Positions 1 through 64,000 of a stretch of DNA of 64,000 bases are shown in pieces. Source of the DNA: an uncultured Pelagibacteraceae bacterium (GTDB lineage Bacteria > Pseudomonadota > Alphaproteobacteria > Pelagibacterales > AG-422-B15); assembly GCA_902578305.1 (NCBI GenBank), contig CACHCK010000003.1, positions 66,492-130,491 of the forward strand, read 5' to 3'. The notes beneath the pieces are model-generated. The model was given only the letters and a program-made list of their open reading frames with translations, ran no database searches and was not told where the DNA came from. A program made the translations under genes and the position numbers. The number at the start of each line of letters is the position of its first letter. Positions within the stretch are counted from its first letter, which is position 1.

Positions 1-2
1 AT

Positions 3-1328
3 CGTATAAAAAGAATACAAACTTTAGTTGAGGAAAATATAGATGCTTTTCATGACGCGTTAAGATCTGATTTTGGCACACGACATGAGCAGTTAAGCCT
101 AATGGCTGACACAATGCCTGTAATTAATAATGCAAAAGACGCCTTAAAAAATATTAAAAGATGGGTTAAGCCTGATAAGCGAAAACCTAACTTCCCATTG
201 GGATTACTTGGTGCAAAAGCTTATGTTCAATTCCAGCCTTATGGAGTAGTTGGTGTTATTTCTCCTTGGAACTTCCCACTAACTCTAAGTATTGCGCCTT
301 TAATAGAAATATTTGCGGCTGGAAATAATGCAATGATGAAACTCTCAGAGTTCGTTCCAGCAACCTCTGAATTAAGTGAAGAACTTATTAATAAATTTTT
401 TAGTGATGAAGAAGTTGTTATAGTAAATGGAGGTCCTCAAACCTCGCAAGATTTTGCAGGATTACCATTTGATCATCTGCTTTTCACAGGATCAACAAAT
501 GTAGCTAAAAAAGTTGCATCTGAGGCAGCATCAAATTTAGTACCGCTTACTCTTGAATTAGGTGGCAAGTCACCAGTAATAGTTGGTCCAAATGCCAAAA
601 TGAAAAAAAGTGTTGATAAGATAATGATGGGAAAGCTCTTAAATGGAGGACAAATTTGCATATCACCTGATTATGTAATGGTTCCTGAAGGGCAAACAGA
701 TGAATTTGTTGATCATGCAAAATCTCATGTTAGTGAAAATTATCCAACGATAAAAAATAATCCAGATTATACATCCATAATTCATTTGAATCACTACGAG
801 AGACTTCGTGAATTAGTAAAAGATGCTGAGTCAAAGGGAGCTACTATTGTAGAAATAAACCCTGCAAACGAAGACCTTTCGCAACAAGAGCACCATAAAA
901 TATTACCTACTTTAGTTTTAAATCCAACGGATGATATGAAGATTATGCAAGAAGAAATATTTGGACCTTTATTGCCAGTAAAAACATACAAAAGCTTTAA
1001 TGAAACAATAGAGTTCATAAATAAGAACCCTAAAGCGCTTGCAATATATTATTTTGGCGATGACAAAAAAGAAATTGATACTGTGTTAAACAATACTTCA
1101 TCTGGTCAAGCGGTTATAAACGATGTCTTATTCCAATTTTCTATGCATGATCTACCTTTTGGAGGGGTTGGTCCTAGTGGAATGGGCTCTTATCATGGTT
1201 ACGATGGCTTTAAGAACTTTAGTCATAAGAGATCAGTTCTGAAGGGTCAAAATATCTTAGATGCGGGTAAGATGATTACAGCTCCATTTACTGAATCTAC
1301 CGAAAAAAATATAAAAAGGTTATCTTAG
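3..1328 (+). CDS. Aldehyde dehydrogenase, coniferyl/fatty-aldehyde (CalB-like) family; 5' end lies outside the window
   Basis: Frame is open from position 3 (RIKRIQTLVEENIDAFHDALRSDFG...), so the track start at 102 is not the true start; motifs FTGST, ELGGKSP, catalytic Cys in GQICISPDY, EEIFGP, PFGGVGPSGMG. Confidence 0.88.
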   Translation, partial: RIKRIQTLVEENIDAFHDALRSDFGTRHEQLSLMADTMPVINNAKDALKNIKRWVKPDKRKPNFPLGLLGAKAYVQFQPYGVVGVISPWNFPLTLSIAPLIEIFAAGNNAMMKLSEFVPATSELSEELINKFFSDEEVVIVNGGPQTSQDFAGLPFDHLLFTGSTNVAKKVASEAASNLVPLTLELGGKSPVIVGPNAKMKKSVDKIMMGKLLNGGQICISPDYVMVPEGQTDEFVDHAKSHVSENYPTIKNNPDYTSIIHLNHYERLRELVKDAESKGATIVEINPANEDLSQQEHHKILPTLVLNPTDDMKIMQEEIFGPLLPVKTYKSFNETIEFINKNPKALAIYYFGDDKKEIDTVLNNTSSGQAVINDVLFQFSMHDLPFGGVGPSGMGSYHGYDGFKNFSHKRSVLKGQNILDAGKMITAPFTESTEKNIKRLS

Positions 1329-3322
1329 AGAATACTCTCAGCTGCTATTTTTTTTGAGTTTTCGACAATAAACTTAAATCTCAACTCAGGTTTTTTGCCC
1401 ATTAAAGAATCTACAGATTTATGAGTTTTCTTTTTGTCTTTTGATGCAATTTGAACTTTTAATAAGGTTCTATTTTCCTGCGACATAGTTGTTTCTTTCA
1501 ATTGAGCAGGCATCATCTCACCTAATCCTTTAAATCTATTAATGGTAACGTCTGAATTTTTAAATTCTTTTTTTATTATTTCATCTTTATGCTTATCATT
1601 TACAGCGTAATACGTTTTAGCTCCTTTAGATATTTTGTATAATGGAGGCACGGATAAGTACAGATGCCCTTCATCAATTAGTTTTGGAAATTCTTTATAG
1701 AAGAATGCCATCAATAAGGTGGATATATGAGCACCGTCAACATCAGCATCTGTCATAATTATAATTTTTTCGTATCTAATATCTTTGCTATTAAATTTAT
1801 CTCCTCGCTTACATCCAATTGCTTGCATTAAATCAGTAATTTCTTGGTTTGCATTTATTTTATCTCTTCCAGCACTGATCACATTTAAAATCTTACCCCT
1901 TAAAGGTAAAATGGCCTGTGTTTGGCGATCTCTTGCTTGTTTTGCCGATCCACCAGCCGAGTCTCCTTCAACAAGAAAAATTTCAGTTCCTTTATTTCCA
2001 TCAATTGAACAATCAGCAAGTTTACCTGGTAAGGTTGTTTTTTTTCTTTTTATATTTTTTTCTATGATTTGATTTGACTTGGATTGCAGTCTTAACTGTG
2101 ATCGATTAAATGCGTATTGAAATAATTCTTCTGCAGACCTAGTTTTTTTTGTAAGCCATTGTTCAAATAGTTGTCGTGCTTTCATTTCAATTTTACGACC
2201 AGGCTCTATACTTGATAACTTTTCTTTTGTCTGACCTTGAAACTCAGGGTTTTCTATAAAAGCAGATAAGATTGATCCAGATGAACCAAAGAGATCTTCT
2301 TGATTAATTTGAGATGATTTTTTTTCGTATTTAATTTTTGAAAAATCTTTAAATGCCTTATAAATTCCTGACTTGAAACCGCTTTCATGAGTACCGCCCA
2401 ATGGGGTTTTAATAGTGTTACAATAAGATTCATTTATAGGTTCCATCACATCAAACCAATTTATAATTCCCTCAATTTTACCACTATCAACATCTATCTC
2501 AGTGTTGAAATAAAATGGATCTTCAAAAATAGGGTCATTGGGCGTACAAAGATTATTTAAATAATCTTTAATTCCATCGGAGTAATGTAGTTTATCTGAT
2601 AATGGAATATTTTTTTTGGCGGTTGCCTTACTGCATGACCAATGAATTTCAACATCTGGTATAAGATAGGCTTTAGCTTTTGCCATATTATATATAATTG
2701 AAGCATCAAATTCTATTTCTTTGCCAAAAATTTCTGGGTCCGGTGAAAATACTATTTTTGTACCCTTTTTAAGAGGACCTTTTGCGGATGCTTTTAATTT
2801 ATTTTTAGGAGAACCTTGACTATAAGTTTGTACAAAATATTTTTTATCTCTTGCAATTTCAAGAGTAAGTTTTTTAGATAGCGCGTTTACAACAGAAATT
2901 CCAACGCCATGCAAACCGCCAGAAGTTTTGTAATTATTTTTTGAAAACTTGCCCCCAGAATGTAGTGTTGTCATAATGACTTCAACTGCAGGTATTTTAA
3001 ATTTTGGATGCTTATCAACAGGAATACCTCGCCCATTATCAGAGATTTCAATCGTGTCCTGGGAAACAAGCTTAATTTCTACCTTATTTGCAAAACCAGC
3101 AACAACTTCATCCATTGAATTATCAAGTACCTCGCTTACCAGGTGATGCATTGCCATTATATCTGTTCCCCCAATATACATTCCGGGTCGCTTTCTAACC
3201 GGTTCTAAACCTTCAAGGACTTCAATATCTTTTGCGGTGTAAGATGTGTTTGAATTTTTTATTGTCTTTTTGGATGAACTCTTCTTTTTAATTGATTTAT
3301 TTTTCTTTGATTTCTTTCTCAT
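1325..3322 (-). CDS. parE: DNA topoisomerase IV subunit B
   Basis: LEPVRKRPGMYIG, EVLDNSMDE, GGLHGVGISVVNALS, LVEGDSAGGSAKQAR, IMTDADVDGAHI, RFKGLGEM; ends KPELRFKFI without the GyrB insertion. ATG at 3322 preferred over the TTG at 3331. Confidence 0.93.
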   Translation of the reverse strand: MRKKSKKNKSIKKKSSSKKTIKNSNTSYTAKDIEVLEGLEPVRKRPGMYIGGTDIMAMHHLVSEVLDNSMDEVVAGFANKVEIKLVSQDTIEISDNGRGIPVDKHPKFKIPAVEVIMTTLHSGGKFSKNNYKTSGGLHGVGISVVNALSKKLTLEIARDKKYFVQTYSQGSPKNKLKASAKGPLKKGTKIVFSPDPEIFGKEIEFDASIIYNMAKAKAYLIPDVEIHWSCSKATAKKNIPLSDKLHYSDGIKDYLNNLCTPNDPIFEDPFYFNTEIDVDSGKIEGIINWFDVMEPINESYCNTIKTPLGGTHESGFKSGIYKAFKDFSKIKYEKKSSQINQEDLFGSSGSILSAFIENPEFQGQTKEKLSSIEPGRKIEMKARQLFEQWLTKKTRSAEELFQYAFNRSQLRLQSKSNQIIEKNIKRKKTTLPGKLADCSIDGNKGTEIFLVEGDSAGGSAKQARDRQTQAILPLRGKILNVISAGRDKINANQEITDLMQAIGCKRGDKFNSKDIRYEKIIIMTDADVDGAHISTLLMAFFYKEFPKLIDEGHLYLSVPPLYKISKGAKTYYAVNDKHKDEIIKKEFKNSDVTINRFKGLGEMMPAQLKETTMSQENRTLLKVQIASKDKKKTHKSVDSLMGKKPELRFKFIVENSKKIAAESIL

Positions 3323-3406
3323 AACAAACAATACAACTAATAATAGATTCTTTACATTGTGTAATATTTATTTACTCTAACAGCATGAATTTATTAGGAA
3401 TTTAGT

Positions 3407-5044
3407 ATGCCGGTTATTGAATCAAAAATAATGATTAATTCAGAGTCCTTCAAAAAAAATCAGGAGGACCATCAAAAGCTTATTGATGAAATTAGAACTT
3501 TAGAACAAAAAATAGCAGATAATTCCGCTAGGTCTAAGGCTAAGTTTGATAAAAGAGGACAGTTGCTGCCTCGTGAAAGATTAAAAAGGCTATTAGATCC
3601 AGGTAGTTTTTGGCTTCCATTATCCACCCTTGCTGGTTACAAGATTGGCGATGATGATGGCGATAAAAACATTGGATGGGGAAACTCTATTAGCGGTATT
3701 GGTTATGTTGCAGGCGTTCGTTGCATGATTGGTGTTTCAGATGCGGGCATTAAAGGGGGAAGTGCATCTGCGATGGGCACTGAAAAGGCGTTAAGAGGTG
3801 CTCAAATAATTTTTGAAAATAAATTACCTTTTATACAGTTAATAGAAAGCGCTGGTGCAAATCTACTGAGACAGACCGATATGTTTATTAAAGGTGGCAG
3901 AAGTTTTGCCAATCTTTCTAAAATGTCAGCAATGGGAATCCCGACAATTGGCGTAGTTCACGGCTCATCAACTGCAGGCGGCGCTTACCAGACAGGCTTA
4001 TCGGATTATATAATTGTAGTTAAAGAAAGATCAAAAATATTTCTAGCAGGCCCTCCTTTATTAAGAGCATCGCTTGGCGAGATTGCTACTGACGAAGAAA
4101 TTGGTGGAGCAGATTTACATTTTGCAGTCTCCGGACTTGCTGAATATATGGCAAACGATGATGCTCATGCAATTGAGATTGCAAGAGATGTCATGAAGAA
4201 TATTGGATGGAATAATGATTTCATTTCTACTCAAAAGTCTGAGTATGATGAGCCCGTTTACTCACCTGATGAGTTAACAGGGGTTGTTCCAGTTGATTAT
4301 AAAACTCCGTATGATTGCCGGGAAGTGATTGCAAGAATTGTTGATGGTTCAGATTTTTTAGAGTTTAAAGAAGGCTGGGGTAAAACCCTCATAACAGGAC
4401 ATGCAACTATTCAAGGTTATAAAGTTGGAATTTTAGGGAACAACGGACCGATATTTTCTGAAAGTGCTAATAAAGCTACTCAATTCATACAAATTTGTTC
4501 TCAATCAAATACGCCGCTAATTTTTCTTCAAAATATAACCGGCTTTATGGTGGGTACTAAAGAGGAAGCAAAAGGAATGATAAGACACGGATCAAAGATG
4601 ATACAGGCGGTTACTAATTGCACCGTTCCTAAAATAACACTTAGGATTGGAGCCTCTTTTGGTGCGGGAGAATATGGAATGGCGGGAAGATCTTATGATC
4701 CTAGATTTTTATTCTCATGGCCTAATGCAAAAATGAGTGTGATGGGTGGGGAACAGGCCGCTAGAACAATGGCTCAAGTTGCTCTTGAGGGCGCTGAACG
4801 AAAAGGTCAAGATCCCAAAAAAATATATGGAGAGAACCTTGAAATGCTTGAAGGTATGAAACAAAAAATAATCGATCAGTACCGTGAGGAAGGTGAAGCA
4901 ATATTTTGCTCAGCGAGATTATGGGATGACGGAATTATTGATCCAAAGGATACAAGAAAGATTTTAGGTGAATGCTTAAATATTATCAGCGACGGCGATA
5001 AGAGAGAGTTAAAACCAAATACTTTTGGCGTTGCAAGAATGTAA
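3407..5044 (+). CDS. atuC: Acyl-CoA carboxylase carboxyltransferase subunit, geranyl-CoA carboxylase (AtuC)-like
   Basis: Carboxyl_trans motifs GQLLPRERL, ESAGANL, STAGGAYQTGLSD (AtuC-type rather than the LiuB GGAYVPAM), SARLWDDGIIDP, ending FGVARM; AGGA SD upstream; adjacent atuD-like gene. Confidence 0.72.
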   Translation: MPVIESKIMINSESFKKNQEDHQKLIDEIRTLEQKIADNSARSKAKFDKRGQLLPRERLKRLLDPGSFWLPLSTLAGYKIGDDDGDKNIGWGNSISGIGYVAGVRCMIGVSDAGIKGGSASAMGTEKALRGAQIIFENKLPFIQLIESAGANLLRQTDMFIKGGRSFANLSKMSAMGIPTIGVVHGSSTAGGAYQTGLSDYIIVVKERSKIFLAGPPLLRASLGEIATDEEIGGADLHFAVSGLAEYMANDDAHAIEIARDVMKNIGWNNDFISTQKSEYDEPVYSPDELTGVVPVDYKTPYDCREVIARIVDGSDFLEFKEGWGKTLITGHATIQGYKVGILGNNGPIFSESANKATQFIQICSQSNTPLIFLQNITGFMVGTKEEAKGMIRHGSKMIQAVTNCTVPKITLRIGASFGAGEYGMAGRSYDPRFLFSWPNAKMSVMGGEQAARTMAQVALEGAERKGQDPKKIYGENLEMLEGMKQKIIDQYREEGEAIFCSARLWDDGIIDPKDTRKILGECLNIISDGDKRELKPNTFGVARM

Positions 5045-6220
5045 TTAATTTTTTCCTGGAAGAATATCAAGATATTTTGAAATAATGCCTAGCATTACTT
5101 CATCTGATCCACCGCCAATTGAACCTAAACGTCCATCTCTATACGCTCTTGAAATAGGTGACTCATCCATATAACCCATTCCACCCCAATATTGTAAGCA
5201 TTCGTCGTTAACTTTTCTAGAAAGTCGTGTGGCCTTTAGCTTTGACATTGAAGCCAATTTTGTACAATCACCACCATTTACATGTATCTCAATTCCTTTC
5301 CATGTAAGTGCTTTTAAAGCTTCAACCTCCGTCATCAGCTCGGAAAGTTTGTAATGAACAATCTGATTGTCAAGAATAGGCTTACCAAATGTCTTTCTTT
5401 GTCTTGTATAATTAATGGTCTCATTAATAGCTAATTCGCAGCCAGTATAGCCAGCAATAGCTGCATAAAGTCTTTCTTCTTGAAACTGCATCATTTGATA
5501 AATAAAGCCTTTACCTTCTTCTCCGACTAAATTTTTCTGCGGCACTCTTACATCATCAAAAAATATTTCAGCAGTATCAGACGAATGCATGCCCATTTTT
5601 TTTAATTTACGATTAATCGTGACACCTTTTGCTCTTTTGCCATTTTCCTTAAGAGGTACACATATAAGAGATTTGTTTAAATGTTTATTCTTATGGTCTG
5701 TTTCAGTGTTAGCAAGCATACACATCCAGTCTGCTTGAGTACCATTTGTAATCCACATCTTTGATCCATTGATTACGTAATCATCGCCATCCTTAACTGC
5801 ATGAGTCTTAATGGCAGCCACATCAGAACCAGCACTTGGTTCAGAAACACCAAGGCAAGAAACAAGATCTCCAGTAATAGACGGTTTTAAAAATTCATTG
5901 CATATCTCTTCACTGCCGAAGCGCGCCAATGCCGGAGTTGACATATCTGTTTGTACACCAATAGCCATTGGAACACCGCCGCATTTAATATGTGCCAATG
6001 CCTCATTAAGAACAGCTCCGTATGAATAGTCTAATCCAGATCCACCGTACTTTTCAGGTTTAGTTACTCCAAGAAATCCTTGATCACCTAATTTTTTGAA
6101 TAGCTCATGAGCTGGAAAAATTTCATTTTCTTCCCACTCGTCAACATAAGGGTTAATTTCATCTTCAACGAATTTAAGAGCTGATCTCTTTAATTCTTCG
6201 TGTTCTGTTGTTAATTCCAT
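5045..6220 (-). CDS. atuD: Acyl-CoA dehydrogenase, citronellyl-CoA dehydrogenase (AtuD)-like
   Basis: CGGVPMAIGVQTDMSTPALARFGS, GVSEPSAGSDVA, INGSKMWITNG, QFQEERL, CLQYWGGMGYM, SIGGGSDEVM; closely matches AtuD as I recall it. Confidence 0.75.
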   Translation of the reverse strand: MELTTEHEELKRSALKFVEDEINPYVDEWEENEIFPAHELFKKLGDQGFLGVTKPEKYGGSGLDYSYGAVLNEALAHIKCGGVPMAIGVQTDMSTPALARFGSEEICNEFLKPSITGDLVSCLGVSEPSAGSDVAAIKTHAVKDGDDYVINGSKMWITNGTQADWMCMLANTETDHKNKHLNKSLICVPLKENGKRAKGVTINRKLKKMGMHSSDTAEIFFDDVRVPQKNLVGEEGKGFIYQMMQFQEERLYAAIAGYTGCELAINETINYTRQRKTFGKPILDNQIVHYKLSELMTEVEALKALTWKGIEIHVNGGDCTKLASMSKLKATRLSRKVNDECLQYWGGMGYMDESPISRAYRDGRLGSIGGGSDEVMLGIISKYLDILPGKN

Positions 6221-6276
6221 TTTAATATATATAGCATTTTATTTGCAAAGGTCACCCTTTAGAATTCAACTATTTG

Positions 6277-7686
6277 TCAAACACTAAAATAGTTTTTGTA
6301 TTCAATAGGATGAGGAGAATGTTCTAGATCATATACATCTTCCATTTTCAGGTCTACATATGCATCAATTTGGTCATCAGTAAAAACTCCACCTTCAGTT
6401 AAAAAAGCTCTATCTTCGTTAACCGCCTCAAGTGCCTCTCTAAGAGAGCCACAAACAGTTGGCAATTTTTTAACTTCTGCCTCAGGTAATTCATAAAGAT
6501 CTTCATCAGCAGCATTTCCTGGATCAATTTTATTTTTTATACCATCCATCCCCGCCATTAGCATTGCTGAAAATGCCAAATAAGGATTTGCTGAGGGATC
6601 TGGAAACCTTACTTCAACTCTTTTTCCTTTCGGATTATCTGAAACAGGTATACGACACGAGGCAGATCTGTTTCTTGCTGAGTATACAAGTATTACTGGG
6701 GCCTCAAACCCTGGTATCAGTCTCTTATAACTGTTTGTGCTAGCATTCGTAAACGCGTTAAGTGCCCTTCCATGTTTTATGATCCCACCAATGTAGTGCA
6801 ATGCCATCTCGGATAAGCCTGCATATTTATCTCCTGCAAATAGAGGTTTGCCATTTTTCCATATGGATTGGTGTGTATGCATTCCAGTTCCATTATCACC
6901 TTTAACTGGTTTAGGCATGAATGTAGCAGTTTTACCAAATGCATTAGCGACCATGTGTACACCATACTTATAAAGCTGCATAGCATCGCCCTGTTTAAGT
7001 AAAGTATCAAACTTCAGTCCCAATTCATGTTGACTTGGAGCAACTTCATGATGATGTTTTTCCATCTTCAGTCCTAAATTTTTTAATTCTTCAAGAAATT
7101 CTGTTCTTATATCTTGTGCGCTATCAACAGGCGGTACAGGAAAATATCCTCCTTTAACACCTGGTCTGTGTGCTAAGTTGCCACTTTCATAAGAGCGTCC
7201 AGAATTATATGGACCTTCAGTACTATCAATTTCAAACATTGATTTGTTCATATCAACTTGAAATTTTACATCATCAAATATAAAAAACTCTGCTTCTGGA
7301 CCCATATATATAGTATCGCCAATTCCACTTGCTTTGACATACTCTTCTGCTTTTCTTGCAGTTCCTCTTGGATCTCTCTCATATGGTTCCTTTGACACTG
7401 CATCGAGAACATCGCAAAATACAATTAATGTTGGTTGGGCTGTAAAAGGATCCATTACCGTTGTGGTTAAGTCCGGTTTGAGAACCATGTCTGACTCATT
7501 TATAGCTTTCCAGCCAGATATAGAGGATCCATCAAAGAAAACTCCGCTGTTTAGGAGATCATCGTCTACTGCTGTACCGTCCATCGTTAAATGTTGAAGT
7601 TTGCCTTTTGGATCAGTAAATCTCATATCAAGATACTTGACTTCACCATTTTTAAATTTTTTTAGTACTTCGTTTGCAGTACCCAT
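6277..7686 (-). CDS. glnA: Glutamine synthetase type I
   Basis: FDGSSI, GPEAEFF, KHHHEVA, FMPKPVKGDNGTGMH, NSYKRLIPGFEAP, RIEV-like RVEVRFPDP, adenylylation-site Tyr in DLYELP; 469 aa. Confidence 0.97.
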   Translation of the reverse strand: MGTANEVLKKFKNGEVKYLDMRFTDPKGKLQHLTMDGTAVDDDLLNSGVFFDGSSISGWKAINESDMVLKPDLTTTVMDPFTAQPTLIVFCDVLDAVSKEPYERDPRGTARKAEEYVKASGIGDTIYMGPEAEFFIFDDVKFQVDMNKSMFEIDSTEGPYNSGRSYESGNLAHRPGVKGGYFPVPPVDSAQDIRTEFLEELKNLGLKMEKHHHEVAPSQHELGLKFDTLLKQGDAMQLYKYGVHMVANAFGKTATFMPKPVKGDNGTGMHTHQSIWKNGKPLFAGDKYAGLSEMALHYIGGIIKHGRALNAFTNASTNSYKRLIPGFEAPVILVYSARNRSASCRIPVSDNPKGKRVEVRFPDPSANPYLAFSAMLMAGMDGIKNKIDPGNAADEDLYELPEAEVKKLPTVCGSLREALEAVNEDRAFLTEGGVFTDDQIDAYVDLKMEDVYDLEHSPHPIEYKNYFSV

Positions 7687-7707
7687 ATGATCCCCTAATT
7701 ATGGAAT

Positions 7708-8688
7708 TTATTTAGTCAAAGTCCCAACTATATGTGATACAATTTTGTATGGATCAGCATTCGATGCTGGCCTTCTATCTTCAAGATACCCATTCCAATT
7801 ATGTTCAACAGTATAAACTGGAATACGTATACTAGCACCTCTATCACTTACACCATATGAAAATTTATCGATACTTTGTGTCTCGTGAAGTCCAGTAAGC
7901 CTCATATTATTGTCAGATCCATAAGCTGCAATACCTTCTTCATGAACCTTTCCAAGTTTGTCGCACATTGATGTAAATAATTCTTCTGATCCAGAAGATC
8001 TCATTTGTTCATTAGAAAAATTAGTGTGCATACCAGAACCGTTCCAATCACCAGTTTTTGGTTTTGGGTGGAAGTTCACTCCAACGCCGTGTTCCTCAGC
8101 AGTTTTCATGAGTAAATATCGGCTTACCCATAAATCATCAGCTGCTTTAATACCTTTTCCAAAGCATTGATATTCCCATTGGCCAAGTGCAACTTCTGCA
8201 TTAGTTCCAGTAAGCGTAATCCCAAGATCTATACAAGCTTTTAGATGTGCATCTGATATGGCTCTACCAACAACATTGCCCGCTCCAACACCACAATAAA
8301 ATTCACCCTGTTCTCTTGGCGTGCCATCTTCCCAGCCAAGTGGTTCACCAGTTTTAGCGTCAGTTAAAAAGAATTCTTGTTCAAAACCAAACCACCATTC
8401 GTCGGAAACAACTTCCGCTGCCGCAGCTCTAAAGTTTGATGGATGAGTTGTATGGTCTGCAGCCTGTACCTGTGTCATTACTATATCGTGTCCATTTGGA
8501 TTAGAATAAGTTTGAACAGGAAGAAGAAGACAGTCTGAGCTTCCTCCCTCTGCTTGTTGAGTAGATGAACCATCAAATGACCAGTCCGGTGCTGATTTTT
8601 CTTCGGTTGCTTTTACTTTACTTCTCATAAAAGGCTCTGGTGTATAACCATCGAGCCATATGTATTCATAAGTTTTCATATCTGACAT
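7708..8688 (-). CDS. glnII: Glutamine synthetase type II
   Basis: EYIWLDG, WSFDGSST, GFEQEF, NAEVALGQWEYQ, GDWNGSGMHTNFS, RLTGLHET, DRGASIRIP, YLEDRRPASNADPY; 326 aa; GGGAGA SD. Confidence 0.92.
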   Translation of the reverse strand: MSDMKTYEYIWLDGYTPEPFMRSKVKATEEKSAPDWSFDGSSTQQAEGGSSDCLLLPVQTYSNPNGHDIVMTQVQAADHTTHPSNFRAAAAEVVSDEWWFGFEQEFFLTDAKTGEPLGWEDGTPREQGEFYCGVGAGNVVGRAISDAHLKACIDLGITLTGTNAEVALGQWEYQCFGKGIKAADDLWVSRYLLMKTAEEHGVGVNFHPKPKTGDWNGSGMHTNFSNEQMRSSGSEELFTSMCDKLGKVHEEGIAAYGSDNNMRLTGLHETQSIDKFSYGVSDRGASIRIPVYTVEHNWNGYLEDRRPASNADPYKIVSHIVGTLTK

Positions 8689-8709
8689 TAATTTCTCCCT
8701 GAATTAAGT

Positions 8710-9045
8710 TTATAATGCGTCCGAACCAGTCTCGCCTGTACGAATTCTCATAACTGTTTCAATGTTAGAAACAAATATTTTACCATCACCAATACGATTT
8801 GTGTTTGCTGAAGCCCTAATCGCTTCGACGGCCGTATCGACAAGATCATCTTGTAAGATTATTTCTAATCTAATTTTCGGAAGAAAATCACCATATTCAA
8901 CACCAGTGTTAACTTCAGTAAAACCTCTTTGTCTACCTAAGCCTTTGGCTTCAGATATAGTGATCCCACGCACCCCAACTTTTTCAAGTGCTTCTTTTAC
9001 ATCATCTATCTTAAATGGCTTTATGACAGCTTCGATTTTTTTCAT
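8710..9045 (-). CDS. glnB: P-II nitrogen regulatory protein with a divergent T-loop
   Basis: MKKIEAVIKPFK, GRQ37-39, Y51, LPK, IGDGKIF, RIRTGE; 111 aa; located upstream of glnA. Confidence 0.93.
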   Translation of the reverse strand: MKKIEAVIKPFKIDDVKEALEKVGVRGITISEAKGLGRQRGFTEVNTGVEYGDFLPKIRLEIILQDDLVDTAVEAIRASANTNRIGDGKIFVSNIETVMRIRTGETGSDAL

Positions 9046-9104
9046 TATGAGTTAACTCTTAAGTTTTATACATTAATTTTCTGAAAGAAGTTAAAATTAA
9101 TGAT

Positions 9105-9164
9105 AGAATGTATATATAATGTTTTTATGCCAAATTGACATATAGATTTAATTATAAGTATAGG
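9105..9164. promoter_or_regulatory. Putative back-to-back sigma70 promoters for glnB (-) and nnr (+)
   Basis: Minus strand TTGGCA(9133-9128)-N17-CATTCT; plus strand TTGACA(9135-9140)-N18-TATAGG. Pattern match only, in AT-rich DNA. Confidence 0.3.
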
Positions 9165-9217
9165 TAAATTTTACATATCTTTATTTAAAACATGCACTTA
9201 TAGGCGATTTCTAATAA

Positions 9218-10702
9218 ATGACTCAATACATCCTTAGTAATAAAGAAATGGCAAAGGCAGACCTTTTAACTATTGAATCTGGTATTTCTAGTTTGGATCT
9301 GATGTTTAACGCAGGAAAGAAAGTTTTCAACAATCTTCCTGTTCAAAGAGGTAAAAGGGCGCTCTTTATTTGTGGTCCGGGAAATAACGGTGGCGATGGC
9401 TATGTTGCAGCTGACCTTATTTTAAAGCAAGGTATGGAAATTGATATTTATTGCCCTATTAGTAAAGCCAAGGAAAGTAATGACAATTTACATTATAAAC
9501 AAAAACTTAATAAATCATTATTTGTTTCCAAAATAAGAAGTTTATCAAATTATTGTTATGTAGTAGACGCTTTATTTGGTACAGGGTTATCAAGGAGAAT
9601 GTCAGATGATTTAAGTTCTTTGGTTAGTAAAATTAATCAATCTAAATTAGATGTTTTCTCCGTAGATATTCCATCTGGCATTAATGGCGATACATCTGCT
9701 GTTCTTGGAGAAGCTTTTAAAGCTTCAAAAACAATTACTTTTTTTAATAAAAAAAAATGTCATTATTTGTACCCTGGAAAAAAATATTGTGGAGAAATAG
9801 TAGTTGAGGATATTGGAATTAAAAAAAACGTATTAGATCAAATTATGCCAAATATAAAAAAAAATGATCCATCATTATGGATTAAGAATTTTCCATTTCC
9901 AGTTTCAAGTGATCATAAATATTCAAGAGGAATGCTTGTAATTAATACTGGTCCTCAATTTCAAACTGGAGCAGCTCGATTAGCTGGTCGATCAGCTATG
10001 CGCGTTGGGGCAGGAGCAGTAACAATGGTCTGCGATGAAGAAACAGCAAAAATATTAGAACCACAAATCTCAGTTGAATTACTATCAGTGATAAAAGAAA
10101 AAAACGATTTTCAAAAACTTTTAAAAGACAAAAGAGTTTCAAGTGTCCTCATAGGTCCTGGAAATGGAGTAAATGATGAAACAAAAGCAAGAACTTTAAT
10201 GGCACTGGCTTTTGTGGATCATTGTGTAATTGATGCAGACGCAATTACATGTTTTGAAAATAATCCAAAAGAATTATTTATAGATACTTATCCGCATACA
10301 ATACTCACACCTCATGAAGGTGAATTTAAAAGATTATTTGGTGAAGGTATCGCGTTAATGGAAGATAAAGTACTCAAGTGTGTTGAGGCAGCCAAATTAG
10401 CAGGAAGTATAGTTTTACTCAAAGGCGCTGATACAGTTATTGCTGATCCTGAAGGGAATGTTGTAATAAATGCAAGCGAAGCTCCATATCTAGCAACCGC
10501 AGGATCAGGTGATGTTCTTGCTGGAATCATCGCTTCACTTGTTGGAGATAATAAGATGAATGCTTTTGATGCGACTTGCGCTGGAGCATATATTCACTCA
10601 AAACTTGGAGAAATGATAGGCCCCGGGCTAATTGCAGAGGATCTTATTGACAACATTCCCCTGATGATTAAAAAGCTGCATTCGTATGTTGAGGAAAATT
10701 AA
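9218..10702 (+). CDS. nnr: Bifunctional NAD(P)HX epimerase/dehydratase
   Basis: CGPGNNGGDG, VDALFGTG, VDIPSG (YjeF_N); HKYSRG, TGAARLA, IDADA, LTPHEGEF, LLKGADT, LATAGSGDVLAG. Confidence 0.93.
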   Translation: MTQYILSNKEMAKADLLTIESGISSLDLMFNAGKKVFNNLPVQRGKRALFICGPGNNGGDGYVAADLILKQGMEIDIYCPISKAKESNDNLHYKQKLNKSLFVSKIRSLSNYCYVVDALFGTGLSRRMSDDLSSLVSKINQSKLDVFSVDIPSGINGDTSAVLGEAFKASKTITFFNKKKCHYLYPGKKYCGEIVVEDIGIKKNVLDQIMPNIKKNDPSLWIKNFPFPVSSDHKYSRGMLVINTGPQFQTGAARLAGRSAMRVGAGAVTMVCDEETAKILEPQISVELLSVIKEKNDFQKLLKDKRVSSVLIGPGNGVNDETKARTLMALAFVDHCVIDADAITCFENNPKELFIDTYPHTILTPHEGEFKRLFGEGIALMEDKVLKCVEAAKLAGSIVLLKGADTVIADPEGNVVINASEAPYLATAGSGDVLAGIIASLVGDNKMNAFDATCAGAYIHSKLGEMIGPGLIAEDLIDNIPLMIKKLHSYVEEN

Positions 10703-12530
10703 TAAAATATCATTACTTCTAATTCTTTTTCTTACACTTTGTTTGAATATAAGTTTTGCAGAAGACCAGATATATACATTTAAATCCAAAAACACTGATT
10801 TCATTGGATCAGTAGCAAAAGAAAAAGATGGTTCAAAAACTATTTCTTTTGTCGGTATTCCCTTTGCAAAGCCTCCAGTTGATGACTTAAGATGGAAAGC
10901 TCCAAGAGAATTAGATCTGATGCCTGATACATTTGAAGCCACAACATTACCTAATAGGTGCATGCAAGTTAGTAATTTTTATGACTCAATGGATGGCATT
11001 GAGGGAGGTTCAATAATTGGATCTGAGGACTGTCTTTATTTAAATATTTATCTGTCAGAAAAGGCATACAATAGTAAAAAGAAATTGCCAGTCATGTTTT
11101 GGATACACGGAGGTGGAAATACGTGGGGTTATTCAGCTTCAAACTTGTATACTTCAGGTGATTTCATAATGGAACATGATGTAATTTTAGTCACAACAAA
11201 CTATAGATTAGGTCCTTTTGGATGGTTTGCCTTCAGCGGTCTAAATGAAGACTCAAATAATGAACTTGATCAAAGTGCAAATTTTGGAACTCTCGATATT
11301 ATAAAATCACTTGAGTGGGTTAATGAGAATATTTCAAATTTTAATGGTGACCCAAATAATATTACTATTTTCGGTGAGTCTGCTGGAGCTAGAAATGTAA
11401 TTTCACTTATGACTTCACCTTTAAGTGAAGACTTGTTTCAAAGAGGAATTTCTCAAAGCGGTTACCTTGGCTCAGACTCTTTAGACTTTGCAGAAAATAA
11501 TGAAAGAGCGGGATCAAAAAGTTTATTAAGACACTTAATCAAATCAAAGAACACATCAATATCTGATGAGGAGATTTCAAATTTCATGAGCAATCAGATG
11601 CTTTCTGTCGACCTTTTAAGAACTGCAGATGCAAACGATATTATATCATATTATAGGCCAAGACCTGATGCAGCTGGATTAATTGATGTCCCGAATGTAA
11701 TACCTGATGGAGTAGTAATTCCAAATAAGGGAATTTATGGAGCTTATAGAGATGGTGATATGTATGACAAACCTATGATATTTGGTTCGACACGAGATGA
11801 AGATAAACTGTTTATGTTTATGAACGATGAATATGTAAATAGGCCATTATCTTTTTTAAGTCCAATCTCGGAATATCTTGATTTATATGTAAAACCCAAA
11901 GATCCAAAGTATTATGATATCTATGCTAAATACATGGCAGAGTCATGGAAATATGGGGCAGTAGACCTACCTTCAGACTTTACATCAAATTACAAAAAAT
12001 CAAATGTATATGCTTATCGATTTGATTGGGATGAACAAAATGTCTATTTAGGTGTTGATTTGCCCAATCTACTAGGCGCTGCACATGGAATGGAGTTAGC
12101 ATTTATTTTTAAATCAGATGGTTTATTAGGTGAGAGCTCAGATGCGATAAATGACATAATGTATAATGAAAATAACAGGTCCACTGATTTAGAGCTCTCT
12201 ACAAAAATGGGACAATATTGGGTAAATTTTGCTTACGATGGTAATCCAAATAGCGCCCCTTATGATATGTCTACCGAGTGGAAACCATGGAATAAATTAA
12301 ATAACAACGAAAGGTTTATCGTATTTGACTCTGTTAACGATAAGGGCATTGCAATGTTTAATAATACTTTATCGGCAAATTCAATTCTTCAAGGAATATC
12401 CAGTGAGAGCATAACTGTTGATCAAAAGTGCAATATAATTGATAAAATGTTTAATAGAACAACTCTTACTGACGAGGAAGTGGATGAAATTTACAGAACC
12501 TTTATGAGCGGTAAGTGCACTAGAGCCTAA
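10686..12530 (+). CDS. Secreted type-B carboxylesterase/lipase family protein
   Basis: Signal peptide MLRKINKISLLLILFLTLCLNISFA; GIPFAKPP, EDCLYLNI, WIHGGGN, NYRLGPFG, nucleophile FGESAG, acid in STRDED, His in AAHGMEL. Confidence 0.88.
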   Translation: MLRKINKISLLLILFLTLCLNISFAEDQIYTFKSKNTDFIGSVAKEKDGSKTISFVGIPFAKPPVDDLRWKAPRELDLMPDTFEATTLPNRCMQVSNFYDSMDGIEGGSIIGSEDCLYLNIYLSEKAYNSKKKLPVMFWIHGGGNTWGYSASNLYTSGDFIMEHDVILVTTNYRLGPFGWFAFSGLNEDSNNELDQSANFGTLDIIKSLEWVNENISNFNGDPNNITIFGESAGARNVISLMTSPLSEDLFQRGISQSGYLGSDSLDFAENNERAGSKSLLRHLIKSKNTSISDEEISNFMSNQMLSVDLLRTADANDIISYYRPRPDAAGLIDVPNVIPDGVVIPNKGIYGAYRDGDMYDKPMIFGSTRDEDKLFMFMNDEYVNRPLSFLSPISEYLDLYVKPKDPKYYDIYAKYMAESWKYGAVDLPSDFTSNYKKSNVYAYRFDWDEQNVYLGVDLPNLLGAAHGMELAFIFKSDGLLGESSDAINDIMYNENNRSTDLELSTKMGQYWVNFAYDGNPNSAPYDMSTEWKPWNKLNNNERFIVFDSVNDKGIAMFNNTLSANSILQGISSESITVDQKCNIIDKMFNRTTLTDEEVDEIYRTFMSGKCTRA

Positions 12531-12745
12531 ACTTTATTTAGCTTAACTTTATAGTCATCAACGATAGTTATTTCCTGAATACCATCAATGTGCATCTTAA
12601 ATTTCTTATATTCTTCTTTTTCTTTCACTTTTTCTCGAGCTTCTTTTTCATCTCTTGCACAGACAAAGATATTGGTGTGCCCTTCGTAAAAGCCATCTGA
12701 AATATTAGGATCATAAAAACCTGTATGGACTTGAAACAATTTCAT
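12527..12745 (-). CDS. DUF1543-like small protein
   Basis: 72 aa with E-H-x-x-F-V-x-A and MHIDGIQEITIVDDYKV, resembling DUF1543; fills the gap between flanking genes. Confidence 0.65.
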   Translation of the reverse strand: MKLFQVHTGFYDPNISDGFYEGHTNIFVCARDEKEAREKVKEKEEYKKFKMHIDGIQEITIVDDYKVKLNKV

Positions 12746-12764
12746 ATTATTTAATAATTAGATC

Positions 12765-12899
12765 ATGAAAAAAGAAAACTTGCCATCTAAAATATGCCCG
12801 GTTTGTAATCGCCCTTTTAACTGGAGAAAAAAATGGAGATTGAACTGGGACAGAGTAATATACTGTTCAAAAAAGTGTGCTGGAATAAAAAAGGCTTAA
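12765..12899 (+). CDS. DUF2256-like 44-aa Cys4 protein (absent from the ORF track)
   Basis: Manual translation: MKKENLPSKICPVCNRPFNWRKKWRLNWDRVIYCSKKCAGIKKA*; CPVC...WRKKW...YCSKKC signature. Confidence 0.85.
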   Translation: MKKENLPSKICPVCNRPFNWRKKWRLNWDRVIYCSKKCAGIKKA

Positions 12900-13837
12900 A
12901 CGATATTTCTTTTTCTGCCTTTATAAAAAGAATTTATATTTTTTATTAATTGATTGATTGCTTCTTGCAAGGTTTCATTTGATGCCCATGCAGTATGGGG
13001 TGTCCAAATGAAATTTGCTTCATTTAATATGCTGTAATAAGCGTGAGATTTTTTTGGAGGTTCACTAGTTGTGACATCAATTCCAGCTCCTGCAATGATT
13101 TTTTGTTTTAATGCTTTTGTCAGATCATTTTCATTAACTATGCCGCCCCTGGCAGTATTAATTAAGATCATATTTTTTTTCATTATTTTTAATTCTTTAA
13201 TAGTTATTAGGTCTTTTGTTTTCTCATTCAAGGGGCAATGAACAGATAAATAATCAAGAGATGATAAGAATTTTAAAAATTGTGTTTTTTTATAATTTCT
13301 AACCGAAAAATAATTAATATTCATTCCAAATGCTTTGGCTATTCTGCCAACTTTCATGCCAATTGAACCTTTTCCAATTATGCCCAATGTTTTGCCATGT
13401 AAGTCATTTATTTCTCTGCTAAGTAATGCAAATACCTTTCTTTTTTGCCAAAGTTTCTTGTCTATATCTTTCTCAAGACCTTTAATATTTTTAGAAAGTG
13501 CAAGCATGAGAGTTAAAACGTGTTCAGCAACCGATATGGAAGCATAGTCTCTTAGATTGCATATAGAGATATTGTGTTTTCTGCAGTACTCTAAGTCTAT
13601 TATATTCGTTCCCGTTGCAGTTATCGCAATTAGTTCTAAATTGTTCGCATTAGATAAATTATTTCTATTCAGTTCAATTTTGTTGGTAACAACTATATGT
13701 GCTTTCTCAATCCTTTTTTTGACTTCCCTCACCGTCGTAAAACTATGGTTTTTCCATTTGTGATTAAAATCAAGTTTTGGAAATATAATATTAGAAGGAA
13801 AAGTGGACCTATCTAAAAATACAATATTTTTTCTCAT
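12896..13837 (-). CDS. hprA: D-2-hydroxyacid dehydrogenase, glycerate dehydrogenase/hydroxypyruvate reductase (HprA-like)
   Basis: IVFLDR N-terminus, IAITATGTN, SVAEH, GIIGKGSIG, VHCPL, INTARGG, TPHTAWAS. Confidence 0.7.
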   Translation of the reverse strand: MRKNIVFLDRSTFPSNIIFPKLDFNHKWKNHSFTTVREVKKRIEKAHIVVTNKIELNRNNLSNANNLELIAITATGTNIIDLEYCRKHNISICNLRDYASISVAEHVLTLMLALSKNIKGLEKDIDKKLWQKRKVFALLSREINDLHGKTLGIIGKGSIGMKVGRIAKAFGMNINYFSVRNYKKTQFLKFLSSLDYLSVHCPLNEKTKDLITIKELKIMKKNMILINTARGGIVNENDLTKALKQKIIAGAGIDVTTSEPPKKSHAYYSILNEANFIWTPHTAWASNETLQEAINQLIKNINSFYKGRKRNIV

Positions 13838-13923
13838 AATTAACGGTCAAAACTATAGCATCAAATTGTAATATTTTACTGTAAACATCTAAAAAATAGT
13901 CTATTTTGCATTTTCTATTAATC

Positions 13924-14008
13924 GCGGATATGGTGGAATTGGTAGACACGCTGGTTTTAGGTACCAGTGAGGCAACTCATGGGGGTTCGAGTCCCTCTAT
14001 CCGCACCA
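13924..14008 (+). tRNA. tRNA-Leu(TAG)
   Basis: 85 nt; acceptor GCGGATA/TATCCGC plus ACCA; anticodon arm CTGGT-TT-TAG-GT-ACCAG; long variable arm; GGTTCGAGTCC T-arm. Confidence 0.96.
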
Positions 14009-14029
14009 ATTTGTTAGTAAGAAGATAAT

Positions 14030-15445
14030 ATGAGTTATAAAGAAGTATTAAATAAAGGTTTGAAAAGAGCTTATGAGTTCACTATTGCATCTGCAGATTT
14101 TAACACAAAGCTAGAGTCAAAAATTGAGGAAGTAAAAAAATCAGTAAAAATTGACGGCTTTAGACCAGGTAAAGTTCCAAATAATATCATTATGCAAAAA
14201 CATGGTGATGCGATTAACAATGAAGTTTTGAATGCTGTAATAAATGAAAATGTCTCAAAAATAATACAAGAAGGAAAGCTTCGTCCCGTTTCTCAACCGA
14301 AGGTTGATTACAAAGATAAAGAACAAGAAAAAAAAGATGTTGATAAAACGTTTAAAATTGAGTTTGAAGTTTTTCCAGAAATAAAATTAGCCGACTTTAC
14401 TAAAATCGAAATCGAGTCAACTTCGGTAAAGCTTGATAAAAAAGAAATTGATAAACGAATAGACTTAATTGCCAAATCTCAAAGAACATATAAAGAGCAA
14501 GGTAGTGATTATAAAGCTAAGAAAGAGGACTCTGTCTTATTAGATTATGAAGGAACCATCGATGGTAAGAATTTTGATGGAGGTAAGGCAGAAAGTCAGA
14601 CAATTGTAATTGGCTCTGGACGATACATAAAGGATTTAGAAGATGGCCTTGTGGGTCTAAAGAGTGGAGACAGCAAAAAGATAAACGTCAAATTTCCTGC
14701 AGATTATTCAGCAAAAGAGTTACAAAATGCTGATGCTGTGTTCGATTGCAATATTAAAAAAATAAGTTCACCCGTTGAGTCAAAAGTAGATGATGAATTG
14801 GCAAAATCAATGGGTGCAACTGATTTAAAGGATCTAAAAAGTAAGGTTGAAAATCAAATGCAAAGTGAGTACTCAGATCTAACAAAAAATCTTGATAAAA
14901 AAGCACTTTTTGAAAAGCTCCAGTCAGCGCACAAATTTGAGTTACCTGAAGATCTTATAAATGTTGAATTTCAGAACTTGTCTGCAAATTATTTAAATTC
15001 ACAAAGTCCATCATCAATTGATCATCAAAAGGAAATCAAAGATAAAAAATTGACTTCTGATAATGAGGCTAAATTTAAGGAAGATGCAAAAAATAGAATT
15101 GAACTGGGCTTAATTCTTCAAGAGGTTGGGAAAGTAAATGAAATTTCGGTGACGCCAGAGGAAATGAATAAAGCCCTTTTTGAATATGCAGGCAATTTTA
15201 AAGGACAAGAACAAAAAGTGATTGATTATTATAGAAATAATCAGGATGCAGCTATGCAACTTCAAGCTCCTTTATATGAAAATAAAATTGTAGACTTTAT
15301 ACTTTCGAAGGTTAAATTGAAAAAGAAAGATGTTGATGTTGATTCGTTTATCAAAATGTATAATAACGTCAATTCAGTTGAAAAGACTGAAGTGAAGAAA
15401 AAAACGGCAAAGAAAAAGACAGTTAAGAAAAAAACTAAGAAATAA
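14030..15445 (+). CDS. tig: Trigger factor
   Basis: [14 protein letters not shown] domain [17 protein letters not shown]...[16 protein letters not shown]; position between tRNA-Leu and clpP. Confidence 0.95.
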
Positions 15446-15447
15446 TA

Positions 15448-16071
15448 ATGATTGATAATAAAATTTTTGATCAATTGGTTCCAATGGTCGTTGAACAGAC
15501 GGGAAGAGGAGAACGTGCTTTTGATATTTATTCAAGATTATTAAAGGAAAGAATAATATTTTTAGTCGGGCCAGTTAACGATCACATGGCCTCTTTAGTT
15601 TCAGCTCAACTTTTGTTTCTTGAATCTGAAAATCCCGAAAAAGAGATATCATTATATATAAATTCACCTGGAGGAGTTGTAAGTGATGGATTGGCAATTT
15701 ACGACACAATGCAATTCATACAGTCTCCAGTCTCAACTCTTTGTTTTGGACAGGCTGCTTCAATGGGCTCATTCTTACTTGCAGCAGGCGAAAAAGGAAA
15801 AAGATATGCTTTACCTAATAGCCGCATAATGGTGCACCAGCCATCTGCTGGCTTTCAAGGTCAAGCAACTGATATAGAAATACATGCAAAAGAGGTCTTG
15901 GCAATGAAAGCAAATTTAAACAAAATATACGCAAAACATACAGGCCAACCTGTTGAAGCAATTGAAGAGGCGCTTGAAAGAGATAACTTTATGTCACCGG
16001 AAGAGGCTCAGAAATTTGGCATCATTGATAGCATTCAGGAAAAAAGAGTTGAACCAAAAACTGAGAAATAG
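15448..16071 (+). CDS. clpP: ATP-dependent Clp protease proteolytic subunit
   Basis: [35 protein letters not shown]. Confidence 0.98.
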
Positions 16072-16192
16072 CCTCAAATAGTCAATTTAATCCACTGTTT
16101 ATAAACACTTTTTTTTAAAATTAATTGTTTTTTTTCTACAGAAATGTTTTTCTTAATAATTATTGATTCGCAGATTGTTAAAAAATTGAATT

Positions 16193-17461
16193 ATGAGTGA
16201 AAATAATAACGATAGTAAAAGCAAGAACACGCTCTATTGCTCTTTTTGTGGCAAAAGTCAGCATGAAGTAAAGAAGTTGATTGCTGGACCAACCGTATTC
16301 ATATGTGATGAGTGCGTTGAGTTGTGTAATGATATTATTCAAGAGGAGAATAAAGAAACTAAAGCAAAATCATCAAGTAGAATTCCAACTCCTAAAGAAA
16401 TCTGTGCAACTTTAGATGACTTCGTAATAGGACAAAAAGATGCCAAGTACAATTTGTCTGTAGCTGTGCATAATCATTATAAAAGAATTGAGCATTCCAA
16501 TTTCAAGTCTGATGTAGAATTATCGAAATCAAATATTCTTTTAATTGGACCTACAGGTTGCGGTAAAACTTTATTAGCCCAAACTCTAGCACGTATCTTA
16601 GATGTACCATTTACAATGGCAGATGCGACAACTCTTACTGAGGCTGGATATGTTGGAGAAGATGTTGAGAATATCATTTTAAAATTATTACAGGCATCTG
16701 ACTATAATGTTGATAGGGCGCAGAGAGGCATAGTTTATATTGATGAAATTGACAAAGTTAGCAGAAAATCTGAAAACCCCTCAATTACAAGAGATGTTTC
16801 AGGTGAGGGTGTACAACAAGCATTACTTAAAATAATGGAAGGAACTGTTGCTAGTGTGCCACCACAAGGTGGAAGAAAACATCCACAGCAAGAATTTTTA
16901 CAAGTGGATACGACAAATATTTTATTTATATGTGGTGGAGCTTTTTCCGGGTTAGACAAAATAATTAACAAAAGATCAAAAGGGTCAGGTATTGGATTTC
17001 AAGCAAATGTGAAAAGCTATGAAGAGAAATCTGGAGGGAACAGTTTAAAACATTTAGAGCCTGAAGATTTATTGAGTTATGGGCTGATACCTGAGTTTGT
17101 TGGAAGACTTCCTATTGTCACAACTCTTACAGACTTAGACGAAGAGTCACTAGTAAAAATTCTTCAAGAGCCAAAAAATGCTCTGGTAAAACAGTATCAA
17201 ACACTATTTAGTATGGAAGACGTTAAGCTAATACTTTCAAATGAAGCTCTCAGCGTTATCGCAAAAAAAGCAATTGAGAGAAAAACAGGCGCAAGAGGAC
17301 TTAGGTCTATACTAGAGAGTATCTTGCTCGATACTATGTTTGAATTACCATCCCTTGAAGGCGTTGAAGAGGTAGTGATTAATGCAGAAGTCGCAGAGGG
17401 CCGTGCTCGTCCGCTCTACACTTACACAGACGGCAAAAAAGCTTCAGAAACAAGCGCTTAG
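16193..17461 (+). CDS. clpX: ClpX ATPase subunit
   Basis: Zn finger CSFCGKS...CDEC, Walker [36 protein letters not shown]. Confidence 0.98.
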
Positions 17462-17479
17462 CTGGCAAATCTTTTATTC

Positions 17480-17507
17480 CTTGAAAATCAGGAATTTATA
17501 CACATTT
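17480..17507 (+). promoter_or_regulatory. Putative RpoH (sigma32) promoter of lon
   Basis: CTTGAA(17480-85)...CACATTT(17501-07), i.e. CTTG-N17-CACATTT, about 80 nt upstream of lon, a classic RpoH target. Confidence 0.5.
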
Positions 17508-17586
17508 AAATAGTAGTAGAAAAATAAATGACTTTACTAGTTTTAGTATTGATCATCATATTGAAAAAAGGATTGTCGAGTCGAAT

Positions 17587-19995
17587 ATGATTGAAAATAA
17601 CATACCAGTCTTGCCGTTAAGAGACATAGTTGTGTTTCCTCATATGGTGGTTCCATTGTTTGTAGGTAGAGATAAGTCGGTTAAGGCGCTAGAAAAAGTC
17701 ATGGCTGGTGATAAACGCATCATGCTCATCACTCAAAAAAGTGCTTCAGTGGATGACCCAAAAAAAGATGACCTTTTTGACTTTGGAACAATTGCTAATG
17801 TATTACAGTTATTAAAATTACCTGACGGTACAGTCAAAGTACTTGTTGAGGGACTTCAAAGAGCTTCGATTAACATGTTTACTGATAATGAGGATTATCT
17901 AGTTTCCAACATTGATCTTATTGATGAAAACAATGATAGCTCAGATAAAAAATTAAGAGCACTATCTAAATCAATAACAGATCTTTTTGACAAATATGTA
18001 AATTTAAATAAAAAAATTCCTCCTGAAGTACTTGGAACAATAAACGAAATTGATGACTCAGCAAAGTTGAGTGACACAATTGCATCACACTTATCAATTA
18101 AGTTATCTGATAAACAAGAAATATTAGAAGCAATCGACCTAACCGAGAGATTTGAAAAGATAATGAATTTTATTCAAGCAGAACTCGATGTTATGCAAGT
18201 TGAAAAAAAGATTAGAGGTCGTGTAAAAAATCAAATGGAGAAAACTCAAAGGGAATATTATTTAAACGAGCAAATGAAAGCTATTCAAAAGGAGCTTGGA
18301 GAAGGCGATGATGGTAAAGACGATATTCAGGAATATGAGGAGAAAATTGAGAATACTAAGCTCTCAAAAGAAGCGAAAGAAAAATGCTATTCAGAAATTA
18401 AAAAGCTGAAATCAATGAGCCCAATGTCTGCTGAGTCCAGTGTTATAAGAAATTATTTAGATTGGATATTGACAATACCATGGGGTAAAAAGACTAAAGT
18501 TAAAAAAGATATCAAATTCGCAGAGAGTGTTCTCAACGAAGATCACTATGGTCTTGAAAAAGTTAAAGAGAGAATACTAGAATATTTGTCTGTTCAGCAA
18601 AGGATAAAGAAAATGAAAGGTCCGATTTTATGTTTAGTTGGAGCTCCAGGGGTAGGTAAAACTTCATTGGGTAAATCAATTGCTAGAGCTACGGGAAGAA
18701 AATTTGTAAGAATGTCACTTGGAGGAGTTAGAGATGAAGCTGAGATTAGGGGACACAGAAGAACCTATATAGGATCTCTGCCTGGAAAGGTTCTTCAGAT
18801 GATGAAGAAAGCAGGATCATCTAATCCATTATTTCTATTAGACGAAATTGATAAGCTAGGAGCTGATTACAGAGGAGATCCTTCATCAGCTTTATTGGAA
18901 GTGCTTGATCCAGAGCAAAATAATTCATTTAATGATCACTATTTAGAAGTTGATTATGACTTGTCCGATACAATGTTTATTACAACTGCTAATACATTAA
19001 GGATGCCTCCTGCGCTTTTAGATAGAATGGAAATTATTAGAATTGCAGGCTACACAGAAGATGAAAAAGTAGAAATTGTAAAACAACATTTAGCCCCACA
19101 AATGTTAGAGAAGCATGGTTTAAAGATTGGTGAGCTTATACTGGATGATAGTGCGATAACTGGATTAATAAGATATTATACTAGGGAAGCAGGCGTAAGG
19201 AGCTTAGAAAGAGAACTTGCTAACCTCGCTCGTAAAACAGTTAAAAAAATTGTAGCAGGAGATATTAAATCACTGACAATAAACGAAAATAACCTTCATG
19301 AATTTGCAGGTGTTAGAAAATTTAAATTTGGCGAAATTGATAATGACGACCAGGTTGGAATAGTTACAGGGCTTGCTTGGACAGAAGTTGGTGGCGATAT
19401 ATTGCCAATAGAGTCGGTCATAATGCCCGGAAAAGGCCGCATGACTATTACTGGAAAATTAGGAGATGTAATGAAAGAATCTATTCAAGCTGCAAAATCT
19501 TATGTTCGCTCAAGATGTATAGAGTTTGGAATAAAACCAACTATTTTTCCGATACGCGATATTCATATTCATGTGCCAGAAGGTGCAATACCAAAAGATG
19601 GTCCATCCGCTGGTCTAGGAATGGTTACTTCCATAGTTTCAGTTTTGACAGGTATACCGGTTAGAAAAGATATTGCTATGACAGGTGAAGTAACACTTCG
19701 TGGAAAGGCACTTGGGATTGGTGGTTTAAAAGAAAAACTACTAGCTGCTCTCAGAGCTGGAACAAAAACTGTTTTAATTCCAAAGGAAAATGAAAAAGAC
19801 ATGGCTGATATACCAGACAATGTAAAAGATGGACTGGAACTAATATTCGTTGATAATGTTGATGAGGTATTAAAAATAGCTTTGACGAAGCCTCTCTTGC
19901 CTATTGAGTGGGATGAGGAGGATTCACCTAAGTCTTCTAATGACATATCTGAAGATGATGCTGAACAAGATGTGGATAATCCTATAACTCACTGA
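17587..19995 (+). CDS. lon: Lon protease
   Basis: PVLPLRD, GAPGVGKTS, LLDEIDK, catalytic PKDGPSAG and IGGLKEK. Confidence 0.98.
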   Translation: MIENNIPVLPLRDIVVFPHMVVPLFVGRDKSVKALEKVMAGDKRIMLITQKSASVDDPKKDDLFDFGTIANVLQLLKLPDGTVKVLVEGLQRASINMFTDNEDYLVSNIDLIDENNDSSDKKLRALSKSITDLFDKYVNLNKKIPPEVLGTINEIDDSAKLSDTIASHLSIKLSDKQEILEAIDLTERFEKIMNFIQAELDVMQVEKKIRGRVKNQMEKTQREYYLNEQMKAIQKELGEGDDGKDDIQEYEEKIENTKLSKEAKEKCYSEIKKLKSMSPMSAESSVIRNYLDWILTIPWGKKTKVKKDIKFAESVLNEDHYGLEKVKERILEYLSVQQRIKKMKGPILCLVGAPGVGKTSLGKSIARATGRKFVRMSLGGVRDEAEIRGHRRTYIGSLPGKVLQMMKKAGSSNPLFLLDEIDKLGADYRGDPSSALLEVLDPEQNNSFNDHYLEVDYDLSDTMFITTANTLRMPPALLDRMEIIRIAGYTEDEKVEIVKQHLAPQMLEKHGLKIGELILDDSAITGLIRYYTREAGVRSLERELANLARKTVKKIVAGDIKSLTINENNLHEFAGVRKFKFGEIDNDDQVGIVTGLAWTEVGGDILPIESVIMPGKGRMTITGKLGDVMKESIQAAKSYVRSRCIEFGIKPTIFPIRDIHIHVPEGAIPKDGPSAGLGMVTSIVSVLTGIPVRKDIAMTGEVTLRGKALGIGGLKEKLLAALRAGTKTVLIPKENEKDMADIPDNVKDGLELIFVDNVDEVLKIALTKPLLPIEWDEEDSPKSSNDISEDDAEQDVDNPITH

Positions 19996-20134
19996 TTTTA
20001 TTACATTTTATTAAATAATAATATCTAAATTTTAATTTTTAGCAGTTTTCTTGGGCTTTTTCTTGACTATATATAGTAGTTCAGGTCTCATAGTTATATT
20101 ACGAATCAAAAACTCCTAAAAAAAGGGGGGGGTT

Positions 20135-20428
20135 ATGAACAAACAAGACTTAATAGCAAAAGTAGCTGATGTTACAGGTATGCAAAAATCTGACTCAGAA
20201 AAGGCAGTAAATGCAGTTTTTGACCAAATTACTGATGTTCTTAAAGCGAGAGGAGAAGTAAGATTGGTAGGCTTTGGCACATTTAAAACATCAATTAGAA
20301 AAGCATCTCAAGGGCGAAATCCACGTACCAATGAGGTTATTCAAATCCCTCAGTCAACTAGACCTAAGTTTACTGCAGGTAAAGGTTTGAAAGAAGCTGT
20401 TAATAATGCCGGCGATGGAGGAATGTAG
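20135..20428 (+). CDS. hupB: HU DNA-binding protein
   Basis: MNKQDLIAKVA, VRLVGFGTF, GRNPRT, PKFTAGKGLKEAVN. Confidence 0.96.
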   Translation: MNKQDLIAKVADVTGMQKSDSEKAVNAVFDQITDVLKARGEVRLVGFGTFKTSIRKASQGRNPRTNEVIQIPQSTRPKFTAGKGLKEAVNNAGDGGM

Positions 20429-20454
20429 TTCCTTAACTGCTGACTAAATTATTT

Positions 20455-20496
20455 AAAATCCGATCACTCTTTAATAAAGTGTGGTCGGATTTTTTT
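20455..20496 (+). terminator. Intrinsic terminator after hupB
   Basis: AAAATCCGATCAC...GTGGTCGGATTTT stem (one G.U pair) followed by a T-run at 20490-20496. Confidence 0.85.
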
Positions 20497-20544
20497 ATAA
20501 ATATCGGTGAATATTAACTAAAATAGATATATAACAGTCTTTCC

Positions 20545-20620
20545 GGGCGATTAGCTCAGCTGGAAGAGCGTCACGTTTACACCGTGAATGTCGGGAGTTC
20601 GAACCTCTCATCGCCCACCA
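20545..20620 (+). tRNA. tRNA-Val(TAC)
   Basis: 76 nt; GGGCGAT/ATCGCCC plus ACCA; anticodon arm TCACG-TT-TAC-AC-CGTGA. Confidence 0.96.
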
Positions 20621-20652
20621 TTTCCTCACACGAGATGGAAAAATTAAACTGT

Positions 20653-20730
20653 GGGGGTGTAGCTCAGTCTGGTTAGAGCGCCTGCCTGTCACGCAGGAGG
20701 TCGCGGGTTCGAGTCCCGTCACTCCCGCCA
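20653..20730 (+). tRNA. tRNA-Asp(GTC)
   Basis: GGGGGTG/CACTCCC plus GCCA; anticodon arm CCTGC-CT-GTC-AC-GCAGG; GGTTCGAGTCC. Confidence 0.96.
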
Positions 20731-20868
20731 CATGATTATTCTTAAGAAAATAGGATTTAATGTTTTGTTTTTGCAACAAGTTTTAAAGAAATTGATTGGA
20801 TACAATAGTTTATAAGCTCATTAAAAATATCAAAATCTACTAATGACGGTTATAGTTGATAGATACAA

Positions 20869-22383
20869 ATGATTTACTGCCGCTACATAAAAAATACTCT
20901 ATATGCTCTTATGATGTTTGGCATAATTTTGACTGCTCAAGTTCATGCAAGTGAATTTAAAGTTGGCTTTGCTAAGATGCCGATCACCCCTAATCTAATT
21001 GATGAATGGGAAGATATAAATAATGATGCTCAATTTGATGCAGATATTGATAAGTGGACTGATATAAATGGCAATGGTCGATTTGATGCAGTGTGGATGG
21101 CTGGTTTTCAAAATAAACGAGCTGCCCAAGGTATTAAAGATGATTTGATGTCCGTAGCCGTTGTAATAGATGATGGCCAGACACGAATAGGTATCATAAG
21201 TGCTGATACAATAGGGTTAATGCGAAAATTTGTAATCAGTGTCCGTGAGGATGTTCCTGCTGATTGGGGCCTAGATTACATTATGGTCCACGCAACACAT
21301 AATCATGAAGGCCCAGATACTCAAGGTCTTTGGGGCCCGAGTTTTTTAAAAAGTGGTGTCAACGATGCCTATATGAAGCGGCTTAAAAAAGATTTTATAA
21401 GCACATTAAAGATGGCGATTGATAACTTAGAGGCTGCAGAAATGAGTTTGGCTTTAATTCCGACTAATCCACTTACCCCTATTAAAGATAAACGAAGACC
21501 TATCGTTATAGATGATGATATAAGGGCAATTTTATTCAATCGCCCTGACGGCTCAATTATTGGTTCTTTAATCAATTTCGGAATTCATGTCGAGCTTGCA
21601 TGGGATAAAAACTTAGACATAACCTCTGATGTTGCTGGCTACTTAAGAAAAGGTATCAGTCATGGAATTTATTATGATGACAAGTTAATTAAACCTGGTC
21701 TTGGCGGAACCACGCTATGGCTTACAGGAAATATAGGAGGCTTGATGACATCAGGGCCAACCGATCCAATTTATGATCCTGTTTTGGAAAAAATGATTAC
21801 TAAACCAAGTCATACTAAAGCTCGCGCATATGGTTATAGCCTTGCAAACAGTGTTATAGAGGCATTTCAAGCAGGCGATTTTAAGACTTCTCCTAAGCCA
21901 TCACTAAGTATCCAATCACAAGAAATAGAATTAGGTATAGAAAACTTGATGCTCTCATTTGGCACTTTGCTTGGTATAATTGATGCTGATACTAAATTCA
22001 GTCTGAGGCCACCATTTATACGTTATCTAAGTGAGGTAGCATTCATACAAATAGGAGATGCATCTATTACTGGAATTCCTGGAGAGCTTTATCCAGAAAT
22101 TGCTATCGGTGGCATTGAAAACCCTAAAGGAGCTGATTATGTTATTGCGCCACAAGAAGTTCCAAATTTACGAAGTCAATTTCCAGACAAACTGAACTTG
22201 ATGGTGAATTTAGCAAATGACTCAATCGGTTACATCATCCCAAAAAGTGAGTGGGACGATGACGCTCCTTGGATCTATGGAGAAAGTGAAGAAACATATG
22301 GCGAGGTAGTGTCCTTGGGCCCAGATACGGCAACAGTGATTCACGAAAATATCATTAAGTTGATAGAAGAGTCAGAAAAATAA
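20869..22383 (+). CDS. Secreted neutral/alkaline ceramidase-like Zn amidohydrolase
   Basis: Signal peptide ending AQVHA; VGFAKMPITP, HATHNHEGPD, INFGIHVE, IPGELYPE, NLANDSIGYI, the motif set of the ceramidase N-terminal domain. Substrate is not established. Confidence 0.7.
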   Translation: MIYCRYIKNTLYALMMFGIILTAQVHASEFKVGFAKMPITPNLIDEWEDINNDAQFDADIDKWTDINGNGRFDAVWMAGFQNKRAAQGIKDDLMSVAVVIDDGQTRIGIISADTIGLMRKFVISVREDVPADWGLDYIMVHATHNHEGPDTQGLWGPSFLKSGVNDAYMKRLKKDFISTLKMAIDNLEAAEMSLALIPTNPLTPIKDKRRPIVIDDDIRAILFNRPDGSIIGSLINFGIHVELAWDKNLDITSDVAGYLRKGISHGIYYDDKLIKPGLGGTTLWLTGNIGGLMTSGPTDPIYDPVLEKMITKPSHTKARAYGYSLANSVIEAFQAGDFKTSPKPSLSIQSQEIELGIENLMLSFGTLLGIIDADTKFSLRPPFIRYLSEVAFIQIGDASITGIPGELYPEIAIGGIENPKGADYVIAPQEVPNLRSQFPDKLNLMVNLANDSIGYIIPKSEWDDDAPWIYGESEETYGEVVSLGPDTATVIHENIIKLIEESEK

Positions 22384-22435
22384 ATTTTTAATCCTTGATA
22401 CTTATTACTCTCAACATATTAAAGTTGATTTTAGT

Positions 22436-23023
22436 TTATTGAAAAAGTGTTGCAGTATCTTTGACGTCTTTAAGAAATTTTTTTCTTATTTTATCAGTAA
22501 CAAATGGAACAGCAAAATATCTTTTATATAAAATACTTTTAATTCCACAAATATGAAATACCCCTCTTTTTAGTCTTCTGATTGGTAAGTTTAAAAAGAA
22601 CGTTGTAATGGCCAGTCTAGGTGAGCCATATGTGCAAAAAATTATTGCTTTTTTGTTACCCAAATTACCCTGCGGGTAACCGTAATTGCCTACTAATTGT
22701 TTAAATGTAAAAGCCCAAGGTGGCGCTAACACTTTATCTATCCACCCTTCAAGAATTGCTGGCATTCTAAAATTCCAGATTGGTGCTATTAAAACAATTG
22801 TATCGCTTTGTTCAATGCGTCTACGGTGGTCCAAAACATCCGGACCAGGATTACCGCCAGCAAAGACTGGATCAAATTTCTCTTTATATAAATCAACCAT
22901 ATCAACTGTATGACCAGCTTTTTTTGCACTTTCAATAAAGGTATCTCTTATGGCTGCATTAAATGAATTATCATCGTAATGCCCATAAACAATAAAAAAT
23001 TTTTTAAACTGTCTTTCTCTCAT
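22436..23023 (-). CDS. NAD(P)H-dependent flavodoxin-fold oxidoreductase (quinone reductase family)
   Basis: VYGHY..SFNAAI, DLYKEKFDPV, IAPIWNFRMPAILEGWIDKV, IFCTYGSP. Confidence 0.85.
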   Translation of the reverse strand: MRERQFKKFFIVYGHYDDNSFNAAIRDTFIESAKKAGHTVDMVDLYKEKFDPVFAGGNPGPDVLDHRRRIEQSDTIVLIAPIWNFRMPAILEGWIDKVLAPPWAFTFKQLVGNYGYPQGNLGNKKAIIFCTYGSPRLAITTFFLNLPIRRLKRGVFHICGIKSILYKRYFAVPFVTDKIRKKFLKDVKDTATLFQ

Positions 23024-23615
23024 TTTGTATTTTCCTAACTTTCATTATTGTCTGATTCTGTAGCATTTTATTGTAAAAATTTTTTATTTTTGGGTAATTA
23101 TCAAGAAAATGATCCTCCTCTAACCAGAAAAGCAGTGTGAACAAATAAAAGTCTGCAGCTGATATTGAGGTACCAACTATATATTCACCTATTTTATTTT
23201 CTAAATAGTTTAAGTAGGTTTCTATGATTGATTTTGATCTATTGATTAAATCATTAGTATTTTCTTTTGAAACGTAATGATCGGGATGAAAATATAGTAA
23301 GATTGCAGGATAAATTGACGAAGACATGAATGCCATAATTTGATGGAAATGAGTCATTCCATTTTTAGTATCAGGGACCAAGTGGCTTTTTCCTTCAGTT
23401 AATTGATAAACTATCGCCAAACTTTCTATTAAACATTCGCCATTTGGTGTCTCAACCATTGGCACTCTACCAAGAGGATTTACGTTAAGTATGGCTTCAT
23501 CACTTTTAAAATTATCACCAATCTCAACAAAATCATATTCAATGGATAGTTCGTGGCAAAGGAACTCAATTATATCAGAACCCCATTCTGATTTACCGAA
23601 GATTTTATATTTCAC
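23004..23615 (-). CDS. Glutathione S-transferase family protein
   Basis: NPLGRVPMV, ESLAI, C-terminal YIVGTSISAADFYLF; GTG start overlapping the upstream TAG. Confidence 0.88.
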   Translation of the reverse strand: MKYKIFGKSEWGSDIIEFLCHELSIEYDFVEIGDNFKSDEAILNVNPLGRVPMVETPNGECLIESLAIVYQLTEGKSHLVPDTKNGMTHFHQIMAFMSSSIYPAILLYFHPDHYVSKENTNDLINRSKSIIETYLNYLENKIGEYIVGTSISAADFYLFTLLFWLEEDHFLDNYPKIKNFYNKMLQNQTIMKVRKIQNERKTV

Positions 23616-24532
23616 TATGGATACCCAGCTTTGGCGTGCTCCACATTAATCGAATAAATCTTTCCAGATTTCACAGCTTTAGCTTCTTCTGGTTCAGACG
23701 CATTAGCCGTACATACAAATAATTTCTTGCCATCTGATCCTCCTAACATACATGCATACGCTCTATTTGGAGTTGTAATTCTATCTGTAATTTTCCCACC
23801 TTCTGTATATCTAACAACCTCTGAGGTAGTTGGAGATGCTATCCAGATCCCCATCTTTTCATCTAAGCAAATACCATCGGGAACAGGGTAAGGAATACCT
23901 TTACCTTCTTTTGGTGTAATTTTTAATAACCGCATTATTCTTGTGGAGTAATAAAATAAATTAGGCATCATATGAGCCCATACTCTTCGATTAGAGAGAT
24001 TTCCATCTGTATCTAAATCAAATGCAGTAAGTCTACCCGCATAGGTTTCGCCAATAATTAGTTTTTTACCATCAGGCGTAATTACAGTTCCATTTGGAAA
24101 GTCTAAATTTGAAGCAGCAATTGAGGAATTTCCATTAGAGTCTACTTTTATAAGTACTGTTGGCTTTATATCTTTTCCGTGATGAATTGATCCAAAATTA
24201 CCTACGTAAGCATTACCTTTTTTATCGATCACCATGTCATTGCACCTAAAAGGTGTAAGTTTTGACATATCTGCATGCTCAGTAAGATTGCCATCTTTAA
24301 ACTTTAGTAGCTTTCTATCGAGCATAGAGACAATAATGAGATCACCATTTGGCAACCAACCCAGGCCAGACGGTTGATTAGGTACATCGACTATTTTTTC
24401 AACATTCCCCATCTCATCTGCGGTCATTACAGCATGATGGTAAAAATCTGAAAACCAAAGTTTGCCATCTTTCCATCTTGGACCCTCAGAAAAGTGAAGG
24501 TTATCTGCGATTAATTTGAAATTACTATTCAT
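23615..24532 (-). CDS. SMP-30/gluconolactonase family protein
   Basis: FSEGPRW, PSGLGWLP, CNDMVID, FPNGTVITPDG, PDGICLD, ACMLGG. Confidence 0.9.
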   Translation of the reverse strand: MNSNFKLIADNLHFSEGPRWKDGKLWFSDFYHHAVMTADEMGNVEKIVDVPNQPSGLGWLPNGDLIIVSMLDRKLLKFKDGNLTEHADMSKLTPFRCNDMVIDKKGNAYVGNFGSIHHGKDIKPTVLIKVDSNGNSSIAASNLDFPNGTVITPDGKKLIIGETYAGRLTAFDLDTDGNLSNRRVWAHMMPNLFYYSTRIMRLLKITPKEGKGIPYPVPDGICLDEKMGIWIASPTTSEVVRYTEGGKITDRITTPNRAYACMLGGSDGKKLFVCTANASEPEEAKAVKSGKIYSINVEHAKAGYP

Positions 24533-24872
24533 ATTTTCTAATTTTATTGATTATTATAATTCAAAACTATTATATGGCTATTTACCAGCAAATTAAGTGT
24601 ATGCAGATACTCACTAAATATTTTGAGAGTTTAATTGATATTAAAAGTCACTGATCAAAGGTCAAATAGTGTTGAAAAATTAGGAAATTTTCTATTTTTT
24701 TCATATATTTTCAAATATGTTAGTCTAATTTTACTCTATTCTTTTATAAATTTATATGCACACCTTTAAAAATTAATCGCTAACGGTCGGAAACACAATT
24801 TTTCCCATATTTTCTATTGTTTTCGAATGATTTGAATATATATTTTCGGTGATACTAATACGATTCTAAAAT

Positions 24873-25238
24873 ATGGACATAGCGATAGCTGATTATTTGC
24901 CAATACTAATTTTTATGTTTGTTGCGTTAGCGATTAGCTGTCTATTTGTTTTGGCAAATTTCTTAGTTGCAGTAAATAACCCTGATCCTGAAAAGAATTC
25001 TGCCTATGAGTGCGGATTTGAACAGTTTGGAGACTCTAGAATGAAGTTTGATGTTCGTTTCTATTTAGTCACATTACTTTTTATTATTTTTGACCTTGAA
25101 GTCGCGTTTCTATTTCCTTGGGCTGTTACATTTGGAACCTTAGGCTTATTTGGCTTTGTTTCAATGATGGTTTTCCTAGCTATTCTAACAATTGGTTTCA
25201 TATATGAGTGGAAAAAAGGAGCATTGGAGTGGCAATAA
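24873..25238 (+). CDS. nuoA: NADH-quinone oxidoreductase subunit A
   Basis: [41 protein letters not shown]. Confidence 0.97.
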
Positions 25239-25750
25239 ATACAAATATTGAAGAGACAAGTCCAGAACTAGAAAGATTAAAAAAGTTGTACGCTGATAAG
25301 GGGTTTGTTGTCACCAGTATCAATAACCTTATTAACTGGGCTCGAACAGGCTCTCTGCATTGGATGACTTTTGGATTAGCTTGTTGTGCTGTCGAAATGA
25401 TGCATGTTGGAACACCGCGCTACGACGTTGAGCGTTTTGGCGCAGCTCCAAGAGCATCACCAAGACATGCAGACGTTCTTATAGTGGCAGGCACGTTGAC
25501 AAACAAAATGGCAGCGGCATTAAGAAAAGCTTATGATCAGATGCCAGAACCTCGATATGTAATTTCCATGGGAAGTTGTGCGAATGGTGGAGGGTATTAT
25601 CACTACTCATATTCTGTCGTTAGAGGTTGTGATCGAATAATACCTGTCGACGTTTACGTACCAGGATGTCCACCTACAGCAGAAGGCTTGCTTTATGGAT
25701 TATTGCAGTTACAGAAAAAAATAAGAAGAGAAGGTAACATCAAAAGATAA
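25229..25750 (+). CDS. nuoB: NADH-quinone oxidoreductase subunit B
   Basis: [25 protein letters not shown] at 25229 overlapping the nuoA end is preferred over the track start at 25208. Confidence 0.96.
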
Positions 25751-26343
25751 TGAGCGAGCAAATTGAAATGGCAAAAGCCGCCATTGAAAAAAACTGTAAA
25801 CTGAATGATCTAGATGTAAATTTAGGACAGTTACAACTATCGGTTGATCCAGCAAATTTAGTACCGGTTATTGATTTTGTTAAGAATGATCCAAGCTGTG
25901 AATTTAAGCAAATAACAGATATTGCCGGAGTGGATTTTCCAGAATATGAAAAAAGATTTGAAGTTATTTATCATTTTTTGAGTTTTAGGTTCAATTTGCG
26001 GTTAAGAGTAAAAACTCAGATAAGTGAAGAGGAGTCTTTGCCCAGCATAACATCAATCTTTCCTGCAGCTAATTGGTTTGAGAGAGAAGCATTTGACATG
26101 TATGGAATAACTTTCACGGACCATCCAGATTTAAGAAGAATTTTAACTGATTACGGTTTTGAGGGATATCCTCTACGTAAAGATTTTCCATTAACAGGTA
26201 ATGTCGAAATCAGATATGACGAAATTGATAAAAAAATAGTTCACGAGCCCGTTAAGTTGCAACAAGATTTTAGAAATTTTGACATTCAAAGTCCCTGGGA
26301 AGGAACAAAGTATTTAGATAAGGAAGCAAAAGACAGTGAGTAA
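25750..26343 (+). CDS. nuoC: NADH-quinone oxidoreductase subunit C
   Basis: [35 protein letters not shown]. Confidence 0.97.
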
Positions 26344-27508
26344 TAATAAAACTGTAACTGTTAATTTTGGACCAGTTCACCCTGCAGCACATGGCGTTTT
26401 AAGACTCATTCTTGATCTAGATGGAGAAATTGTAGAAAGGGCTGACCCGCACATCGGGCTTTTACATAGAGGCACTGAAAAATTAATCGAACATAAAACT
26501 TATCTTCAAGCAATACCATATTTCGACAGACTGGATTATGTTGCACCTATGAACCAGGAGCATGCTTTTGCATTAGCAATAGAAAAATTGCTAAATGTAG
26601 AAGTGCCTTTGAGAGGGCAATATATTAGAGTTTTATTTGCTGAAATTGGGCGTCTCTTAAGCCACCTACTAAATGTTACCACTACAGCAATGGATGTTGG
26701 AGCTATGACACCAATCACATGGGGCTTTGATGAAAGAGAAAAGCTATTAGATTTTTACGAAGAAGTATCTGGATCTAGATTTCATGCAGCCTATTTTCGA
26801 GCAGGTGGTGTTCATCAAGATCTACCAGACGGATTAACTGATAAGATATTTAATTTTTGTAATAACTTCCCAAAAGCAATTGATGATATTGAAAGCATGT
26901 TGACTGAAAATAGAATATTTAAACAACGAAATGTAAATATTGGTAAAGTATCAAAGGAAGATGCTGTTGATCGTGGCTTTAGCGGATTCATATTAAGAGC
27001 ATGCGGTGTACCATGGGATTTAAGAAAGTCACAACCGTATGATTGTTACGACAAACTTGAATTCAAAGTTCCAGTTGGTCAAAACGGGGATTGTTATGAC
27101 CGTTATCTATGTCAGATTGAAGAAATGAGAGAAAGTACAAAAATCATGCTTCAATGTCTTGATCAGATGCCTAAAGGAGAAGTCATCAACAGAGATTCCA
27201 AAATTGCAGCGCCTAAAAGGGAAGATATGAAACAATCAATGGAAGCCATAATTCATCATTTTAAATTTTTTACTGAAGGCTTTCATGTACCTGCAGGAGA
27301 AATCTATTCTGCTGTTGAGGCTCCTAAAGGTGAATTTGGAGTATATTTAATTTCCGATGGAACCAGCAGACCTTATAGATGTAAAATTAGAGCCCCTGGA
27401 TTTGCTCACTTGCAAGCATTTGATTTGCTTTCAAAAGGCCATCTTCTAGCAGATGTCCCTGCAATTCTTGGATCAATTGCAATAGTTTTTGGTGAGGTTG
27501 ATAGATGA
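26336..27508 (+). CDS. nuoD: NADH-quinone oxidoreductase subunit D
   Basis: [27 protein letters not shown], ends FGEVDR. Confidence 0.98.
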
Positions 27509-28062
27509 GCAATCAAAAAAATACCTTTGTGTTTAATAAGGAAAATGAAATTAGGGCAAAAGAAATTCTTCTTAAATATCCAACTGATAGAAGGCAAAGT
27601 GCAATCATGCCTTTGCTTGATTTAGCGCAAAGACAAAATGAAAACTGGTTGAGCAGAGATATAGTTGAGTATGTAGCTGATTACTTAGAAATGCCTTTTA
27701 TCAAAGCTTGGGAAGTAGTTACTTTTTATTCAATGTATTACACAAAATACAATGGAAAATATTTAGTACAAGTTTGTGGAACAACACCTTGTTGGTTAAG
27801 AGGTTCAGATCAAGTTATAAAGGCGTGTAAAGAAGTTATTTCACCAGAACCAAATACAGTCTCAAGTGATGGTTTATTTTCATGGATGCAAGTTGAGTGT
27901 CTTGGTGCTTGTGTGAACGCTCCACTTGTTCAAATCAATGACGATTATTATGAAGATTTGACTTACGATACAACGAAAAACGTTTTGCAATCTCTTATAG
28001 ATGGATCGCCACTGAGTATAGGTTCACAAAGTGGCCGTAAAAGTTCAAAGGCAGTGTCATAA
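27505..28062 (+). CDS. nuoE: NADH-quinone oxidoreductase subunit E
   Basis: CGTTPC...CLGAC 2Fe-2S ligands. Confidence 0.97.
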
Positions 28063-29330
28063 TGTTAAAAGAAAAAGATAAAATATTTACTAATTTATTT
28101 GGCGATGAGCCTTTTCATTTAAAAAATGCACAGGCAAGAGGTGATTGGGATAATACAAAAGAACTTATTAAAAAAGGAAGAGAATGGATAATTGATGAGA
28201 TGAAAAAATCTGAGTTAAGGGGAAGAGGAGGTGCAGGTTTCCCTACCGGATTAAAATGGTCATTTATGCCTAAAGACTCAAAGCTTACTAATTACCTTGT
28301 TGTTAATGCAGATGAGTCTGAACCAGGCACTTGCAAAGATAGAGACATGATACGAAATGAGCCTCATAAGCTTATTGAAGGATGCTTGTTAGCATCTTTT
28401 GCTATGAATGCTCATACTTGTTACATTTATATTCGCGGTGAATATTTCAATGAAGCTGTTGTTCTTCAAAAAGCGATTGACGAAGCATACGACGCTGGGT
28501 TAATTGGGAAAAATGCTGCTAAGTCGGGTTGGGATTTTGATATATTCTTACATCGAGGCGCAGGAGCATACATATGTGGAGAGGAGACAGCTCTACTTGA
28601 AAGCTTGGAAGGAAAAAAGGGCCAACCAAGACTCAAACCTCCTTTTCCAGCTAATAAAGGTCTATACGGATCTCCAACTACTGTAAATAATGTTGAAACC
28701 ATAGCTGTTGTTCCAACAATTTTAAGGAGAGGTGGAGAATGGTTTTCATCTTTTGGTCGACCAAAAAATACAGGTACAAAAGTTTTTTGTATTTCTGGTC
28801 ATGTTAATAATCCTTGCAATATAGAGGAAGAAATGAGCATTCCTCTTAGGGAGCTTATAGAAAAGCATGCTGGAGGTGTAACTGGTGGATGGGATAATCT
28901 TAAAGCTGTAATTCCTGGGGGCTCATCTGTTCCACTTATACCAAAATCAACTTGCGATACTGTCCTGATGGATTTCGATTCACTGTCTGCAGTTAAAAGT
29001 GGGTTAGGCACAGCCGCTGTAATCGTAATGGATAAAAGCACTGACCTCGTCAAAGCTATCTCTAAGCTATCTCACTTTTATAAACACGAAAGTTGCGGTC
29101 AATGCACGCCTTGTAGAGAAGGAACAGGGTGGATGTGGAGAATGATGGAGAAGATTGGAAACGGTCATGCAAGTTCAAATGATATTGATAAGTTACTTGA
29201 TGTGACAAAGCAAATTGAAGGCCATACAATTTGCGCGCTTGGTGATGCGGCGGCATGGCCAATTCAAGGATTGTTTAGGCATTTTAGAGATGAAATAGAA
29301 GAGCAACTTAAAAAGACTGAGGCTGCATAA
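28062..29330 (+). CDS. nuoF: NADH-quinone oxidoreductase subunit F
   Basis: [44 protein letters not shown]. Confidence 0.98.
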
Positions 29331-31840
29331 TGGCAAAAGTAAAAATAAATGGGTCCGAGATTGAAGTATCTGATGGCATGACGATACTGCAGGCATGTGA
29401 AGAGGCAGGAATTGAAATACCAAGATTTTGCTACCATGATCGTCTTTCTATTGCAGGTAATTGTAGAATGTGCCTTGTTGATGTGGAAGGTTCACCTAAA
29501 CCAGTTGCTTCTTGCGCGATGCCGATTAACGAAGGCATGTCAATTCATACAAATACTCAGTCTGTCAAAAAAGCAAGAGAAGGTGTAATGGAGTTTTTGC
29601 TAATTAATCACCCACTAGATTGCCCAGTTTGTGATCAAGGTGGTGAGTGCGATCTACAAGACCAAACTATTGCTTTTGGTCCTGAAAATTCAAGGTTCGA
29701 AGAGAATAAAAGGGCAGTTGAAGAAAAGCATATGGGCCCATTGATTAAAACTTATATGACTCGATGCATTCACTGCACAAGGTGTATCCGATTTGCAGAT
29801 GAAGTAGCGGGAGTAAATCAATTAGGCGCAGTAAATCGCGGAGAAAATATGGAAATAACAACTTATTTAGAAAAGACATTAGACTCCGAGCTATCGGCTA
29901 ATATCGTTGATTTATGTCCGGTAGGTGCACTTACATCGAAACCATATCAATTTGAAGCCAGACCTTGGGAATTAAAGAAGACAGAGACCATTGATGTTAT
30001 GGATGCGGTAGGGTCGAATATTAGAGTTGATACTTACGGGTGGAAAGTGAAAAGAGTACTACCTGTGCTTAATGAAGATATTAATGAAGAGTGGATATCA
30101 GATAAAACAAGGTATGCATGCGATGGACTTTTAAATCAACGTCTAGACGCACCCTACATAAAAAAGAATAACAAATTAGAGCAAGTTTCATGGGAAGAAA
30201 CTTTTTCTCAATTAAAAAAACTTGTTATGGATTCAGATCCTGATGAAATTGCGTTTTTAGTAGGTGATTTTATTGATTTAGAAACTAGCTATTTAATAAA
30301 AAAATTATCGGAAGATCTAAGCATTAAGGCAGTTGATGGAAGACAGGAAGGATGTAAAGTTCCATTCAACCATCGATCTCAGTTTTTATTTAATTCTAAA
30401 ATTAAAGGTATTGATGAAACAGATTGCATTTTAATGATTGGAGCAAACACGCGTGAAGAAGCTGCAATTATTAATTCAAGAATAAGGAAAAGAGTTATTT
30501 CATCAAATATTCCAGTTGCACTGATTGGAAAAAATGTGGATCTTACATATAAATACAATCACTTGGGCGATGATATAAATATCCTTATAGATCTTTTAAA
30601 TGAAAAAAACTCATTTTATAAAAAGTTAACAAATGCCTCAAAGCCAATGATTATTATTGGCCAGTCCGTGCTAAATCGTGATGACTCATTGCAGATTTAC
30701 TCACTGCTTGAAACTTTTACAGATAAATTCAATCTCATTCAGGAAGATTGGAATGGATTTAATGTATTACAGCTTGCCGCTGCTAGAGCAGGTATTCTTG
30801 AGATGAGTCTTATACAAAAAAATAAATCAGTCGATGATTTGGTTGCCGATGCAGAAAAAGGTAAATTCAAATTAGTGTTTTCATTTGGTGCTGATGAAAT
30901 CAGTTATGAAAATTTTTCTAATTGTAAAATAGTTTATATGGGCACACATGGAGATAGAGGCGCAAACGCCGCTGATTTTATATTGCCTGCAGCAGCATAT
31001 ACTGAAAAGGATGCAATTTTTATAAACACTGAAGGGAGAGTTCAATACGCAAATAAAGCAAGTTTTCCTCCAGGTGAAGCTAGGGAAGATTGGAAAATTA
31101 TTAATCAATTCAGTGAAGTACTTGAACTAAAATGGTCGTTTTTAGAATTGTATGATGTAAGAGCTGAAATGTTTGCCAAGTTTCCTCACCTTAATGAAGA
31201 CTTTAATGATCAAAATAATGGATTCGTTAAAATTATTGATAATAAAGCTAATGAAGAAGTAGAAATCATTAATAAGGATACAAGATCAAGCCAAGAAAAA
31301 AAGAATGACACAATCAATGGTAACATCAAGAGCTTTGAAGAAAATTCGGCAAAAAAAATATTTAATACAGCTTGGACTGATCTAAATGATCGCCAGAGAG
31401 AGTATCTTAGAAAATATAATTATCCTGAGACATGGTCAGAATTTACAGAGCATTATGGCTTTAAAGTTGTTAATGATGTTAAGAAGAAGAATAACGTCGT
31501 GCTGCCTTATGAGGACCAATACGCAAATAGTCTCGGAAAAGCTTGGAATGATCTCACTTATAATCAAAAGAAGTGGGCTTATACTAAAAGAAATAAAAAT
31601 AATTTAATTGGATTAGCAGATGACGCAAATTTTTCACCTGATGGAATTGTCGTCTTAAACGACAATCAGGAGGCATACTATGCTCAACCAAAAGAAATTA
31701 ACTTTAAAATTAAAAACTTAAGTTTTAGTATTGAAGACTTTTATATAAACGACTCAATTACAAGACATTCTAGTACGATGGCCGAATGCAGCCGAGCTAG
31801 AAGTGAAGTAAGGTCATCAGTAACGGAAAAGGCTTCATAA
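29330..31840 (+). CDS. nuoG: NADH-quinone oxidoreductase subunit G with a large C-terminal insertion
   Basis: CYH...[32 protein letters not shown], terminal DFY...[12 protein letters not shown]; 836 aa versus the roughly 680-700 aa usual in alphaproteobacteria. Confidence 0.95.
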
Positions 31841-32853
31841 TGATTAGCTTAGCTCAAACGTACTTTATCGAAGTAATGACCATTATTCTTTATTGCCTAC
31901 TTATTTTTGTTCCCTTACTTCTGGGTGTTGTAATGGCGTTATATGCAGATAGAAAAATATGGGCAGCAGTTCAAAAAAGGAGAGGCCCAAATGTGGTTGG
32001 CCCGTATGGTTTGTTCCAAGTTCCTGCTGATGGATTAAAATTTATTTTTAAAGAAATTATTTTACCCGACGGCTCTGACAAAACAGTTTTTCTAATTGCT
32101 CCCATTATTACTCTTGCTCTATCAATTGCTGCCTGGGCAGTTGTACCGGTTCAGGCGGGTGTAGTATTGGCTAATATAAACGTTGGAATCTTATACATTT
32201 TTGCAATTAGCTCTCTTGGTGTCTATGGAATTCTGATGGCTGGATGGTCTTCAAACAGTAAGTATCCTTTTTTTGGCGCTCTAAGATCAGCTGCTCAAAT
32301 GGTTTCTTACGAAGTTTCCATAGGTTTTGTAATAATAACTGTCCTGCTATGTGTAGGCTCACTCAACTTGACTGAAATAGTAATGGCTCAAAAGACAATG
32401 TGGTTTTTCATACCTTTATTTCCAATGTTTATTGTTTTTTTTATATCCGCACTAGCTGAAACGAACAGACCTCCATTTGATCTTCCTGAAGCAGAGTCTG
32501 AGTTAGTAGCTGGCTATCAAACAGAGTATTCAGGAATGCCATTCGTTTTGTTTATGTTTGGAGAATACATAAATATTTTATTAATGTGCGCAATGACCAC
32601 TATTCTATTCCTTGGGGGGTGGTTGCCACCAATTGATATTTATCCATTAAATGCTGTTCCTGGATTTGTTTGGTTTTTATTGAAAGTAACTCTTGTTTTT
32701 TACTTATTTGCTATGGTTAAAGCATTTGTTCCAAGGTATAGATATGACCAATTAATGCGACTTGGCTGGAAAGTTTTCTTGCCTTTATCACTTTTTGCAG
32801 TTGTAGCAACATCGTCGATATTGTTCTTTTTTAATCTAGCTCCAGGAATGTAA
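31840..32853 (+). CDS. nuoH: NADH-quinone oxidoreductase subunit H
   Basis: [48 protein letters not shown]. Confidence 0.98.
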
Positions 32854-33338
32854 TGAAAATAATTAATTTTTTAAAATCGTTCCTTCTTCTAGATTTTTTA
32901 AAAGCTTTCTATTTAGCTCAAAAATATTTTTTTAGGAAAAAAGCAACAATCAATTATCCTTTTGAAAAAGGAAAATTAAGCCCTCGATTCAGAGGTGAGC
33001 ATGCCTTGAGAAGATATCCGAGTGGTGAGGAAAGGTGTATAGGGTGTAAATTGTGTGAGGCTGTATGTCCTGCTCAAGCGATAACAATTGAAACTCAACC
33101 TCGCGATGACGGAACAAGAAGAACGCTTAGGTATGATATTGACATGGTTAAATGTATCTACTGTGGTTTATGTGAGGAGTCGTGCCCAGTTGATGCAATT
33201 GTACAGGGTCCAAATTTTGAATTTACAACTGAAACGAGAAAAGAACTTTATTATACGAAAGAAAAATTGCTTGAAAACGGTGATAGATGGGAAACAGTTA
33301 TCGCTGAGAACTTAGAAGCCGATGCAAAATATAGATAA
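32853..33338 (+). CDS. nuoI: NADH-quinone oxidoreductase subunit I
   Basis: [12 protein letters not shown] and [12 protein letters not shown]. Confidence 0.98.
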
Positions 33339-33953
33339 ATGACAGCTCAATTATTAACATTCTATTTATTTTCAGGGGTTATTTTAATTTCTTCATTGAT
33401 GGTTATTTCAACTAAAAACCCAGTCCATTCAGTATTGTTCCTAATTCTTTCATTTTTGAATGCCGCTGGCTTATTCGTTATTCTTCACGCCGAATTTTTG
33501 GCAATGATACTTATAATTGTTTATGTTGGTGCTGTTGCGGTACTTTTTTTATTTGTTGTAATGATGTTAGATTTTAAAACATCAATCAATAAGGATAATA
33601 TTTTACAATATATTCCGATAGGAATTTTGATTGGTGTAGTTTTTATTGCAGAGTTAATAATTGTATTAATTAATACAAAGTTTGACTTGTCAAATATTCA
33701 AGTGTTACCAAACCCTCTTTCAGATTTTACTGGCAAGTCTAATACAGAAGCAATTGGCTCAGTTTTGTACACAGACTACATTCTATATTTCCAACTTTCA
33801 GGTGTAATTCTGCTTGTTGCAATGATTGGTTCTATTGTATTAACTCTCCGCGAAAGAGAAGGTGTAAAGAGGCAAGTTGTTTCAGAGCAACTACAACGAC
33901 AGGGCAAAATTGATTTAGTAGATGTAAAATCTGGAAAAGGTATTGATATTTAA
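33339..33953 (+). CDS. nuoJ: NADH-quinone oxidoreductase subunit J
   Basis: [26 protein letters not shown]. Confidence 0.97.
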
Positions 33954-34258
33954 TGATTGAATTAAATCAATTTTTAATTTTATCTGCCTTATTGTTTGCA
34001 ATTGGCGTTATTGGTATTTTTTTAAATCGAAAAAATGTGATTATCATTTTAATGTCAATTGAAATCATTTTGCTCTCTGTAAATTTAAATCTTATATCTT
34101 TTTCTTATTTTTTAAATGATCTAACTGGGCAAATATTCTCTCTTTTTGTTCTTACTGTTGCTGCCGCTGAAGCTGCGATAGGACTTGCTATACTTGTAAT
34201 TTATAACAGAAATGCTGGCAGTATAGAGATTGAGAAAATAAACGCCTTAAAGGGGTAA
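33953..34258 (+). CDS. nuoK: NADH-quinone oxidoreductase subunit K
   Basis: [23 protein letters not shown]. Confidence 0.97.
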
Positions 34259-34264
34259 TGTTGA

Positions 34265-36187
34265 ATGGCGTATAGTATAATTTTATTGCCCTTGATTGGG
34301 TTCTTGATTTCATGTTCGTTATCATTTTTTAAGTCTAATAAATTTATTGATCGAACAGCAGAGATCATCACTTCATTATTTATTACTATTACAGCAATAT
34401 TTTCCTTTTATATTTTTATTGATAATATTGGGGACCCATCGGTAGTATCAATCAAACTATTTAACTGGATATCCTCTGGTTCATTCAATGCTGATTGGTC
34501 AATTTATCTAGATACAGCTACAAGAGTAATGCTTGTAGTAATTACAAGCGTATCAGCGTTAGTTCATATTTATTCAATTGGTTATATGTCTCATGATGAG
34601 AGTAAGCCTCGTTTTATGGGTTACTTATCATTATTCACATTTGCTATGCTGATGCTTGTTACTGCAGATAATTTTTTGCAACTGTTCTTTGGCTGGGAAG
34701 GTGTTGGACTTGCTTCTTATTTATTAATTGGGTTTTGGTACAAAAAACCAACTGCAAATGCTGCTGCAATTAAAGCATTTATAGTAAATCGCATAGGTGA
34801 CTTTGGATTAGCTTTAGGTATTTTTACAATATTTATTGTTTTTGGTAGCATCGAATATCAGACCGTATTTAGTAATGTCTCATCTTTTAAGAACGTAAAT
34901 TTCAACTTTTTAGGTTTTGAATTACATGCTTTGACATTAATTTGTATTTTCTTATTCATTGGCGCCATGGGCAAGTCAGCTCAATTATTTCTTCATACAT
35001 GGCTTCCAGATGCAATGGAGGGCCCAACGCCAGTATCTGCATTAATACATGCGGCAACAATGGTTACAGCTGGCGTATTCCTTGTAGTTCGATGTTCACC
35101 TTTATTTGATTTGGCTCCTGTTGCTTTGGACTTTGTAGTTTTGATTGGTGCAAGCACTGCATTTTTTGCAGCTACCGTTGGTCTGGTTCAAAATGATATT
35201 AAGCGTGTCATTGCATATTCAACTTGTAGTCAATTAGGCTACATGTTCGTTGCAGCTGGACTTGGAGCTTACGGTGCAGCCATGTTCCATTTATTTACGC
35301 ATGCATTTTTTAAAGCGCTTCTATTTTTAGGAGCGGGATCAGTAATTCATGCTGTTCATGAAGAACAGGATATAAGGAAAATGGGAGGCATAAGTAATTT
35401 TGTTCCAATAACTCAATTAATGATGATAATTGGAACAATTTCACTTATGGGTTTTCCATTCACCTCTGGCTATTACTCAAAAGATGCAATCATAGAAACA
35501 GCTTATCTATCTAATTCAAATTTCGCAGACTATGCATATATCTTACTTACAGTCGGTGTTGTGATGACATCTTTCTATTCATGGAGGCTTATGTTTCTTG
35601 TTTTCAATGGAAAAACAAGAATGGCTGAAGAAGACCTTAGTAAAGTTCATGAGTCTTCCTCAGTAATGTTAATTCCTCTAATAATTTTAGCAATTGGAGC
35701 TTTGTTTTTTGGATTTTTATTCAAAAGCTATTTTATCGGTTATAACAGTGATGTATTTTGGAATGGATCAATTGTCGTCCATCATGAAGATCACCATTCA
35801 ATTCCTTTGTTAATATATTATTTGCCTGCAATTTTAGGCATAGTTGGATTTATTATCGCTTGGTTCATGTATATTCGAAAATCAGATATGGCTAAGAATA
35901 TAGCTGAGTTAAATAAGCCTCTTTACAATTTTCTATTAAATAAATGGTATTTCGACGAGTTGTATGATTCTATCTTTGTAAAACCAGCCATGGCAATTGG
36001 CCGCATTTTTTGGACGTTTATCGATGGTTTAATTATCGATGGTTACGGTCCTAATGGAATAGCTGCTTTAGTGAGCAGAATATCAATAAAAGCAAAGCAA
36101 GTTCAATCTGGATTTATCTACCATTATGCTTTTGCTATTTTAATTGGTCTTTCAGTAATTATTACTTTCATAATTTTTAGGTTTTAA
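34265..36187 (+). CDS. nuoL: NADH-quinone oxidoreductase subunit L
   Basis: GWEGVGLASYLLIGFW, GKSAQ, WLPDAMEGPTPVSALIHAATMV, HAFFKALLF. Confidence 0.98.
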   Translation: MAYSIILLPLIGFLISCSLSFFKSNKFIDRTAEIITSLFITITAIFSFYIFIDNIGDPSVVSIKLFNWISSGSFNADWSIYLDTATRVMLVVITSVSALVHIYSIGYMSHDESKPRFMGYLSLFTFAMLMLVTADNFLQLFFGWEGVGLASYLLIGFWYKKPTANAAAIKAFIVNRIGDFGLALGIFTIFIVFGSIEYQTVFSNVSSFKNVNFNFLGFELHALTLICIFLFIGAMGKSAQLFLHTWLPDAMEGPTPVSALIHAATMVTAGVFLVVRCSPLFDLAPVALDFVVLIGASTAFFAATVGLVQNDIKRVIAYSTCSQLGYMFVAAGLGAYGAAMFHLFTHAFFKALLFLGAGSVIHAVHEEQDIRKMGGISNFVPITQLMMIIGTISLMGFPFTSGYYSKDAIIETAYLSNSNFADYAYILLTVGVVMTSFYSWRLMFLVFNGKTRMAEEDLSKVHESSSVMLIPLIILAIGALFFGFLFKSYFIGYNSDVFWNGSIVVHHEDHHSIPLLIYYLPAILGIVGFIIAWFMYIRKSDMAKNIAELNKPLYNFLLNKWYFDELYDSIFVKPAMAIGRIFWTFIDGLIIDGYGPNGIAALVSRISIKAKQVQSGFIYHYAFAILIGLSVIITFIIFRF

Positions 36188-36190
36188 AAA

Positions 36191-37672
36191 ATGAGTGAAA
36201 TTCCAATCTTAAGCATTTTAATCTTCATACCGGTCGTTGGTATATTTTTTATGTTATTGATAAAAAATAATGATGAGCAAAGCTCTCAGAATCTAAAGCA
36301 CACCGCTTTATGGATTACTTTTTTAAATTTTATTATATCACTATCGTTACTATTTTCATTTGACTTAAATAACCCTGACTTTCAATTTGTAGAAAAATAT
36401 TCATGGATAGAAAGTGGTATCAGCTATCATTTAGGTATAGATGGAGTTTCAATTTTATTTGTAATACTGACAACAATGCTTGTGCCTATTTGCATACTTG
36501 CAAGTTATGAAAGCATTATATTTTCTGTAAAAGAATATTTGATTTCATTTTTAGCTTTAGAAACTTTTATGATTGGAGTTTTCTGCTCTCTTGATCTTGT
36601 ACTATTTTATCTATTTTTTGAAGGAGGCTTAATTCCAATGTTCTTAATCATTGGGATATGGGGCGGAGAAAGAAGGGTTTATTCAACTTTCAAATTTTTC
36701 CTTTATACTCTTGCGGGCTCAGTATTTATGCTGCTCGCAATAATTTACATTTTTATTTCTACAGGAACAACTGATGTTGAAACATTGTTAGTGTATAATT
36801 TTACCTCAAACGAACAATTGATATTGTGGATTGCATTTTTTACTTCATTCATGGTCAAGATACCAATGTGGCCTTTTCACACTTGGCTACCAGATGCGCA
36901 CGTAGAAGCACCAACAGCTGGATCAGTTATACTTGCGGGCGTTCTATTAAAAATGGCTGGGTATGGCTTTATAAGATTTTCTATTGGTTTTTTTCCGGAT
37001 GCATCAGAATTTTTTGCACCATTTATATTTTCTCTTAGTGTTATAGCAATAATAGTGACTTCACTAATCGCATTAGTGCAAGAAGACATGAAAAAACTAA
37101 TAGCTTATTCATCAGTTGCTCATATGGGATTTGTAACATTAGGAATATTTACATTCACTGTACAAGGAATAGAGGGTGGCATAATTCAAATGATAAGCCA
37201 TGGCATTGTTTCTGCGGCATTATTTTTGTGTGTTGGCGTGGTATATGATCGTCTTCATACAAGAGAAATTTCAAGATATGGAGGTCTAGTTAGTAAAATG
37301 CCTTTTTATTCATTTTCATTTATGATTTTTATGTTAGCCAGTCTTGGCTTACCTGGAACAAGTGGTTTTGTTGGCGAATTTTTAGTACTTCTATCTATTT
37401 TTACAGTAAATACATATTTTGCGATATTTGCGACTACAGGTGTTGTATTGGCAGCCACCTATTCTTTATGGCTATATAGAAGAATAATATTTGGCGCTTT
37501 AATTAAAGATGATCTATCTGAAATGTTTGATCTAACAAGAAGAGAGATAATTATTTTTGTACCCTTAATTATCTTAACGATATTCATTGGCTTATATCCG
37601 AAACCAGTCATAAATATCATTGAGCCCTCTACAGAAAAAATTGTAAATCAAATCAAAATGAAATTAGATTAA
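36191..37672 (+). CDS. nuoM: NADH-quinone oxidoreductase subunit M
   Basis: FFEGGLIPM, WLPDAHVEAPT, LLKMAGYG, AYSSVAHMG. Confidence 0.98.
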   Translation: MSEIPILSILIFIPVVGIFFMLLIKNNDEQSSQNLKHTALWITFLNFIISLSLLFSFDLNNPDFQFVEKYSWIESGISYHLGIDGVSILFVILTTMLVPICILASYESIIFSVKEYLISFLALETFMIGVFCSLDLVLFYLFFEGGLIPMFLIIGIWGGERRVYSTFKFFLYTLAGSVFMLLAIIYIFISTGTTDVETLLVYNFTSNEQLILWIAFFTSFMVKIPMWPFHTWLPDAHVEAPTAGSVILAGVLLKMAGYGFIRFSIGFFPDASEFFAPFIFSLSVIAIIVTSLIALVQEDMKKLIAYSSVAHMGFVTLGIFTFTVQGIEGGIIQMISHGIVSAALFLCVGVVYDRLHTREISRYGGLVSKMPFYSFSFMIFMLASLGLPGTSGFVGEFLVLLSIFTVNTYFAIFATTGVVLAATYSLWLYRRIIFGALIKDDLSEMFDLTRREIIIFVPLIILTIFIGLYPKPVINIIEPSTEKIVNQIKMKLD

Positions 37673-37673
37673 A

Positions 37674-39083
37674 ATGCAAAGCTTAGTATACATATTGCCT
37701 GAAATATTTTTATTTATAGTTGCAACAGTTTTGTTAGTGACTGGCTTGTTTGTGAAAAATATAAGGCTAATTAATTCGCTTGCTATTTTTTCACTTTTTG
37801 TTGCATTTGTATTAATTTTAAATCAACCTTTTCAATCAGCGTTTCTAAATAGTTTTGTTGTAGATGAATTTTCACTAGTACTAAAAGTTATGATAATAGT
37901 CGGTTCCATTGCTTCCTTGATTATGTTTGTATCAAGTAAAGATGACCTAAATATAAATGTTTACGAATTTCCAATTTTAATAATTTTCTCAACAATAGGT
38001 ATGATGGTAATGGTTTCAGCAAATGATTTACTTGCAATGTTTATAGGTTTAGAGCTTCAATCATTAAGCCTTTATGTTCTTGCGGCTTTGAACAGAAACA
38101 GCTTACTGTCATCAGAAGCAGGAATAAAATACTTTATACTCGGAGCTCTTTCCTCAGGCTTATTGCTCTTTGGAATTTCATATATTTATGGATTTTCAGG
38201 AAATACAAACTTTAATCTAATAGCTGTAAATATTAATCCCGAAAGTCTGGGTTTAATTATTGGCATAGTTTTTGTATTGGCAGGACTGGCTTTTAAAGTT
38301 TCAGCCGTTCCTTTTCATATGTGGACGCCTGACGTTTATCAAGGAGCACCAACTCCGATTACAGGGTTCTTTGCCCTTGCTCCAAAAATTGCTGCAATGG
38401 GTTTACTAGTTAGATTCTTATTCAATTCATTTGGTGAGATTTATATTGACTGGCAACAAATTATTTTTTTCATATCAATCGCATCGATGATGCTCGCTGC
38501 CTTTGCTGCCATTGCTCAAACTAATTTAAAAAGACTTATGGCGTATAGCTCAATAGGTCATATTGGATATGCTTTAATAGGTGTGGCCTGTTTCACCGAT
38601 GAGGGGTTAAGGTCATTGTTAATATATTTAATGATTTATTTAATTATGAATATTGCTGTTTTTGCTTTTTTACTGTCTTTAAAAAGAAACGATGGATATT
38701 TTGAAAATACATCAGACTTATCTGGAATGCATAAAAATCATCCTCTAAGGACCATGCTAATTGCCCTGATTATGTTTTCTCTAGCTGGCATTCCTCCTTT
38801 AGCTGGCTTTTTTGGTAAATTTTATATTTTCGTTGCAGCTATTGAATCTGAAATGTTATTCCTCGCAATTATTGGCGTCATAGCAAGTGTTATCAGTGCA
38901 TTTTATTATTTAAGGATTGTTAAGATAATGTATTTTGATGAACCTAAAGAAGAATTTGATGGATCAAGTATCAAATCACTTAATCTGCTTTATTATCCCT
39001 CGTCTGTACTAATTATTATTTTCTTTATTTACCCATCGCCAGTAATAAATATTTCTGAATATGCCATTCAATCAATTATTTAA
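37674..39083 (+). CDS. nuoN: NADH-quinone oxidoreductase subunit N
   Basis: GLELQSL, EAGIKYF, FKVSAVPFHMWTPDVYQGAPT, AGIPPLAGFFGK. Confidence 0.98.
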   Translation: MQSLVYILPEIFLFIVATVLLVTGLFVKNIRLINSLAIFSLFVAFVLILNQPFQSAFLNSFVVDEFSLVLKVMIIVGSIASLIMFVSSKDDLNINVYEFPILIIFSTIGMMVMVSANDLLAMFIGLELQSLSLYVLAALNRNSLLSSEAGIKYFILGALSSGLLLFGISYIYGFSGNTNFNLIAVNINPESLGLIIGIVFVLAGLAFKVSAVPFHMWTPDVYQGAPTPITGFFALAPKIAAMGLLVRFLFNSFGEIYIDWQQIIFFISIASMMLAAFAAIAQTNLKRLMAYSSIGHIGYALIGVACFTDEGLRSLLIYLMIYLIMNIAVFAFLLSLKRNDGYFENTSDLSGMHKNHPLRTMLIALIMFSLAGIPPLAGFFGKFYIFVAAIESEMLFLAIIGVIASVISAFYYLRIVKIMYFDEPKEEFDGSSIKSLNLLYYPSSVLIIIFFIYPSPVINISEYAIQSII

Positions 39084-39823
39084 TGTTAGACCAAATTCAA
39101 TCAGAAGTAATTTTTCATGAAGTAATTGATAGCACGAATATAGAAGCTAAAAGATTAATTGAAAATGACAAAATAAGTAAAGCAACTTGGATTATAGCCA
39201 ATCAACAGACCTCAGGTAGGGGCAGAAATAATAATAAATGGGTTTCAGAAGAAGGTAATTTTTATGGCTCATATGTCATGCCGATTAATTTGGAATACAA
39301 AAAGATACCATTTATCTCATGTATAACTTCTTTATCGGTATATGATGCAATTAAAAATCTTCTACCCAATAATGCCCTTTTAAAAATTAAATGGCCAAAC
39401 GACATACTATATAATGACGCAAAATTGGCTGGAATATTAATAGAAAATTCACTAAGTAAAAGTGCGAGTTTCTCAATAATTGGAATTGGTATTAATTTAA
39501 AAAATTCACCAGATATTAATAACCATAAAACTATCTCTATAAAATCTATAATCGACAATAAAGTTATGCCAAAAGATATACTTGGCACATTAGACTCCAA
39601 TATCAATAATTACTTAAATATTCTTAATAGTGATGATATTTCGGAATTAATTAAGTTATATAAAAATAATTGCTGGAAAATGCGAGATCAGGTTCGTTTT
39701 TTACAAAATAATATTGAATTTGAAGGTATATTAGATGATATAACTGATACATTTGAGATTCTAATTAAAGTGAATGGGGAGCTTAAGAAATTCAATTCAG
39801 GAGAACTGTCATTTAGTTATTAA
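39083..39823 (+). CDS. birA: Biotin-protein ligase (no HTH domain)
   Basis: IDSTN, QTSGRGR, KWPND, KLAGILIE, IGIGIN. Confidence 0.94.
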   Translation: MLDQIQSEVIFHEVIDSTNIEAKRLIENDKISKATWIIANQQTSGRGRNNNKWVSEEGNFYGSYVMPINLEYKKIPFISCITSLSVYDAIKNLLPNNALLKIKWPNDILYNDAKLAGILIENSLSKSASFSIIGIGINLKNSPDINNHKTISIKSIIDNKVMPKDILGTLDSNINNYLNILNSDDISELIKLYKNNCWKMRDQVRFLQNNIEFEGILDDITDTFEILIKVNGELKKFNSGELSFSY

Positions 39824-39825
39824 TT

Positions 39826-40581
39826 ATGAAGGTTTTAGTTGATATAGGAAATACAAATGTATTAATGGGCAAATATGACAATTCGAGTTTAGTTGATCAA
39901 GTAAGATTTGAAACGAATACAGTTATAAGCTCACCAGATGAAATATTGACATCACTAGGTACTTTTGTAGCTAATGTAGAATATGTTTTAATATCAGGTG
40001 TTGTGCCGCAAGCGCAAAAAAATTTACGAATTTTGATCTCAAAAAATTTTGAAAATTTATTAATTAGAGAAATAAATACACCTGACTTAGAGACATTTAT
40101 AAAATTCAATGTTATCAACCCAGCTGAAGTTGGAGATGACAGGATCATTAACTCAATTGCGGCTATAGATAAATATGAACCTCCTTTCATAATTGTAGAT
40201 TTTGGGACAGCTACCACATTGGATGTTGTTGATAAGAATGGTGCATATTCAGGTGGGTTAATTTGTCCCGGTGTGAACTTATCAATAAAGTCACTATCAG
40301 ATGGCGCAGCGTTATTGCCACTTATAACTTTTAAAAAGCCTGAAACATTAATTGGTAAAAATACAATTGCCGCCATGGAATCGGGTATTTATTGGGGATA
40401 TATAAGTTTAATTGAGGGCTTGATTGAAAGATTGAAAACTTCTCACGAGTGCTTTAATGCAAAAGCTATAGCAACTGGAGGTTTGTCAAAACTATTTGAA
40501 AATGACCTTAAATGCATTAACTATTTTGAGAGAGATCTTACTCTTGATGGTCTTTTAATCGTAAGCAATAAATTACAATGA
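39826..40581 (+). CDS. coaX: Type III pantothenate kinase
   Basis: DIGNT, VGDDR, VDFGTATT, IATGG. Confidence 0.93.
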   Translation: MKVLVDIGNTNVLMGKYDNSSLVDQVRFETNTVISSPDEILTSLGTFVANVEYVLISGVVPQAQKNLRILISKNFENLLIREINTPDLETFIKFNVINPAEVGDDRIINSIAAIDKYEPPFIIVDFGTATTLDVVDKNGAYSGGLICPGVNLSIKSLSDGAALLPLITFKKPETLIGKNTIAAMESGIYWGYISLIEGLIERLKTSHECFNAKAIATGGLSKLFENDLKCINYFERDLTLDGLLIVSNKLQ

Positions 40582-42245
40582 GCAAAGGTGACAGATTAGT
40601 ATTTCTGCCTTTAGGAGGCACTGGTGAAATTGGGATGAACATGAATCTCTATGGATGCGGTAAAGAGATTGATGACATGAAATGGCTAATTGTTGATGTT
40701 GGTATCACATTTGGGGATGAGACCACACCAGGTGTAGATATCATTTTACCTGACCATGATTTTATAAAGGAAAGAAAAGATAATTTATCTGGAATTATAA
40801 TAACTCATGCTCATGAAGATCATGTTGGAGGTCTTGCATATCTATGGCCAGATTTAAAATGTCCTATTTATGCTACCCCATTTACAGCTTCAATAATAAG
40901 ACTAAAATTTGAAGAAAGAGGACTAAATCATGAGGGGTATTTGAATGTAATAGATCTGTCTTCTGAGATACAAATAAAACCCTTTGATATAAAATTTCAA
41001 ACTCTCACGCACTCAATACCAGAGCCAAATTCACTTATCATAAAAACAAAGCTAGGGAATATATATCATACTGGTGATTGGAAAATTGATGATGATCCAG
41101 TTGTAGGAAAAGCTATTGACTTTAAAGAACTCAAATCAAACACTAAAGATATTCTTGCAATGGTTTGCGATTCAACAAACGTCTTAACAAAAGGAAGGTC
41201 CGGATCAGAGTCAGAAGTTAAAAATAATTTAACTGAAGTTATAAAAGGTATAAAGAAAAGAGTTTTTGTAACATCTTTTGCTTCAAATGTAGCAAGACTT
41301 GAAACAATTGCCCACGCTGCAAAGGAAACAAATAGATCGTTAGTCGTGTTAGGGAGATCTATGCATCGCATGATAAGTGTCGCAAGGCAAAATGGTATTC
41401 TTAATGATATAGATGTTATCTTATCTGAAAAGGAAGCAGTAAAAAAAAAGAGGGAAGAAGTTTTGTACCTTTGTACAGGCAGTCAAGGTGAACCAAGAGG
41501 CGCAATGATGCGAATCGCAAATCAAGATTTCCCTCATGTTGATATTGATTTAGATGATACTATTATTTTTTCATCAAAAATTATCCCTGGCAATGAGAAG
41601 AAAATTTTCCAATTGTTTAATCGACTCTCAGAGTTAGGTGCAAATGTTATAACTGAGTATGATGAAAATATACATGTCTCGGGTCATCCATGCTTAGATG
41701 AAATGGTTGATATGTATGAACATATTAAACCCGTAATTTCAGTTCCAGTTCACGGTGAACACAGACACTTAAAAAGACATTCAAATCTTGCGAGGGAAAT
41801 GGGTGTTAAGTTTCCAATGCTAATTTCTAATGGAGATATATTGCAAATTGCCCCTGGATCGCCATACGTGGTTGATCAGTGTGACTCAGGCAGACAGTAC
41901 TTTGATGGAAATAGATTAGTAAAAAGTGAAAGCAGTCATATTAAAGATAGAAAAAGAATGGCTTACAATGGCGTATTGAATGTTACATGTATAATTGATC
42001 AAAAAATGAATTTAAAAGAAAATCCATTGATTGTTAGTAGTGGCATAGTAAGCGATCAGGAATATGAGAATGATGAGATGGTATATTTATTAGAAGAGGA
42101 AATTTATAAATTTTTTGAGGATAAGACAAATTTATCAAAAAAAGAAAAAAAACTATATCAAAAGCTTGAGACATTATCGCGAAATTTTGTTTTCAAGCAT
42201 ACTCGTAAAAAACCTTTGACAAACATAAGTATTGTTCATATTTAA
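40578..42245 (+). CDS. rnj: Ribonuclease J
   Basis: LGGTGEIGMN, THAHEDHVG, HTGDWK, CTGSQGE, HVSGH. Confidence 0.95.
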   Translation: MSKGDRLVFLPLGGTGEIGMNMNLYGCGKEIDDMKWLIVDVGITFGDETTPGVDIILPDHDFIKERKDNLSGIIITHAHEDHVGGLAYLWPDLKCPIYATPFTASIIRLKFEERGLNHEGYLNVIDLSSEIQIKPFDIKFQTLTHSIPEPNSLIIKTKLGNIYHTGDWKIDDDPVVGKAIDFKELKSNTKDILAMVCDSTNVLTKGRSGSESEVKNNLTEVIKGIKKRVFVTSFASNVARLETIAHAAKETNRSLVVLGRSMHRMISVARQNGILNDIDVILSEKEAVKKKREEVLYLCTGSQGEPRGAMMRIANQDFPHVDIDLDDTIIFSSKIIPGNEKKIFQLFNRLSELGANVITEYDENIHVSGHPCLDEMVDMYEHIKPVISVPVHGEHRHLKRHSNLAREMGVKFPMLISNGDILQIAPGSPYVVDQCDSGRQYFDGNRLVKSESSHIKDRKRMAYNGVLNVTCIIDQKMNLKENPLIVSSGIVSDQEYENDEMVYLLEEEIYKFFEDKTNLSKKEKKLYQKLETLSRNFVFKHTRKKPLTNISIVHI

Positions 42246-42250
42246 TTAGT

Positions 42251-42655
42251 ATGATTGGTAAATTAAATCACATTGCTATTGCGGTACCAAATATAAAAGA
42301 AGCCGCTGAACAATATAAAAACATTTTTGGTGCAAAGGTTTCTGATCCTGTTGAACAACCCGATCATGGCGTAACAACAGTATTTATAGATTTAGGTAAT
42401 ACTAAAATAGAATTGCTAGAGGTTCTAGGTGAGGGGTCTCCAATTCAAAACTTCATTGATAAAAATCCAAAAGGTGGAATGCATCATATTTGCCTAGAAG
42501 TGAATGACATTGATACTGCTATAGATAAATTGAATACTCATGAAGTATCAATAACTGGAACTGGTAAGCCAAAAATTGGTGCGCACGGCAAACCAGTAGT
42601 TTTTCTTCATCCAAAAAGCTGTAACGGAACACTCATAGAGTTAGAAGAAGTATAA
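42251..42655 (+). CDS. mce: Methylmalonyl-CoA epimerase
   Basis: LNHIAIAV, KIELLE, GGMHHIC, FLHPK...GTLIELE. Confidence 0.94.
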   Translation: MIGKLNHIAIAVPNIKEAAEQYKNIFGAKVSDPVEQPDHGVTTVFIDLGNTKIELLEVLGEGSPIQNFIDKNPKGGMHHICLEVNDIDTAIDKLNTHEVSITGTGKPKIGAHGKPVVFLHPKSCNGTLIELEEV

Positions 42656-42656
42656 T

Positions 42657-42926
42657 TTGGGTATAACTGGCTCAATTATCATTTTTTTATTAATTTGGTG
42701 GTTAATTTTTTTCATATCACTCCCAATTAATATAAAAAAAAGCAGGTCAGGAAACTATATAGAAGGGGAAGATCCTGGAGCACCTAATAATCCACAATTA
42801 TTTAGAAAATTCTTAATTACAACAGTTGTCTCAATAGTCATCTGGTTTATCATATATAGTTTTCTAAATAATGAAGGCTTTCTGATGTATATCTTAAAGC
42901 TTTTTTACATAAATGAAGTTATCTAA
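42657..42926 (+). CDS. DUF1467-like membrane protein
   Basis: [10 protein letters not shown]...G-x-DPGAP motif; sits between mce and proS as in other alphaproteobacteria; TTG start. Confidence 0.78.
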
Positions 42927-44238
42927 TTATTTTCTACCTGTATTAAAAGAGTCTCCAAGTGAAGCAGAAATTATTTCTCATAAACTCATGCTGCGCTCTG
43001 GTATGATCAGTCAATCAAGTTCTGGGATTTACTCTTGGCTGCCTCTTGGGTTAAAGGTTTTAAAAAAAATCGAAAATATCGTAAGAGATGAACAGAATAA
43101 GGCGGGAGTTAACGAAATACTAATGCCAACTATTCAACCCGCAGATTTATGGAAAGAAAGTGGACGATATGAAGATTATGGAAAAGAAATGTTAAGAATT
43201 AATGATCGTCAAGAAAGAGAAATGCTTTATGGCCCGACAAACGAAGAGCAAATAACAGATATATTTAGAAGAAATGTTAAATCCTATAAAGAGCTTCCAA
43301 TGCTGCTTTACCATATACAGTGGAAATTTAGAGATGAATTAAGACCAAGATTTGGAGTAATGAGAGGTAGGGAATTCTTAATGAAAGATGCTTACTCTTT
43401 CGATATTGATGCAGCGTCATCAGAAGATACTTATAATCGTTTTTTTATTTGTTATTTAAAAACATTTGCAAGATTAGGTCTCAAAGCAATACCTATGGCT
43501 GCTGATACAGGGCCCATTGGAGGAGATCTCTCGCATGAATTCATAATAATTTCTAATACTGGGGAAAGTGATATTTATTTTGATAATAATATACTAAATG
43601 AAGGAAATAAGATTTCTGACATTAGCTATGACGACGACTTAAAGTCAATTGTTGAAAAATTTAAAAGTTATTATTCTGCTTCAGATGAGAAACATGACCA
43701 GGCTAAATTTGATGAAATAGTTCAAAAAGAAAAACAAATGAATTCAAAAGGAATTGAAGTGGGGCACATATTCCATTTTGGAACAAAATATTCAAATTCA
43801 ATGAAGGCAAATGTTTTAGATTCTGATGGAAAAGAAAAAACGGTACACATGGGATCATATGGAATAGGAATTTCACGTCTAGTGGGCGCTATAATAGAAT
43901 CCTCCCATGATGAAAGTGGAATAATTTGGCCTGATGCAGTGTCACCATTTACACTTGGTGTTATAAACTTGAAAGCAAAAGATGATGAAGTCTCCTCAAT
44001 TGCTAATAAAATATACAATCAAATTAATGAGAAATCTGAAGTTTTATTTGATGATAAAAATGATAACGCAGGGGTAAAATTTTCTAGAATGGATTTAATT
44101 GGCTTACCGCATCAAATTATAATAGGAAGCAAAGCTGTGTCTCAGAATATAGTTGAGTATAAAAATAGAAAAAGTGGAGAAACAGAATTCATTAACCTAG
44201 ATAAATTAGGTAAGTTTCTAAAAGAAATGAACGTTTAA
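42913..44238 (+). CDS. proS: Proline-tRNA ligase, short alphaproteobacterial form without an editing domain
   Basis: [42 protein letters not shown]; 441 aa. Confidence 0.97.
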
Positions 44239-44243
44239 ATAAA

Positions 44244-45467
44244 GTGCCATTTAATTATTTTGAGAGATTTATAGCTTTTAGGTACCTTGTTCCTTTGAGA
44301 AAAGGCGGGTTGTTATCAGTCATTTCATGGCTTTCATTTATTGGGATATGTATTGGCGTTGCAACATTAATAATTGTAATGTCTGTAATGAATGGTTTTC
44401 ATGATGAACTAAAAAAAAGAATTATTGGTTTCAATGGCCATATTTATATTAAAAATATAGAGCCATACTTTGAGAATGATGAAAGCCTTTCTGAAATTAA
44501 GGAAATATTATTTATTGATAGAAATATATCTATTCAAGCCTTAATAAGTTCAGCTAATAAGAGTAATGGAATAGTTATCAAATCGATCAATGATGAGAAT
44601 ATTAAATTTTATGAATTTATTGATAATCTAAATAATGATAATCTGCTTACTGCCAATTCAATAATATTAGGTGAAGAACTAGCTTTTTCTCTAGGTGTAT
44701 TACCTGGTGACGAAATAAAAGTCACTTCTTCTTCAATGATTTCTACTCCACTAGGTCAAATCCCAAGATCTCACAAAATGGCAGTATCGGCGACATTTAG
44801 TTCTGGTATGAGTGAATATGACAAAAATTTTGCATTTACTTCGCTTGCAAATGTTCAAAAACTTTTGAATCTCAATAATGAGATATCAACCATTGAGATA
44901 CATTTAAAAGATATCAATGATGTAGAAAAAGTTAAGAGTGATTTACTTATAATTTATAATGATAATTATTTTGTAAAAGATTGGATTGATTTAAATAGTT
45001 CTTTTTGGGAAGTGTTGGCAACGGAGCGTGAATTAATGTTCTTTGTATTATCACTTATTATCATAATTGCTGCATTTAATATTGTTACAAGCCTATTTAT
45101 TTTAGTGCAAAATAAAAATAGAGAAATAGCTGTACTCAAAACAATTGGTAGCAGTGATAGTTCAATTTTAAGAATATTTTTGCTAGTCGGCACTTTTATA
45201 GGGTTTAGTGGAACGATTATAGGCTCTATTCTTGGAATACTTTTTACAATAAATATTGATACTATAAGAAATTTACTAAATTCAACATTCAATTTAAATT
45301 TATTTCCATCTGAGTTTTATTATCTTGATAAAATGCCAACAAGTATTGATTTGACACAAATAATATTAATAATTTTCTTTTCATTAATTATATCAATAAT
45401 AGCGACTGTATATCCAGCCTATAAAGCTTCTAAGACAGAAATTAGAGGAATATTAAATAATGTCTGA
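44244..45467 (+). CDS. lolE: Lipoprotein-releasing ABC transporter permease (LolC/E type)
   Basis: AFRYL, VMSVMNGF, IAAFNI, EIAVLKTIG, YPAYKAS. Confidence 0.9.
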   Translation: MPFNYFERFIAFRYLVPLRKGGLLSVISWLSFIGICIGVATLIIVMSVMNGFHDELKKRIIGFNGHIYIKNIEPYFENDESLSEIKEILFIDRNISIQALISSANKSNGIVIKSINDENIKFYEFIDNLNNDNLLTANSIILGEELAFSLGVLPGDEIKVTSSSMISTPLGQIPRSHKMAVSATFSSGMSEYDKNFAFTSLANVQKLLNLNNEISTIEIHLKDINDVEKVKSDLLIIYNDNYFVKDWIDLNSSFWEVLATERELMFFVLSLIIIIAAFNIVTSLFILVQNKNREIAVLKTIGSSDSSILRIFLLVGTFIGFSGTIIGSILGILFTINIDTIRNLLNSTFNLNLFPSEFYYLDKMPTSIDLTQIILIIFFSLIISIIATVYPAYKASKTEIRGILNNV

Positions 45468-46116
45468 TTCAAATCTAATTTTAAAAAATATTTCAAAATC
45501 TTACCGTCAAGCTAATAATAGCTTATCTATTTTAAAAAATATTTCTCTAGAAGTTAAAAGTGGTGATTTAATTGCAGTTACAGGTCCCTCAGGTTCAGGA
45601 AAAACTACACTACTTAACTTAGTAGGTTTACTCGATACATCCGACGAAGGTACTATCTCATTTAATGGTAAGGATCTTACGAATATAAATAGTGAGCAGA
45701 AGAATAAATTTAGAAGGAATAATTATGGATTTATTTATCAAAACTATAACTTATTGGAAAATTTTAATGCAATAGAAAATGTTGCATTGCCGCTAATCTT
45801 AAATGGATACAGTAAGAATGAAGCGATACAAAGGGCAGAAAATATGATGAAGGTATTTATGATTGATGATAGATCTTTACATTTTCCAAATTCATTGTCA
45901 GGGGGGGAGCAGCAAAGAGTGGCAATATCAAGGGCTTTAGTAAATAATCCAAAATTTATAATTGCCGATGAGCCAACTGGCAATTTAGACAGTAAAAATT
46001 CTGATTTGGTTTTTAACTATTTAAAAAACTATGTCGAATCAGAAAATATGACACTAATTATAGCTACTCATGATGAGGATTTGGCATCTAAGGCAAATAA
46101 AAGGATAAATTTATAA
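45460..46116 (+). CDS. lolD: Lipoprotein-releasing ABC transporter ATPase
   Basis: GPSGSGKT, LSGGEQQRVAI, ADEPTGNLD, ATHD. Confidence 0.93.
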   Translation: MSDSNLILKNISKSYRQANNSLSILKNISLEVKSGDLIAVTGPSGSGKTTLLNLVGLLDTSDEGTISFNGKDLTNINSEQKNKFRRNNYGFIYQNYNLLENFNAIENVALPLILNGYSKNEAIQRAENMMKVFMIDDRSLHFPNSLSGGEQQRVAISRALVNNPKFIIADEPTGNLDSKNSDLVFNYLKNYVESENMTLIIATHDEDLASKANKRINL

Positions 46117-49100
46117 GTGAGCGATTTTATTCATTTAACAAATAAAACAGAATATTCATTATCAGAAGGTGCTTTACCTATAGCGCGTATATCAGAACTT
46201 TGTCAGGCCTTTAAAATGCCGGCTGTAGGCATTACTGACACGAATAATATGTTTGGAGCTTTGGAATTTAGTGAGAAAGTATCAAGTGTTGGAGTTCAGC
46301 CTATAATAGGATGTAATTTAAAAATCAAAACACCTAAAAATTATCTTCATGAAAATATTGAAGAAGAAGATATTCATTTCTTTCTTAATATATTTTCTAA
46401 AAATGAGGTTGGGTATAAGAATTTATTAAATATTATTTCAAGCGCTTACATGAATCATAAAGAAAATGCTTATGTAGATATTGAACAGTTGTATAAAAAT
46501 AAAGAAGGCCTATTAGTCCTTTCAGGTGGAAATAACTCTATCTTAAAATATTCAAGTGGTAACAACATTACTTCACAATCTGCTTCATTTGTATCTGATT
46601 TTAAAAAAGAATTTATTGATAATTTTTATATTGAAATTCAGAGAATTGAAGGAAATGATTATAGAATTGATGAGGAAGTAATTCTTAACTTGGCTTACGA
46701 TAATAATATTCCAGTTGTTGCAACTAACGATGTTTACTTTGAGGGGCCTGATCATTTTGAAGCACATGATGCTCTGATGTGTATTGAAAAAAAACTTTTT
46801 GTTTCTCAAAAAGATAGAAAAAAGCTATCAAAAAATCACTATTTTAAGTCTCAAAACGAAATGCAAGAAATGTTTTCAGATATTCCAGAAGCATTATTTA
46901 ACACAGTTGAGATTGCGCAAAGATGCTCTCATAGACCTAAAATAAAAATGCCAGTACTTCCATCTTACGATAATGACGATAGTAAAGAAAAAGAATTATT
47001 AAGAGAGCTATCTCATAAAGGCCTTGAACAAAATCTCACTCAAAAATTTATGAATGAACAAATAGACAACAATTCAAAATTAGACATAAAAAAGGAATAT
47101 GAGGAAAGATTAGAAAAAGAGTTAAAAATAATTATAGATATGAAATATGAAGGATATTTTTTAATTGTCTCGGATTTTATAAGATGGGCAAAAGATAATG
47201 ATATACCGGTTGGTCCTGGAAGAGGGTCTGGGGCAGGTTCCCTGGTTGCTTGGTGTTTAAAAATTACTGATCTAGATCCAATTAAATTTGGTTTAATTTT
47301 TGAGAGATTTTTAAATCCAGAGAGAATTTCTTTGCCTGATTTTGATATCGATTTTTGTCGTGATGGTAGAGATCGTGTACTTGATTATGTACATAAAAAG
47401 TATGGGAATAACCATGTTGCTCAGATAATTACTTTTGGAAAATTACAAGCTCGAGCAGTTATTAGAGATGTAGGTAGAGTTCTTGGCATTCCATATGGTC
47501 AGGTAGATTATCTTTGTAAATTGATGCCTTTCGATCCTTCAAGACCTATGACACTGCAACAATACATTGATGAAGAGCCGCGATTAAAAGAGGAGGCAAG
47601 TAAAGATGATAAAATCGCTAAGTTATTAGATATATCTCTGAAATTAGAAGGTCTCAAAAGACATGCATCAATTCATGCAGCTGGGGTAGTAATTTCAAAA
47701 GAGGAAGTGTTCAAAGATGTCCCAATATACAGTGATCCAGACTCAAATATTTTTTTAACACAATTTGATATGAAATGGGTTGAAAATGCAGGTTTAGTAA
47801 AATTTGATTTTTTAGGTCTCAAGACACTAACGCTAATTGATAATTGTACAAAATTGGTGAAGTTAAGTAATCCTGATTTTAATATTGATAACATTAAATT
47901 AAATGATCAAGAAACTTATGATTTGTTAAGTACTGGTGAAACAACAGGTATTTTCCAGTTAGAGAGTGCGGGCATGAAGGATACTCTTAAGCAGCTTCAA
48001 CCAGATAAATTTGAAGATATTATTGCTATCGTTGCGCTTTATAGACCTGGTCCTATGGCCAATATTCCAAGCTATATAGAAAGAAAGCATGGTAGAGAAA
48101 AACCTGACTACATTCATCCTTTATTAGAAGACTTATTAAAAGAAACTTATGGAGTCGTAATTTATCAAGAACAGGTTATGGGGGTAGCAAGAGAGCTATC
48201 AGGATACTCAGATGGTGAGGCAGATTTACTAAGAAGAGCAATGGGAAAAAAAATACAGAAGGAAATGAACGCTCAAAAACAAAGGTTTATAAATGGTTGT
48301 TTAAAAAAAGATATAAAGTTAAACGAAGCGCATACTATTTTTGAATTATTATCTAAATTTGCTGACTATGGTTTTAATAAAAGCCATGCTGCAGCATATG
48401 CTGTATTAGCATTTCAAACAGCCTATCTAAAAACTCATTATCCAATAGAGTTTTTTGCAGCTTCCATGTCATTAGATATTAACAATACAGATAAAATTTC
48501 TATATTTCAGCAGGAGTTGATGCGTCTAAAAATTAAACTTGTCCCACCTAGCGTTAATTACTCTGGGCCAAACTTTTTAAGAAGTAATGACTCAATTTTA
48601 TATGCGCTAGGAGCAATTAAAAATGTGGGTATTGAGTCTATGAAGGATCTGTATAATGAAAGAAACGAAAACGGTAATTTTCATGATCTCAACGATTTTA
48701 TAAATAGAAACAATACCTCAGTAATTAACAAAAAAACAATTGAAGCATTATCTTGCGCGGGAGCATTTGACGAGTTCAACGTAAGTAGAGCAGCCGTATT
48801 TAATCAAGCTTCAGAAATTGTAAAGTATCATAAGTCAAAAAATAGTAATTCCATAGATCTTCAAAAAGATATGTTCGGCGATATGAATATATCAAGTTTT
48901 AAATTAATGGAGGAAGAAGAGTGGAAGTCAAATTATAAATTAATGAAAGAATATGAGATGTTGGGTTTTTATTTATCGGGTCACCCTTTGTCGACGCACA
49001 AAAAAAACTATAAATCTTTAATGTTAAGAGAATATTCAGAAATCAAAAATAATTCAGAGCTGCATAATCAAAAAGATCTTCTTTTGGGCGGTACTTTGCT

Positions 49101-49578
49101 TTCTAAAAAAGAAAAGAGATCAGCTAGGGGTAATAATTATGCATTTTTAAATTTTTCTGACCTGTCATCAATTTTTGAACTTATTATATTTGAGAGTAAT
49201 CTAAGAAAATACCGTGAGCTACTTTTAGAAGGTGAGTCATTTGTTTTAGGTGTAGATTTTTCATCGGAGAATGGGAGTTTAAGAGGTGAGCTCAAAAAAG
49301 TATTTAGCTTCAACGAAGTTGAAAAGCTTAATATGACAAATGACATTAACAATAAAGAAAATGACAAACTAAATGACCAAACACTTATAATTTATGCTGA
49401 TAGAAGCTTTTCAAAGGATGAGTTAGCAAAATTAAATTGGGTTAAAGGGCGTAATAAAATAGAAATTATCATTAATAATCAACTACTTAAGATTCCTGGT
49501 GAATTCGATATTACCTCAGAGATGATTGATAAGATGAAAGGCCTTAATGGTGTAATGAAAATTGATTTTGTAGAATAA
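46117..49578 (+). CDS. dnaE: DNA polymerase III alpha subunit
   Basis: GPGRGSGAGS, FERFLNPERISLPDFDIDF, KFDFLGL, YGFNKSHAAAY, OB fold; 1153 aa, no intein-sized insert. Confidence 0.97.
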   Translation: MSDFIHLTNKTEYSLSEGALPIARISELCQAFKMPAVGITDTNNMFGALEFSEKVSSVGVQPIIGCNLKIKTPKNYLHENIEEEDIHFFLNIFSKNEVGYKNLLNIISSAYMNHKENAYVDIEQLYKNKEGLLVLSGGNNSILKYSSGNNITSQSASFVSDFKKEFIDNFYIEIQRIEGNDYRIDEEVILNLAYDNNIPVVATNDVYFEGPDHFEAHDALMCIEKKLFVSQKDRKKLSKNHYFKSQNEMQEMFSDIPEALFNTVEIAQRCSHRPKIKMPVLPSYDNDDSKEKELLRELSHKGLEQNLTQKFMNEQIDNNSKLDIKKEYEERLEKELKIIIDMKYEGYFLIVSDFIRWAKDNDIPVGPGRGSGAGSLVAWCLKITDLDPIKFGLIFERFLNPERISLPDFDIDFCRDGRDRVLDYVHKKYGNNHVAQIITFGKLQARAVIRDVGRVLGIPYGQVDYLCKLMPFDPSRPMTLQQYIDEEPRLKEEASKDDKIAKLLDISLKLEGLKRHASIHAAGVVISKEEVFKDVPIYSDPDSNIFLTQFDMKWVENAGLVKFDFLGLKTLTLIDNCTKLVKLSNPDFNIDNIKLNDQETYDLLSTGETTGIFQLESAGMKDTLKQLQPDKFEDIIAIVALYRPGPMANIPSYIERKHGREKPDYIHPLLEDLLKETYGVVIYQEQVMGVARELSGYSDGEADLLRRAMGKKIQKEMNAQKQRFINGCLKKDIKLNEAHTIFELLSKFADYGFNKSHAAAYAVLAFQTAYLKTHYPIEFFAASMSLDINNTDKISIFQQELMRLKIKLVPPSVNYSGPNFLRSNDSILYALGAIKNVGIESMKDLYNERNENGNFHDLNDFINRNNTSVINKKTIEALSCAGAFDEFNVSRAAVFNQASEIVKYHKSKNSNSIDLQKDMFGDMNISSFKLMEEEEWKSNYKLMKEYEMLGFYLSGHPLSTHKKNYKSLMLREYSEIKNNSELHNQKDLLLGGTLLSKKEKRSARGNNYAFLNFSDLSSIFELIIFESNLRKYRELLLEGESFVLGVDFSSENGSLRGELKKVFSFNEVEKLNMTNDINNKENDKLNDQTLIIYADRSFSKDELAKLNWVKGRNKIEIIINNQLLKIPGEFDITSEMIDKMKGLNGVMKIDFVE

Positions 49579-49623
49579 GTTGTTGTAAAGCTTGCGTATT
49601 TCATATAATTAATTTCAAAATAT

Positions 49624-49696
49624 CACACAGCGATAGCTAATGCTGTCCGGTCCTTAATCAGGTCAAATTGCTGTGGATGAACAACCGGAGAAAAAA
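49624..49696 (+). ncRNA. Structured rpsB 5' leader (putative S2 autoregulatory element)
   Basis: CACAGCGA(49626-33) pairs with TTGCTGTG(49668-75); inner TAGC/GCTG hairpin; loop TCCGGT(49646-51) is complementary to ACCGGA(49684-89) overlapping the SD; TATAAT at 49604-09. Confidence 0.65.
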
Positions 49697-50503
49697 ATGA
49701 CTATACCAAACATTAATTTAAAAGAGCTTGTTGAAGCTGGGGTTCATTTTGGCCACAAATCGCAAAGATGGAACCCAAAAATGCTTAAGTACATTCATAG
49801 TACAAGAGAAAACATTCATATAATTAATTTAAATTATACAGTTCAGATGCTAAGTGAAGCACTTAAAGTTATTGACGATGTGGTTTCAAAAGGAGGAAAG
49901 ATTTTATTTGTAGCTACGAAAAAACAAGCAGCAGGTAAAATTGCAACTCTAGCAAAGGAAACTAATCAGTTTTATGTGAATCACAGGTGGTTAGGTGGAA
50001 TGTTGACGAATTGGTCAACAATTACAAAATCAATAAAAAGAATGAAAGAACTTGAAGTACTTAAATCTAATCCTGACAATGAATTCACAAAGAAAGAAAT
50101 ATTAAAAATTACAAATCAACATGAAAAGTTAGTGAGGTCATTAAGTGGAATTAGTGAAATGAAAAAATCTCCCGACTTAGTATTTATTATTGATACTAAA
50201 CTAGAGCACATAGCTGTTTCTGAAGCAAATCTATTAAATTTACCAATTGTTGGAATTGTTGATACAAATTGTGATCCAGATAAGATAGATTACCCTATAC
50301 CAGGTAATGATGATTCACGTAGATCTATAGATTTATATTGTTCACTTATAAAAGAAACAATCAATGCATCTGCTAAAGAAATTGATTTTGAAATCAATTC
50401 TAATAATAAAGAAGAGATTTCTGAGCCCGATGTAAAAAATGTTAGTGATAATTCTAATAATAAGAATGTTTCTGACCCTGAGGACTCTAAGAATGACAGT
50501 TAG
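49697..50503 (+). CDS. rpsB: 30S ribosomal protein S2
   Basis: [31 protein letters not shown] at 49697 follows GGAG and is preferred over 49673. Confidence 0.97.
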
Positions 50504-51320
50504 TGCAAAAGAAGTTCAAGAATTAAGAAAAATGTCTGGAGCAGGAATGATGGAGTGCAAGTCAGCTTTATCTGACTCAGGAGGCGACATTACCCAAGCA
50601 TTTAAATTATTAAGAGAAAAAGGAATTGCAAAAGCTGAGAAAAAATCTGGCAGAGACGCTAATGAAGGTCTAATTGGAGTCAGAGTTCAGTCAGAAAAAG
50701 CATCTATAATTGAAGTAAATTCAGAGACTGATTTTGTCTCTAGAAATTCGGAATTTCACAGTCTTGTGAACTCGATTTTGGATATATCTATTGACGACAA
50801 TGATAATACATTAGCTAGCAATGAAAATGTTGCCGAGCTAGTAAGTGCCGCTATAGGTAAGATTGGAGAAAATATAGTTCTAAGAAGATCAAGTCATCTC
50901 AGTGGAAACATTCACAGCTATGTTCATAACAGCGTAGGTCAAGGATTAGGCAAGATTGGTGTTCTTTTAAAATTAAATACGGATAGTGATCAAGTATCTG
51001 AAATAGGTAAAAACCTTTGCATGCATATTGCAGCTTTGAATCCTAAATCAATTTCCGAAAAAGACCTTAGCAATGAATTAGTAAGCGCAGAAAAAGAAAT
51101 AATAAAACAACAACTCAAAGATAGCGGCAAACCTGATAATATTCTTGAAAAAATGCTCGAAGGTAAATTAAAAAAGTTTTTTGAGGAAAACACATTACTA
51201 GGCCAAAAATTTGTAATTGACCCATCACTAAATGTTGAAGACTACATTAAGCAAAGCTCAGAAAAAAATAATTGTAAAATTTCTGTAGAACAATTTATTA
51301 GATACGAATTAGGCTCGTAA
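50493..51320 (+). CDS. tsf: Elongation factor Ts
   Basis: [38 protein letters not shown] at 50493 overlapping the rpsB end is preferred over 50439. Confidence 0.96.
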
Positions 51321-51323
51321 AAC

Positions 51324-52043
51324 ATGCCCAAAAAAAAGATAAACCGGATATTAATTAAATTATCTGGTGAGTCCCTTATGGGCAATAACAAATTTGGAAT
51401 TGATTTAAATACCGTTAAACGGATTTCAAATGATTTGCTCTCATTAAAAAAATTAAAAGTACAAATATGTGTTGTAATTGGCGGTGGAAATATATTTAGA
51501 GGTTTAGCAGCTTCTGCAAAAGGCATGGATAGAGCTAATGCAGACTATATGGGTATGTTAGCCACAGTTATGAATAGTCTTGCTTTGCAAAATTCATTAG
51601 AAAAATTAAATGCTGAAACTAGGGTTATGTCTGCATTTCCGATACAGTCGATTTGTGAAACATACATCAGGAGAAGAGCAATAAGACATATGGAAAAAAA
51701 CAGAATTGTTATATGCGCAGCTGGAACTGGTAATCCATATTTTTCTACAGATACTGCTTCAGCTCTCAGGGCTGCAGAACTTGAATGTCAAGTTATATAT
51801 AAAGCTACACAAGTGGATGGTATCTACGATAAAGATCCGAATATATATAAGAAAGCAAAAAGACTTAAAAAAATATCATATATAAACTATTTGTCGAAGA
51901 ATCTTAAAGTTTTAGATAGTGCTGCAGTAAGTATTGCAAGAGATAATGAAATTCCTATAAAAATATTTTCAATTTTACAAAATAATTGTTTCAAAAACGT
52001 ATATAATAATAAACAACAATATTCTGAGATTAACAATGTTTGA
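51324..52043 (+). CDS. pyrH: UMP kinase
   Basis: IKLSGESL, GGGNIFRG, DYMGMLAT, GNPYFSTD. Confidence 0.97.
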   Translation: MPKKKINRILIKLSGESLMGNNKFGIDLNTVKRISNDLLSLKKLKVQICVVIGGGNIFRGLAASAKGMDRANADYMGMLATVMNSLALQNSLEKLNAETRVMSAFPIQSICETYIRRRAIRHMEKNRIVICAAGTGNPYFSTDTASALRAAELECQVIYKATQVDGIYDKDPNIYKKAKRLKKISYINYLSKNLKVLDSAAVSIARDNEIPIKIFSILQNNCFKNVYNNKQQYSEINNV

Positions 52044-52593
52044 TATAATTAAAGACGATATTACAAGCCGCATGGATTCTTCAATACAGTCTTTTAAGTC
52101 AGACATGCAGGGTATACGTACCGGAAGGGCATCGCCGAGTATGCTGGACTCAATTAAGATTGATGCGTATGGACAGAAAATGAATATTAACCAGCTTGGA
52201 AATATAACAACACCTGATCCTCGGACGATAAATATTGATATTTGGGATAGTGCCAACATATCACTTGTCGAGAAAGCATTAAGAGAATCTGATTTAGGTA
52301 TTAATCCAATGATTGAGGGAAATCTAATTAGATTGCCTCTACCGCAGCTCACAGAGGAAAGACGAAGTGAATTTTTAAAAATGGCAAGTAAAATATCAGA
52401 AAATACAAAAGTTGCTGTTAGAAACATAAGAAGAGATGGCATTGAACAAGTAAAAAAATTAGAAAAAGATAAAGAAATTGGACAGGATGATTCTAAAAAG
52501 TATCAAGAAAACATCGATAAAATAACCGCAGATCAAATTAAAAGTATCGATGAAATTTTAAAAAATAAAGAAGAAGATTTAAAAAAAATATAA
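52036..52593 (+). CDS. frr: Ribosome recycling factor
   Basis: IRTGRASP, LPQLTEERR, AVRNIRRD. Confidence 0.97.
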   Translation: MFDIIKDDITSRMDSSIQSFKSDMQGIRTGRASPSMLDSIKIDAYGQKMNINQLGNITTPDPRTINIDIWDSANISLVEKALRESDLGINPMIEGNLIRLPLPQLTEERRSEFLKMASKISENTKVAVRNIRRDGIEQVKKLEKDKEIGQDDSKKYQENIDKITADQIKSIDEILKNKEEDLKKI

Positions 52594-52599
52594 TCTTAA

Positions 52600-53295
52600 G
52601 TGAGCTTATCTAAATTATCAAAAAAAAAGATCAACCATGTCGCTATTATTATGGATGGTAATGGAAGATGGGCAAAAAAAAATAGCTATTCAAAAAAAAT
52701 TGGTCATGAATATGGTATAAAAAACTGCATCTCAATTTGCAATAATTTAAAACATCTCAAATATAACTTAAAAGAATTATCGTTTTATGTATTCTCAACT
52801 GAAAATTGGCACAGAAAACCCTCAGAAGTTGCAAATTTATTTTCATTAATAGACTCTTTTTACAAAGAATTTGAGTCTAAAGCAAATACTAACAATCTAC
52901 TAATAAGACATTATGGAAGTAGAAAAAGACTTTCAAAAAAATTATTAAAAATAATAGATAATGTAACTGAGAATACAAAAGAAAATAATGGTGTTACAAT
53001 TAATCTTTTATTTAATTATGGGTCTAGACAAGAAATAAATGATGCTGTTAAAAAAATAAAAAAAGAAAACTTAAGATCAATTGATCTAAAGAAATTTCTT
53101 TATGTGCCTGAGTCACATGATCCCGACTTAATAATAAGAACTGGAGGTGAGTTAAGACTAAGTAATTTTATGTTATGGCAAAGTGCGTATTCAGAATTAT
53201 ATTTTACCAAGGTTCTTTGGCCTGATTTTAAAATTTCTAATTTTAATCGCGCATTAGAAAATTATATGAAAAGAAATAGAAAGCATGGAAGATAG
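52600..53295 (+). CDS. uppS: Undecaprenyl diphosphate synthase
   Basis: HVAIIMDGNGRWA, FSTENW, NYGSR, IRTGGELRLSNFMLWQ. Confidence 0.95.
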   Translation: MSLSKLSKKKINHVAIIMDGNGRWAKKNSYSKKIGHEYGIKNCISICNNLKHLKYNLKELSFYVFSTENWHRKPSEVANLFSLIDSFYKEFESKANTNNLLIRHYGSRKRLSKKLLKIIDNVTENTKENNGVTINLLFNYGSRQEINDAVKKIKKENLRSIDLKKFLYVPESHDPDLIIRTGGELRLSNFMLWQSAYSELYFTKVLWPDFKISNFNRALENYMKRNRKHGR

Positions 53296-53934
53296 GTGAA
53301 TAATATTTTTAACAAAGAATTACTATATCGAGTAATCTCATTATTATTTTTTTTACCAATAGTTATTTTACCAATATTTTTTAGTAATTATGTCACAACA
53401 ATAATTTATCTATTATTTTTATCAGTAATTTTAAACGAAGCAAATGATATGAAGATAAAATCAAAATACAGTTTTATTTTTTATGTATTTTATATAATTT
53501 CGATTAGTTCATTTTTTCTTTTTATATTGTTATTGATCACAGGATATCTTACTAATTATGAACTGCTAACTATACTTATTATAATTTGGCTTTTTGACAC
53601 ATTTTCATTTTTAGGTGGTAAACTTGTCGGCGGGATGAAATTAATGCCTAGTATAAGCTCGGGAAAGACTGTAAGCGGTTTAATTATAGGAATATTATCT
53701 ACTCTTATTATTGCACAAATATTTTTAAGCAGTATGAACGTTCAGTATAAGATTTCAATTATGCAAGTCCTAATAATCATTGCCCTGTCTTTTGCAGGTG
53801 ATACTTTTGCATCACTTTTAAAACGTTTTTCATATGTGAAAGATTCAGGAAATATAATGCCTGGTCATGGCGGTTTGCTTGATAGGTTTGATTCTTTTAT
53901 TATGGTATTTTTTATATTTGGTATAACAATTTAG
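53296..53934 (+). CDS. cdsA: Phosphatidate cytidylyltransferase
   Basis: Hydrophobic; DTFSFLGG, SSGKT, KDSGNIMPGHGGLLDRFDS. Confidence 0.92.
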   Translation: MNNIFNKELLYRVISLLFFLPIVILPIFFSNYVTTIIYLLFLSVILNEANDMKIKSKYSFIFYVFYIISISSFFLFILLLITGYLTNYELLTILIIIWLFDTFSFLGGKLVGGMKLMPSISSGKTVSGLIIGILSTLIIAQIFLSSMNVQYKISIMQVLIIIALSFAGDTFASLLKRFSYVKDSGNIMPGHGGLLDRFDSFIMVFFIFGITI

Positions 53935-53939
53935 TTATT

Positions 53940-55094
53940 ATGAAAAAACTAAATACAGTTATTTATGGGGCGACCGGAAGTATAGGAGAATCATCATTAT
54001 CCATAATAAATAAAAATCGTAATCTTATTAATCTCGAGGGAATAACATGCAATACAAACTTAGATAAGTTATGCAAAATAGCTGAGCGATTTAATGTTAA
54101 GAAAATTGGATTTAATGAAAAATCAATAAAAAAATTTAAATTTTCAAAGAAATTGAACTCTTTTGATATTTATAATGACTTATCCAATTTTCATAATATT
54201 ATTTCAAAAAAAACAGACATAATAATTTTTGCTACTAGCGGTTTATCTTCATTAAATCTTTTAATTAAAATTCTGAAAACTGGAAAAAAAATCGGTATTG
54301 CAAATAAGGAATGCATAATTTCTTTAGGTAGAAAATTTAATTATATAGCAAGAAAACATGGGACAGAAATTATACCTTTGGATTCGGAGCATAATTCTAT
54401 TTATTTTCTTTTGAGACAAGACTTTGGAAAATTTAAATCAATTACTATAACTGCTTCTGGGGGGCCTTTTATAAACTTTAATCAAAACAGATTAAAAAAA
54501 GTTACTGTTAGTCAAGCTGTAAAACATCCAATTTGGAATATGGGTAAAAAAAATTCAATTGATTCAGCCACAATGATGAACAAAGCTCTAGAAATTATTG
54601 AAGCAAAATACTTATTTAATCTTAATGATGATGAAATTAGTGCCATTATTCATCCTCAAGCAATTATTCATGCTTTAATTAATTATAAAAATGGTGCCAG
54701 CACTGCAATTTTAAACAAGCCAGATATGCGTATACCAATTTCATCAATTTTTTTTGATTTTAATGAAAATTTATTAACAGATAATAATTTTGATTTGACG
54801 AGATATCCTCTTCTTGAATTTATGCCAATTAATATAAAAAAATTTCCTGCAATCAAAATTGGGTACCAGGTAATGAAAATGGGTGGACTTGCACCCCATG
54901 TTTTTAATTATTTAAATGAACTTCTGGTTAATTTATTTATTAAAAAAAAGATAAAATTTACGGATATAGTAGAATATAATGAGCTTAATTTGGAAAGGGT
55001 ATTCAAAAAGAATCAAAATATTACAAATCCAAAACTAAATGATATAAAGAAAATTAATAATTGGATTGACCATAATTTATATATTAGAAACTAA
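53940..55094 (+). CDS. dxr: 1-deoxy-D-xylulose 5-phosphate reductoisomerase
   Basis: GATGSIG, ANKE, PLDSEH, TASGGPF, HPIWNMG, SIDSATMMNK. Confidence 0.95.
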   Translation: MKKLNTVIYGATGSIGESSLSIINKNRNLINLEGITCNTNLDKLCKIAERFNVKKIGFNEKSIKKFKFSKKLNSFDIYNDLSNFHNIISKKTDIIIFATSGLSSLNLLIKILKTGKKIGIANKECIISLGRKFNYIARKHGTEIIPLDSEHNSIYFLLRQDFGKFKSITITASGGPFINFNQNRLKKVTVSQAVKHPIWNMGKKNSIDSATMMNKALEIIEAKYLFNLNDDEISAIIHPQAIIHALINYKNGASTAILNKPDMRIPISSIFFDFNENLLTDNNFDLTRYPLLEFMPINIKKFPAIKIGYQVMKMGGLAPHVFNYLNELLVNLFIKKKIKFTDIVEYNELNLERVFKKNQNITNPKLNDIKKINNWIDHNLYIRN

Positions 55095-55100
55095 TAACAT

Positions 55101-57365
55101 ATGATTTTAAGCTCTAAATTGAGACAATTTTTTTTAATCACTATACTTTTAGTAAGCTTAAATGTAGTGGCTTATGGTAACGAAAATAGGATTAATGACA
55201 TTGAAGTCCAGGGTACTCAAAGAATTGATATTGATACCGTTTTATCTTATGCAGATGTGAATATTGGAGATATTTATACTGAGGATTTAGGAAATAAGAT
55301 TTTAAAGGATTTATTTAATACAAATCTTTTTTCAAACTTAGAAATCTCTTTTCAAGAAAATAGTCTATTGATACTAATCAAAGAAAATCCAACAATTAAT
55401 TTAGTAAAATTTCTAGGTAACAGTAAGATTAAGGATGAAGATTTAATAATTGAAATATCATTAAAGGAAAGGTCTGTTTATTCTAGAAGTAAAGTTAAAA
55501 AAGATATCGAAAGAATGTTATCCTTATACCAAAGATCTGGAAGATTATCTACTGAAATTATTCCTAAAGTTGAATTACTAAATAATAATCGAATTAATTT
55601 GACATACGAGATAGAAGAGTCAGATATTGCTGAGGTTTCAAAAATTGTAATATTAGGCAACAAAGTATTTTCAACGTCTAAAATAAAATCAATTATGAAG
55701 ACAAAAGAAAAGACTTTGTTGAGGTTTTTGTCTTCTGCAGACAGATATGATCCAGATAAATTAGAGTATGATAAACAGTTAATAACTCAATTTTACAATA
55801 ATAATGGGTATCCAGATTTTAAATTTGTTACTTCAATTGCTCAACTTTCATTAAATAATAATAACTTTGAAATTATAATGTCAGTAAATGAAGGTAGAAA
55901 ATATAATTTTGGCGAAGTTAAGGTTATTAGTAAACTTGAAAAAATGAATATAGAACTTTTAGAGAGTTCATTACCATTTAATTCTGGAGACCTCTATGAT
56001 GCAAGTAAAATAAAGGAAAGTGTTGAGAAGATTAAAAATTCAGCTGAATTAAGTGGATATTCTTTTATTGATATCACACCAAGATTAGAAAATGATCAGG
56101 CCAATCAAGTTGTAAATATTAAAATAGAAGTAGACGAGGGTCCCAGAGTCTATGTGAATGAAATAGACATATCTGGCAATACAAGGACTATAGACAAAGT
56201 TATAAGAAGGGAGTTTTCACTCACTGAGGGTGATGCATATAATAAGTATGCAATTAATTATTCAAAAGATGCCATCAGAGCACTAAATTTTTTTTCGGAA
56301 GTCGATATTAAAGAAATTAGAACAGAATATCCTGATAAAATTGACTTAAGTATCACTGTTGAAGAACAAAACACAGGTGAAGCATCTTTTGGCGCTGGTT
56401 ATTCAAGTGCTACTTCTACATCTTTAAATATAGGGTTAAAAGAGACAAACTTTTTAGGTAAAGGTCAAAAAGTAAATCTTACATCAAGTTTTTCAAATAC
56501 AAGAAATACATATGATGTTGCCTATACAGAACCATATTTTAATAATAAACAGCTTTCATTGACAGGCAATCTATACAGTAGTTTTAATGATCCTGCTTCT
56601 GTAAACTATGAAACTGAAGATTTAGGCTTTGGCATCAAAGCGCAGTTTCCACTTGCACCTGACATATACTTCGAAACAAGATATTCATTATTTACCTCAA
56701 AAGTAAAAGCAGACTCAGATGCTACAGTATACGAAAATTTACTAGCAGGCACAGATACAAATTCTACCATTGGATATACATTAAATTTAGACAAAAGAAA
56801 TAGTAGGTATAAGCCATCAAAGGGATATAATTTTGAATTTGAACAGGACATTGCTGGCTTAGGGGGTACAAGCTACTATTTTAAAAACAGATTAGGTTAT
56901 AATTTTTACAAACGTATTAGTGACAATTTCATAGGCGCTTTTAAAGTACAGTTTGGAAGTTCTAATGGTTATAATGGAAAGTACGCTCCATTGTCGTCTA
57001 ACTACAAGTTAGGAGGTAAAAGATTAAGGGGATTTAAAGCGTCTAAGGTTGGTCCAAGAACTGGAAATTCATATACAGGAGGTCAGTACTTCTACTTGAC
57101 ATCTCTTGAAACAAATATTGATTTTAACTTTGATGCATATGATATTACTAGTACACTATTCCTTGATGTTGGGAGTGTATGGGGACTTGAAAACCCCGCA
57201 TATTCATCAATAAATGATGATCACGAACTACGATCATCCCTTGGAGTCAATTTTAATTGGAACTCTGCAATAGGTCCAATAAATATAATTTATGCAACTA
57301 TTTTGCAAAGTGAAGATACGGATACTACAGACAATTTATATTTTGATATTGGATATAATTTCTAA
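55101..57365 (+). CDS. bamA: Outer membrane protein assembly factor BamA
   Basis: Signal peptide, POTRA repeats (GTQRID, GNTRTIDKVIRRE), LRGF motif, terminal Phe. Confidence 0.95.
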   Translation: MILSSKLRQFFLITILLVSLNVVAYGNENRINDIEVQGTQRIDIDTVLSYADVNIGDIYTEDLGNKILKDLFNTNLFSNLEISFQENSLLILIKENPTINLVKFLGNSKIKDEDLIIEISLKERSVYSRSKVKKDIERMLSLYQRSGRLSTEIIPKVELLNNNRINLTYEIEESDIAEVSKIVILGNKVFSTSKIKSIMKTKEKTLLRFLSSADRYDPDKLEYDKQLITQFYNNNGYPDFKFVTSIAQLSLNNNNFEIIMSVNEGRKYNFGEVKVISKLEKMNIELLESSLPFNSGDLYDASKIKESVEKIKNSAELSGYSFIDITPRLENDQANQVVNIKIEVDEGPRVYVNEIDISGNTRTIDKVIRREFSLTEGDAYNKYAINYSKDAIRALNFFSEVDIKEIRTEYPDKIDLSITVEEQNTGEASFGAGYSSATSTSLNIGLKETNFLGKGQKVNLTSSFSNTRNTYDVAYTEPYFNNKQLSLTGNLYSSFNDPASVNYETEDLGFGIKAQFPLAPDIYFETRYSLFTSKVKADSDATVYENLLAGTDTNSTIGYTLNLDKRNSRYKPSKGYNFEFEQDIAGLGGTSYYFKNRLGYNFYKRISDNFIGAFKVQFGSSNGYNGKYAPLSSNYKLGGKRLRGFKASKVGPRTGNSYTGGQYFYLTSLETNIDFNFDAYDITSTLFLDVGSVWGLENPAYSSINDDHELRSSLGVNFNWNSAIGPINIIYATILQSEDTDTTDNLYFDIGYNF

Positions 57366-57916
57366 TGATATTTAAAAGCACATTTACAAAAATAGTAGTT
57401 ATGGGAATAATTATATTCCCTTTTTTTGGATCAGCTTATGCCGATTTCCCTCAAACTACAGTTGGGGTTATCGATCTTAATTATATATTGGCAGAGTCTA
57501 AAGCTGCAAAAGATGCTGCAGAAAAAATAGAAAAAATTGCTCAAAAAATAGAAAAAGAAGTTCAAGAAGAGGACCAAAGCATATTAGATGAACAAAATGA
57601 ACTTATTGAGTCGCAGCAAATTATGGCGCCCGCTGCGTTTGAGGAAAAAAGAAAAGACTATGAAAAAAAAGTTCAAAATTATAACATTTCGAGACAAGAA
57701 AAGCTAATGTCTATCGATATTCTTGTTACAGAGTCAAGAAACAATGTCTTAAATGCATTAAAGCCAATCCTAGAAGAATTATCAAATGATAAGGGTATTA
57801 CAGTACTTCTAGAAAAGAATTCAGTTTTGCTTAATGCGGAAAACATGGATATTACAAACGAGGCTCTAAAGGCACTTAATAAAGAATTGCCAAGTATAGA
57901 AGTAAAGCTAAATTAA
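57365..57916 (+). CDS. skp: Skp/OmpH periplasmic chaperone
   Basis: Signal peptide, VGVIDLNYIL, coiled coil, DITNEAL; follows bamA. Confidence 0.85.
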   Translation: MIFKSTFTKIVVMGIIIFPFFGSAYADFPQTTVGVIDLNYILAESKAAKDAAEKIEKIAQKIEKEVQEEDQSILDEQNELIESQQIMAPAAFEEKRKDYEKKVQNYNISRQEKLMSIDILVTESRNNVLNALKPILEELSNDKGITVLLEKNSVLLNAENMDITNEALKALNKELPSIEVKLN

Positions 57917-57921
57917 AAATA

Positions 57922-58902
57922 ATGAGACCTAGTTTTTGTAAAAACTTAGGACCTATAAGCATTGATAAGATCAAGTCATTAATTAAATGTAAAACTCTAA
58001 ATTTGTCTTTAAATGAAAAGTTTACAGACTTAGTAAGTTTAGAAAACCCTAGCAATGAATCAATCACATTTTTGTACGACGATGAAGTATATAATGATAA
58101 TCTTTCTTTAGACTCTGTTTTAATATGTTCAAAACAGAGAAAAAATGCAATTAATCCAAAACAAAAAGCTTTAATTGTTGACGATGTGCAGGAAGCAGTA
58201 GCTAAAATTTCAAATATTTTTTATAGAGATTTTAATACAAATGAAATAAATGATTTTAAAGAGCCAATTATTGGACAAGATTGTACAATTGGTAAAAATG
58301 TTACAATTGAAAATGGTGTTAAAATAGGTAACAAAGTTCTTATAAATCATGGTGCAATAATTGGTGTTAACTGTGTGATAGGAGATGGATGCCGCATAGG
58401 CTCAAACACAGTAATTTCAAATACAGTTATTGGGAATAAGGTCGAAATAGGGAATAACTCATCAATTGGCCAACCTGGTTTTGGCTTTTATTTAAGTAAA
58501 AATAATAACTTAAATATCTATCATTCAGGAATAGTTATACTGCAAAATAAAGTAAAGATAGGTTCTGCCTGTACAATTGATAGGGGAAGTTTCAGTGATA
58601 CGATAGTCGGTGAAAATACTTATTTAGATAATTTATGCCACATTGCGCATAATGTAAAAATTGGAAATAATTCTGCATTCGCAGCTATGACAGGAGTAGC
58701 CGGAAGCGCTAAAATTGGAAATAATGTGTTAACAGGTGGGCAAACGGGTATAGCTGGCCACATAGTTGTTGGTGACAATGTTCAAGTAGCCGCTAAAAGT
58801 GGTGTATTCAAAAGTTTGAGTAACGGAGAAAAGGTAATGGGTAATCCAGCTATTAAAATGCTAAAATTTATAAAAATATATAAAAAAATTTATGGTAAAT
58901 AA
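57922..58902 (+). CDS. lpxD: UDP-3-O-acylglucosamine N-acyltransferase
   Basis: Hexapeptide repeats, GQPGFG, TIDRG, LDNLCHIAHNV. Confidence 0.93.
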   Translation: MRPSFCKNLGPISIDKIKSLIKCKTLNLSLNEKFTDLVSLENPSNESITFLYDDEVYNDNLSLDSVLICSKQRKNAINPKQKALIVDDVQEAVAKISNIFYRDFNTNEINDFKEPIIGQDCTIGKNVTIENGVKIGNKVLINHGAIIGVNCVIGDGCRIGSNTVISNTVIGNKVEIGNNSSIGQPGFGFYLSKNNNLNIYHSGIVILQNKVKIGSACTIDRGSFSDTIVGENTYLDNLCHIAHNVKIGNNSAFAAMTGVAGSAKIGNNVLTGGQTGIAGHIVVGDNVQVAAKSGVFKSLSNGEKVMGNPAIKMLKFIKIYKKIYGK

Positions 58903-59350
58903 CGAAATAAACTTATCTTCGATTAAAGAATTAATACCCCACAGGGAACCATTTCTATATATTGATCAATTAAAGAATATTAAAAAACTATGCAATGCAA
59001 CCGGCATTAAGACTTTTTTAAAAAATGACATCATTTTTAAAGGTCATTTTCCGGGTCACCCTGTTGTACCTGGAGTCATTTTAATTGAAATGTTAGCTCA
59101 AACTGCTGCGGCACTAATTGCTTTTAGTATTAGAGATGAAACTTTTGATAAAATTGTTTATTTAATGAATATTGAAAATAGCAAGTTTAGAAAACCAGTA
59201 TTTCCAGGAGATAAAGTATTTGCTAATGTGCAAGCAAAAAGATCCAAGGGCAGGGTATGGCGGTTTGAAGGTGAGTCGTCAGGTGAAGATGGGAAAATTA
59301 TTTGTAGCGCTGGTTGGACAGCAATGATTATGGATCGTCAAAATGACTAA
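58892..59350 (+). CDS. fabZ: 3-hydroxyacyl-ACP dehydratase
   Basis: IPHREPFL, GHFPGHPVVPGVILIE, KFRKPVFPGD. Confidence 0.95.
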   Translation: MVNNEINLSSIKELIPHREPFLYIDQLKNIKKLCNATGIKTFLKNDIIFKGHFPGHPVVPGVILIEMLAQTAAALIAFSIRDETFDKIVYLMNIENSKFRKPVFPGDKVFANVQAKRSKGRVWRFEGESSGEDGKIICSAGWTAMIMDRQND

Positions 59351-60125
59351 TATACACAAGACTGCGATAATATCTAAAAATGCGGTTATTGGAAAGAACG
59401 TTACAATTGGAGCTTATTCAATAATTGGTGATTATGTAAAAATTGCAAATAACAATATTATCTATCCTTCAGTAGTAATAGATGGCAATACTGATATTGA
59501 TGAAAATAATAAAATTTATTCCTTTTCTTCAATAGGATCAATACCCCAAGACTTAAAATATCGTGGAGAAAAAAGTAAGCTTATTATAGGAAAAAATAAT
59601 GTATTTAGAGAGCACTGTACTGCCAATCTGGGAACAGAAGGTGATAATATGGAAACAATAATTGGAAATGGATCTTTATTTATGGTTGGCGTGCATATTG
59701 CACATGATTGCATAATTGGAGATGATGTTATTTTTGCTAATCAAGTGACTCTTGGTGGACACGTAGAAGTGAATAATAAGGCTGTAATTGGAGGAATATC
59801 TGCTGTACATCAATTTTGCAAAATTGGAAGTTTGGCAATGATTGGCGGTATGTCTGCTGTAGAAAATGATGTGATACCATTTAGTTTAGCTATCGGAAAT
59901 AGGGCAAAAATTATTGGAGTTAATATTATTGGCCTCAAAAGAGCGGAATATGACAAAGAAATTATTAGAGATTATTCAAAAACAGTTGAAAAAATATTTA
60001 AAGGAAATTCTATAGCAAATGAAAAAAATAATTTTATTAATTCAAAAAATCCACTAATCAAAGAATTAATTTCATTCTTAGAAAAAGAAAGTTCGCGAGG
60101 CCTTTGCAATTATGAAAAGAAATGA
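59343..60125 (+). CDS. lpxA: UDP-N-acetylglucosamine acyltransferase
   Basis: Hexapeptide repeats, PQDLKY, HIAHDC, LGGHV, VHQF. Confidence 0.96.
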   Translation: MTNIHKTAIISKNAVIGKNVTIGAYSIIGDYVKIANNNIIYPSVVIDGNTDIDENNKIYSFSSIGSIPQDLKYRGEKSKLIIGKNNVFREHCTANLGTEGDNMETIIGNGSLFMVGVHIAHDCIIGDDVIFANQVTLGGHVEVNNKAVIGGISAVHQFCKIGSLAMIGGMSAVENDVIPFSLAIGNRAKIIGVNIIGLKRAEYDKEIIRDYSKTVEKIFKGNSIANEKNNFINSKNPLIKELISFLEKESSRGLCNYEKK

Positions 60126-60936
60126 AACTTTCTGCATAATTGGTGGCGTTGACTCTCTTTCAAAATCATTTTTTTTCGATGCAAAGCTTAAAAACAAAGC
60201 ATCAATATTCATTAATATAAGTAATAAAAAATATAATCATAAGAGTTTTTACAACTTTAAAATTTTTCAATTAAAAAAAATCATTGATACTTTAAATAAG
60301 TTTAATATAAAAAATATTTTATTTTTAGGTAAAATAAATAGACCTGACTTATCTGAATTTAAGTATGATGGGGAAATAGATAAGCATATGCCTTTAATAT
60401 TAAAATCTTTTAAAAAAGGTGACGGTGAAATTTTATCGAGTGTAATAAAAATATTTAAGAAGTACAATTTTAAAGTTATATCCCCATATATAGTGTCAAA
60501 AAAAAATTTTTTTTTTAATGAAGAAGATTTACTTAGTAAACCATGCAAAATTGACACTGATGATATTAAAAAAGGGAAAAGCTTGCTGTATGATTTGTCA
60601 AAATATGATAACGCGCAATCAATTGTTGTTATAAAAGGACATATCATCGCAATAGAAGCTGCCGAAGGAACTGATTTATTACTCAAAAGAACTATAAATA
60701 TAAGAAAAGAAATGAATCAAATACAATATAAAGCTGGTATTTTAACGAAATTACCAAAATTTAATCAAAGTTTATTGATTGATTTACCAGTTTTAGGCGT
60801 GAAGACCCTGAAGTTGATAAAAAAAGCAAATTTGAATGGAATTGCGATAAATTCTAAGTTAACGCTAATTCATGAAAAGTCGAAGGTTATGAAATTTGCA
60901 AATGAAGAATCTATATCTATTTATGATATTTCCTAA
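60112..60936 (+). CDS. lpxI: UDP-2,3-diacylglucosamine diphosphatase LpxI
   Basis: Follows lpxA; GKINRP, GDGEIL, DNAQS, IAIEAAEGTD, DLPVLG. Confidence 0.82.
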   Translation: MKRNETFCIIGGVDSLSKSFFFDAKLKNKASIFINISNKKYNHKSFYNFKIFQLKKIIDTLNKFNIKNILFLGKINRPDLSEFKYDGEIDKHMPLILKSFKKGDGEILSSVIKIFKKYNFKVISPYIVSKKNFFFNEEDLLSKPCKIDTDDIKKGKSLLYDLSKYDNAQSIVVIKGHIIAIEAAEGTDLLLKRTINIRKEMNQIQYKAGILTKLPKFNQSLLIDLPVLGVKTLKLIKKANLNGIAINSKLTLIHEKSKVMKFANEESISIYDIS

Positions 60937-60938
60937 AT

Positions 60939-62261
60939 TTATCTTGTATTTTTTTTGGATCTTTTAATTCCATATTTCAAAGCTTTATTTCCAGAATAGA
61001 GTTGTCTAGGGCGACCGATTTTTTGAATTGGATCTTCAATCATTTCAGTCCAATGAGCTGTCCATCCAGCAGTCCTTGCAATTGCAAAAATTACAGTAAA
61101 CATTTCAGGCGGAAATCCCATTGCTCTCAAAATAATTCCTGAATAGAAATCAACATTTGGATAAAGTTTTTTTTCAATAAAATACTTATCTTTTAATGCA
61201 ATTTTTTCTAAATTAACCGCCAATTTAAGTATTGGATCATTTTTTATTCCTACATGATTAAGGACTTTTTGGCATATATTTTTTAAAATTTTGGCCCTTG
61301 GATCATAATTCTTATAAACTCTATGACCAAAACCCATTAATTTAAAATTATCTTTTTTATTTTTAGCTTTTTTCAGATATTTACTTATATTTTTTGATGA
61401 TCCAATTTCCTCAAGCATCTCAAGCGCAGCTTGATTAGCGCCACCATGCGCAGGGCCCCATAAAGATGATACTCCAGCTGCTATGCATGCGAATGGATTG
61501 GCCCCTGAGGAACCCGCTAATCTTACAGTTGAAGTCGAGGCATTTTGTTCATGATCAGCATGTAATATAAATATAGTATCCATTGCTTTAGCAAGAACAG
61601 GCGATACTTTGTAATCTTCAGCAGTATTACTAAAACACATATGTAAAAAATTTTCAGAAAATGTTAGGTCATTCTTTGGCGATACAAACGATTGTCCAAT
61701 TGAATATTTGTAAGCCATGGCACCTATAGTTGAAGACTTAGCCACTATTCTTCTAGTTGCTTCCTGTCTTTGATGTGCATCATTGATATCCAAACTATCT
61801 TGATAAAATGATGATAACGCACCCATCACGCCAACCATCATTGCCATTGGATGCGCATCACGTCTAAATCCTTGAAAAAAGTTAATTATTTGTTCATGTA
61901 AAAGTGTGTGTCTCGAAATTAATCTTTTGTATTTTTTTAACTGATTCTTATTTGGTAAGTCTCCATATATTAATAAATTGACAACTTCAATAAAATCACT
62001 TTTTTGTGCAAGTTCTTCAATATCATAACCTCTATATCTTAATATTCCTCTATTTCCGTCTATAAATGTAATCTTAGACTCACATGATGCAGTAGATGTA
62101 AATCCAGGGTCATAAGTAAAAACTCCTGCTTCAGAATGAAGTTTTGAAATGTCAATAACTGGTTCACCTTCTATTGAATTATAAATGGGAAAATTATATG
62201 TTTTATCAAAAATAGTTAAACTAGCAAAATTTTTTTTATTATTTTGCTTTCTATCAGACAT
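60939..62261 (-). CDS. gltA: Citrate synthase
   Basis: [49 protein letters not shown] at 62261 preferred over the TTG at 62264. Confidence 0.97.
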
Positions 62262-62309
62262 CAAATTATTAAATAAACTATTTGGCGAAATATAAAAGAC
62301 AAAAATAAA

Positions 62310-62990
62310 TTAATATTTTCTTAATAATCCAATCAATTTACCCTGTATTTTAACTCTGTGAGCAGAAAAAATTTTAGTTTCATAAATTGGATTGGCACTT
62401 TCTAAAGCAATGCTCTGTCCTTTTTTTCTAATTCTTTTCAAAGTTGCCTCATGTTCGTCAATAAGTGCCACAATAATATCTCCACTTTCAGCAATATTTG
62501 TTTTTTTGATTAATACTGTATCTCCGTCATGAATACCTTCATTAATCATTGAGTCTCCCTCAACTGTTAGAGCATAGCTTTCTCCTATTGGCATCATTTC
62601 TCTAGGCACATCAACTGAGCAATCATTATGCTGAATTGCCTCAATTGGTGTTCCTGCAGCTATTTTTCCTAGGAGAGGTAAAGTAGTCAATTTATTTTGA
62701 GAGCCTTCGTCATTTTTTCCTGAAAAATCACCTATTACTAAATTCTTTTTATTTTTTTCAGATACTTTTATATTGGAAATGCCGTCTTTTATTATTTCTA
62801 ATGCGCGTGCTTTATGAGCAAGCCTTCTAACAAAACCTCTTTCCTCAAGAGCAATGACAAGCCTATGTATACCTGATTTTGATTTCAAGCTTAGAGCTGA
62901 CTTCATTTCCTCATATGATGGTGTTACTCCATTATTACTCTGGAATTTCAATATGTAGTTTAATAATTCTTTTTGTTTTATTGTTAGCAT
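62310..62990 (-). CDS. lexA: SOS repressor LexA
   Basis: MLTIKQ, PSYEEM, cleavage site IAAG, VEGDSM (Ser), ATLKR (Lys). Confidence 0.97.
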   Translation of the reverse strand: MLTIKQKELLNYILKFQSNNGVTPSYEEMKSALSLKSKSGIHRLVIALEERGFVRRLAHKARALEIIKDGISNIKVSEKNKKNLVIGDFSGKNDEGSQNKLTTLPLLGKIAAGTPIEAIQHNDCSVDVPREMMPIGESYALTVEGDSMINEGIHDGDTVLIKKTNIAESGDIIVALIDEHEATLKRIRKKGQSIALESANPIYETKIFSAHRVKIQGKLIGLLRKY

Positions 62991-63011
62991 TGATTCTTTT
63001 CCTATAACTAT

Positions 63012-63026
63012 GTTCTACCAATGTTC
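63012..63026 (-). promoter_or_regulatory. Alphaproteobacterial SOS box upstream of lexA
   Basis: Exact GTTC-taccaat-GTTC (GAAC-N7-GAAC on the minus strand), 21 nt upstream of the lexA ATG. Confidence 0.92.
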
Positions 63027-63089
63027 TTATTAAGTTTCAATAAAAAAAAATTGTTTAAATTCAATAATTTAGATTTTATATATGAACAA

Positions 63090-63881
63090 TTAATTTAGCA
63101 AATTGCTAATGTTTTTTTTCAAATTTTTTGATTTCATCAAATATTCACCGATCAAGTAGTTATTTATACCAGTCGTTTTTGCAATTTTATAGACATCGTT
63201 TTTGCTATGAAACCCGCTTTCAGATATTAATAATTTTTCATTATTTTCTATTTCTTTCATAAGATTAATTGTTATTTCTATATTAGTTGTAAAGTCATTT
63301 AAATTTCTATTGTTTATACCTAAGAGATTAGAATTCATTTTTTTAGATCTTTCTAATTCCTCAATATTATGAACTTCAACAATAGTATCCATATTCAGAT
63401 CATTAGCTATACTAATAAATTTTTTTGCATCATTATCTTTAAGCATTGATAAAATTATTAATATACAGTCAGCCCCATAAAGTTTACTTTCATAGATTTG
63501 ATACTCATCAACTATAAAATCTTTTCTTAGAATAGGTATTGATACATTTTTTTTTATTTTTTTTAAGTCAGCTATTTTTCCATTAAAGTATTTTTCGTCA
63601 GTTAATATTGATATACATGAAATATCACTTTTCTCATATTCTTTAGCAATTTTGATTAAATCGATATCATCATTTACAAATTTGCCCAAAGAAGGGCTTG
63701 CTTTTTTGATTTCACCAATTATTGATATTCTGTTTTTTTGACTATTCAATTTTTTGGAAAAAAAATTACCTTCATATTTTGATAAACTTATTTTTGATTC
63801 AATATTATTTTGAGGTAATAACTTCTTTTTTTTAGATACAAAATCTAATTTATAATTGTAGATTTCTTTTAATATCGACAT
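63090..63881 (-). CDS. trpC: Indole-3-glycerol phosphate synthase
   Basis: IGEIKKASPS, SILTD, ILRKDFI, GADCILII, VEVH, GINNRNL, ISESG. Confidence 0.96.
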   Translation of the reverse strand: MSILKEIYNYKLDFVSKKKKLLPQNNIESKISLSKYEGNFFSKKLNSQKNRISIIGEIKKASPSLGKFVNDDIDLIKIAKEYEKSDISCISILTDEKYFNGKIADLKKIKKNVSIPILRKDFIVDEYQIYESKLYGADCILIILSMLKDNDAKKFISIANDLNMDTIVEVHNIEELERSKKMNSNLLGINNRNLNDFTTNIEITINLMKEIENNEKLLISESGFHSKNDVYKIAKTTGINNYLIGEYLMKSKNLKKNISNLLN

Positions 63882-64000
63882 TAGTAATTGCTAAATTTTG
63901 ATAGACTCTCAATAACTTTAAGTGGTTGGCCACTTTTTATTATTTCTTCTATACTACGAAATGCTTGCAAAATATTATTTTCATTAATTATTTCATTATC
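63881..64000 (-). CDS. trpD: 3' end of anthranilate phosphoribosyltransferase (truncated by the window edge)
   Basis: Open frame from the edge: DNEIINENNILQAFRSIEEIIKSGQPLKVIESLSKFSNY*; TAATG coupling to trpC; resembles the TrpD C-terminal 'I-x-SG-x-A' helix. Confidence 0.7.
   Translation of the reverse strand, partial: DNEIINENNILQAFRSIEEIIKSGQPLKVIESLSKFSNY

Follow-up and report, generated by a model that had tools for sequence, protein, structure and literature searches.

An orphan, convergent atuC/atuD-like gene pair without an AtuF-type biotin subunit in a family of the SAR11 order

Two structural lineages, PCC/ACC and MCC/GCC, are thought to make up the biotin-dependent acyl-CoA carboxylases, with every beta subunit being faithful to its own alpha subunit. 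The MCC/GCC lineage performs gamma-carboxylation of alpha,beta-unsaturated acyl-CoA and is marked by an extended N-terminal helix that PCC-beta does not have (PMC4673880). Within it, GCC carries a glycine (Gly162) where MCC carries Phe191 together with an insertion (PMC4673880). The PCC and MCC/GCC architectures differ, and the BT hook enforces the fidelity of the holoenzyme (PMC4673880). Among the products of the Pseudomonas atuABCDEFGH genes, AtuA has tentatively been termed the lyase (PMC4847356). A literature search for SAR11 in combination with geranyl-CoA carboxylase or acyclic terpenes returned nothing relevant.

The gene pair described here lies in the window, i.e. the whole stretch of 64,000 nucleotides that was analysed. 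An AtuC-type carboxyltransferase gene occupies positions 3407..5044 on the plus strand (ATG start, 545 aa), and an AtuD-type acyl-CoA dehydrogenase (ACAD) gene occupies positions 5045..6220 on the minus strand (ATG start, 391 aa). The two genes converge and their stops abut with zero spacer, because direct reading of positions 5042..5047 gives TAA immediately followed by TTA. The pair is flanked by parE (1325-3331, minus strand; TIGR01055, 710.9 bits) and glnA (6277-7686, minus strand; TIGR00653, 647.6 bits); thus ORFs, stop codons and TIGR matches all agree with the arrangement described by the sequence-only reading. Positions 1..1328 on the plus strand belong to a class-3-like aldehyde dehydrogenase (PF00171, 261 bits) that begins 129 nt before the window and whose whole 485-aa gene was read in L024. 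It is a conserved neighbour and a possible feeder of the pathway, although its membership is uncertain; the order ECH-(ECH)-ALDH-parE-atuC-atuD-glnA is kept in other genera of this Pelagibacterales family. A promoter and terminator scan of positions 3200-6400 found no terminator-like hairpin between the convergent genes, and it returned 9 promoter-like sites for 11.1 expected, a number from which no claim is possible. The window's first 12 kb contain no atuA, atuE or atuF, and AtuA and BC-domain matches were found only on other contigs of the genome.

The window carboxyltransferase is a full-length Carboxyl_trans protein (PF01039, 408.8 bits). Its best solved relative is PaGCC-beta (5ikl_B, 625 bits), PaMCC-beta scores 505 bits, and the alignment to 5ikl_B begins at residue 2 and spans the N-terminal helix region, a trait of the MCC/GCC lineage. 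A PccB identity was rejected, as PCC-beta reaches at most 235 bits versus the 625 bits of PaGCC-beta. The alignments to 5ikl_B and 3u9r_B place Gly163 (3893..3895, plus strand) at the position of GCC-beta Gly162 and MCC-beta Phe191, and the 3-residue insertion of MCC ('reh') does not precede it; the Pelagibacterales family as a whole shows the same two traits. In a 66-sequence sample, all 12 MCC-signature proteins had the 3-residue insertion and 11 of the 12 had the Phe, and the non-MCC proteins were without the insertion. The Gly162 state was common to every sampled non-MCC clade, so it is necessary yet insufficient for assignment to the GCC-beta type. Both Ala-Gly oxyanion holes are kept. 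The AtuC-type GGAYQ-x-GLSD motif reported previously was also recovered, since the window protein reads GGAYQTGLSD, P. aeruginosa GCC-beta GGAYQPGLSD and MCC-beta, which differs, GGAYVPAMSD. The same sample showed P-A-M-[SAC]-D in every MCC-signature protein and G-[LM]-[SAC]-D in almost every non-MCC one.

In a tree built without P. aeruginosa AtuC and AtuD, and with clades anchored by scoring their members against the PDB, the window protein was a member of the non-MCC clade (support 100) and was separated from the MCC clade (support 97). SAR11-type AtuC was monophyletic (100) and lay within a 99-supported clade of operon-linked AtuC homologues, whose operons are organized as TetR-CT-ACAD-ECH-alpha-AtuA and CT-ACAD-alpha-BKACE. 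Altogether, sequence comparison places the window carboxyltransferase on the GCC (AtuC) side of the MCC/GCC lineage. An MCC-beta (LiuB) identity was rejected given the lack of both Phe191 and the 3-residue insertion and the position outside the MCC clade. Geranyl-CoA is not established as the substrate, because the window protein with its 625 bits is no nearer to PaGCC-beta than a sister clade with no assigned specificity (619 bits), and because one alphaproteobacterial clade, a different subclade from that of the window protein, scores 800 bits.

The window dehydrogenase contains all three ACAD domains (PF02771, PF02770 and PF00441). Its scores against solved relatives are 293 bits for 2pg0, 250 for human LCAD and 197 for IVD, an order that led us to reject an isovaleryl-CoA dehydrogenase (LiuA) identity. 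Reciprocal best matching links it to the ACAD encoded directly after AtuC in a Hyphococcus operon (64.5-65% identity, 547 bits, the next ACAD scoring 213), and its identity to the ACADs encoded in the G480, G580 and G348 operons is 63%. Homologues that are 87-89% identical bear the KO-based JGI name citronellyl-CoA dehydrogenase. Residue-by-residue alignment to 8w0t_A matched Glu249 (5474..5476, minus strand) with Glu261 of human LCAD, the catalytic base of that enzyme and the helix G position typical of LCAD and IVD, and showed a Gly at the position of MCAD Glu376. These features point to an AtuD-type, citronellyl-CoA-dehydrogenase-like and LCAD-like enzyme. Thus both proteins group as had been proposed for them, the carboxyltransferase with AtuC and not with MCC-beta or PccB, and the dehydrogenase with AtuD and not with IVD.

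Other parts of an Atu-like pathway are encoded elsewhere in the genome. AtuA (C1:340392; PF07287, 473 bits, plus the AtuA ferredoxin-like domain) adjoins an ABC ATPase, a FadD11-like ligase (fatty-acid CoA ligase) and two solute-binding proteins, and a LiuC/AtuE-like hydratase lies 7 kb away from it on the same contig. Among the six ECH-family matches of the genome, one is LiuC/AtuE-like, with 131.7 bits to gamma-carboxygeranoyl-CoA hydratase versus a cut-off of 426; matching operon ECHs to the genome gave at best 30% identity over 194 residues and hence revealed no clear orthologue of AtuE. HMG-CoA lyase was sought in the genome and not found, since the sole HMGL-like matches were LeuA-sized, and one CitE-like lyase was detected. 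The carboxyltransferases of the genome are restricted to PccB, the AtuC-type and LCC-type proteins and AccA/AccD, with no MCC-signature beta.

Eleven genomes covering three genera of the Pelagibacterales family, some of them 98%, 99% and 100% complete, yielded no alpha subunit of the AtuF type. The only BC-domain genes in these genomes are those for AccC and PccA, and the only biotinyl carriers are AccB (152 aa) and the C-terminus of PccA. A six-frame tblastn search with two GCC-alpha proteins likewise matched only PccA and AccC. Since the same two BC genes recur in all 11 genomes, the loss of AtuF is a trait of the lineage and does not reflect a dispersed copy. Where coordinates were listed for small genomes of Alphaproteobacteria, a distance of 2-4 kb separated the alpha gene from the beta gene in 11/11 cases. 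PccA is truly of the PCC type, since M. extorquens PCC-alpha scores 649 bits with it and PaMCC-alpha 426, and alignment showed that it is devoid of the hook Trp of the DGW(D/N)S motif common to four GCC-alpha proteins. Comparing genera within the family, the BT domain shows 25-27% identity, a conservation equally poor among GCC-alpha proteins and thus uninformative on dual docking, and the Pelagibacteraceae, which have no PccA, offer no counterpart for comparison. In genus g1 there is, in addition, an LCC-type orphan as a third carboxyltransferase, and therefore three beta-type subunits (PccB, AtuC-type and LCC-type) face one alpha. The absence of a partner biotin subunit, which would have counted against the sequence-only reading, is half true: the AtuF type is absent, but PCC-type PccA and AccB exist and could serve. 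The search for the dispersed genes had a similarly divided outcome, as AtuA was located and neither an AtuF-type protein nor a clear AtuE orthologue was. Separately, two high-GC genomes with many spurious ORFs were noted: G540, another alphaproteobacterium, has a divergent MCC-lineage beta and only AccC, and in G516 a GCC-type beta seems to stand alone, as no alpha turned up in the surrounding 8 kb or so.

The AtuC-type protein itself is altered at several motifs. Residues 66-71 read GSFWLP (3602..3619, plus strand) at the alpha-subunit docking motif, where relatives have G-x-P-F-L-E. In 60 other MCC/GCC-lineage proteins, the Pro is found in 57, the Phe in 56 and Glu/Gln in 53, and SAR11-type AtuC reads GS[FY][WYF][LIM]P, i.e. 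[FY][WYF]..P, in 80/80 proteins. The BT loop of M. smegmatis MCC touches G53, S54 and F56 of AccD1 (preprint 10.64898/2026.03.23.713199), contacts that were mapped onto the GxPFLE motif through motif similarity and not through structure. Alignments also showed that residues 419-423, GAGEY (4661..4675, plus strand), keep the Ala-Gly of the biotin-carbonyl oxyanion hole, while the near-invariant Asn that follows is replaced by Glu. The corresponding A447/G448 of human MCC-beta bind the biotin carbonyl (preprint 10.1101/2024.04.30.591959). GAGEY was present in 80/80 SAR11-type proteins and Asn at the same position in 58/60 others; Glu was absent there from the 40 nearest outsiders, from 60 class-level sequences and from the 50%-cluster representatives, a 50%-identity library of mostly nameless fragments that served only as a diversity sample for motif counts. 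Finally, ASLGE (residues 221-225; 4067..4081, plus strand) shows a Thr to Leu change in the conserved AATGE according to alignments. All SAR11-type proteins have Leu at this position, where Thr stands in 58/60 others of the lineage, but the change is not unique, as Leu/Ile also occurs in some distant representatives. The docking and GAGEY changes appear in no sampled lineage other than the Pelagibacterales family. Taken together, the idea of a dispersed Atu pathway stands as regards AtuA, the CoA ligase and the LiuC/AtuE-like hydratase. With AtuF absent from 11 genomes, no HMG-CoA lyase found and lineage-specific changes at the docking and biotin sites, however, the system is more than a canonical Atu pathway whose genes have been scattered.

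Purifying selection acts strongly on both genes. The dN/dS values are 0.011 within the genus for atuC, 0.009-0.028 for atuD and 0.046 for parE, with unsaturated dS, and the ORFs are intact across genera at 73% and 87% identity. With dN/dS of 0.01-0.03 and intact ORFs across genera, decay is therefore excluded. AtuC and AtuA were each found in 17/19 genomes of the Pelagibacterales family and PccA in 19/19, compared with 0/281 Pelagibacteraceae for each of the three.

We propose, with a probability of roughly 45%, that the window pair belongs to an Atu-like module which is dispersed, has no alpha subunit of its own and relies on a biotin carrier borrowed from another enzyme. An ancestral atuC-atuD-(atuE)-atuF(-atuA) operon would have been inherited and then broken up in the ancestor of the Pelagibacterales family. 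Judging from homology, a beta-methyl-branched isoprenoid-type acid would be converted to its CoA ester, which the LCAD-like AtuD would oxidise to a 3-methyl-2-enoyl-CoA; the AtuC-type carboxyltransferase would then shift CO2 from carboxybiotin to the gamma-methyl group. An enoyl-CoA hydratase would add water, and AtuA, as the tentative lyase, would free acetate so that beta-oxidation could resume. Since the cognate AtuF is lost, carboxybiotin would have to come from a non-cognate carrier, most likely the BCCP domain of the single PCC-type PccA and less likely AccB/AccC. The rebuilt docking motif and the residue neighbouring the oxyanion hole may be adaptations to this foreign carrier. The phytol or carotenoid-derived substrates put forward by the sequence-only reading are speculation for this pair. 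Several observations speak against the borrowed carrier: PccA is of the PCC type and has no hook Trp, holoenzyme fidelity should forbid a hybrid across the lineages, and neither an HMG-CoA lyase nor a clear AtuE orthologue was found. As for the enzyme alone, there is a fair chance, though less than even, that a GCC-type beta freed from its own alpha works as a hybrid with PCC-alpha or with carboxybiotin on a free BCCP, or else as a biotin-independent enzyme using the new Glu.

Equally, the replacement of Asn by Glu next to the biotin oxyanion hole could be a sign that the enzyme has given up biotin. After the loss of AtuF, AtuC might have been retooled to act biotin-independently on gamma-carboxylated or 3-methyl-2-enoyl-CoA, as a decarboxylase or as an isomerase acting through the dienolate, with the new Glu in the acid/base role of biotin, a scenario which we consider a serious rival, although less likely than the borrowed carrier. 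It would account for a change that directly follows the Ala-Gly binding the biotin carbonyl, that is fixed in all 80 SAR11-type proteins and that is found in no other sampled lineage member, as well as for the rewritten docking motif in a protein for which no cognate alpha was found. The strong purifying selection on atuC indicates that the altered protein is in use. However, both oxyanion holes and the remaining active-site motifs are intact, as in ordinary carboxyl transfer, AtuC is still found together with AtuD and AtuA, as the usual sequence of pathway steps would require, and PccA co-occurs perfectly with AtuC in the order Pelagibacterales. Moreover, we know of no biotin-independent enzyme in the MCC/GCC lineage.

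A main role of AtuC in leucine/isovalerate breakdown, in which a broad-pocket GCC-type beta would replace the missing methylcrotonyl-CoA carboxylase of a streamlined genome, seems improbable to us. Pseudomonas GCC also takes 3-methylcrotonyl-CoA, the genome has no MCC-signature beta, and the second ACAD found in the operons of Alphaproteobacteria has a 59.5% identical orthologue on contig C6. Nevertheless, such a role would leave the problem of the missing alpha as it is, the large-pocket Gly is kept, the paired ACAD is LCAD/AtuD-like and not IVD-like in its scores, and no HMG-CoA lyase was found in the genome. There is an equally small chance that the partner of AtuC is the free AccB/AccC of acetyl-CoA carboxylase and not PccA, in a three-protein carboxylase like archaeal AccC/AccB/PccB. 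AccB/AccC is the sole other biotin machinery of the genome, a free BCCP needs no BT-domain docking and would fit a degraded docking motif, and G540 combines its divergent beta with AccC only; yet AccB/AccC is present in the Pelagibacteraceae, which lack both AtuC and PccA, the occurrence of AtuC goes with that of PccA, and to our knowledge such a partnership has no precedent in the MCC/GCC lineage. Finally, that AtuF is present but missing from the assemblies, or that the pair is a decaying relic, was rejected as very improbable: although the family genomes examined are all multi-contig and the window genome is 94.6% complete, the 11 genomes are concordant up to 100% completeness, the atuC/atuD locus holds neither a remnant nor any intergenic space, and dN/dS is low in both genes.

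A family of the SAR11 order thus keeps a GCC-type beta under strong selection without a GCC/MCC-type alpha and with changed docking and biotin sites. If the borrowed-carrier proposal holds and the PCC alpha is used, nature would offer an exception to the rule of holoenzyme fidelity, with subunit sharing driven by genome streamlining; if the protein acts independently of biotin, the carboxyltransferase fold would have gained a new activity. If either holds, these abundant streamlined marine bacteria would run one alpha against two or three carboxyltransferases. Methyl-branched isoprenoid-type acids commonly arise in seawater when carotenoids and the side chains of chlorophyll are degraded, and it is plausible that the pair bears on the use of such acids in the diet of these oligotrophic bacteria.

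Compared with known systems, the window protein resembles Pseudomonas AtuC (PDB 5IKL; atuABCDEFGH) in its N-terminal helix region, the Gly162 state without the MCC insertion, the GGAYQxGLSD-type motif and both Ala-Gly holes. Unlike Pseudomonas AtuC, it is encoded outside an atu operon in a family with no AtuF, and it carries a rewritten docking motif and a Glu in place of Asn after the biotin oxyanion hole. MCC-beta (LiuB/MccB; PDB 3U9R, 8J4Z) shares lineage and fold with it at 505 bits, but the window protein is without the Phe and the insertion, has G-L-S-D instead of A-M-S-D and lies outside the 97-supported clade. In actinobacterial acyl-CoA carboxylases, one alpha (AccA3) serves several betas (AccD4/5/6), and the single PccA of the Pelagibacterales family, which faces PccB, AtuC-type and LCC-type proteins, recalls this economy. 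The actinobacterial shared betas all belong to the PCC/ACC lineage, however, whereas here the alpha would cross two lineages, against which the GCC structure paper argues (PMC4673880). The window dehydrogenase is like the operon-linked AtuD-like ACADs of Alphaproteobacteria, with which the comparison was made rather than with P. aeruginosa AtuD, in its 63-65% identity and LCAD-type Glu position, and unlike them its gene is inverted relative to atuC and convergent with it. The nearest homologues outside SAR11 are found in the alphaproteobacterial atu-like operons (TetR-CT-ACAD-ECH-alpha-AtuA, CT-ACAD-alpha-BKACE and CT-ACAD-alpha-ACAD-ECH), at 58-60% identity for AtuC and 63-65% for AtuD. These operons are co-oriented and TetR-regulated, and all have an alpha bearing the DGW(D/N)S hook, unlike the window pair, which is indeed orphan and inverted as first described; they likely represent the ancestral state.

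Both open reading frames that the sequence-only reading had placed between parE and glnA were recovered, namely an AtuC-type carboxyltransferase of 545 aa on the forward strand (3407..5044), with a full-length PF01039 domain (408.8 bits), and an acyl-CoA dehydrogenase (ACAD) of 391 aa on the reverse strand (5045..6220), with all three ACAD domains. The genes converge with abutting stops (TAA/TTA at 5042-5047), and the flanking genes are those announced, parE (1325-3331) on one side and glnA (6277-7686) on the other, both on the reverse strand. The order ECH-(ECH)-ALDH-parE-atuC-atuD-glnA is kept across genera of the family to which the window genome belongs (f1; genome of 1.24 Mb, 33% G+C, 94.6% complete). 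This family is separate from a large family, f2, taken to be the Pelagibacteraceae, and the NCBI names for the homologues are Pelagibacterales. Beyond the pair, in the 6277-9045 region, the next gene after glnA encodes a GlnII-type glutamine synthetase (7708-8688; 342.7 bits against a cut-off of 500) and is missing or shortened in some sister lineages; after it comes a 111-aa ORF that is the counterpart of P-II in sister contigs. A 614-aa carboxylesterase-family protein (10686-12530; PF00135, 304 bits), encoded after an NAD(P)HX repair gene, is also kept in sister lineages.

In order to classify the carboxyltransferase, we compared it with all solved structures. The top match was the beta subunit of P. 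aeruginosa geranyl-CoA carboxylase (GCC; 5ikl_B, 625 bits), followed by the beta subunits of 3-methylcrotonyl-CoA carboxylase (MCC; P. aeruginosa 505 bits, human 492 bits), while those of propionyl-CoA carboxylase (PCC) reached at most 235 bits. PCC-beta is devoid of the long N-terminal helix, MCC-beta carries Phe191 preceded by a 3-residue insertion, and GCC-beta carries Gly162 and no insertion (PMC4673880). At the residue level, the alignment of the window protein starts at its residue 2, Gly163 faces Gly162, and the insertion is absent. In a tree of 66 lineage members and two outgroups, the MCC-signature proteins fall into a single clade (support 97), one member of which scores 879 bits against P. 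aeruginosa MCC-beta. The SAR11-type proteins, that of the window among them, are monophyletic (support 100) and nested in a 14-member clade (support 99) that includes the protein of a TetR-CT-ACAD-ECH-alpha-AtuA operon and the Hyphococcus protein of a TetR-CT-ACAD-alpha-BKACE operon. The AtuC-type assignment thus held against MCC-beta and PccB, the window protein lying outside the MCC clade, and the label "GCC-type" is secure. Geranyl-CoA is not a secure substrate assignment, since P. aeruginosa GCC-beta is nearest to another alphaproteobacterial clade (800 bits) and the window protein is no closer to it (625 bits) than is a sister clade of unknown specificity (619 bits). KO-based names at JGI for close homologues, "citronellyl-CoA dehydrogenase" and "geranyl-CoA carboxylase beta subunit", were used as leads only. 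During these comparisons, the chain named "Propionyl CoA carboxylase beta subunit" in PDB 9tps/9tqc/9tqg gave 891 bits with an MCC-signature alphaproteobacterial protein, above P. aeruginosa MCC-beta, and by sequence belongs to the MCC lineage.

Among solved structures, the dehydrogenase is closest to a Geobacillus ACAD (293 bits), then to human LCAD (250 bits); isovaleryl-CoA dehydrogenase (IVD, LiuA) reached only 197 bits. In the alignment, Glu249 stands opposite Glu261, the catalytic base of LCAD, and a Gly occupies the position of MCAD Glu376. The window protein shares 65% identity with the ACAD whose gene comes right after that of the Hyphococcus AtuC homologue, and when the latter ACAD was searched against the whole window genome, the window ACAD came out on top with 547 bits, the next ACAD scoring 213. 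Three further operons (genomes G480, G580 and G348) carry at the same position an ACAD 63% identical to that of the window. The low IVD score and the reciprocal match bear out the AtuD-like assignment, and the reciprocal match together with the same-position operon ACADs shows that the two genes are an orthologous atuC-atuD pair with an inverted atuD. One AtuD homologue, P0277, is encoded on a contig of 1.34 Mb. In sister lineages, atuD is broken into fragments on two long metagenome contigs (L022:11621-12797 and L028, where many other genes are broken too) and intact on others of the same lineage (L025-L027); pseudogenes are a less likely explanation here than assembly or read errors.

Both genes are in use. 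Within the genus, at unsaturated dS (0.2-0.6), atuC has a dN/dS of 0.011 and atuD one of 0.009-0.028, compared to 0.046 for parE; across genera, the reading frames are intact and protein identity is 73% and 87%.

For the dispersed Atu pathway supposed by the sequence-only reading, no AtuF-type partner was found. The window genome has only two biotin-carboxylase genes, encoding AccC and a 663-aa alpha subunit (alpha being the biotin-carrying subunit), and only two biotinyl carriers, AccB and the C-terminus of this alpha, whose gene lies 3 nt downstream of that of a PccB-type beta. This alpha, PccA, is of the PCC type, matching M. extorquens PCC-alpha with 649 bits and P. aeruginosa MCC-alpha with 426. 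Six-frame tblastn with two GCC-alpha queries matched only PccA and AccC, and ten further f1 genomes of three genera, some of them 100%, 99% and 98% complete, have these two biotin-carboxylase genes and no other; as f1 genomes are metagenome-assembled or single-cell, these counts mean "not found in those searched". For comparison, in 11/11 small alphaproteobacterial genomes with both coordinates listed, 2-4 kb separate the MCC/GCC-lineage beta from an alpha. One unpublished genome, G502, contributes a single row to the class-level tally and carries none of the specific claims. Within the order, AtuC, AtuA and PccA have a near-identical distribution, being present in 17/19, 17/19 and 19/19 f1 genomes, respectively, and each in 0/281 sampled f2 genomes, so that PccA is specific to f1; three complete f2 genomes have AccC alone. 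The window genome encodes a second orphan beta-type subunit, a 505-aa carboxyltransferase on contig C26 (L010:418-1935) closest to the carboxyltransferase domain of 4rcn, a single-chain long-chain acyl-CoA carboxylase (558 bits). It is devoid of the BC/BCCP part, its gene is translationally coupled to that of an arylmalonate-decarboxylase-like protein (1932-2663), and it is kept in genus g1 (72-97% identity), leaving one alpha for three betas; it was not found in genera g5 or g6. Elsewhere, a 100% complete alphaproteobacterium of 1.8 Mb (G540:C29:8201-9712, L102) encodes a divergent MCC-lineage beta (44% identity) with AccC as its sole BC-domain gene, and may harbor another alpha-less beta. 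A GCC-type beta in G516 (C1:1044617-1046230, L058; 55-56% identity), a genome with two more lineage members, has no AtuD-like or alpha gene within ~8 kb on either side.

The genome search did find AtuA on a different contig, with a score of 473 bits and a match to the AtuA ferredoxin-like domain as well. After it come genes for an ABC ATPase, a FadD11-like fatty-acid CoA ligase and two Peripla_BP_6 solute-binding proteins (L009:9381-16172; C1:340380-347171), a block that resembles a module for taking up and activating an organic acid; ahead of AtuA are genes for a fatty-acid desaturase and a flavin reductase, and a LiuC/AtuE-like hydratase is encoded 7 kb downstream. In G042, of another f1 genus, AtuA lies only ~10 kb from atuC, and a third lineage gives a concordant fragment, on an error-prone contig. 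HMG-CoA lyase was not found in the genome, where the HMGL-like matches are only two LeuA-sized genes. The lyase step has been assigned to AtuA only tentatively (PMC4847356). The sole HpcH/CitE-family gene, between xerD and accA, encodes a 326-aa CitE/RipC-like acyl-CoA lyase (C4:76802-77782, L047:1459-2439) below all NCBIfam cut-offs, a possible substitute for HMG-CoA lyase. An ACAD without a specific NCBIfam name (C6:10563-11750, L031:787-1974), separated by one 282-aa ORF from an enoyl-CoA hydratase, is 59.5% identical to the second ACAD of G480-type atuC-atuD-alpha-ACAD-ECH operons and may be a further dispersed piece of the ancestral operon. From the conserved large-pocket Gly, the LCAD/AtuD-type partner and the cluster of AtuA with ligase and transporter, we infer a 3-methyl-branched enoyl-CoA with a large acyl group as the substrate class, for which phytol or carotenoid products are a plausible source.

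The simplest account is that the f1 ancestor started from an inherited atuCD(E)F(A) operon, that atuF was then lost and the remaining genes scattered, and that AtuC would have been kept because another carrier can supply it with carboxybiotin. The first candidate for this role is PccA, which co-occurs with AtuC within the order. Alternatively, the AtuC of this family would no longer use biotin, and the changes at its docking and biotin sites agree equally well with this explanation and with the re-tuning of AtuC to a foreign carrier, which they fit. In M. smegmatis MCC, the BT loop of alpha (W486, G491, W492, R493) touches AccD1 G53, S54 and F56 (cryo-EM preprint, 10.64898/2026.03.23.713199), a site that by similarity maps to the G-S-P-F motif, a putative alpha-docking motif. 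Relatives have G-x-P-F-L-E after LLD (Pro 57/60, Phe 56/60, Glu/Gln 53/60), and P-[FY] is kept in 38/40 of the nearest outsiders; all SAR11-type proteins (80/80) have GS[FY][WYF][LIM]P instead. On the carrier side, f1 PccA lacks the hook Trp of DGW(D/N)S common to four aligned GCC-alpha proteins; the hook secures holoenzyme fidelity (PMC4673880). GAGNY has become GAGEY in 80/80 SAR11-type proteins, a Glu seen at this Asn position in none of the 40 nearest outsiders, 60 class-level sequences and diverse representatives, and Thr of the AATGE motif is replaced by Leu, a change not unique to the lineage. In the AtuC of this family, the Glu is residue 422 and the Leu residue 223. In human MCC-beta, the oxyanion hole for the biotin carbonyl is formed by the Ala-Gly of GAGNY (A447, G448; 10.1101/2024.04.30.591959), and both Ala-Gly oxyanion holes are kept in the AtuC of this family.

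Follow-up and report, generated by a model that had tools for sequence, protein, structure and literature searches.

The locus analysed here lies within a window of 64,000 nucleotides, the whole stretch of DNA that was examined, and consists of three co-oriented open reading frames at positions 6277-9045, all of which are on the minus strand according to both the ORF list and the raw sequence. The genes are transcribed in the order glnB, glnII, glnA, that is from right to left on the forward numbering, and encode a P-II signal protein, a type II glutamine synthetase (GSII) and a type I glutamine synthetase (GSI) (Table 1). A sequence-only reading made earlier had given exactly this span and, apart from the strand, this gene order, and had described 21-nt spacers, the Shine-Dalgarno (SD) sequences GGGAGA and AGGGG and the lack of a terminator between the genes, all of which are seen in the sequence and in a terminator scan.

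Table 1. Features of the glnB-glnII-glnA locus, in positions of the window.
Feature	Position	Strand	Description
Conserved motif TGTCA-N3-TGGCA (TGTCAATTTGGCA)	9128..9140	-	~85 nt upstream of glnB start
glnB	8710..9045	-	P-II signal protein, 111 aa, PF00543
glnB-glnII spacer	8689..8709	-	21 nt, SD GGGAGA; coding strand ACTTAATTCAGGGAGAAATTA
glnII	7708..8688	-	Type II GS, 326 aa, PF03951 + PF00120; SAR86-type marine clade
glnII-glnA spacer	7687..7707	-	21 nt, SD AGGGGA; coding strand ATTCCATAATTAGGGGATCAT
glnA	6277..7686	-	Type I GS, 469 aa, TIGR00653; native; Tyr397-equivalent kept
glnA-to-acyl-CoA dehydrogenase spacer	6221..6276	-	56 nt; acyl-CoA dehydrogenase gene co-oriented

The window appears to come from a SAR11 subclade IV genome. 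The GSII and P-II of AG-422-N09 (locus L010) are identical to those of the window, and this single-cell genome is listed in SAR11 subclade IV together with AG-337-G06, AG-333-C14 and AG-461-B04 (Haro-Moreno et al., PMC7318151 supplement). Placement in HIMB59/AEGEAN-169 (SAR11 subclade V), which had been suggested by the presence of glnB-glnA in HIMB59 (Smith et al. 2013, PMC3870248), was rejected: none of 18 lineage genome names occurs in a 243-genome table of the HIMB59 order (PMC10734472), and four of the 18 are listed as subclade IV instead (PMC7318151).

The terminator scan found no intrinsic terminator in either intergenic spacer, and its three sites all lie inside glnII (shuffled sequence gives 1.9 +/- 1.5). 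RNA folding at the two junctions is no better than that of shuffled sequence (z -0.86 and +0.13). No Rfam family matched the window at gathering scores, or positions 6150-9300 at E<=1, and the scan of the window did not find a glutamine riboswitch (RF01739 aptamer) in the operon leader; none was present in five other subclade IV loci scanned. Downstream of glnA, the spacer to the acyl-CoA dehydrogenase gene contains a weak hairpin (AAAGG-GTGA-CCTTT) and a sigma-70-like hexamer pair (site 6248->6219, minus strand), and the scan reported no canonical terminator there; as such, the 3' end of the operon is not defined by one. The SD sequences of the spacers are identical in sister genomes, and the glnB-glnII spacer is kept in 18 of these. 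The equal length of the two spacers is a coincidence of the window's species group, because in relatives the glnB-glnII spacer varies from 13 to 41 nt and the glnII-glnA spacer from 14 to 138 nt. In the window, the glnII-glnA junction is shrunk to a ribosome-binding site. In sister lineages it is long, and in two groups it carries very stable hairpins (-23.9 and -39.3 kcal/mol; z about -5.6), because of which the expression of GSI and GSII may be uncoupled there.

The blocks TGTCA-N3-TGGCA are the only invariant ones in an alignment of the glnB-upstream region from 15 divergent members of the lineage. They are also present upstream in a GSII-less sister locus (L094), and the copy upstream of glnB is the only exact match within the window. 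Its conservation makes the motif a candidate for a promoter or an operator, in which TGTCA could correspond to a -35-like box with TATATA 17 nt further on; the -10 element of the promoter predicted at this position is weak, and a consensus promoter scan did not report the site. A sigma-54 promoter was considered and rejected, as TTGGCAT resembles a -24 box but no GC is found at the -12 distance in any of the 15 lineages. The GG-N10-GC (-24/-12) promoter of the rhizobial glnII type is likewise absent upstream of glnB in the 15 lineage members.

In several alphaproteobacterial glnBA loci, including those of Azospirillum and Rhodospirillum, glnA is driven mainly by promoters within the preceding coding sequence, and the three genes of the window might be adjacent and yet not form one transcription unit, with glnII and/or glnA driven mainly by internal promoters. 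Such promoters could lie inside the upstream coding regions, and a sigma-70-like site with 9/12 matches covers the end of glnII and the following spacer (7727->7698, minus strand). The glnII-glnA spacers of 40-138 nt in sister lineages, some with very stable hairpins, also suggest independent or attenuated glnA expression in those lineages. However, promoter-like matches in the scan are fewer than expected (9, against 11.9 +/- 3.8 in shuffles), the 21-nt spacers of the window contain an SD alone, no terminator intervenes between the genes, and the sole conserved non-coding motif is upstream of glnB. We consider separate transcription unlikely, and co-transcription from upstream of glnB the better reading of this arrangement.

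GSI is native, since its closest outside relatives are SAR11 glnA products (70-76% identity) and the glnA...parE neighbourhood is common to the window lineage and SAR11. When GSI and ParE were compared side by side, SAR11 was closest for both, at 72-76% and 51%. The loci compared were the best 80 of 510, a similarity-biased sample from species-representative genomes, and among these the GSII of the window lineage is 87-90% identical to the GSII of 43 SAR86 loci, whereas its GSI is only 58-60% identical to that of SAR86. In neighbour-joining trees of the same similarity-biased sample, subclade IV GSII lies within SAR86 diversity, four or more nodes deep, in 99/100 bootstraps. This disparity in identity and the nesting point to a foreign GSII, acquired by an old inter-class transfer from SAR86 into a native glnBA operon. 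This is in agreement with the sequence-only reading, which had proposed insertion of a GSII into the glnB-glnA pair of a streamlined alphaproteobacterium, and the phylogeny now indicates a SAR86 source. The SAR86 neighbourhood itself, ubiA...yqiA, glnII, ntrB-ntrC, is conserved down to 76% identity, with GSII alone at the locus in 41/43 cases (among the best 80 of 510). Upstream, the SAR86 GSII has NtrC-box-like repeats and TGGCAC-N5-TTGCA promoters; SAR86 loci without ntrBC have glutamine riboswitches. Robust monophyly of subclade IV GSII was not recovered (support of 23% for protein, 3-14% for DNA), and there may have been more than one transfer event, or spread by recombination.

This weak monophyly would also fit a transfer from a subclade IV donor to SAR86, or independent receipt of the gene by both from a third lineage. 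Identity within subclade IV (88-94%) is hardly above that between subclade IV and SAR86 (87-90%), with a star-like tree, and a third genomic context, beside an AsnC-family regulator, is found at 76% identity (L090/L091). These alternatives are nonetheless improbable, as sequences in the SAR86 context, down to 76-79% identity, bracket the alphaproteobacterial clade, which is nested among them in 99/100 bootstraps; the SAR86 locus is syntenic throughout that depth; and GSII is absent from the glnA locus of those SAR11 relatives that lie outside subclade IV. Transfer from SAR86 is thus the direction that we adopt.

GSII scores above the gathering thresholds of both PF03951 (Gln-synt_N) and PF00120 (Gln-synt_C), aligns over residues 7-323 with the solved GSII structures 3FKY, 2D3A and 4BAX from yeast, maize and Streptomyces (E 1e-82), and over its full length is ~50% identical to such bona fide enzymes. 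Its motifs WSFDGSST, WFGFEQEF, NAEVALGQWEYQ, GSGMHTNFS, RLTGLHET, RGASIRIP and EDRRPASNADPY are intact, and in the alignment with the structures DGSST, EQE, NAEV..QWE, GxH, RLTG.HE, RGASIR and EDRRP all match. One difference is EFYCG, where eukaryotic GSII has PYYCG. GSI (TIGR00653, 647.6 bits against a cutoff of 429.15) has intact EAEFFIF, HHHEVAPSQHE, GDNGTGMHTHQS, NSYKRL and RVEVRFPD, and the catalytic motifs noted earlier for both enzymes are therefore present. All three genes are under strong purifying selection, with dN/dS of 0.009-0.05 for GSII, 0.013-0.047 for GSI and, in pairs with unsaturated dS, 0.016-0.05 for P-II (0.156 against the divergent L033). Selection of this strength on both synthetases argues against an inactive GSII, an outcome that the earlier reading had allowed for. 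With 342.7 bits against a cutoff of 500 for the NCBIfam GlnII equivalog NF041605, GSII falls outside the rhizobial/actinobacterial GlnII equivalog as NCBI delimits it and belongs to a compact marine clade of its own, which forms one cluster at 50% identity and shares <=55% identity with its nearest relatives beyond it. As such, the rhizobial glnII with which it had first been compared is a poor guide.

Some GS-like paralogues act as gamma-glutamyl-amine ligases. The low equivalog score and the EFYCG in place of PYYCG would both be compatible with a ligase for methylamine, polyamines or ethanolamine rather than an ammonium-assimilating enzyme, as would the replacement of Tyr by Phe that roughly half of marine GSII show at a residue of the ammonium pocket, which may not be the EFYCG position (PMC1821046). 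However, this is very improbable given that the metal, ATP, glutamate and ammonium-site motifs all align with bona fide GSII at ~50% identity, and that in SAR86 the protein is the sole GS at the glnA-ntrBC locus in 41/43 loci (among the best 80 of 510), under NtrC/sigma-54-type sites or glutamine riboswitches, as expected of a primary GS.

GSI has the Tyr equivalent to E. coli Tyr397 (DEDLYELP), as previously noted, and every lineage member keeps this residue. SAR11 loci without P-II conserve it just as well, so that the Tyr is not diagnostic and the label 'adenylylatable' is unproven for this GSI. The 64 kb show no glnE, glnD or ntrBC; of their 58 ORFs of at least 120 aa, 15 were scanned against Pfam, and 5 of those 15 also against NCBIfam, none being GlnE-like, and the remainder were judged by size and gene order. 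The suggested pairing of an adenylylatable with a non-adenylylatable enzyme is no more than putative. The description of P-II as altered, in contrast, was well founded. The protein belongs to PF00543 (105.9 bits) and matches E. coli GlnB (1PIL) at E 3e-38, but falls under both NCBIfam GlnB/GlnK equivalog cutoffs (141.1 bits for a cutoff of 202, and 124.5 bits for one of 181). When the protein is aligned to 1PIL and 1HWU, its T-loop, GRQRGFTEVNTGVEYG-DF, lacks the residue that directly follows Tyr51, and it differs from E. coli GlnB by K40R, H42F, Y46N, R47T and A49V. Position 51 is Tyr in the window and Y, F or H across the lineage, the Phe and His sisters carrying the same operon. Given the shortened T-loop and the lack of a conserved Tyr at residue 51, uridylylation of this P-II is doubtful.

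Among the best 80 of 510 loci, 37 have P-II and GSII at the same locus, with GSI directly downstream in 36/37 and the shared context yjeF, glnB-glnII-glnA-acd, mccB, and the arrangement is also found on metagenome contigs. It is therefore widespread in the lineage, in 37 species-level genomes. One locus (L031) has glnB-glnII-hairpin-acd with GSI absent, and an abundant sister clade (L094-L097) has glnB-15 nt-glnA in the same neighbourhood with GSII absent. The latter was rejected as an ancestral GSII-less state, and its lack of GSII looks like secondary loss, because five gene trees (GSI, rooted with SAR11; YjeF+esterase; P-II; ACAD; and MCCB) place L094-L097 as sister to L030, which has GSII. 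The locus is, on the other hand, a recombination mosaic whose three segments show nucleotide identities of 86%, 81% and 96.5%. An artefactual joining of SAR86 to SAR11 DNA by assembly or contamination, for which one could cite that SAR86 and SAR11-type cells share samples and sequencing projects, can for practical purposes be dismissed, since 37 independent genomes, single-cell or metagenome-assembled and from several projects, share these junctions (among the best 80 of 510), alphaproteobacterial DNA lies on both flanks, divergence at the junctions keeps pace with that of the flanks, and synonymous differences between the GSII codons and those of SAR86 have reached saturation.

We therefore read the locus, with a probability of roughly 0.7, as one compact glnB-glnII-glnA operon in which an ancestral glnB-glnA received a SAR86 glnII between its genes. 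In SAR86, GSII fills the glnA slot of the glnA-ntrB-ntrC operon, and its coding sequence would have been taken in by the ancestral alphaproteobacterial pair. Transcription would start upstream of glnB, probably near TGTCA-N3-TGGCA, and glnII and glnA would each be translated from their own SD. One message would thereby yield a P-II sensor of 2-oxoglutarate and ATP/ADP, probably acting without uridylylation, and two presumably active synthetases: a large dodecameric GSI open to classical feedback control and possibly adenylylation, and a small GSII, for which no covalent control is known and which needs ~30% less nitrogen for each active site (431 N atoms per subunit, against 611 in GSI), from which a nitrogen-cost rationale for GSII may be proposed.

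The two-enzyme state is evolutionarily metastable, in that relatives have settled on a single enzyme, either GSII or GSI, and GSII stands alone at most SAR86 loci. More tentatively, and less likely than not, the window could be a transitional stage of a convergent replacement of GSI by GSII, with a non-uridylylated P-II acting directly on one GS. A small, modification-free GSII, spread from SAR86, would be displacing the classical GSI in streamlined surface-ocean bacteria, its wiring being swapped as the genome shrinks, from NtrBC/sigma-54 to a glutamine riboswitch or a glnB-led operon, and the shortened-T-loop P-II might act on one co-expressed GS, bypassing GlnD, GlnE and NtrB. Ammonium enters biomass through glutamine synthetase, and the nitrogen-poor surface ocean counts SAR11 and SAR86 among its most abundant bacteria. 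SAR11 subclade Ia is known for the absence of a P-II system. In contrast to subclade Ia, subclade IV keeps a P-II gene and two GS classes in one compact operon. If the rationale of cost or regulation is true, these genomes offer a clean natural experiment that could tell which GS is preferred by an oligotroph and how much of its nitrogen regulation is dispensable.

Aspects of this arrangement have been reported before, and the earlier description of an undescribed nitrogen-control module was too strong. Yooseph et al. 2007 (GOS, PMC1821046) found bacterial type II GS to be numerous in marine data, with 19 GOS scaffolds on which a type I GS adjoins a type II GS, active sites conserved in both, and P-II and a histidine kinase among GSII neighbours; organism, gene order, operon structure and origin were not given, and the significance was left 'to be elucidated'. 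These GSI-GSII pairs are very probably the same loci as those of subclade IV and SAR86. The current study identifies the carriers and adds the glnB-glnII-glnA order, the SAR86-to-alphaproteobacterial transfer and the alternative losses, giving names and a history to the unexplained excess of type II GS and GSI/GSII pairs in GOS 2007. Our literature searches found no paper on glnB-glnII-glnA, on GSII in SAR86 or on P-II in subclade IV.

A close known system is the alphaproteobacterial glnBA operon, glnB-glnA being a conserved neighbourhood (Smith et al. 2013, PMC3870248). The window shares with it glnB in first place, glnA downstream on the same strand and short spacers, and the sister clade L094-L097 has the strict form. 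In the window, glnB is not immediately upstream of glnA, as a second GS, of another class, intervenes; unlike in the glnBA operon, there is no ntrBC downstream, the T-loop of P-II is shorter by one residue, and the lineage does not conserve Tyr51. The SAR86 glnII(-glnA)-ntrB-ntrC locus has GSII of the same clade and, in L037 and L071, GSII immediately upstream of GSI (spacers of 11-14 nt), but has no P-II gene, is controlled by NtrBC and sigma-54-type sites or, in loci that lack ntrBC, by glutamine riboswitches, and usually lacks GSI, which where present has Phe in place of the adenylylation Tyr. In rhizobia, glnII is a separate NtrC/sigma-54-dependent locus. The rhizobial dual system is similar in that an alphaproteobacterium combines an adenylylation-type GSI with a GSII without covalent control, but in the window glnII is inside the glnB operon, has no GG-N10-GC promoter, and encodes a GSII below the GlnII equivalog cutoff. 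In Frankia alni CpI1, glnA reportedly lies upstream of glnII with a long spacer and without glnB. Close linkage of glnA and glnII in this one bacterium (Hosted, Rochefort & Benson 1993, cited in PMC1821046) resembles the window, but Frankia is an actinobacterium with its own GSII lineage. The parts of the locus are ordinary, well-understood protein families, and it is a real, conserved and informative variant of a known operon, with no new mechanism, rather than a new kind of system.

The operon described in the sequence-only reading, in which glnB (encoding P-II), glnII (type II glutamine synthetase, GSII) and glnA (type I, GSI) are co-oriented with 21-nt spacers, a strong Shine-Dalgarno sequence before each downstream gene and no intervening terminator, was confirmed by the ORF list and the raw sequence, the sole correction being that the genes lie on the minus strand. 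Both intergenic spacers are exactly 21 nt, and their coding-strand reads, ACTTAATTCAGGGAGAAATTA and ATTCCATAATTAGGGGATCAT, establish the Shine-Dalgarno sequences as real. A terminator scan gave three matches, all inside glnII and no more than chance, and none in the two spacers; the glnB-glnII and glnII-glnA junctions of the window fold no better than shuffled sequence, and the operon region matched no Rfam family even at E<=1. Solved GSII structures from yeast, maize and Streptomyces match the window GSII over its whole length (E about 1e-82), and every one of its metal- and substrate-binding motifs aligned with them, in agreement with the earlier view that the catalytic motifs of GSII are kept. 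Within the GSII residues EQGEFYCG (window 7708-8688), Phe replaces the first Tyr of the PYYCG of eukaryotic and Streptomyces GSII; in about half of marine GSII, Phe is also reported in place of Tyr at a residue of the ammonium pocket, which may or may not be the EFYCG position (PMC1821046).

Features of the glnB-glnII-glnA locus in the window, and riboswitch aptamers at SAR86 GSII loci (L-numbers, loci from other genomes or metagenome contigs)
Feature	Position	Strand	Basis or remark
P-II (glnB), 111 aa	9045..8710	minus	ORF list and raw sequence; PF00543 match
GSII (glnII), 326 aa	8688..7708	minus	both GS Pfam domains
GSI (glnA), 469 aa	7686..6277	minus	GlnA equivalog passed
Acyl-CoA dehydrogenase gene	5045-6220	minus	co-oriented with glnA, 56 nt downstream
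Carboxyltransferase gene	3407-5044	plus	Pfam Carboxyl_trans on L094 homologue
TGTCA-N3-TGGCA	9128-9140	minus	glnB-upstream conservation
Tandem RF01739 aptamers	L059, L069, L073, L074, L076, L080		about 80-200 nt upstream of GSII
Single RF01739 aptamer	L088:4863-4916; L089:1460-1513		precedes GSII

Searching species-representative genomes with the GSII gave 510 relatives, and the best 80 of these were kept for a synteny survey. The 80 loci form two groups in perfect agreement with their record labels: 37 labelled Pelagibacteraceae or Pelagibacterales, which have the neighbourhood of the window (a divergent esterase and yjeF, then glnB-glnII-glnA-acyl-CoA dehydrogenase, then carboxyltransferase and parE), and 43 labelled SAR86 or Gammaproteobacteria, which are without P-II. 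The supplement of Haro-Moreno et al. assigns AG-422-N09, which has the same GSII and P-II as the window, to SAR11 subclade IV together with AG-337-G06, AG-333-C14 and AG-461-B04; these authors consider the subclade so divergent that placement outside Pelagibacterales is possible (PMC7318151). Such a divergent placement fits our comparison with bona fide SAR11 loci, in which GSI is 72-76% identical to that of the window and ParE only 51%, and which have the glnA...parE neighbourhood in common with the window but neither P-II nor GSII. The HIMB59 group (SAR11 subclade V) was first suspected as host because HIMB59 is reported with glnB-glnA (Smith et al. 2013, PMC3870248), and was rejected when none of 18 lineage genome names was found in the HIMB59-order genome table (PMC10734472). 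The G+C content of the window is 32.9%. No canonical terminator was found between glnA and the acyl-CoA dehydrogenase gene, and the carboxyltransferase gene may be read as methylcrotonyl-CoA-carboxylase-beta-like; in subclade IV these two genes split the SAR11 glnA-parE adjacency (window 1325-6220). The other window ORFs that were scanned are housekeeping genes, with no further recognisable nitrogen regulator among them, and the remainder look by size and gene order like housekeeping clusters (tig-clp-lon, nuo, dnaE, bamA). A 504-aa ORF directly after a tRNA-Val/tRNA-Asp pair (window 20869-22383, plus strand) has no Pfam match at E<=1e-5.

The affiliation of the GSII is with SAR86. Among the best 80 of the 510 loci, SAR86 GSII is 87-90% identical to that of the window, and GSI is 58-60% identical for the two SAR86 loci that retain one. 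GSII dN between the two classes is 0.06-0.08, no larger than within subclade IV, and synonymous sites are saturated between them, which argues that the transfer is old. The GSII of both groups form one cluster in a 50%-identity library, with next relatives at most 55% identical, and GSII in SAR86 context reaches down to 76-79% identity with flanking genes unchanged. With eight outgroups as root, a neighbour-joining tree had subclade IV GSII branching within SAR86 diversity, four or more nodes deep, in 99 of 100 bootstraps. The history that needs the fewest assumptions is one in which SAR86 had GSII for a long time and passed it to an ancestor of the subclade IV genomes sampled here, where it entered between glnB and glnA; the earlier proposal of insertion into a core glnB-glnA operon is upheld. 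In this reading the coding sequence alone was retained, since 13-41 nt separate glnB from glnII across the lineage. Monophyly of subclade IV GSII is weak (support of 23% for protein and 3-14% for DNA) in a star-like tree, and it is possible that there were several transfers, or spread through recombination, rather than one; the identical insertion site across the lineage argues for a single insertion. A third context of this GSII clade was seen in L090/L091:4370-5978, where the gene immediately before a GSII of 76% identity encodes an AsnC/Lrp-family regulator, and priA and a sulfatase are further neighbours.

The classical arrangement of these genes is glnA-ntrB-ntrC, and in SAR86 GSII takes the glnA slot of this operon (L032-L080, e.g. 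L046:6001-9475 and L037:6001-10903), preceded by NtrC-box-like repeats and TGGCAC-N5-TTGCA promoters. GSI is absent at this locus in 41 of the 43 SAR86 loci among the best 80 of 510, glnII-glnA-ntrB-ntrC being retained only in L037 and L071. Eight SAR86 loci, precisely those without downstream ntrB-ntrC, have glutamine riboswitch aptamers (RF01739, 64-71 bits) ahead of GSII; a sequence-pattern scan found this riboswitch in none of 33 loci with full-length ntrC, and the covariance model did not find it in the four non-riboswitch loci on which it was run (L035, L037, L055, L071). It looks as if RNA-based nitrogen control replaces protein-based control in the riboswitch-bearing loci. In the SAR86 loci L034, L035, L040 and L051 (e.g. 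L035:8185-8955), ntrB is followed by a gene for a product of just about 256 aa, which by ORF length and N-terminal sequence has an NtrC-receiver-like start with the remainder missing.

An altered P-II had been noted from the sequence alone, and this was substantiated. The T-loop of the window P-II is GRQRGFTEVNTGVEYG-DF as against GRQKGHTELYRGAEYMVDF in E. coli GlnB (1PIL alignment), with one residue deleted immediately past Tyr51 and several apex residues changed, and the protein scores below both NCBIfam P-II equivalog cutoffs. Only a few of the 120 best metagenome matches depart from the 111-aa form, and L031 and L033, two loci of the lineage, keep a 112-aa loop. The window's group has Tyr at position 51, whereas L031/L033 have His and the L043/44/47/65 group has Phe; a site that drifts in this way among genomes sharing the operon is unlikely to be modified. 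We infer that subclade IV P-II may act through ligand-dependent binding only, for which the glnB without glnD reported for SAR11 IIIa and LD12 (PMC10030771) is a precedent. The Tyr397-equivalent of GSI is indeed retained, and every subclade IV GSI has it. SAR11 loci that lack P-II conserve it just as well, while SAR86 GSI (L037, L071) has Phe, and as such Tyr alone is uninformative on adenylylation. The pairing of an adenylylatable with a non-adenylylatable enzyme, proposed in the sequence-only reading, stays a hypothesis.

An inactive GSII is not what selection indicates. In pairwise comparisons of lineage members GSII has a dN/dS of 0.009-0.05 and GSI one of 0.013-0.047; P-II gives 0.016-0.05 when the two sequences are close and 0.156 when one of them is the divergent L033. 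Several distant pairs, in which synonymous distance was saturated, yielded no ratio. These low ratios argue that glnB, glnII and glnA are all maintained by selection. The two-enzyme state is nevertheless one outcome among others in the lineage. A single subclade IV assembly, the single-cell genome AG-900-M14 (L031:5457-8136), has a terminator-like hairpin (CTAAGGCG...CGCCTTAG) between glnB-glnII and the acyl-CoA dehydrogenase gene, and its operon contains neither GSI nor a remnant of it. Metagenome contigs of 65-73 kb (L094-L097, e.g. L094:5001-6761) have glnB and glnA separated by 15 nt, no GSII and an unchanged neighbourhood; the index of the metagenome collection lists their P-II type, 84% identical to that of the window, in 449 blocks, and the GSII-less genotype is thus abundant. 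In each of five separate gene trees, one of them with SAR11 GSI as root, the GSII-bearing L030 is the sister of these contigs, and as they are nested among GSII-bearing genomes, their lack of GSII would most simply be secondary loss. Nucleotide identity to L030 of 86%, 81% and 96.5% in three segments indicates recombination. The glnII-glnA junction also varies, from 14-21 nt in the window's group, which is therefore the most compact form, to 40-43 nt, about 75 nt or 138 nt in other GSII-bearing relatives. The junctions of about 75 nt (L021-L029, about 6982-7057) and 138 nt (L030:6982-7119) contain hairpins of -23.9 kcal/mol (z -5.7) and -39.3 kcal/mol (z -5.5) that have no U-tract behind them and are absent from the window; these may be attenuators, processing sites or stabilisers, and GSI and GSII may be expressed unequally in those lineages.

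Upstream of glnB, essentially the sole element conserved in an alignment of 15 divergent genomes is TGTCA-N3-TGGCA, which lies 65-110 nt from the start codon, is also found in GSII-less L094 and has a single exact copy in the window. A sigma-54 promoter at this element was rejected, as there is no GC at the -12 distance. The sequence suggests instead a candidate promoter with a -35-like TTGTCA, 17 nt and a weak -10 (TATATA, TATGTA or AATAGT), in which the TGGCA conserved within the spacer may be operator-like. One message beginning upstream of glnB would be translated into three proteins, each from its own ribosome-binding site; P-II would report 2-oxoglutarate and adenylate status, and flux would be divided between two active synthetases. 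A GSII subunit contains 431 nitrogen atoms and a GSI subunit 611, and we know of no covalent control of GSII. Low nitrogen cost and freedom from such control may make GSII attractive to nitrogen-starved, regulator-poor cells, which would also explain why SAR86 is mostly GSII-only at this locus.

Global Ocean Sampling data contained 1,021 type II GS, mostly bacterial, with P-II and histidine kinase among their neighbours, and 19 scaffolds with adjacent, apparently functional GSI and GSII genes, for which Frankia alni was given as precedent and the significance left open (Yooseph et al. 2007, PMC1821046). The operon had been put forward as an undescribed nitrogen-control module; it is not categorically new, consisting of known parts and being partly anticipated by that study. 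In our literature search no paper named the carriers, gave the glnB-glnII-glnA order, traced the GSII to SAR86 or reported a subclade IV P-II. The operon is a new, well-conserved form of the glnBA operon, assembled from known parts, and differs from it by the GSII between glnB and glnA.

Follow-up and report, generated by a model that had tools for sequence, protein, structure and literature searches.

SAR11 is the most abundant heterotroph of the ocean and the textbook free-living case of a nitrogen regulation said to do without P-II. Smith et al. 2013 (PMC3870248) found none of glnB, glnK, glnD, ntrB and ntrC in the subclade Ia genomes that they examined and no ntrBC in the eight SAR11-clade genomes that they examined, recovered an adjacent P-II gene on none of 137 GOS glnA fragments, and described the nitrogen response of SAR11 as P-II-independent. 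The same study reports that glnB beside glnA is the ancestral alphaproteobacterial arrangement and that HTCC1062 carries GSI and two GSIII genes, with no GSII. Lanclos et al. 2023 (PMC10030771) then reported glnB in about half of the IIIa genomes and in most LD12 genomes, glnD in no SAR11 genome and glnB as missing from other SAR11, and considered the role of glnB unclear.

P-II proteins are homotrimers whose effectors bind in the clefts between subunits. P-II is able to act unmodified, as illustrated by a GlnK Y51A variant that is still nitrogen-responsive, and it is retained unmodified in streamlined or derived systems such as Prochlorococcus and plants, the modifiable Ser49 being kept in Prochlorococcus though it is unphosphorylated (PMC4285133). 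E. coli GlnK, known in complex with AmtB (PDB 2NUU/2NS1), is likewise a member of the family able to act without covalent modification. In M. mazei, GlnK1 (PDB 8TGE; PMC10651883) is a P-II protein of an organism that has no GlnD and is functionally linked to glutamine synthetase (GS), and its T-loop binds a non-classical target.

Here we describe a P-II gene in a 64-kb stretch of marine SAR11 DNA, referred to as the window and comprising the whole of the sequence analysed. Its product is probably an orphan GlnB with a re-specified, SAR11-specific T-loop, and it is encoded together with a type II (eukaryote-like) and a type I GS, termed GSII and GSI (Table 1). With E. coli GlnB (PDB 2PII/1PIL) and alphaproteobacterial glnBA it shares 57-58% identity, the fold, the ligand residues, the B-loop, the RIRTGE motif and the location upstream of glnA, whereas the protein is one residue shorter than E. 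coli GlnB and the tip of its loop reads NTGVEYG instead of YRGAEYVV. It departs from proteobacterial GlnB also in failing the uridylylation motif and the NCBIfam cutoff, in the GSII gene that lies between glnB and glnA, and in the reported absence of GlnD and NtrB from SAR11 (PMC10030771, PMC3870248). The window protein differs from GlnK in not being amtB-linked, in the replacement of R47 by T and in a score below the equivalog cutoff. From GlnK1, which is archaeal and only distantly similar (E 1e-21), it differs in an unrelated T-loop sequence and in the near-absence of GS co-variation with loop type. The orphan glnB of IIIa/LD12 resembles it as a P-II in glnD-less SAR11; compared by its description (PMC10030771), however, that gene belongs to brackish and freshwater subclades and T-loop changes are not described for it, whereas the window is marine and three loop variants are found. 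Whereas Prochlorococcus keeps Ser49, in SAR11 it is the loop itself that has been rewritten, and two of its three types have no Tyr51.

The notion of a P-II-free SAR11 rests on subclade Ia cultures and on the read-level metagenome search (0/137), and the window qualifies it, in that widespread SAR11 lineages are shown to keep P-II in the glnBA slot. It also contradicts the statement that glnB is missing outside IIIa/LD12; whether that survey (PMC10030771) covered the lineage of the window is doubtful. The GSII gene, which places roughly 1 kb between P-II and glnA, may have hidden P-II from a read-level search for neighbours. No description of a P-II-GSII-GSI operon or of T-loop variants in marine SAR11 was found in the literature.

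Table 1. Features of the P-II locus, in window coordinates
Feature	Position	Strand	Basis or remark
P-II gene (glnB orthologue by synteny), 111 aa	8710..9045	(-)	ORF; Pfam; PDB matches; AF2/Foldseek
T-loop codons, residues 37-54 (GRQRGFTEVNTGVEYGDF); rewritten, one residue shorter than canonical	8884..8937	(-)	Translation, alignments, purifying selection
Type II (eukaryote-like) glutamine synthetase, GSII, 326 aa	7708..8688	(-)	21 nt downstream of P-II
Type I glutamine synthetase, GSI (glnA), 469 aa	6277..7686	(-)	21 nt downstream of GSII; TIGR00653
Divergent intergenic region P-II / YjeF/Nnr; presumed promoter region of P-II-GSII-GSI	9046..9217	.	Gene layout; 11-lineage alignment
Conserved motif TGTCA-N3-TGGCA (13 nt) upstream of P-II	9128..9140	(-)	Alignment of 11 SAR11 lineages

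The P-II protein and its operon

The window P-II matches PF00543 at 105.9 bits (cutoff 25) over residues 1-105 of its 111, and solved GlnB, GlnK and GlnZ structures match it with E values of about 1e-37. An AF2 model of the monomer has a mean pLDDT of 87.2, with values of 61-72 in the T-loop, and shows strands at residues 2-8, 29-33, 57-64 and 88-94 and helices at residues 10-22 and 66-80. The fold is thereby predicted to be the canonical ferredoxin-like beta-alpha-beta-beta-alpha-beta arrangement with T-, B- and C-loops, and all of the top 50 Foldseek matches to the model are P-II proteins (TM 0.77-0.84). The protein scores below the NCBIfam equivalog cutoffs for both GlnB (NF008111, 141.1 bits against 202) and GlnK (NF007946, 124.5 bits against 181). 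Exactly this protein is found on at least 1000 contigs and in 3472 blocks of the collection. Some of the contigs are longer than 1 Mb (ENA ERZ28548082 lagoon_1 contig_8952, 1.16 Mb; ERZ28548087 mcSweeney_3 contig_9370, 1.34 Mb), and many independent single-cell genomes are among its sources, AG-891-J04 and AG-901-G03 included, which rules out an assembly error or sequencing artefact as the origin of the shortened loop. The first-pass annotation had named assembly error as one way in which its reading of the loop could fail.

The spacing of 21 nt between successive genes makes P-II-GSII-GSI an operon. GSII matches the Pfam Gln-synt_N/C families; its NCBIfam GlnII match is highly significant in E value (2e-102) but, at 342.7 bits, remains below the 500-bit cutoff, and the closest solved structures are the GSII enzymes of yeast, maize and S. 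coelicolor. GSI, which belongs to the GSI-beta type and is an ordinary GlnA, scores 647.6 bits against the TIGR00653 cutoff of 429. Because P-II occupies the ancestral glnBA position upstream of glnA, it is identified by synteny as the GlnB orthologue, behind which the GSII gene has been inserted. The adenylylation-loop motif of GSI (DLYEL with its Tyr, in residues about 385-412) is invariant across SAR11 lineages and flanked by segments that vary, which raises the question of a GlnE adenylyltransferase in the P-II-bearing genomes.

The T-loop and the ligand-binding core

In HMMER alignments to the P-II proteins of E. coli (GlnB, 1pil/2pii), H. seropedicae and N. meningitidis, the loop of the window protein shows K40R, H42F, Y46N, R47T and A49V, and also F36L, L45V and V52/53G, together with a one-residue gap directly after Y51. 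Translation and alignments bear out in every particular the T-loop substitutions, the deletion after Y51 and the length of 111 aa that the first-pass annotation had given. The replaced segment is the distal T-loop (residues 42-54), that is, the partner-contact surface; K40R is a conservative change, and position 36, F in canonical proteins, is L in the type A protein of the window, R in type B and Y in type C (loop types as defined below). The change consists of point substitutions and a 3-nt deletion. A nitrogen-saving or AT-bias cause of the substitutions was rejected by inspection, as K40R adds nitrogen and K40R and A49V do not raise AT.

The remainder of the functional sequence is kept. 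The window protein retains Q39, Y51, K58 (K57 in its own numbering), the IGDGKIF B-loop, R101/R103 (own R100/R102) and RIRTGE, and in an alignment of SAR11 and canonical P-II the positions G27, T29, G35, G37, R38, Q39, G41, K58, I86-K90, R101 and R103 are invariant. Judged from the alignments, the residues that bind ATP/ADP and Mg-ATP/2-oxoglutarate are thus all present in the window P-II, and the earlier claim of an intact effector-binding core with Q39, Y51, K58, the GDGK of the B-loop and R101/R103 is confirmed to this extent. Two regular expressions separate core from loop. The B-loop signature [ST]-x3-G-[DY]-G-[KR]-[IV]-[FW]-[LIVM], which we take to be PROSITE PS00638, is matched by loop types A, B and C, whereas the uridylylation-site motif Y-[KR]-G-[AS]-[AE]-Y, presumably PROSITE PS00496, is passed by E. 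coli GlnB and failed by all three types, which read N-T-G-V-E-Y in the window, NTGVEF in type B and FRGSEH in type C.

How unusual such a loop is can be seen from a library of 1.84 billion proteins clustered at 50% identity, from which the best 150 representatives were compared. The exact canonical 24-residue loop is present in 102 of these 150, in agreement with its earlier description as near-invariant, and every loop found among them is 24 residues long except for a single one of SAR11 type, which has 23. The SAR11 type being the only shortened loop among these 150 nearest representatives, the variant is not a common feature of ordinary GlnB proteins, an alternative that the first-pass annotation had allowed for. 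Compared across phyla, canonical P-II proteins share 75-95% identity in the T-loop (residues 36-55) and 53-63% elsewhere; between the window P-II and canonical proteins the corresponding values are 55% and 58-66%, so that the relation of loop to body is inverted.

Loop types and their distribution in SAR11

Relatives' loci were taken from one genome for each of 185,579 species, and the close relatives fall into three types according to residues 36-55. Type A, found in the window and in L001-L033, reads LGRQRGFTE[VI]NTGVEYGDF in proteins of 111 aa, with Y51 kept and R47T. Type B (L034-L038) reads RGRQRGFTEMNTGVEFGDF, also in 111 aa, and carries Y51F. Type C (L039-L042) reads YGRQKGKEEIFRGSEHL[IN]DF in 112 aa, with Y51H and R47 kept. 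Types A and B thus share T at position 47 and the shorter loop, and type C has the full loop length. All non-SAR11 matches (L043-L080) have the canonical loop.

The close relatives L001-L042 are single-cell and metagenome-assembled genomes (SAGs and MAGs) of Pelagibacteraceae/Pelagibacterales (SAR11), the sole other label being Halieaceae at L033. The P-II of that locus (CAXEVD010000013.1, a Halieaceae MAG) is identical to that of the SAR11 locus L032 and its YjeF is of SAR11 type; the contig probably belongs to SAR11 and was misbinned into the gammaproteobacterial MAG. With L033 taken as misbinned, the variant loop appears to be confined to SAR11 among one genome for each of the 185,579 species and the 150 nearest representatives. 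P-II is retained by a minority of Pelagibacteraceae lineages, some of them abundant. Two 182-aa metagenomic proteins (P0008 and P0165) combine a SAR11-type P-II with an extra N-terminal, partial P-II-like stretch, with PF10126 also annotated; the extra stretch may come from a tandem duplication, from a wrongly called start or from a chimeric assembly.

Since types B and C carry Y51F and Y51H in the same slot, Tyr51 is dispensable, and its replacement in these types agrees with glnD being reported absent from SAR11 (PMC10030771). The earlier emphasis on a retained Y51 is correct for the window and type A but misleading for the family, as the sister lineages have lost the residue.

Between SAR11 lineages the loop is the fastest-changing segment of the protein, identity between types A and C being 45% there and 75% over the remaining residues. 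P-II is itself the fastest-evolving protein of the operon between SAR11 lineages, with 66-70% identity between types A and C against 85-92% for GSI and GSII; such rapid divergence is out of the ordinary for P-II, which normally ranks with the most conserved families. GSI similarity groups type B with type C (89-91%), whereas the P-II loop groups it with type A and YjeF also places it nearer type A. Recombination inside the locus could account for this conflict, and so could poor resolution. No claim of loop recombination between lineages is made, the GSI tree giving B+C, the loop B+A, and YjeF and the acyl-CoA dehydrogenase (ACAD) mixed signals.

Gene order is largely constant around these loops. 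A divergent YjeF/Nnr gene, P-II, GSII, GSI and ACAD follow one another over the 42 loci L001-L042, with exceptions that concern GSII and GSI. GSII is absent and GSI directly follows P-II in L029, where the type A loop is identical, and in L040 and L041 of type C; type C neighbours include both enzymes in L039, GSI only in L040/L041 and GSII only in L042. Co-occurrence with glnII, suggested by the first-pass annotation, therefore holds for most P-II genes and fails for those at L029, L040 and L041. Across SAR11 lineages the GSII gene comes and goes between P-II and glnA with clean junctions. A search for amtB, glnD, glnE and ntrBC found none of them within the 64-kb window or the relatives' 20-kb loci (42 loci).

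Selection on the loop

Within the lineages the rewritten loop hardly varies. In its codons, pS reaches 0.4-0.9 within types A and B, near saturation, against pN of 0-0.10; the 13 distinct type A proteins encoded by 32 species-level genomes differ at one of 19 loop positions (V45I) versus 29 of 92 elsewhere; and 90 of 120 metagenomic clusters carry the identical loop. By these substitution patterns the rewritten loop is fixed and under strong purifying selection rather than decaying, and within its lineage it is now the most conserved part of P-II. The contrary reading, in which P-II is vestigial and functionless and its loop drifts, or in which the loop results from a compensated frameshift or a sequencing artefact, can draw on the fast divergence of P-II relative to the neighbouring GS genes (A versus C, above) and on the loss of the gene from most SAR11 genomes (PMC3870248). 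Against it stand a loop peptide that is unchanged while synonymous sites approach saturation and the fact that, within type A, the loop is the least variable segment. The residues T43, E44, G48, E50, Y51, D and F are in register in the alignment, which rules out a compensated frameshift, and the same sequence recurs on the at least 1000 contigs mentioned above. We consider the vestigial or artefactual reading highly improbable.

Proposed function and candidate partners

Taken together, a SAR11 P-II with an intact ligand core probably signals to a non-standard target. We think it rather likely that this protein is the SAR11 orthologue of alphaproteobacterial GlnB acting as a modification-free sensor of 2-oxoglutarate and ATP/ADP, its loop having been re-specified after the loss of GlnD and NtrB towards a reduced, non-canonical set of partners. 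According to this proposal, the loss of GlnD and NtrB/NtrC in SAR11 would have lifted the multi-partner constraint by which the loop is kept near-invariant elsewhere, and the freed loop would then have been re-specified, in the order, as we infer it, of partner loss followed by rewriting. P-II would work without covalent modification as a direct sensor of 2-oxoglutarate and adenylate charge, and ligand-dependent conformations of the T-loop would switch its binding to the reduced, non-canonical partner set.

The earlier statement that this P-II no longer addresses canonical partners is plausible in the light of the failed uridylylation motif, the absence of R47 and the F or H at position 51 in sister lineages, while its genomic part, the absence of the partners, is taken from the literature (PMC10030771, PMC3870248). 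Those surveys concern other or pooled SAR11 genomes, which weakens the case for an absence of GlnD, GlnE and NtrBC in P-II-bearing genomes. A counterpoint to an orphan sensor is that DLYEL is kept in the GSI of all lineages, which would fit a retained GlnE that P-II might address.

As to the identity of the target, the rewritten T-loop could bind the co-transcribed GSII and/or GSI directly and stimulate or repress their activity in response to 2-oxoglutarate and ATP/ADP, in the manner of archaeal GlnK1 and its GS. The operon is tight and conserved across SAR11 lineages, the GlnK1 T-loops of M. mazei insert between GS subunits (PMC10651883), PDB 8tge is found among the sequence matches of the window P-II, and such a mechanism would need neither GlnD nor GlnE. 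However, since glnB-glnA adjacency is ancestral in Alphaproteobacteria (PMC3870248), the neighbourhood of P-II and GS is uninformative and implies no physical interaction. Moreover, an identical type A loop at L029 has no GSII beside it, nor has type C at L040/L041, GSI is missing at L042, and loops that are 45% identical accompany enzymes that are nearly unchanged: among positions fixed within each group, the split of A+B from C is followed by only two in GSI (T76L and V422L) and by none in GSII. The split of B+C from A is followed by nine positions of GSI. Direct binding of a GS is in our view unlikely, and GSII in particular, proposed as the new target in the first-pass annotation, is not supported, given the identical loop at L029 without GSII, the lack of loop-type substitutions in GSII and the ancestral adjacency.

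More doubtful still is a GlnK-type regulation of the SAR11 Amt ammonium transporters through the modified loop. In the E. coli GlnK-AmtB structures R47 serves as the pore plug, and with T47 and a shorter loop plugging of an Amt pore by R47 is impossible for types A and B; in addition, no amt gene is present in the window or the 42 loci, and the score of the protein lies below the GlnK equivalog cutoff. These points outweigh, to our mind, that no pairing of the family is older or more widespread than P-II/Amt, which requires no covalent modification (PMC4285133), that SAR11 genomes hold several amt paralogues (PMC3870248), and that type C keeps both R47 and the full length. A similarly slim chance is given to one canonical job being left, in which P-II modulates a retained GlnE acting on GSI and responds to 2-oxoglutarate only, as GlnD is absent. 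The GSI-beta enzyme with its invariant DLYEL between varying flanks and the glnBA position of P-II speak for such a role. Mutagenesis of E. coli PII has implicated T-loop residues around 46-51 in receptor contacts, but these contact residues are changed here, and Y51 is F or H in the sister lineages.

Returning to the GlnB orthologue with a re-specified loop, it may be, although we lean against so far-reaching a version, that the abundant SAR11 of the tropical ocean are not P-II-independent and run a minimal modification-free circuit, in which the rewritten T-loop docks on a target that no characterised P-II addresses, either a GS, as the bacterial equivalent of the archaeal GlnK1-GS pair, or a SAR11-specific protein. 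If true, the three loop types would represent lineage-specific re-wirings of nitrogen control. The locus offers a natural experiment, with GlnD and NtrB reported as lost, the T-loop rewritten in three ways and the ligand core unchanged, by which the constraints that hold the loop constant can be dissected, and it points to a further output partner in a globally important organism.

Upstream region and neighbouring genes

In the upstream alignment, no block conserved over loop types A, B and C is longer than the TGTCA-N3-TGGCA motif. The 64-kb window contains one exact copy, although matches with one mismatch are no commoner than expected by chance, and the motif could serve as operator or -35 element of the P-II-GSII-GSI operon. 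A sigma-54 promoter at the TGGCA block is not claimed, as the GC expected at -12 is missing by eye in the upstream alignment. Scans with promoter and terminator consensus sequences were uninformative, promoter-like sites being fewer than in shuffled sequence, and no riboswitch or known RNA was matched in the operon or its leader with Rfam at gathering thresholds or at E<=1.

The window as a whole has a GC content of 32.9%, and its remainder is devoted to housekeeping genes (trigger factor, ClpPX, Lon, the nuo operon, dnaE, rpsB-tsf-pyrH, bamA-lpxD-fabZ-lpxA, gltA, lexA and trpC). Three further reading frames deserve mention. A 72-aa ORF at 12527-12745 (-) is called in all four of four related long contigs and belongs to no Pfam family, and a 504-aa ORF at 20869-22383 (+) has a weak, sub-threshold match to the N-terminal domain of neutral/alkaline ceramidase (21 bits against a cutoff of 32). 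At 10686-12530 (+), a 614-aa carboxylesterase of the COesterase family with a hydrophobic N-terminus is encoded; its start overlaps the end of YjeF/Nnr by 17 nt, and the same gene is called shorter (595 aa) in two related contigs.

What the first reader, a model, noticed from the sequence alone, without database searches (positions are those of the whole stretch)
31210..31700. Roughly 150-aa in-frame insertion in NuoG with a duplicated W-x-D-L-x-x-x-Q motif
Seen: 183 aa separate FPHL (aa 618) from the terminal IEDFY motif (aa 801), where roughly 30-40 aa are usual from memory. The extra segment contains [12 protein letters not shown] and [12 protein letters not shown] 57 aa apart; the DNA GCTTGGACTGATCT (31370) and GCTTGGAATGATCT (31541) match at 13/14. 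The frame is intact and nuoG stays TAATG-coupled to nuoH. Inference: an aromatic-rich domain grown by duplication on the exposed peripheral arm, possibly a built-in accessory subunit or binding module of complex [16 protein letters not shown] resembles HMG-box-like helix-turn motifs, but that is only a visual resemblance.
Basis: partly seen in the sequence, partly recalled or inferred. Interest (0 to 1): 0.72.

Follow-up and report, generated by a model that had tools for sequence, protein, structure and literature searches.

The report
Orphan 147-aa domain inside SAR11 NuoG
One lineage of the abundant marine SAR11 bacteria carries a strongly conserved 147-residue protein module, with no detectable relatives anywhere else, inserted into the NuoG subunit of respiratory complex I; it is real and under selection, but its job is still inferred.

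Summary
nuoG (29330..31840, 836 aa) carries a clean in-frame insertion of 147 aa (aa 639-785, nt 31244-31684). It lies in the short linker between the molybdopterin-like domain and the C-terminal helix.

The insertion is not an artefact. Twenty-six species-level Pelagibacteraceae (SAR11) genomes carry it: 25 intact 835-836-aa genes and one cut by a contig end. So do hundreds of metagenome-derived proteins. These NuoGs form one clade nested among 682-687-aa SAR11 NuoGs, which indicates a single gain.

The 120-aa core (aa 666-785) is 82-86% identical where the molybdopterin-like domain is 65-72%. In 61% of its codon columns the only variation is synonymous, so it is translated and strongly constrained.

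It has no detectable homologue: Pfam, PHROGs, PDB, viral contigs and an exhaustive profile search of 1.84 billion proteins returned only this clade. AlphaFold confidence is low; the prediction is mostly helices plus short strands. There are no cysteines, so no extra cofactor is expected.

Internal duplication is suggestive only (P about 0.01). HMG-box and Myb/SANT likeness are not supported.

Best reading: a built-in accessory domain on the distal N-module, at the position of the lost NuoG domain D. That function is inferred, not shown.

The parts
29330..31840 (+). nuoG (NADH-quinone oxidoreductase subunit G / NDUFS1 type), 836 aa, including the stop codon
   Evidence: Pfam finds Fer2_4, NADH-G_4Fe-4S_3, Fer4_Nqo3, Fer4_NDSU1, Molybdopterin and NADH_dhqG_C. 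The best PDB matches are mitochondrial NDUFS1 and Paracoccus 8qby_G, with E-values between 1e-185 and 1e-202.
31244..31684 (+). Lineage-specific in-frame insertion, aa 639-785 (147 aa)
   Evidence: Boundaries come from alignment with insert-less sister NuoGs and are uncertain by about 3 residues. The region has no Pfam, PDB or PHROG match. The exhaustive profile search returned only this NuoG clade.
31244..31324 (+). Less conserved, charged N-terminal segment of the insert (aa 639-665), a likely tether
   Evidence: The broader block aa 621-665 is 42-62% identical between divergent members. Within aa 639-665, 56% of codon columns vary in amino acid. The composition is rich in K, E, N and S.
31325..31684 (+). 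Highly conserved core of the insert (aa 666-785)
   Evidence: The core is 82-86% identical in comparisons where the molybdopterin-like domain is 65-72%, with dN about 0.10. In 61% of codon columns the only variation is synonymous, and 25% vary in amino acid. About 30 hydrophobic or aromatic positions are invariant.
31334..31405 (+). Motif copy 1: [24 protein letters not shown] (aa 669-692), predicted helix-turn-helix
   Evidence: Helices are predicted at aa 667-678 and 687-695 in both AF2 runs.
31457..31477 (+). Motif GFKVVND (aa 710-716), a predicted strand following hairpin 1
   Evidence: The motif is invariant across the clade. The insert-only model predicts a strand here. It aligns with GIVVLND in the greedy hhalign run.
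31508..31576 (+). Motif copy 2: [23 protein letters not shown] (aa 727-749), predicted helix-turn-helix
   Evidence: Helices are predicted at aa 726-734 and 744-756. This is the only part of the insert with pLDDT of about 60-70.
31643..31663 (+). Motif GIVVLND (aa 772-778), a predicted strand following hairpin 2
   Evidence: The clade consensus is G-I-V-V-x-[NS]-D.
31715..31789 (+). Ancestral C-terminal helix region of NuoG (NADH_dhqG_C, aa 796-820), downstream of the insert
   Evidence: Pfam PF09326 matches aa 796-820. PDB alignments resume at aa 797-799.
31840..32853 (+). nuoH, whose start overlaps the nuoG stop by one base (TAATG)
   Evidence: The insert-less sister locus L028 has the same operon order, but there nuoG ends at 6055 and nuoH starts at 6058 with no overlap.

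Best explanation
An ancestor of one Pelagibacterales (SAR11) lineage gained a 147-residue segment in the loop that joins the last molybdopterin-like domain of NuoG to its C-terminal helix.

The segment is translated as part of NuoG. It consists of a poorly conserved charged tether of about 27 aa followed by a 120-aa aromatic-rich core, predicted to be mostly helical with short strands. The core looks like two helix-turn-helix-strand units. It has no cysteines and no metal- or nucleotide-binding motif, so it should not take part in electron transfer.

The insertion point is where bacterial NuoG/Nqo3 proteins carry domain D, which the alphaproteobacterial/mitochondrial type has lost. I therefore infer that it acts as a built-in supernumerary domain. 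It would pack on the distal N-module surface (NuoG domains B/C or neighbouring NuoE/F) and stabilise or shield it. This is the role played by domain D in Thermus and E. coli and by subunit NDUFA2 in mitochondria.

Shown: the insertion exists, its boundaries, a single origin, translation, strong purifying selection and orphan status.

Inferred: the fold, the packing site and the stabilising function.
For: - Existence and boundaries.
- Independent occurrence: 26 species-representative Pelagibacteraceae genomes carry the insert, 25 as intact 835-836-aa genes and one (L009) cut by the contig end. The 90%-identity clusters hold 809, 442 and 147 member sequences.
- Single gain: the 835-836-aa proteins form one clade in a neighbour-joining tree built without the insert columns. 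That clade is nested among 682-687-aa SAR11 NuoGs.
- Orthology of the insert-less sister: it sits in the same nuoB-K operon, with neighbour genes within 1-2 residues of the window's in length.
- Constraint on the protein: the core is 82-86% identical against 65-72% for the molybdopterin-like domain. dN is about 0.10 with saturated dS, and dN/dS is 0.03-0.10. In 61% of codon columns the only variation is synonymous.
- No cofactor ligands: direct reading of the sequence shows no Cys and one non-conserved His.
- Position equals the lost domain D, and the compensation concept is established: PMC8762328.
- Precedent: lineage-specific extensions of core subunits replace supernumerary subunits in Paracoccus complex I, PMC11522691.
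Against: - No confident 3-D model exists. Insert pLDDT is below 50 in both AF2 runs, apart from aa 730-750. Packing on NuoG is therefore not demonstrated.
- Sister SAR11 lineages, and Paracoccus and mitochondria, function without such a domain, so a stabiliser is not obviously needed.
- Two fully conserved basic patches (KKKNN, KRNKNN) and the long tether would fit a ligand- or partner-binding module equally well.
- I could not test whether insert-bearing genomes lack an accessory-subunit gene that the sister lineages keep.
Confidence: 0.45

Rival explanations
1. The insert is a docking or adaptor module. The tethered domain would recruit another protein to the NADH-oxidising tip of complex I, or mediate complex I self-association or regulation, rather than stabilise NuoG itself. 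Candidate partners include a dehydrogenase, an assembly or repair factor, or a regulator.
For: - A variable tether of about 27 aa precedes a very conserved core.
- The surface-type residues are conserved: invariant KKKNN and KRNKNN patches and many invariant Trp and Tyr residues.
- The location is exposed and distal.
- The Paracoccus enzyme unexpectedly binds a PIMT-type protein as a lineage-specific subunit, PMC11522691. This shows that such recruitment happens.
Against: No partner is known. No co-occurring clade-specific gene was identified; the other nuo genes visible in the sister locus (nuoC-K) match the window's sizes to within 1-2 residues. No homology to any known interaction domain was found.
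Confidence: 0.27
2. The insert is a nucleic-acid-binding helical module of the HMG-box or Myb/SANT kind, giving NuoG a moonlighting contact with DNA or RNA.
For: - There is visual similarity of [16 protein letters not shown] to the HMG-box helix 2-3 junction.
- There is visual similarity of [27 protein letters not shown] to a Myb repeat, with the same 20-residue Trp-to-Trp spacing.
- Basic patches are conserved.
Against: - No Pfam HMG_box or Myb hit appears even at E<=10.
- hhalign gives P=0.22 against HMGB1 over 14 columns and P=0.065 against c-Myb R2R3 over 23 columns.
- The overall pI of the core is 6.8, so it is not basic.
- There is no helix-1 equivalent of an HMG box.
- The profile search against PDB found nothing.
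Confidence: 0.04
3. The insert is a tolerated, functionless expansion, such as AT-driven Asn/Lys-rich filler or a replication-slippage product in an exposed loop.
For: The insert is rich in N (15%) and K (12%) in a genome of about 33% GC. It sits in a surface loop that can tolerate length change. The lag of 171 nt is the top self-similarity lag.
Against: The core is more conserved than most of NuoG and shows overwhelmingly synonymous variation. There is no length polymorphism across the 25 complete genes (835-836 aa). SAR11 genomes are streamlined, so 441 nt of useless sequence would not be expected to persist.
Confidence: 0.04
4. The insert is an artefact (assembly chimera) or a removable element (an intein, or a relic of the ancestral domain D).
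For: One low-coverage metagenome contig (L027, encoding P0009) is chimera-like. One single-cell-genome protein (P0022) has a 63-aa deletion elsewhere in NuoG.
Against: - The same architecture occurs in 26 independent genomes and in large metagenome clusters.
- There is no intein signature: the insert starts with Lys, ends with Ala-Gln-Pro, has no His-Asn junction and contains no Cys.
- There is no Molydop_binding Pfam hit, and the prediction is helical rather than a beta-barrel.
- The phylogeny shows a recent gain inside a clade that lacks domain D.
Confidence: 0.01

Closest known systems
Alphaproteobacterial/mitochondrial-type 75-kDa subunit (NuoG / Nqo3 of Paracoccus, NDUFS1)
   Same: The whole protein outside aa 639-785 matches. 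It has the same Pfam domain set, is 54-73% identical to insert-less SAR11 and other alphaproteobacterial NuoGs, and sits in the same nuoA-N operon.
   Different: It carries 147 extra residues between the molybdopterin-like domain and the C-terminal helix. Relatives have a linker of about 36 aa there.
Domain D of NuoG/Nqo3 in E. coli, Thermus and Mycobacterium
   Same: Both occupy the same place in the polypeptide, after domain C. Domain D is proposed to bridge and stabilise domains B and C (PMC8762328), which is the function I infer for the insert.
   Different: There is no sequence similarity (no Molydop_binding hit). The insert is predicted helical rather than a beta-barrel. It was gained recently within a lineage that lacks domain D, so it is not a retained domain.
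Mitochondrial accessory subunit NDUFA2 (B8) and other 'filled-in' solutions (E. coli G-loop, Thermus Nqo16, Paracoccus NDUFV2 C-terminal extension overlaying NDUFV3)
   Same: The concept is the same: lineage-specific polypeptide added to the N-module surface to stabilise NDUFS1/NuoG, either as a separate subunit or as an extension of a core subunit (PMC8762328; PMC11522691).
   Different: There is no homology. NDUFA2 has a thioredoxin fold with redox-active cysteines, whereas the insert has no cysteine. NDUFA2 binds the face opposite domain D. The binding site of the insert is unknown.
HMG-box and Myb/SANT helical DNA-binding domains
   Same: Short stretches look alike by eye. One is the LGxxWxxL...K..Y stretch. 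The other is W-x19-W with a KY.-P..WS signature.
   Different: Neither resemblance is statistically supported. The full three-helix architecture is not recognisable.

Membership tests
NuoG / NDUFS1 (complex I 75-kDa subunit, alphaproteobacterial/mitochondrial type) | N-terminal 2Fe-2S and 4Fe-4S cluster domains (Fer2_4, NADH-G_4Fe-4S_3, Fer4_Nqo3, Fer4_NDSU1) | tested here: met
   All four families are above their gathering scores at aa 3-265.
NuoG / NDUFS1 (complex I 75-kDa subunit, alphaproteobacterial/mitochondrial type) | Molybdopterin-oxidoreductase-like domain followed by the short NADH_dhqG_C helix, without domain D | tested here: met
   PF00384 matches aa 271-597 and PF09326 matches aa 796-820, with no Molydop_binding hit. 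The best PDB matches are mitochondrial NDUFS1 and Paracoccus 8qby_G.
NuoG / NDUFS1 (complex I 75-kDa subunit, alphaproteobacterial/mitochondrial type) | Encoded in a nuoA-N operon between nuoF and nuoH | tested here: met
   The ORF order runs from 24873 to 39083 with 1-nt overlaps. birA, coaX and RNase J lie downstream. The sister locus has the same gene order.
HMG-box domain | Significant match to the HMG_box profile or to a bona fide HMG box | tested here: not met
   There is no Pfam hit at E<=10.
HMG-box domain | L-shaped three-helix fold of about 75 aa | tested here: inconclusive
   The AF2 models have low confidence and Foldseek gave no match with E<=0.001. Only about 12 residues precede the LGKAW helix after the basic patch, which is too short for HMG helix 1.
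Myb/SANT domain | Significant match to Myb/SANT profiles, with three regularly spaced aromatic residues | tested here: not met
   There is no Pfam hit. hhalign against c-Myb R2R3 gives P=0.065 over 23 columns. The third aromatic residue at the canonical spacing is absent.
NuoG domain D (Molydop_binding-like beta-barrel) | Sequence or fold similarity to the C-terminal beta-barrel domain of molybdopterin enzymes | tested here: not met
   There is no PF01568 hit at E<=10. The predicted secondary structure is mainly helical. Phylogeny shows a derived gain.
Intein | N-terminal Cys/Ser, C-terminal His-Asn followed by Cys/Ser/Thr, and Hint-domain blocks | tested here: not met
   The insert begins with Lys-Ala-Asn and ends with Tyr-Tyr-Ala followed by Gln-Pro. 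It contains no Cys and has no Pfam Hint or intein hit.
Internal tandem duplication (two-unit repeat domain) | Statistically significant similarity between the two halves | tested here: inconclusive
   hhalign gives P=0.009 over 22 columns, or 52 columns with greedy settings. Smith-Waterman shuffle tests give p=0.005-0.1 in four species. The 57-aa lag is the top lag but is not significant after correcting for 100 lags. The motif is unique to the two sites in the window.

The most novel reading that the evidence does not exclude
The insert is a de novo-born protein domain, with no ancestor in any sequenced protein. It became fixed in an uncultured but abundant SAR11 lineage because it gives complex I a new capability. 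Examples would be tethering a partner enzyme or regulator to the NADH-oxidising tip, or linking complexes together. That would be a recent, datable birth of a functional accessory 'subunit' of complex I inside a core subunit of a genome-streamlined organism.
Probability: 0.15. Interest if true: 0.75.

Novelty: new variant of a known kind. Interest (0 to 1): 0.52.

Why it matters
Complex I has repeatedly acquired extra polypeptide on its NADH-oxidising module, as separate subunits in mitochondria and as loops or domains in E. coli and Thermus. Here the acquisition can be dated to one branch inside SAR11, with insert-less sister lineages available as natural controls. That makes the question 'what does an added accessory element do for complex I?' directly comparable between close relatives.

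The case is also an exception to genome streamlining. A lineage of very abundant ocean bacteria keeps 441 extra nucleotides in an essential gene under strong selection.

The domain has no detectable homologue among about 1.8 billion representative proteins. It is therefore a candidate for recent domain birth and for a new fold.

On the practical side, the insert is a clean molecular marker for this SAR11 lineage in metagenomes and metaproteomes.

Tried and rejected
- Pfam on the insert at E<=10: no family.
- PHROGs: only noise at E about 0.05.
- PDB profile search: one junk hit at E=0.9.
- Exhaustive hmmsearch of 1.84 billion representative proteins: 9 hits, all fragments of the same NuoG clade.
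- Viral contig scan: nothing.
- tblastn of the insert against the rest of the window, looking for a paralogous source: best E=0.11, which is noise.
- AF2 on the insert alone (pLDDT 42.7) and on full-length NuoG with a 72-sequence alignment (insert pLDDT below 50): no usable fold. Foldseek on the low-confidence model gave no match with E<=0.001.
- HMG-box and Myb/SANT leads tested with hhalign: not significant.
- Third 'repeat copy' at 31198 reported by the repeat finder, and the NEDFN/IEDFY pair: rejected as part of the insertion. Both lie in ancestral sequence that insert-less sisters also have.
- Compositional anomaly as a sign of foreign origin: none. GC is 33.1% in the insert and 35.0% in the rest of the gene.
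- Naming the SAR11 subclade from the literature: the genome identifiers were not found in the text library, and the AEGEAN-169 paper had no supplements held as text. The subclade remains unresolved.
- Literature searches for a described NuoG insertion in SAR11 or other alphaproteobacteria: none found.
Full report
**1.

The ORF at 29330..31840 (+) encodes an 836-aa NuoG. It has the full Pfam complement of the complex I 75-kDa subunit: Fer2_4, NADH-G_4Fe-4S_3, Fer4_Nqo3, Fer4_NDSU1, Molybdopterin at aa 271-597 and NADH_dhqG_C at aa 796-820.

- FPHL is at aa 618 and IEDFY at aa 801.
- [12 protein letters not shown] is at aa 681 (nt 31370) and [12 protein letters not shown] at aa 738 (nt 31541).
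- The nuoG stop overlaps the nuoH start by one base (TAATG).

phmmer against all PDB chains aligns the protein to mitochondrial NDUFS1 and Paracoccus Nqo3 (8qby_G, 674 aa). The alignment runs up to aa 615-632 and resumes at aa 797-799. About 143 residues have no counterpart.

**2. Exact limits of the insertion**

The closest NuoGs that lack the extra segment are 682-687 aa long. They read '...(K)LLAN | (K/T/R)P(K/E)..F...IIKDFY'. The window reads '...KIIDN(638) | K639 ... A785 | Q786-P-K-E-I-N-F...SIEDFY'.

The insertion is therefore aa 639-785, which is 147 aa or nt 31244-31684, give or take about three residues. The NEDFND stretch at aa 622 is ancestral. So is the weak third repeat copy that the repeat finder placed at 31198. 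Insert GC is 33.1% against 35.0% for the rest of the gene, so there is no compositional sign of recent foreign origin.

**3. It is real, widespread and gained once**

A pattern scan of one genome per GTDB species returned 26 loci. All are labelled Pelagibacteraceae, and all are single-cell or metagenome-assembled genomes. Twenty-five carry an intact 835-836-aa nuoG with the insertion. The 26th (L009) is cut off by the contig end but also carries it.

In the protein collection, the 90%-identity clusters of full-length insert-bearing NuoG hold 809, 442 and 147 member sequences.

I built a neighbour-joining tree from 680 core alignment columns, with the insert columns removed. All 835-836-aa proteins fall in one clade. 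That clade is nested within SAR11 NuoGs of 682-687 aa, and 'Candidatus Pelagibacter sp.' NuoGs (679 aa, 54-56% identity) lie outside them.

The insert-less sister P0063 sits in the same nuoB-C-D-E-F-G-H-I-J-K operon. Its neighbouring genes are within 1-2 residues of the window's in length. It is therefore an orthologue, and among the nuo genes visible in that locus the insert is the only large size difference.

No cultured strain appears among the 26 species representatives. I could not assign the named SAR11 subclade.

**4. It is translated and strongly constrained**

I compared the window with the four most divergent clade members, L022-L025:

| Region | Amino-acid identity |
|---|---|
| Insert core, aa 666-785 | 82-86% |
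| Molybdopterin-like domain, aa 271-597 | 65-72% |
| C-terminal tail, aa 791-836 | 59-80% |
| Fe-S domains, aa 1-265 | 88-94% |

dN in the insert core is about 0.10 while dS is saturated. Where dS could be estimated, dN/dS is 0.03-0.10.

Across 26 sequences (the window plus 25 complete loci), codon columns divide as follows:

| Region | Synonymous variation only | Amino acid varies |
|---|---|---|
| Insert core, aa 666-785 | 61% | 25% |
| Fe-S domains, aa 1-265 | 68% | 17% |
| Molybdopterin-like domain, aa 271-597 | 38% | 50% |

The first 27 residues of the insert (aa 639-665) are much less conserved: 56% of their codon columns vary in amino acid. They are charged, as expected of a tether. There is no length polymorphism across the clade.

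These results rule out an artefact, an untranslated element and neutral filler.

**5. It has no detectable relatives**

- Pfam at E<=10 gives no family.
- PHROGs gives only noise.
- A profile of the insert against all PDB sequences gives one junk hit at E=0.9.
- An exhaustive hmmsearch against 1.84 billion representative proteins gives nine hits. One is a full-length 835-aa NuoG and eight are short fragments of the same clade's NuoG.
- IMG/VR viral contigs hold no relative.
- The rest of the window holds no paralogous source.

At the sequence level, the insert is an orphan domain confined to one SAR11 lineage.

**6. Fold**

AlphaFold2 on the insert alone, with a 4-sequence alignment, gave a mean pLDDT of 42.7. 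Full-length NuoG with a 72-sequence alignment gave high confidence for the molybdopterin-like domain. The insert stayed below 50 except around aa 730-750. Foldseek with the low-confidence model found no match with E<=0.001, as expected.

Both runs agree on the secondary structure:
- Helices at about aa 654-662, 667-678, 687-695, 726-734 and 744-756.
- Strands at about aa 773-776 and 782-785.
- The insert-only run adds a strand at aa 711-715.

The core has about 30 invariant hydrophobic or aromatic positions. Its composition is W 3.2% and Y 8.0%, with a pI of 6.8. This is what a folded globular or interface domain looks like, not a disordered linker. It contains no cysteine and only one non-conserved histidine, so an extra Fe-S cluster or metal site is not expected.

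**7. Internal duplication is suggestive, not proven**

The two halves share [FY]-E-[ED]-x-x-A-x-x-[IL]-x(2,3)-W-x-D-L-x-x-x-Q-[RK]-x-[YW] at aa 669-692 and 727-749. Further on they share G-[FI]-x-V-[VL]-N-D at aa 710-716 and 772-778. The motifs come in the same order and have the same predicted helix-turn-helix-strand pattern.

The regular expression W.[DEN]L...Q[KR].[YW] occurs only at these two sites in all six frames of the window. This pattern was defined after seeing the data.

The formal tests are weak:
- hhalign gives P=0.009, with 22 aligned columns, or 52 under greedy settings.
- Smith-Waterman against shuffled sequences gives p=0.005-0.1 in four species.
- The lag of 57 aa (171 nt) is the best autocorrelation lag for both protein and DNA. 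However, 54% of shuffled proteins reach the same score at some lag.
- The 13/14 DNA match only reflects the shared codons.

**8. Tested resemblances**

There is no Pfam hit, and hhalign against HMGB1 gives P=0.22 over 14 columns. I noticed a Myb/SANT-like stretch, with W682 and W702 spaced 20 residues apart and a 'KY.-P..WS' signature. It is also not significant (P=0.065).

The insert is not an intein. Its junction residues are Lys...Ala|Gln-Pro and it has no Cys.

It is not a relic of domain D. There is no Molydop_binding hit, the prediction is helical, and the phylogeny shows a derived gain.

**9. What it most likely does**

According to a structural review of complex I accessory subunits (PMC8762328), bacterial NuoG/Nqo3 has four domains, A to D. 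Domain D binds at the B/C interface. The mitochondrial form lacks domain D and keeps only a short C-terminal helix. The accessory subunit NDUFA2 is proposed to compensate by bridging domains B and C.

The review and the Paracoccus structure paper (PMC11522691) describe a recurring pattern. Different lineages stabilise the N-module with different additions:
- NDUFS4, and the E. coli G-loop together with its alpha10/11 extension.
- Thermus Nqo16.
- The Paracoccus NDUFV2 C-terminal extension, which overlays the NDUFV3 site.
- A Paracoccus-specific PIMT subunit.

The SAR11 insert sits exactly in the polypeptide position of the lost domain D.

My best-supported reading, by inference, is a built-in supernumerary domain on the distal N-module. 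It would stabilise or shield NuoG without taking part in electron transfer. The main rival is a tethered docking module for a partner protein. The variable tether and the conserved basic patches (KKKNN, KRNKNN) fit that rival just as well. I could not discriminate between the two with the tools available.

**10. Verdict**

The feature is genuine and conserved. It is a clade-defining orphan domain insertion in a core respiratory subunit of an abundant, apparently uncultured SAR11 lineage. I found no description of it in the searchable literature. It is a new variant of a known kind, namely lineage-specific decoration of the complex I N-module. The domain itself has no known relatives, and its function remains inferred.

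Noticed in passing
L027 (ENA ERZ2944879 NODE_27367, 1329 nt, coverage 1.85), ORF 257-1219 = P0009: A 320-aa ORF joins an unrelated 240-aa N-terminal part (no Pfam or PHROG hit) in frame to the last 80 or so residues of this NuoG, from 'NLIGLADDA' onwards. It is most likely a chimeric low-coverage assembly, but the join lies inside the insert.
   Followed up: partly
P0022 (NCBI-sourced, 773 aa, singleton cluster): This NuoG is otherwise nearly identical to the window's but lacks 63 aa of the core (about aa 558-620, the end of the molybdopterin-like domain) while keeping the insert. It is probably an amplification or assembly artefact in a single-cell genome.
   Followed up: partly
window 31198-31219, 31369-31390, 31540-31561: find_reps reports three 22-nt copies at exact 171-nt spacing (68-82% identity). 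The first copy lies in ancestral sequence upstream of the insert. Either the spacing is coincidence, or the insert arose by tandem duplication of the preceding 57 codons. The lag test was not significant.
   Followed up: partly
window 6277-7686 (-) and 7708-8688 (-): Two glutamine-synthetase genes lie side by side. One is a type I GlnA (469 aa). The other is a short GlnII-like protein (326 aa; 343 bits against the GlnII model, below its 500-bit cut-off).
   Followed up: no
window 20869-22383 (+): This 504-aa ORF has only a weak, sub-threshold match to the N-terminal part of neutral/alkaline ceramidase (E=1e-4, 21 bits). It is otherwise uncharacterised and lies just after two tRNA genes at 20545-20727.
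   Followed up: no
window 10686-12530 (+): This 614-aa ORF has only short, weak esterase/lipase-motif matches in NCBIfam (E=2e-9 over about 30 residues). No family could be assigned.
   Followed up: no
window 27505-33338: nuoE/F, nuoF/G, nuoG/H and nuoH/I each overlap by one base, stop on start. nuoD/E overlaps by four bases. In the insert-less sister locus L028 the layout differs. nuoF/G (4001) and nuoH/I (7071) share one base, while nuoE/F (2728/2730) and nuoG/H (6055/6058) do not overlap.
   Followed up: partly
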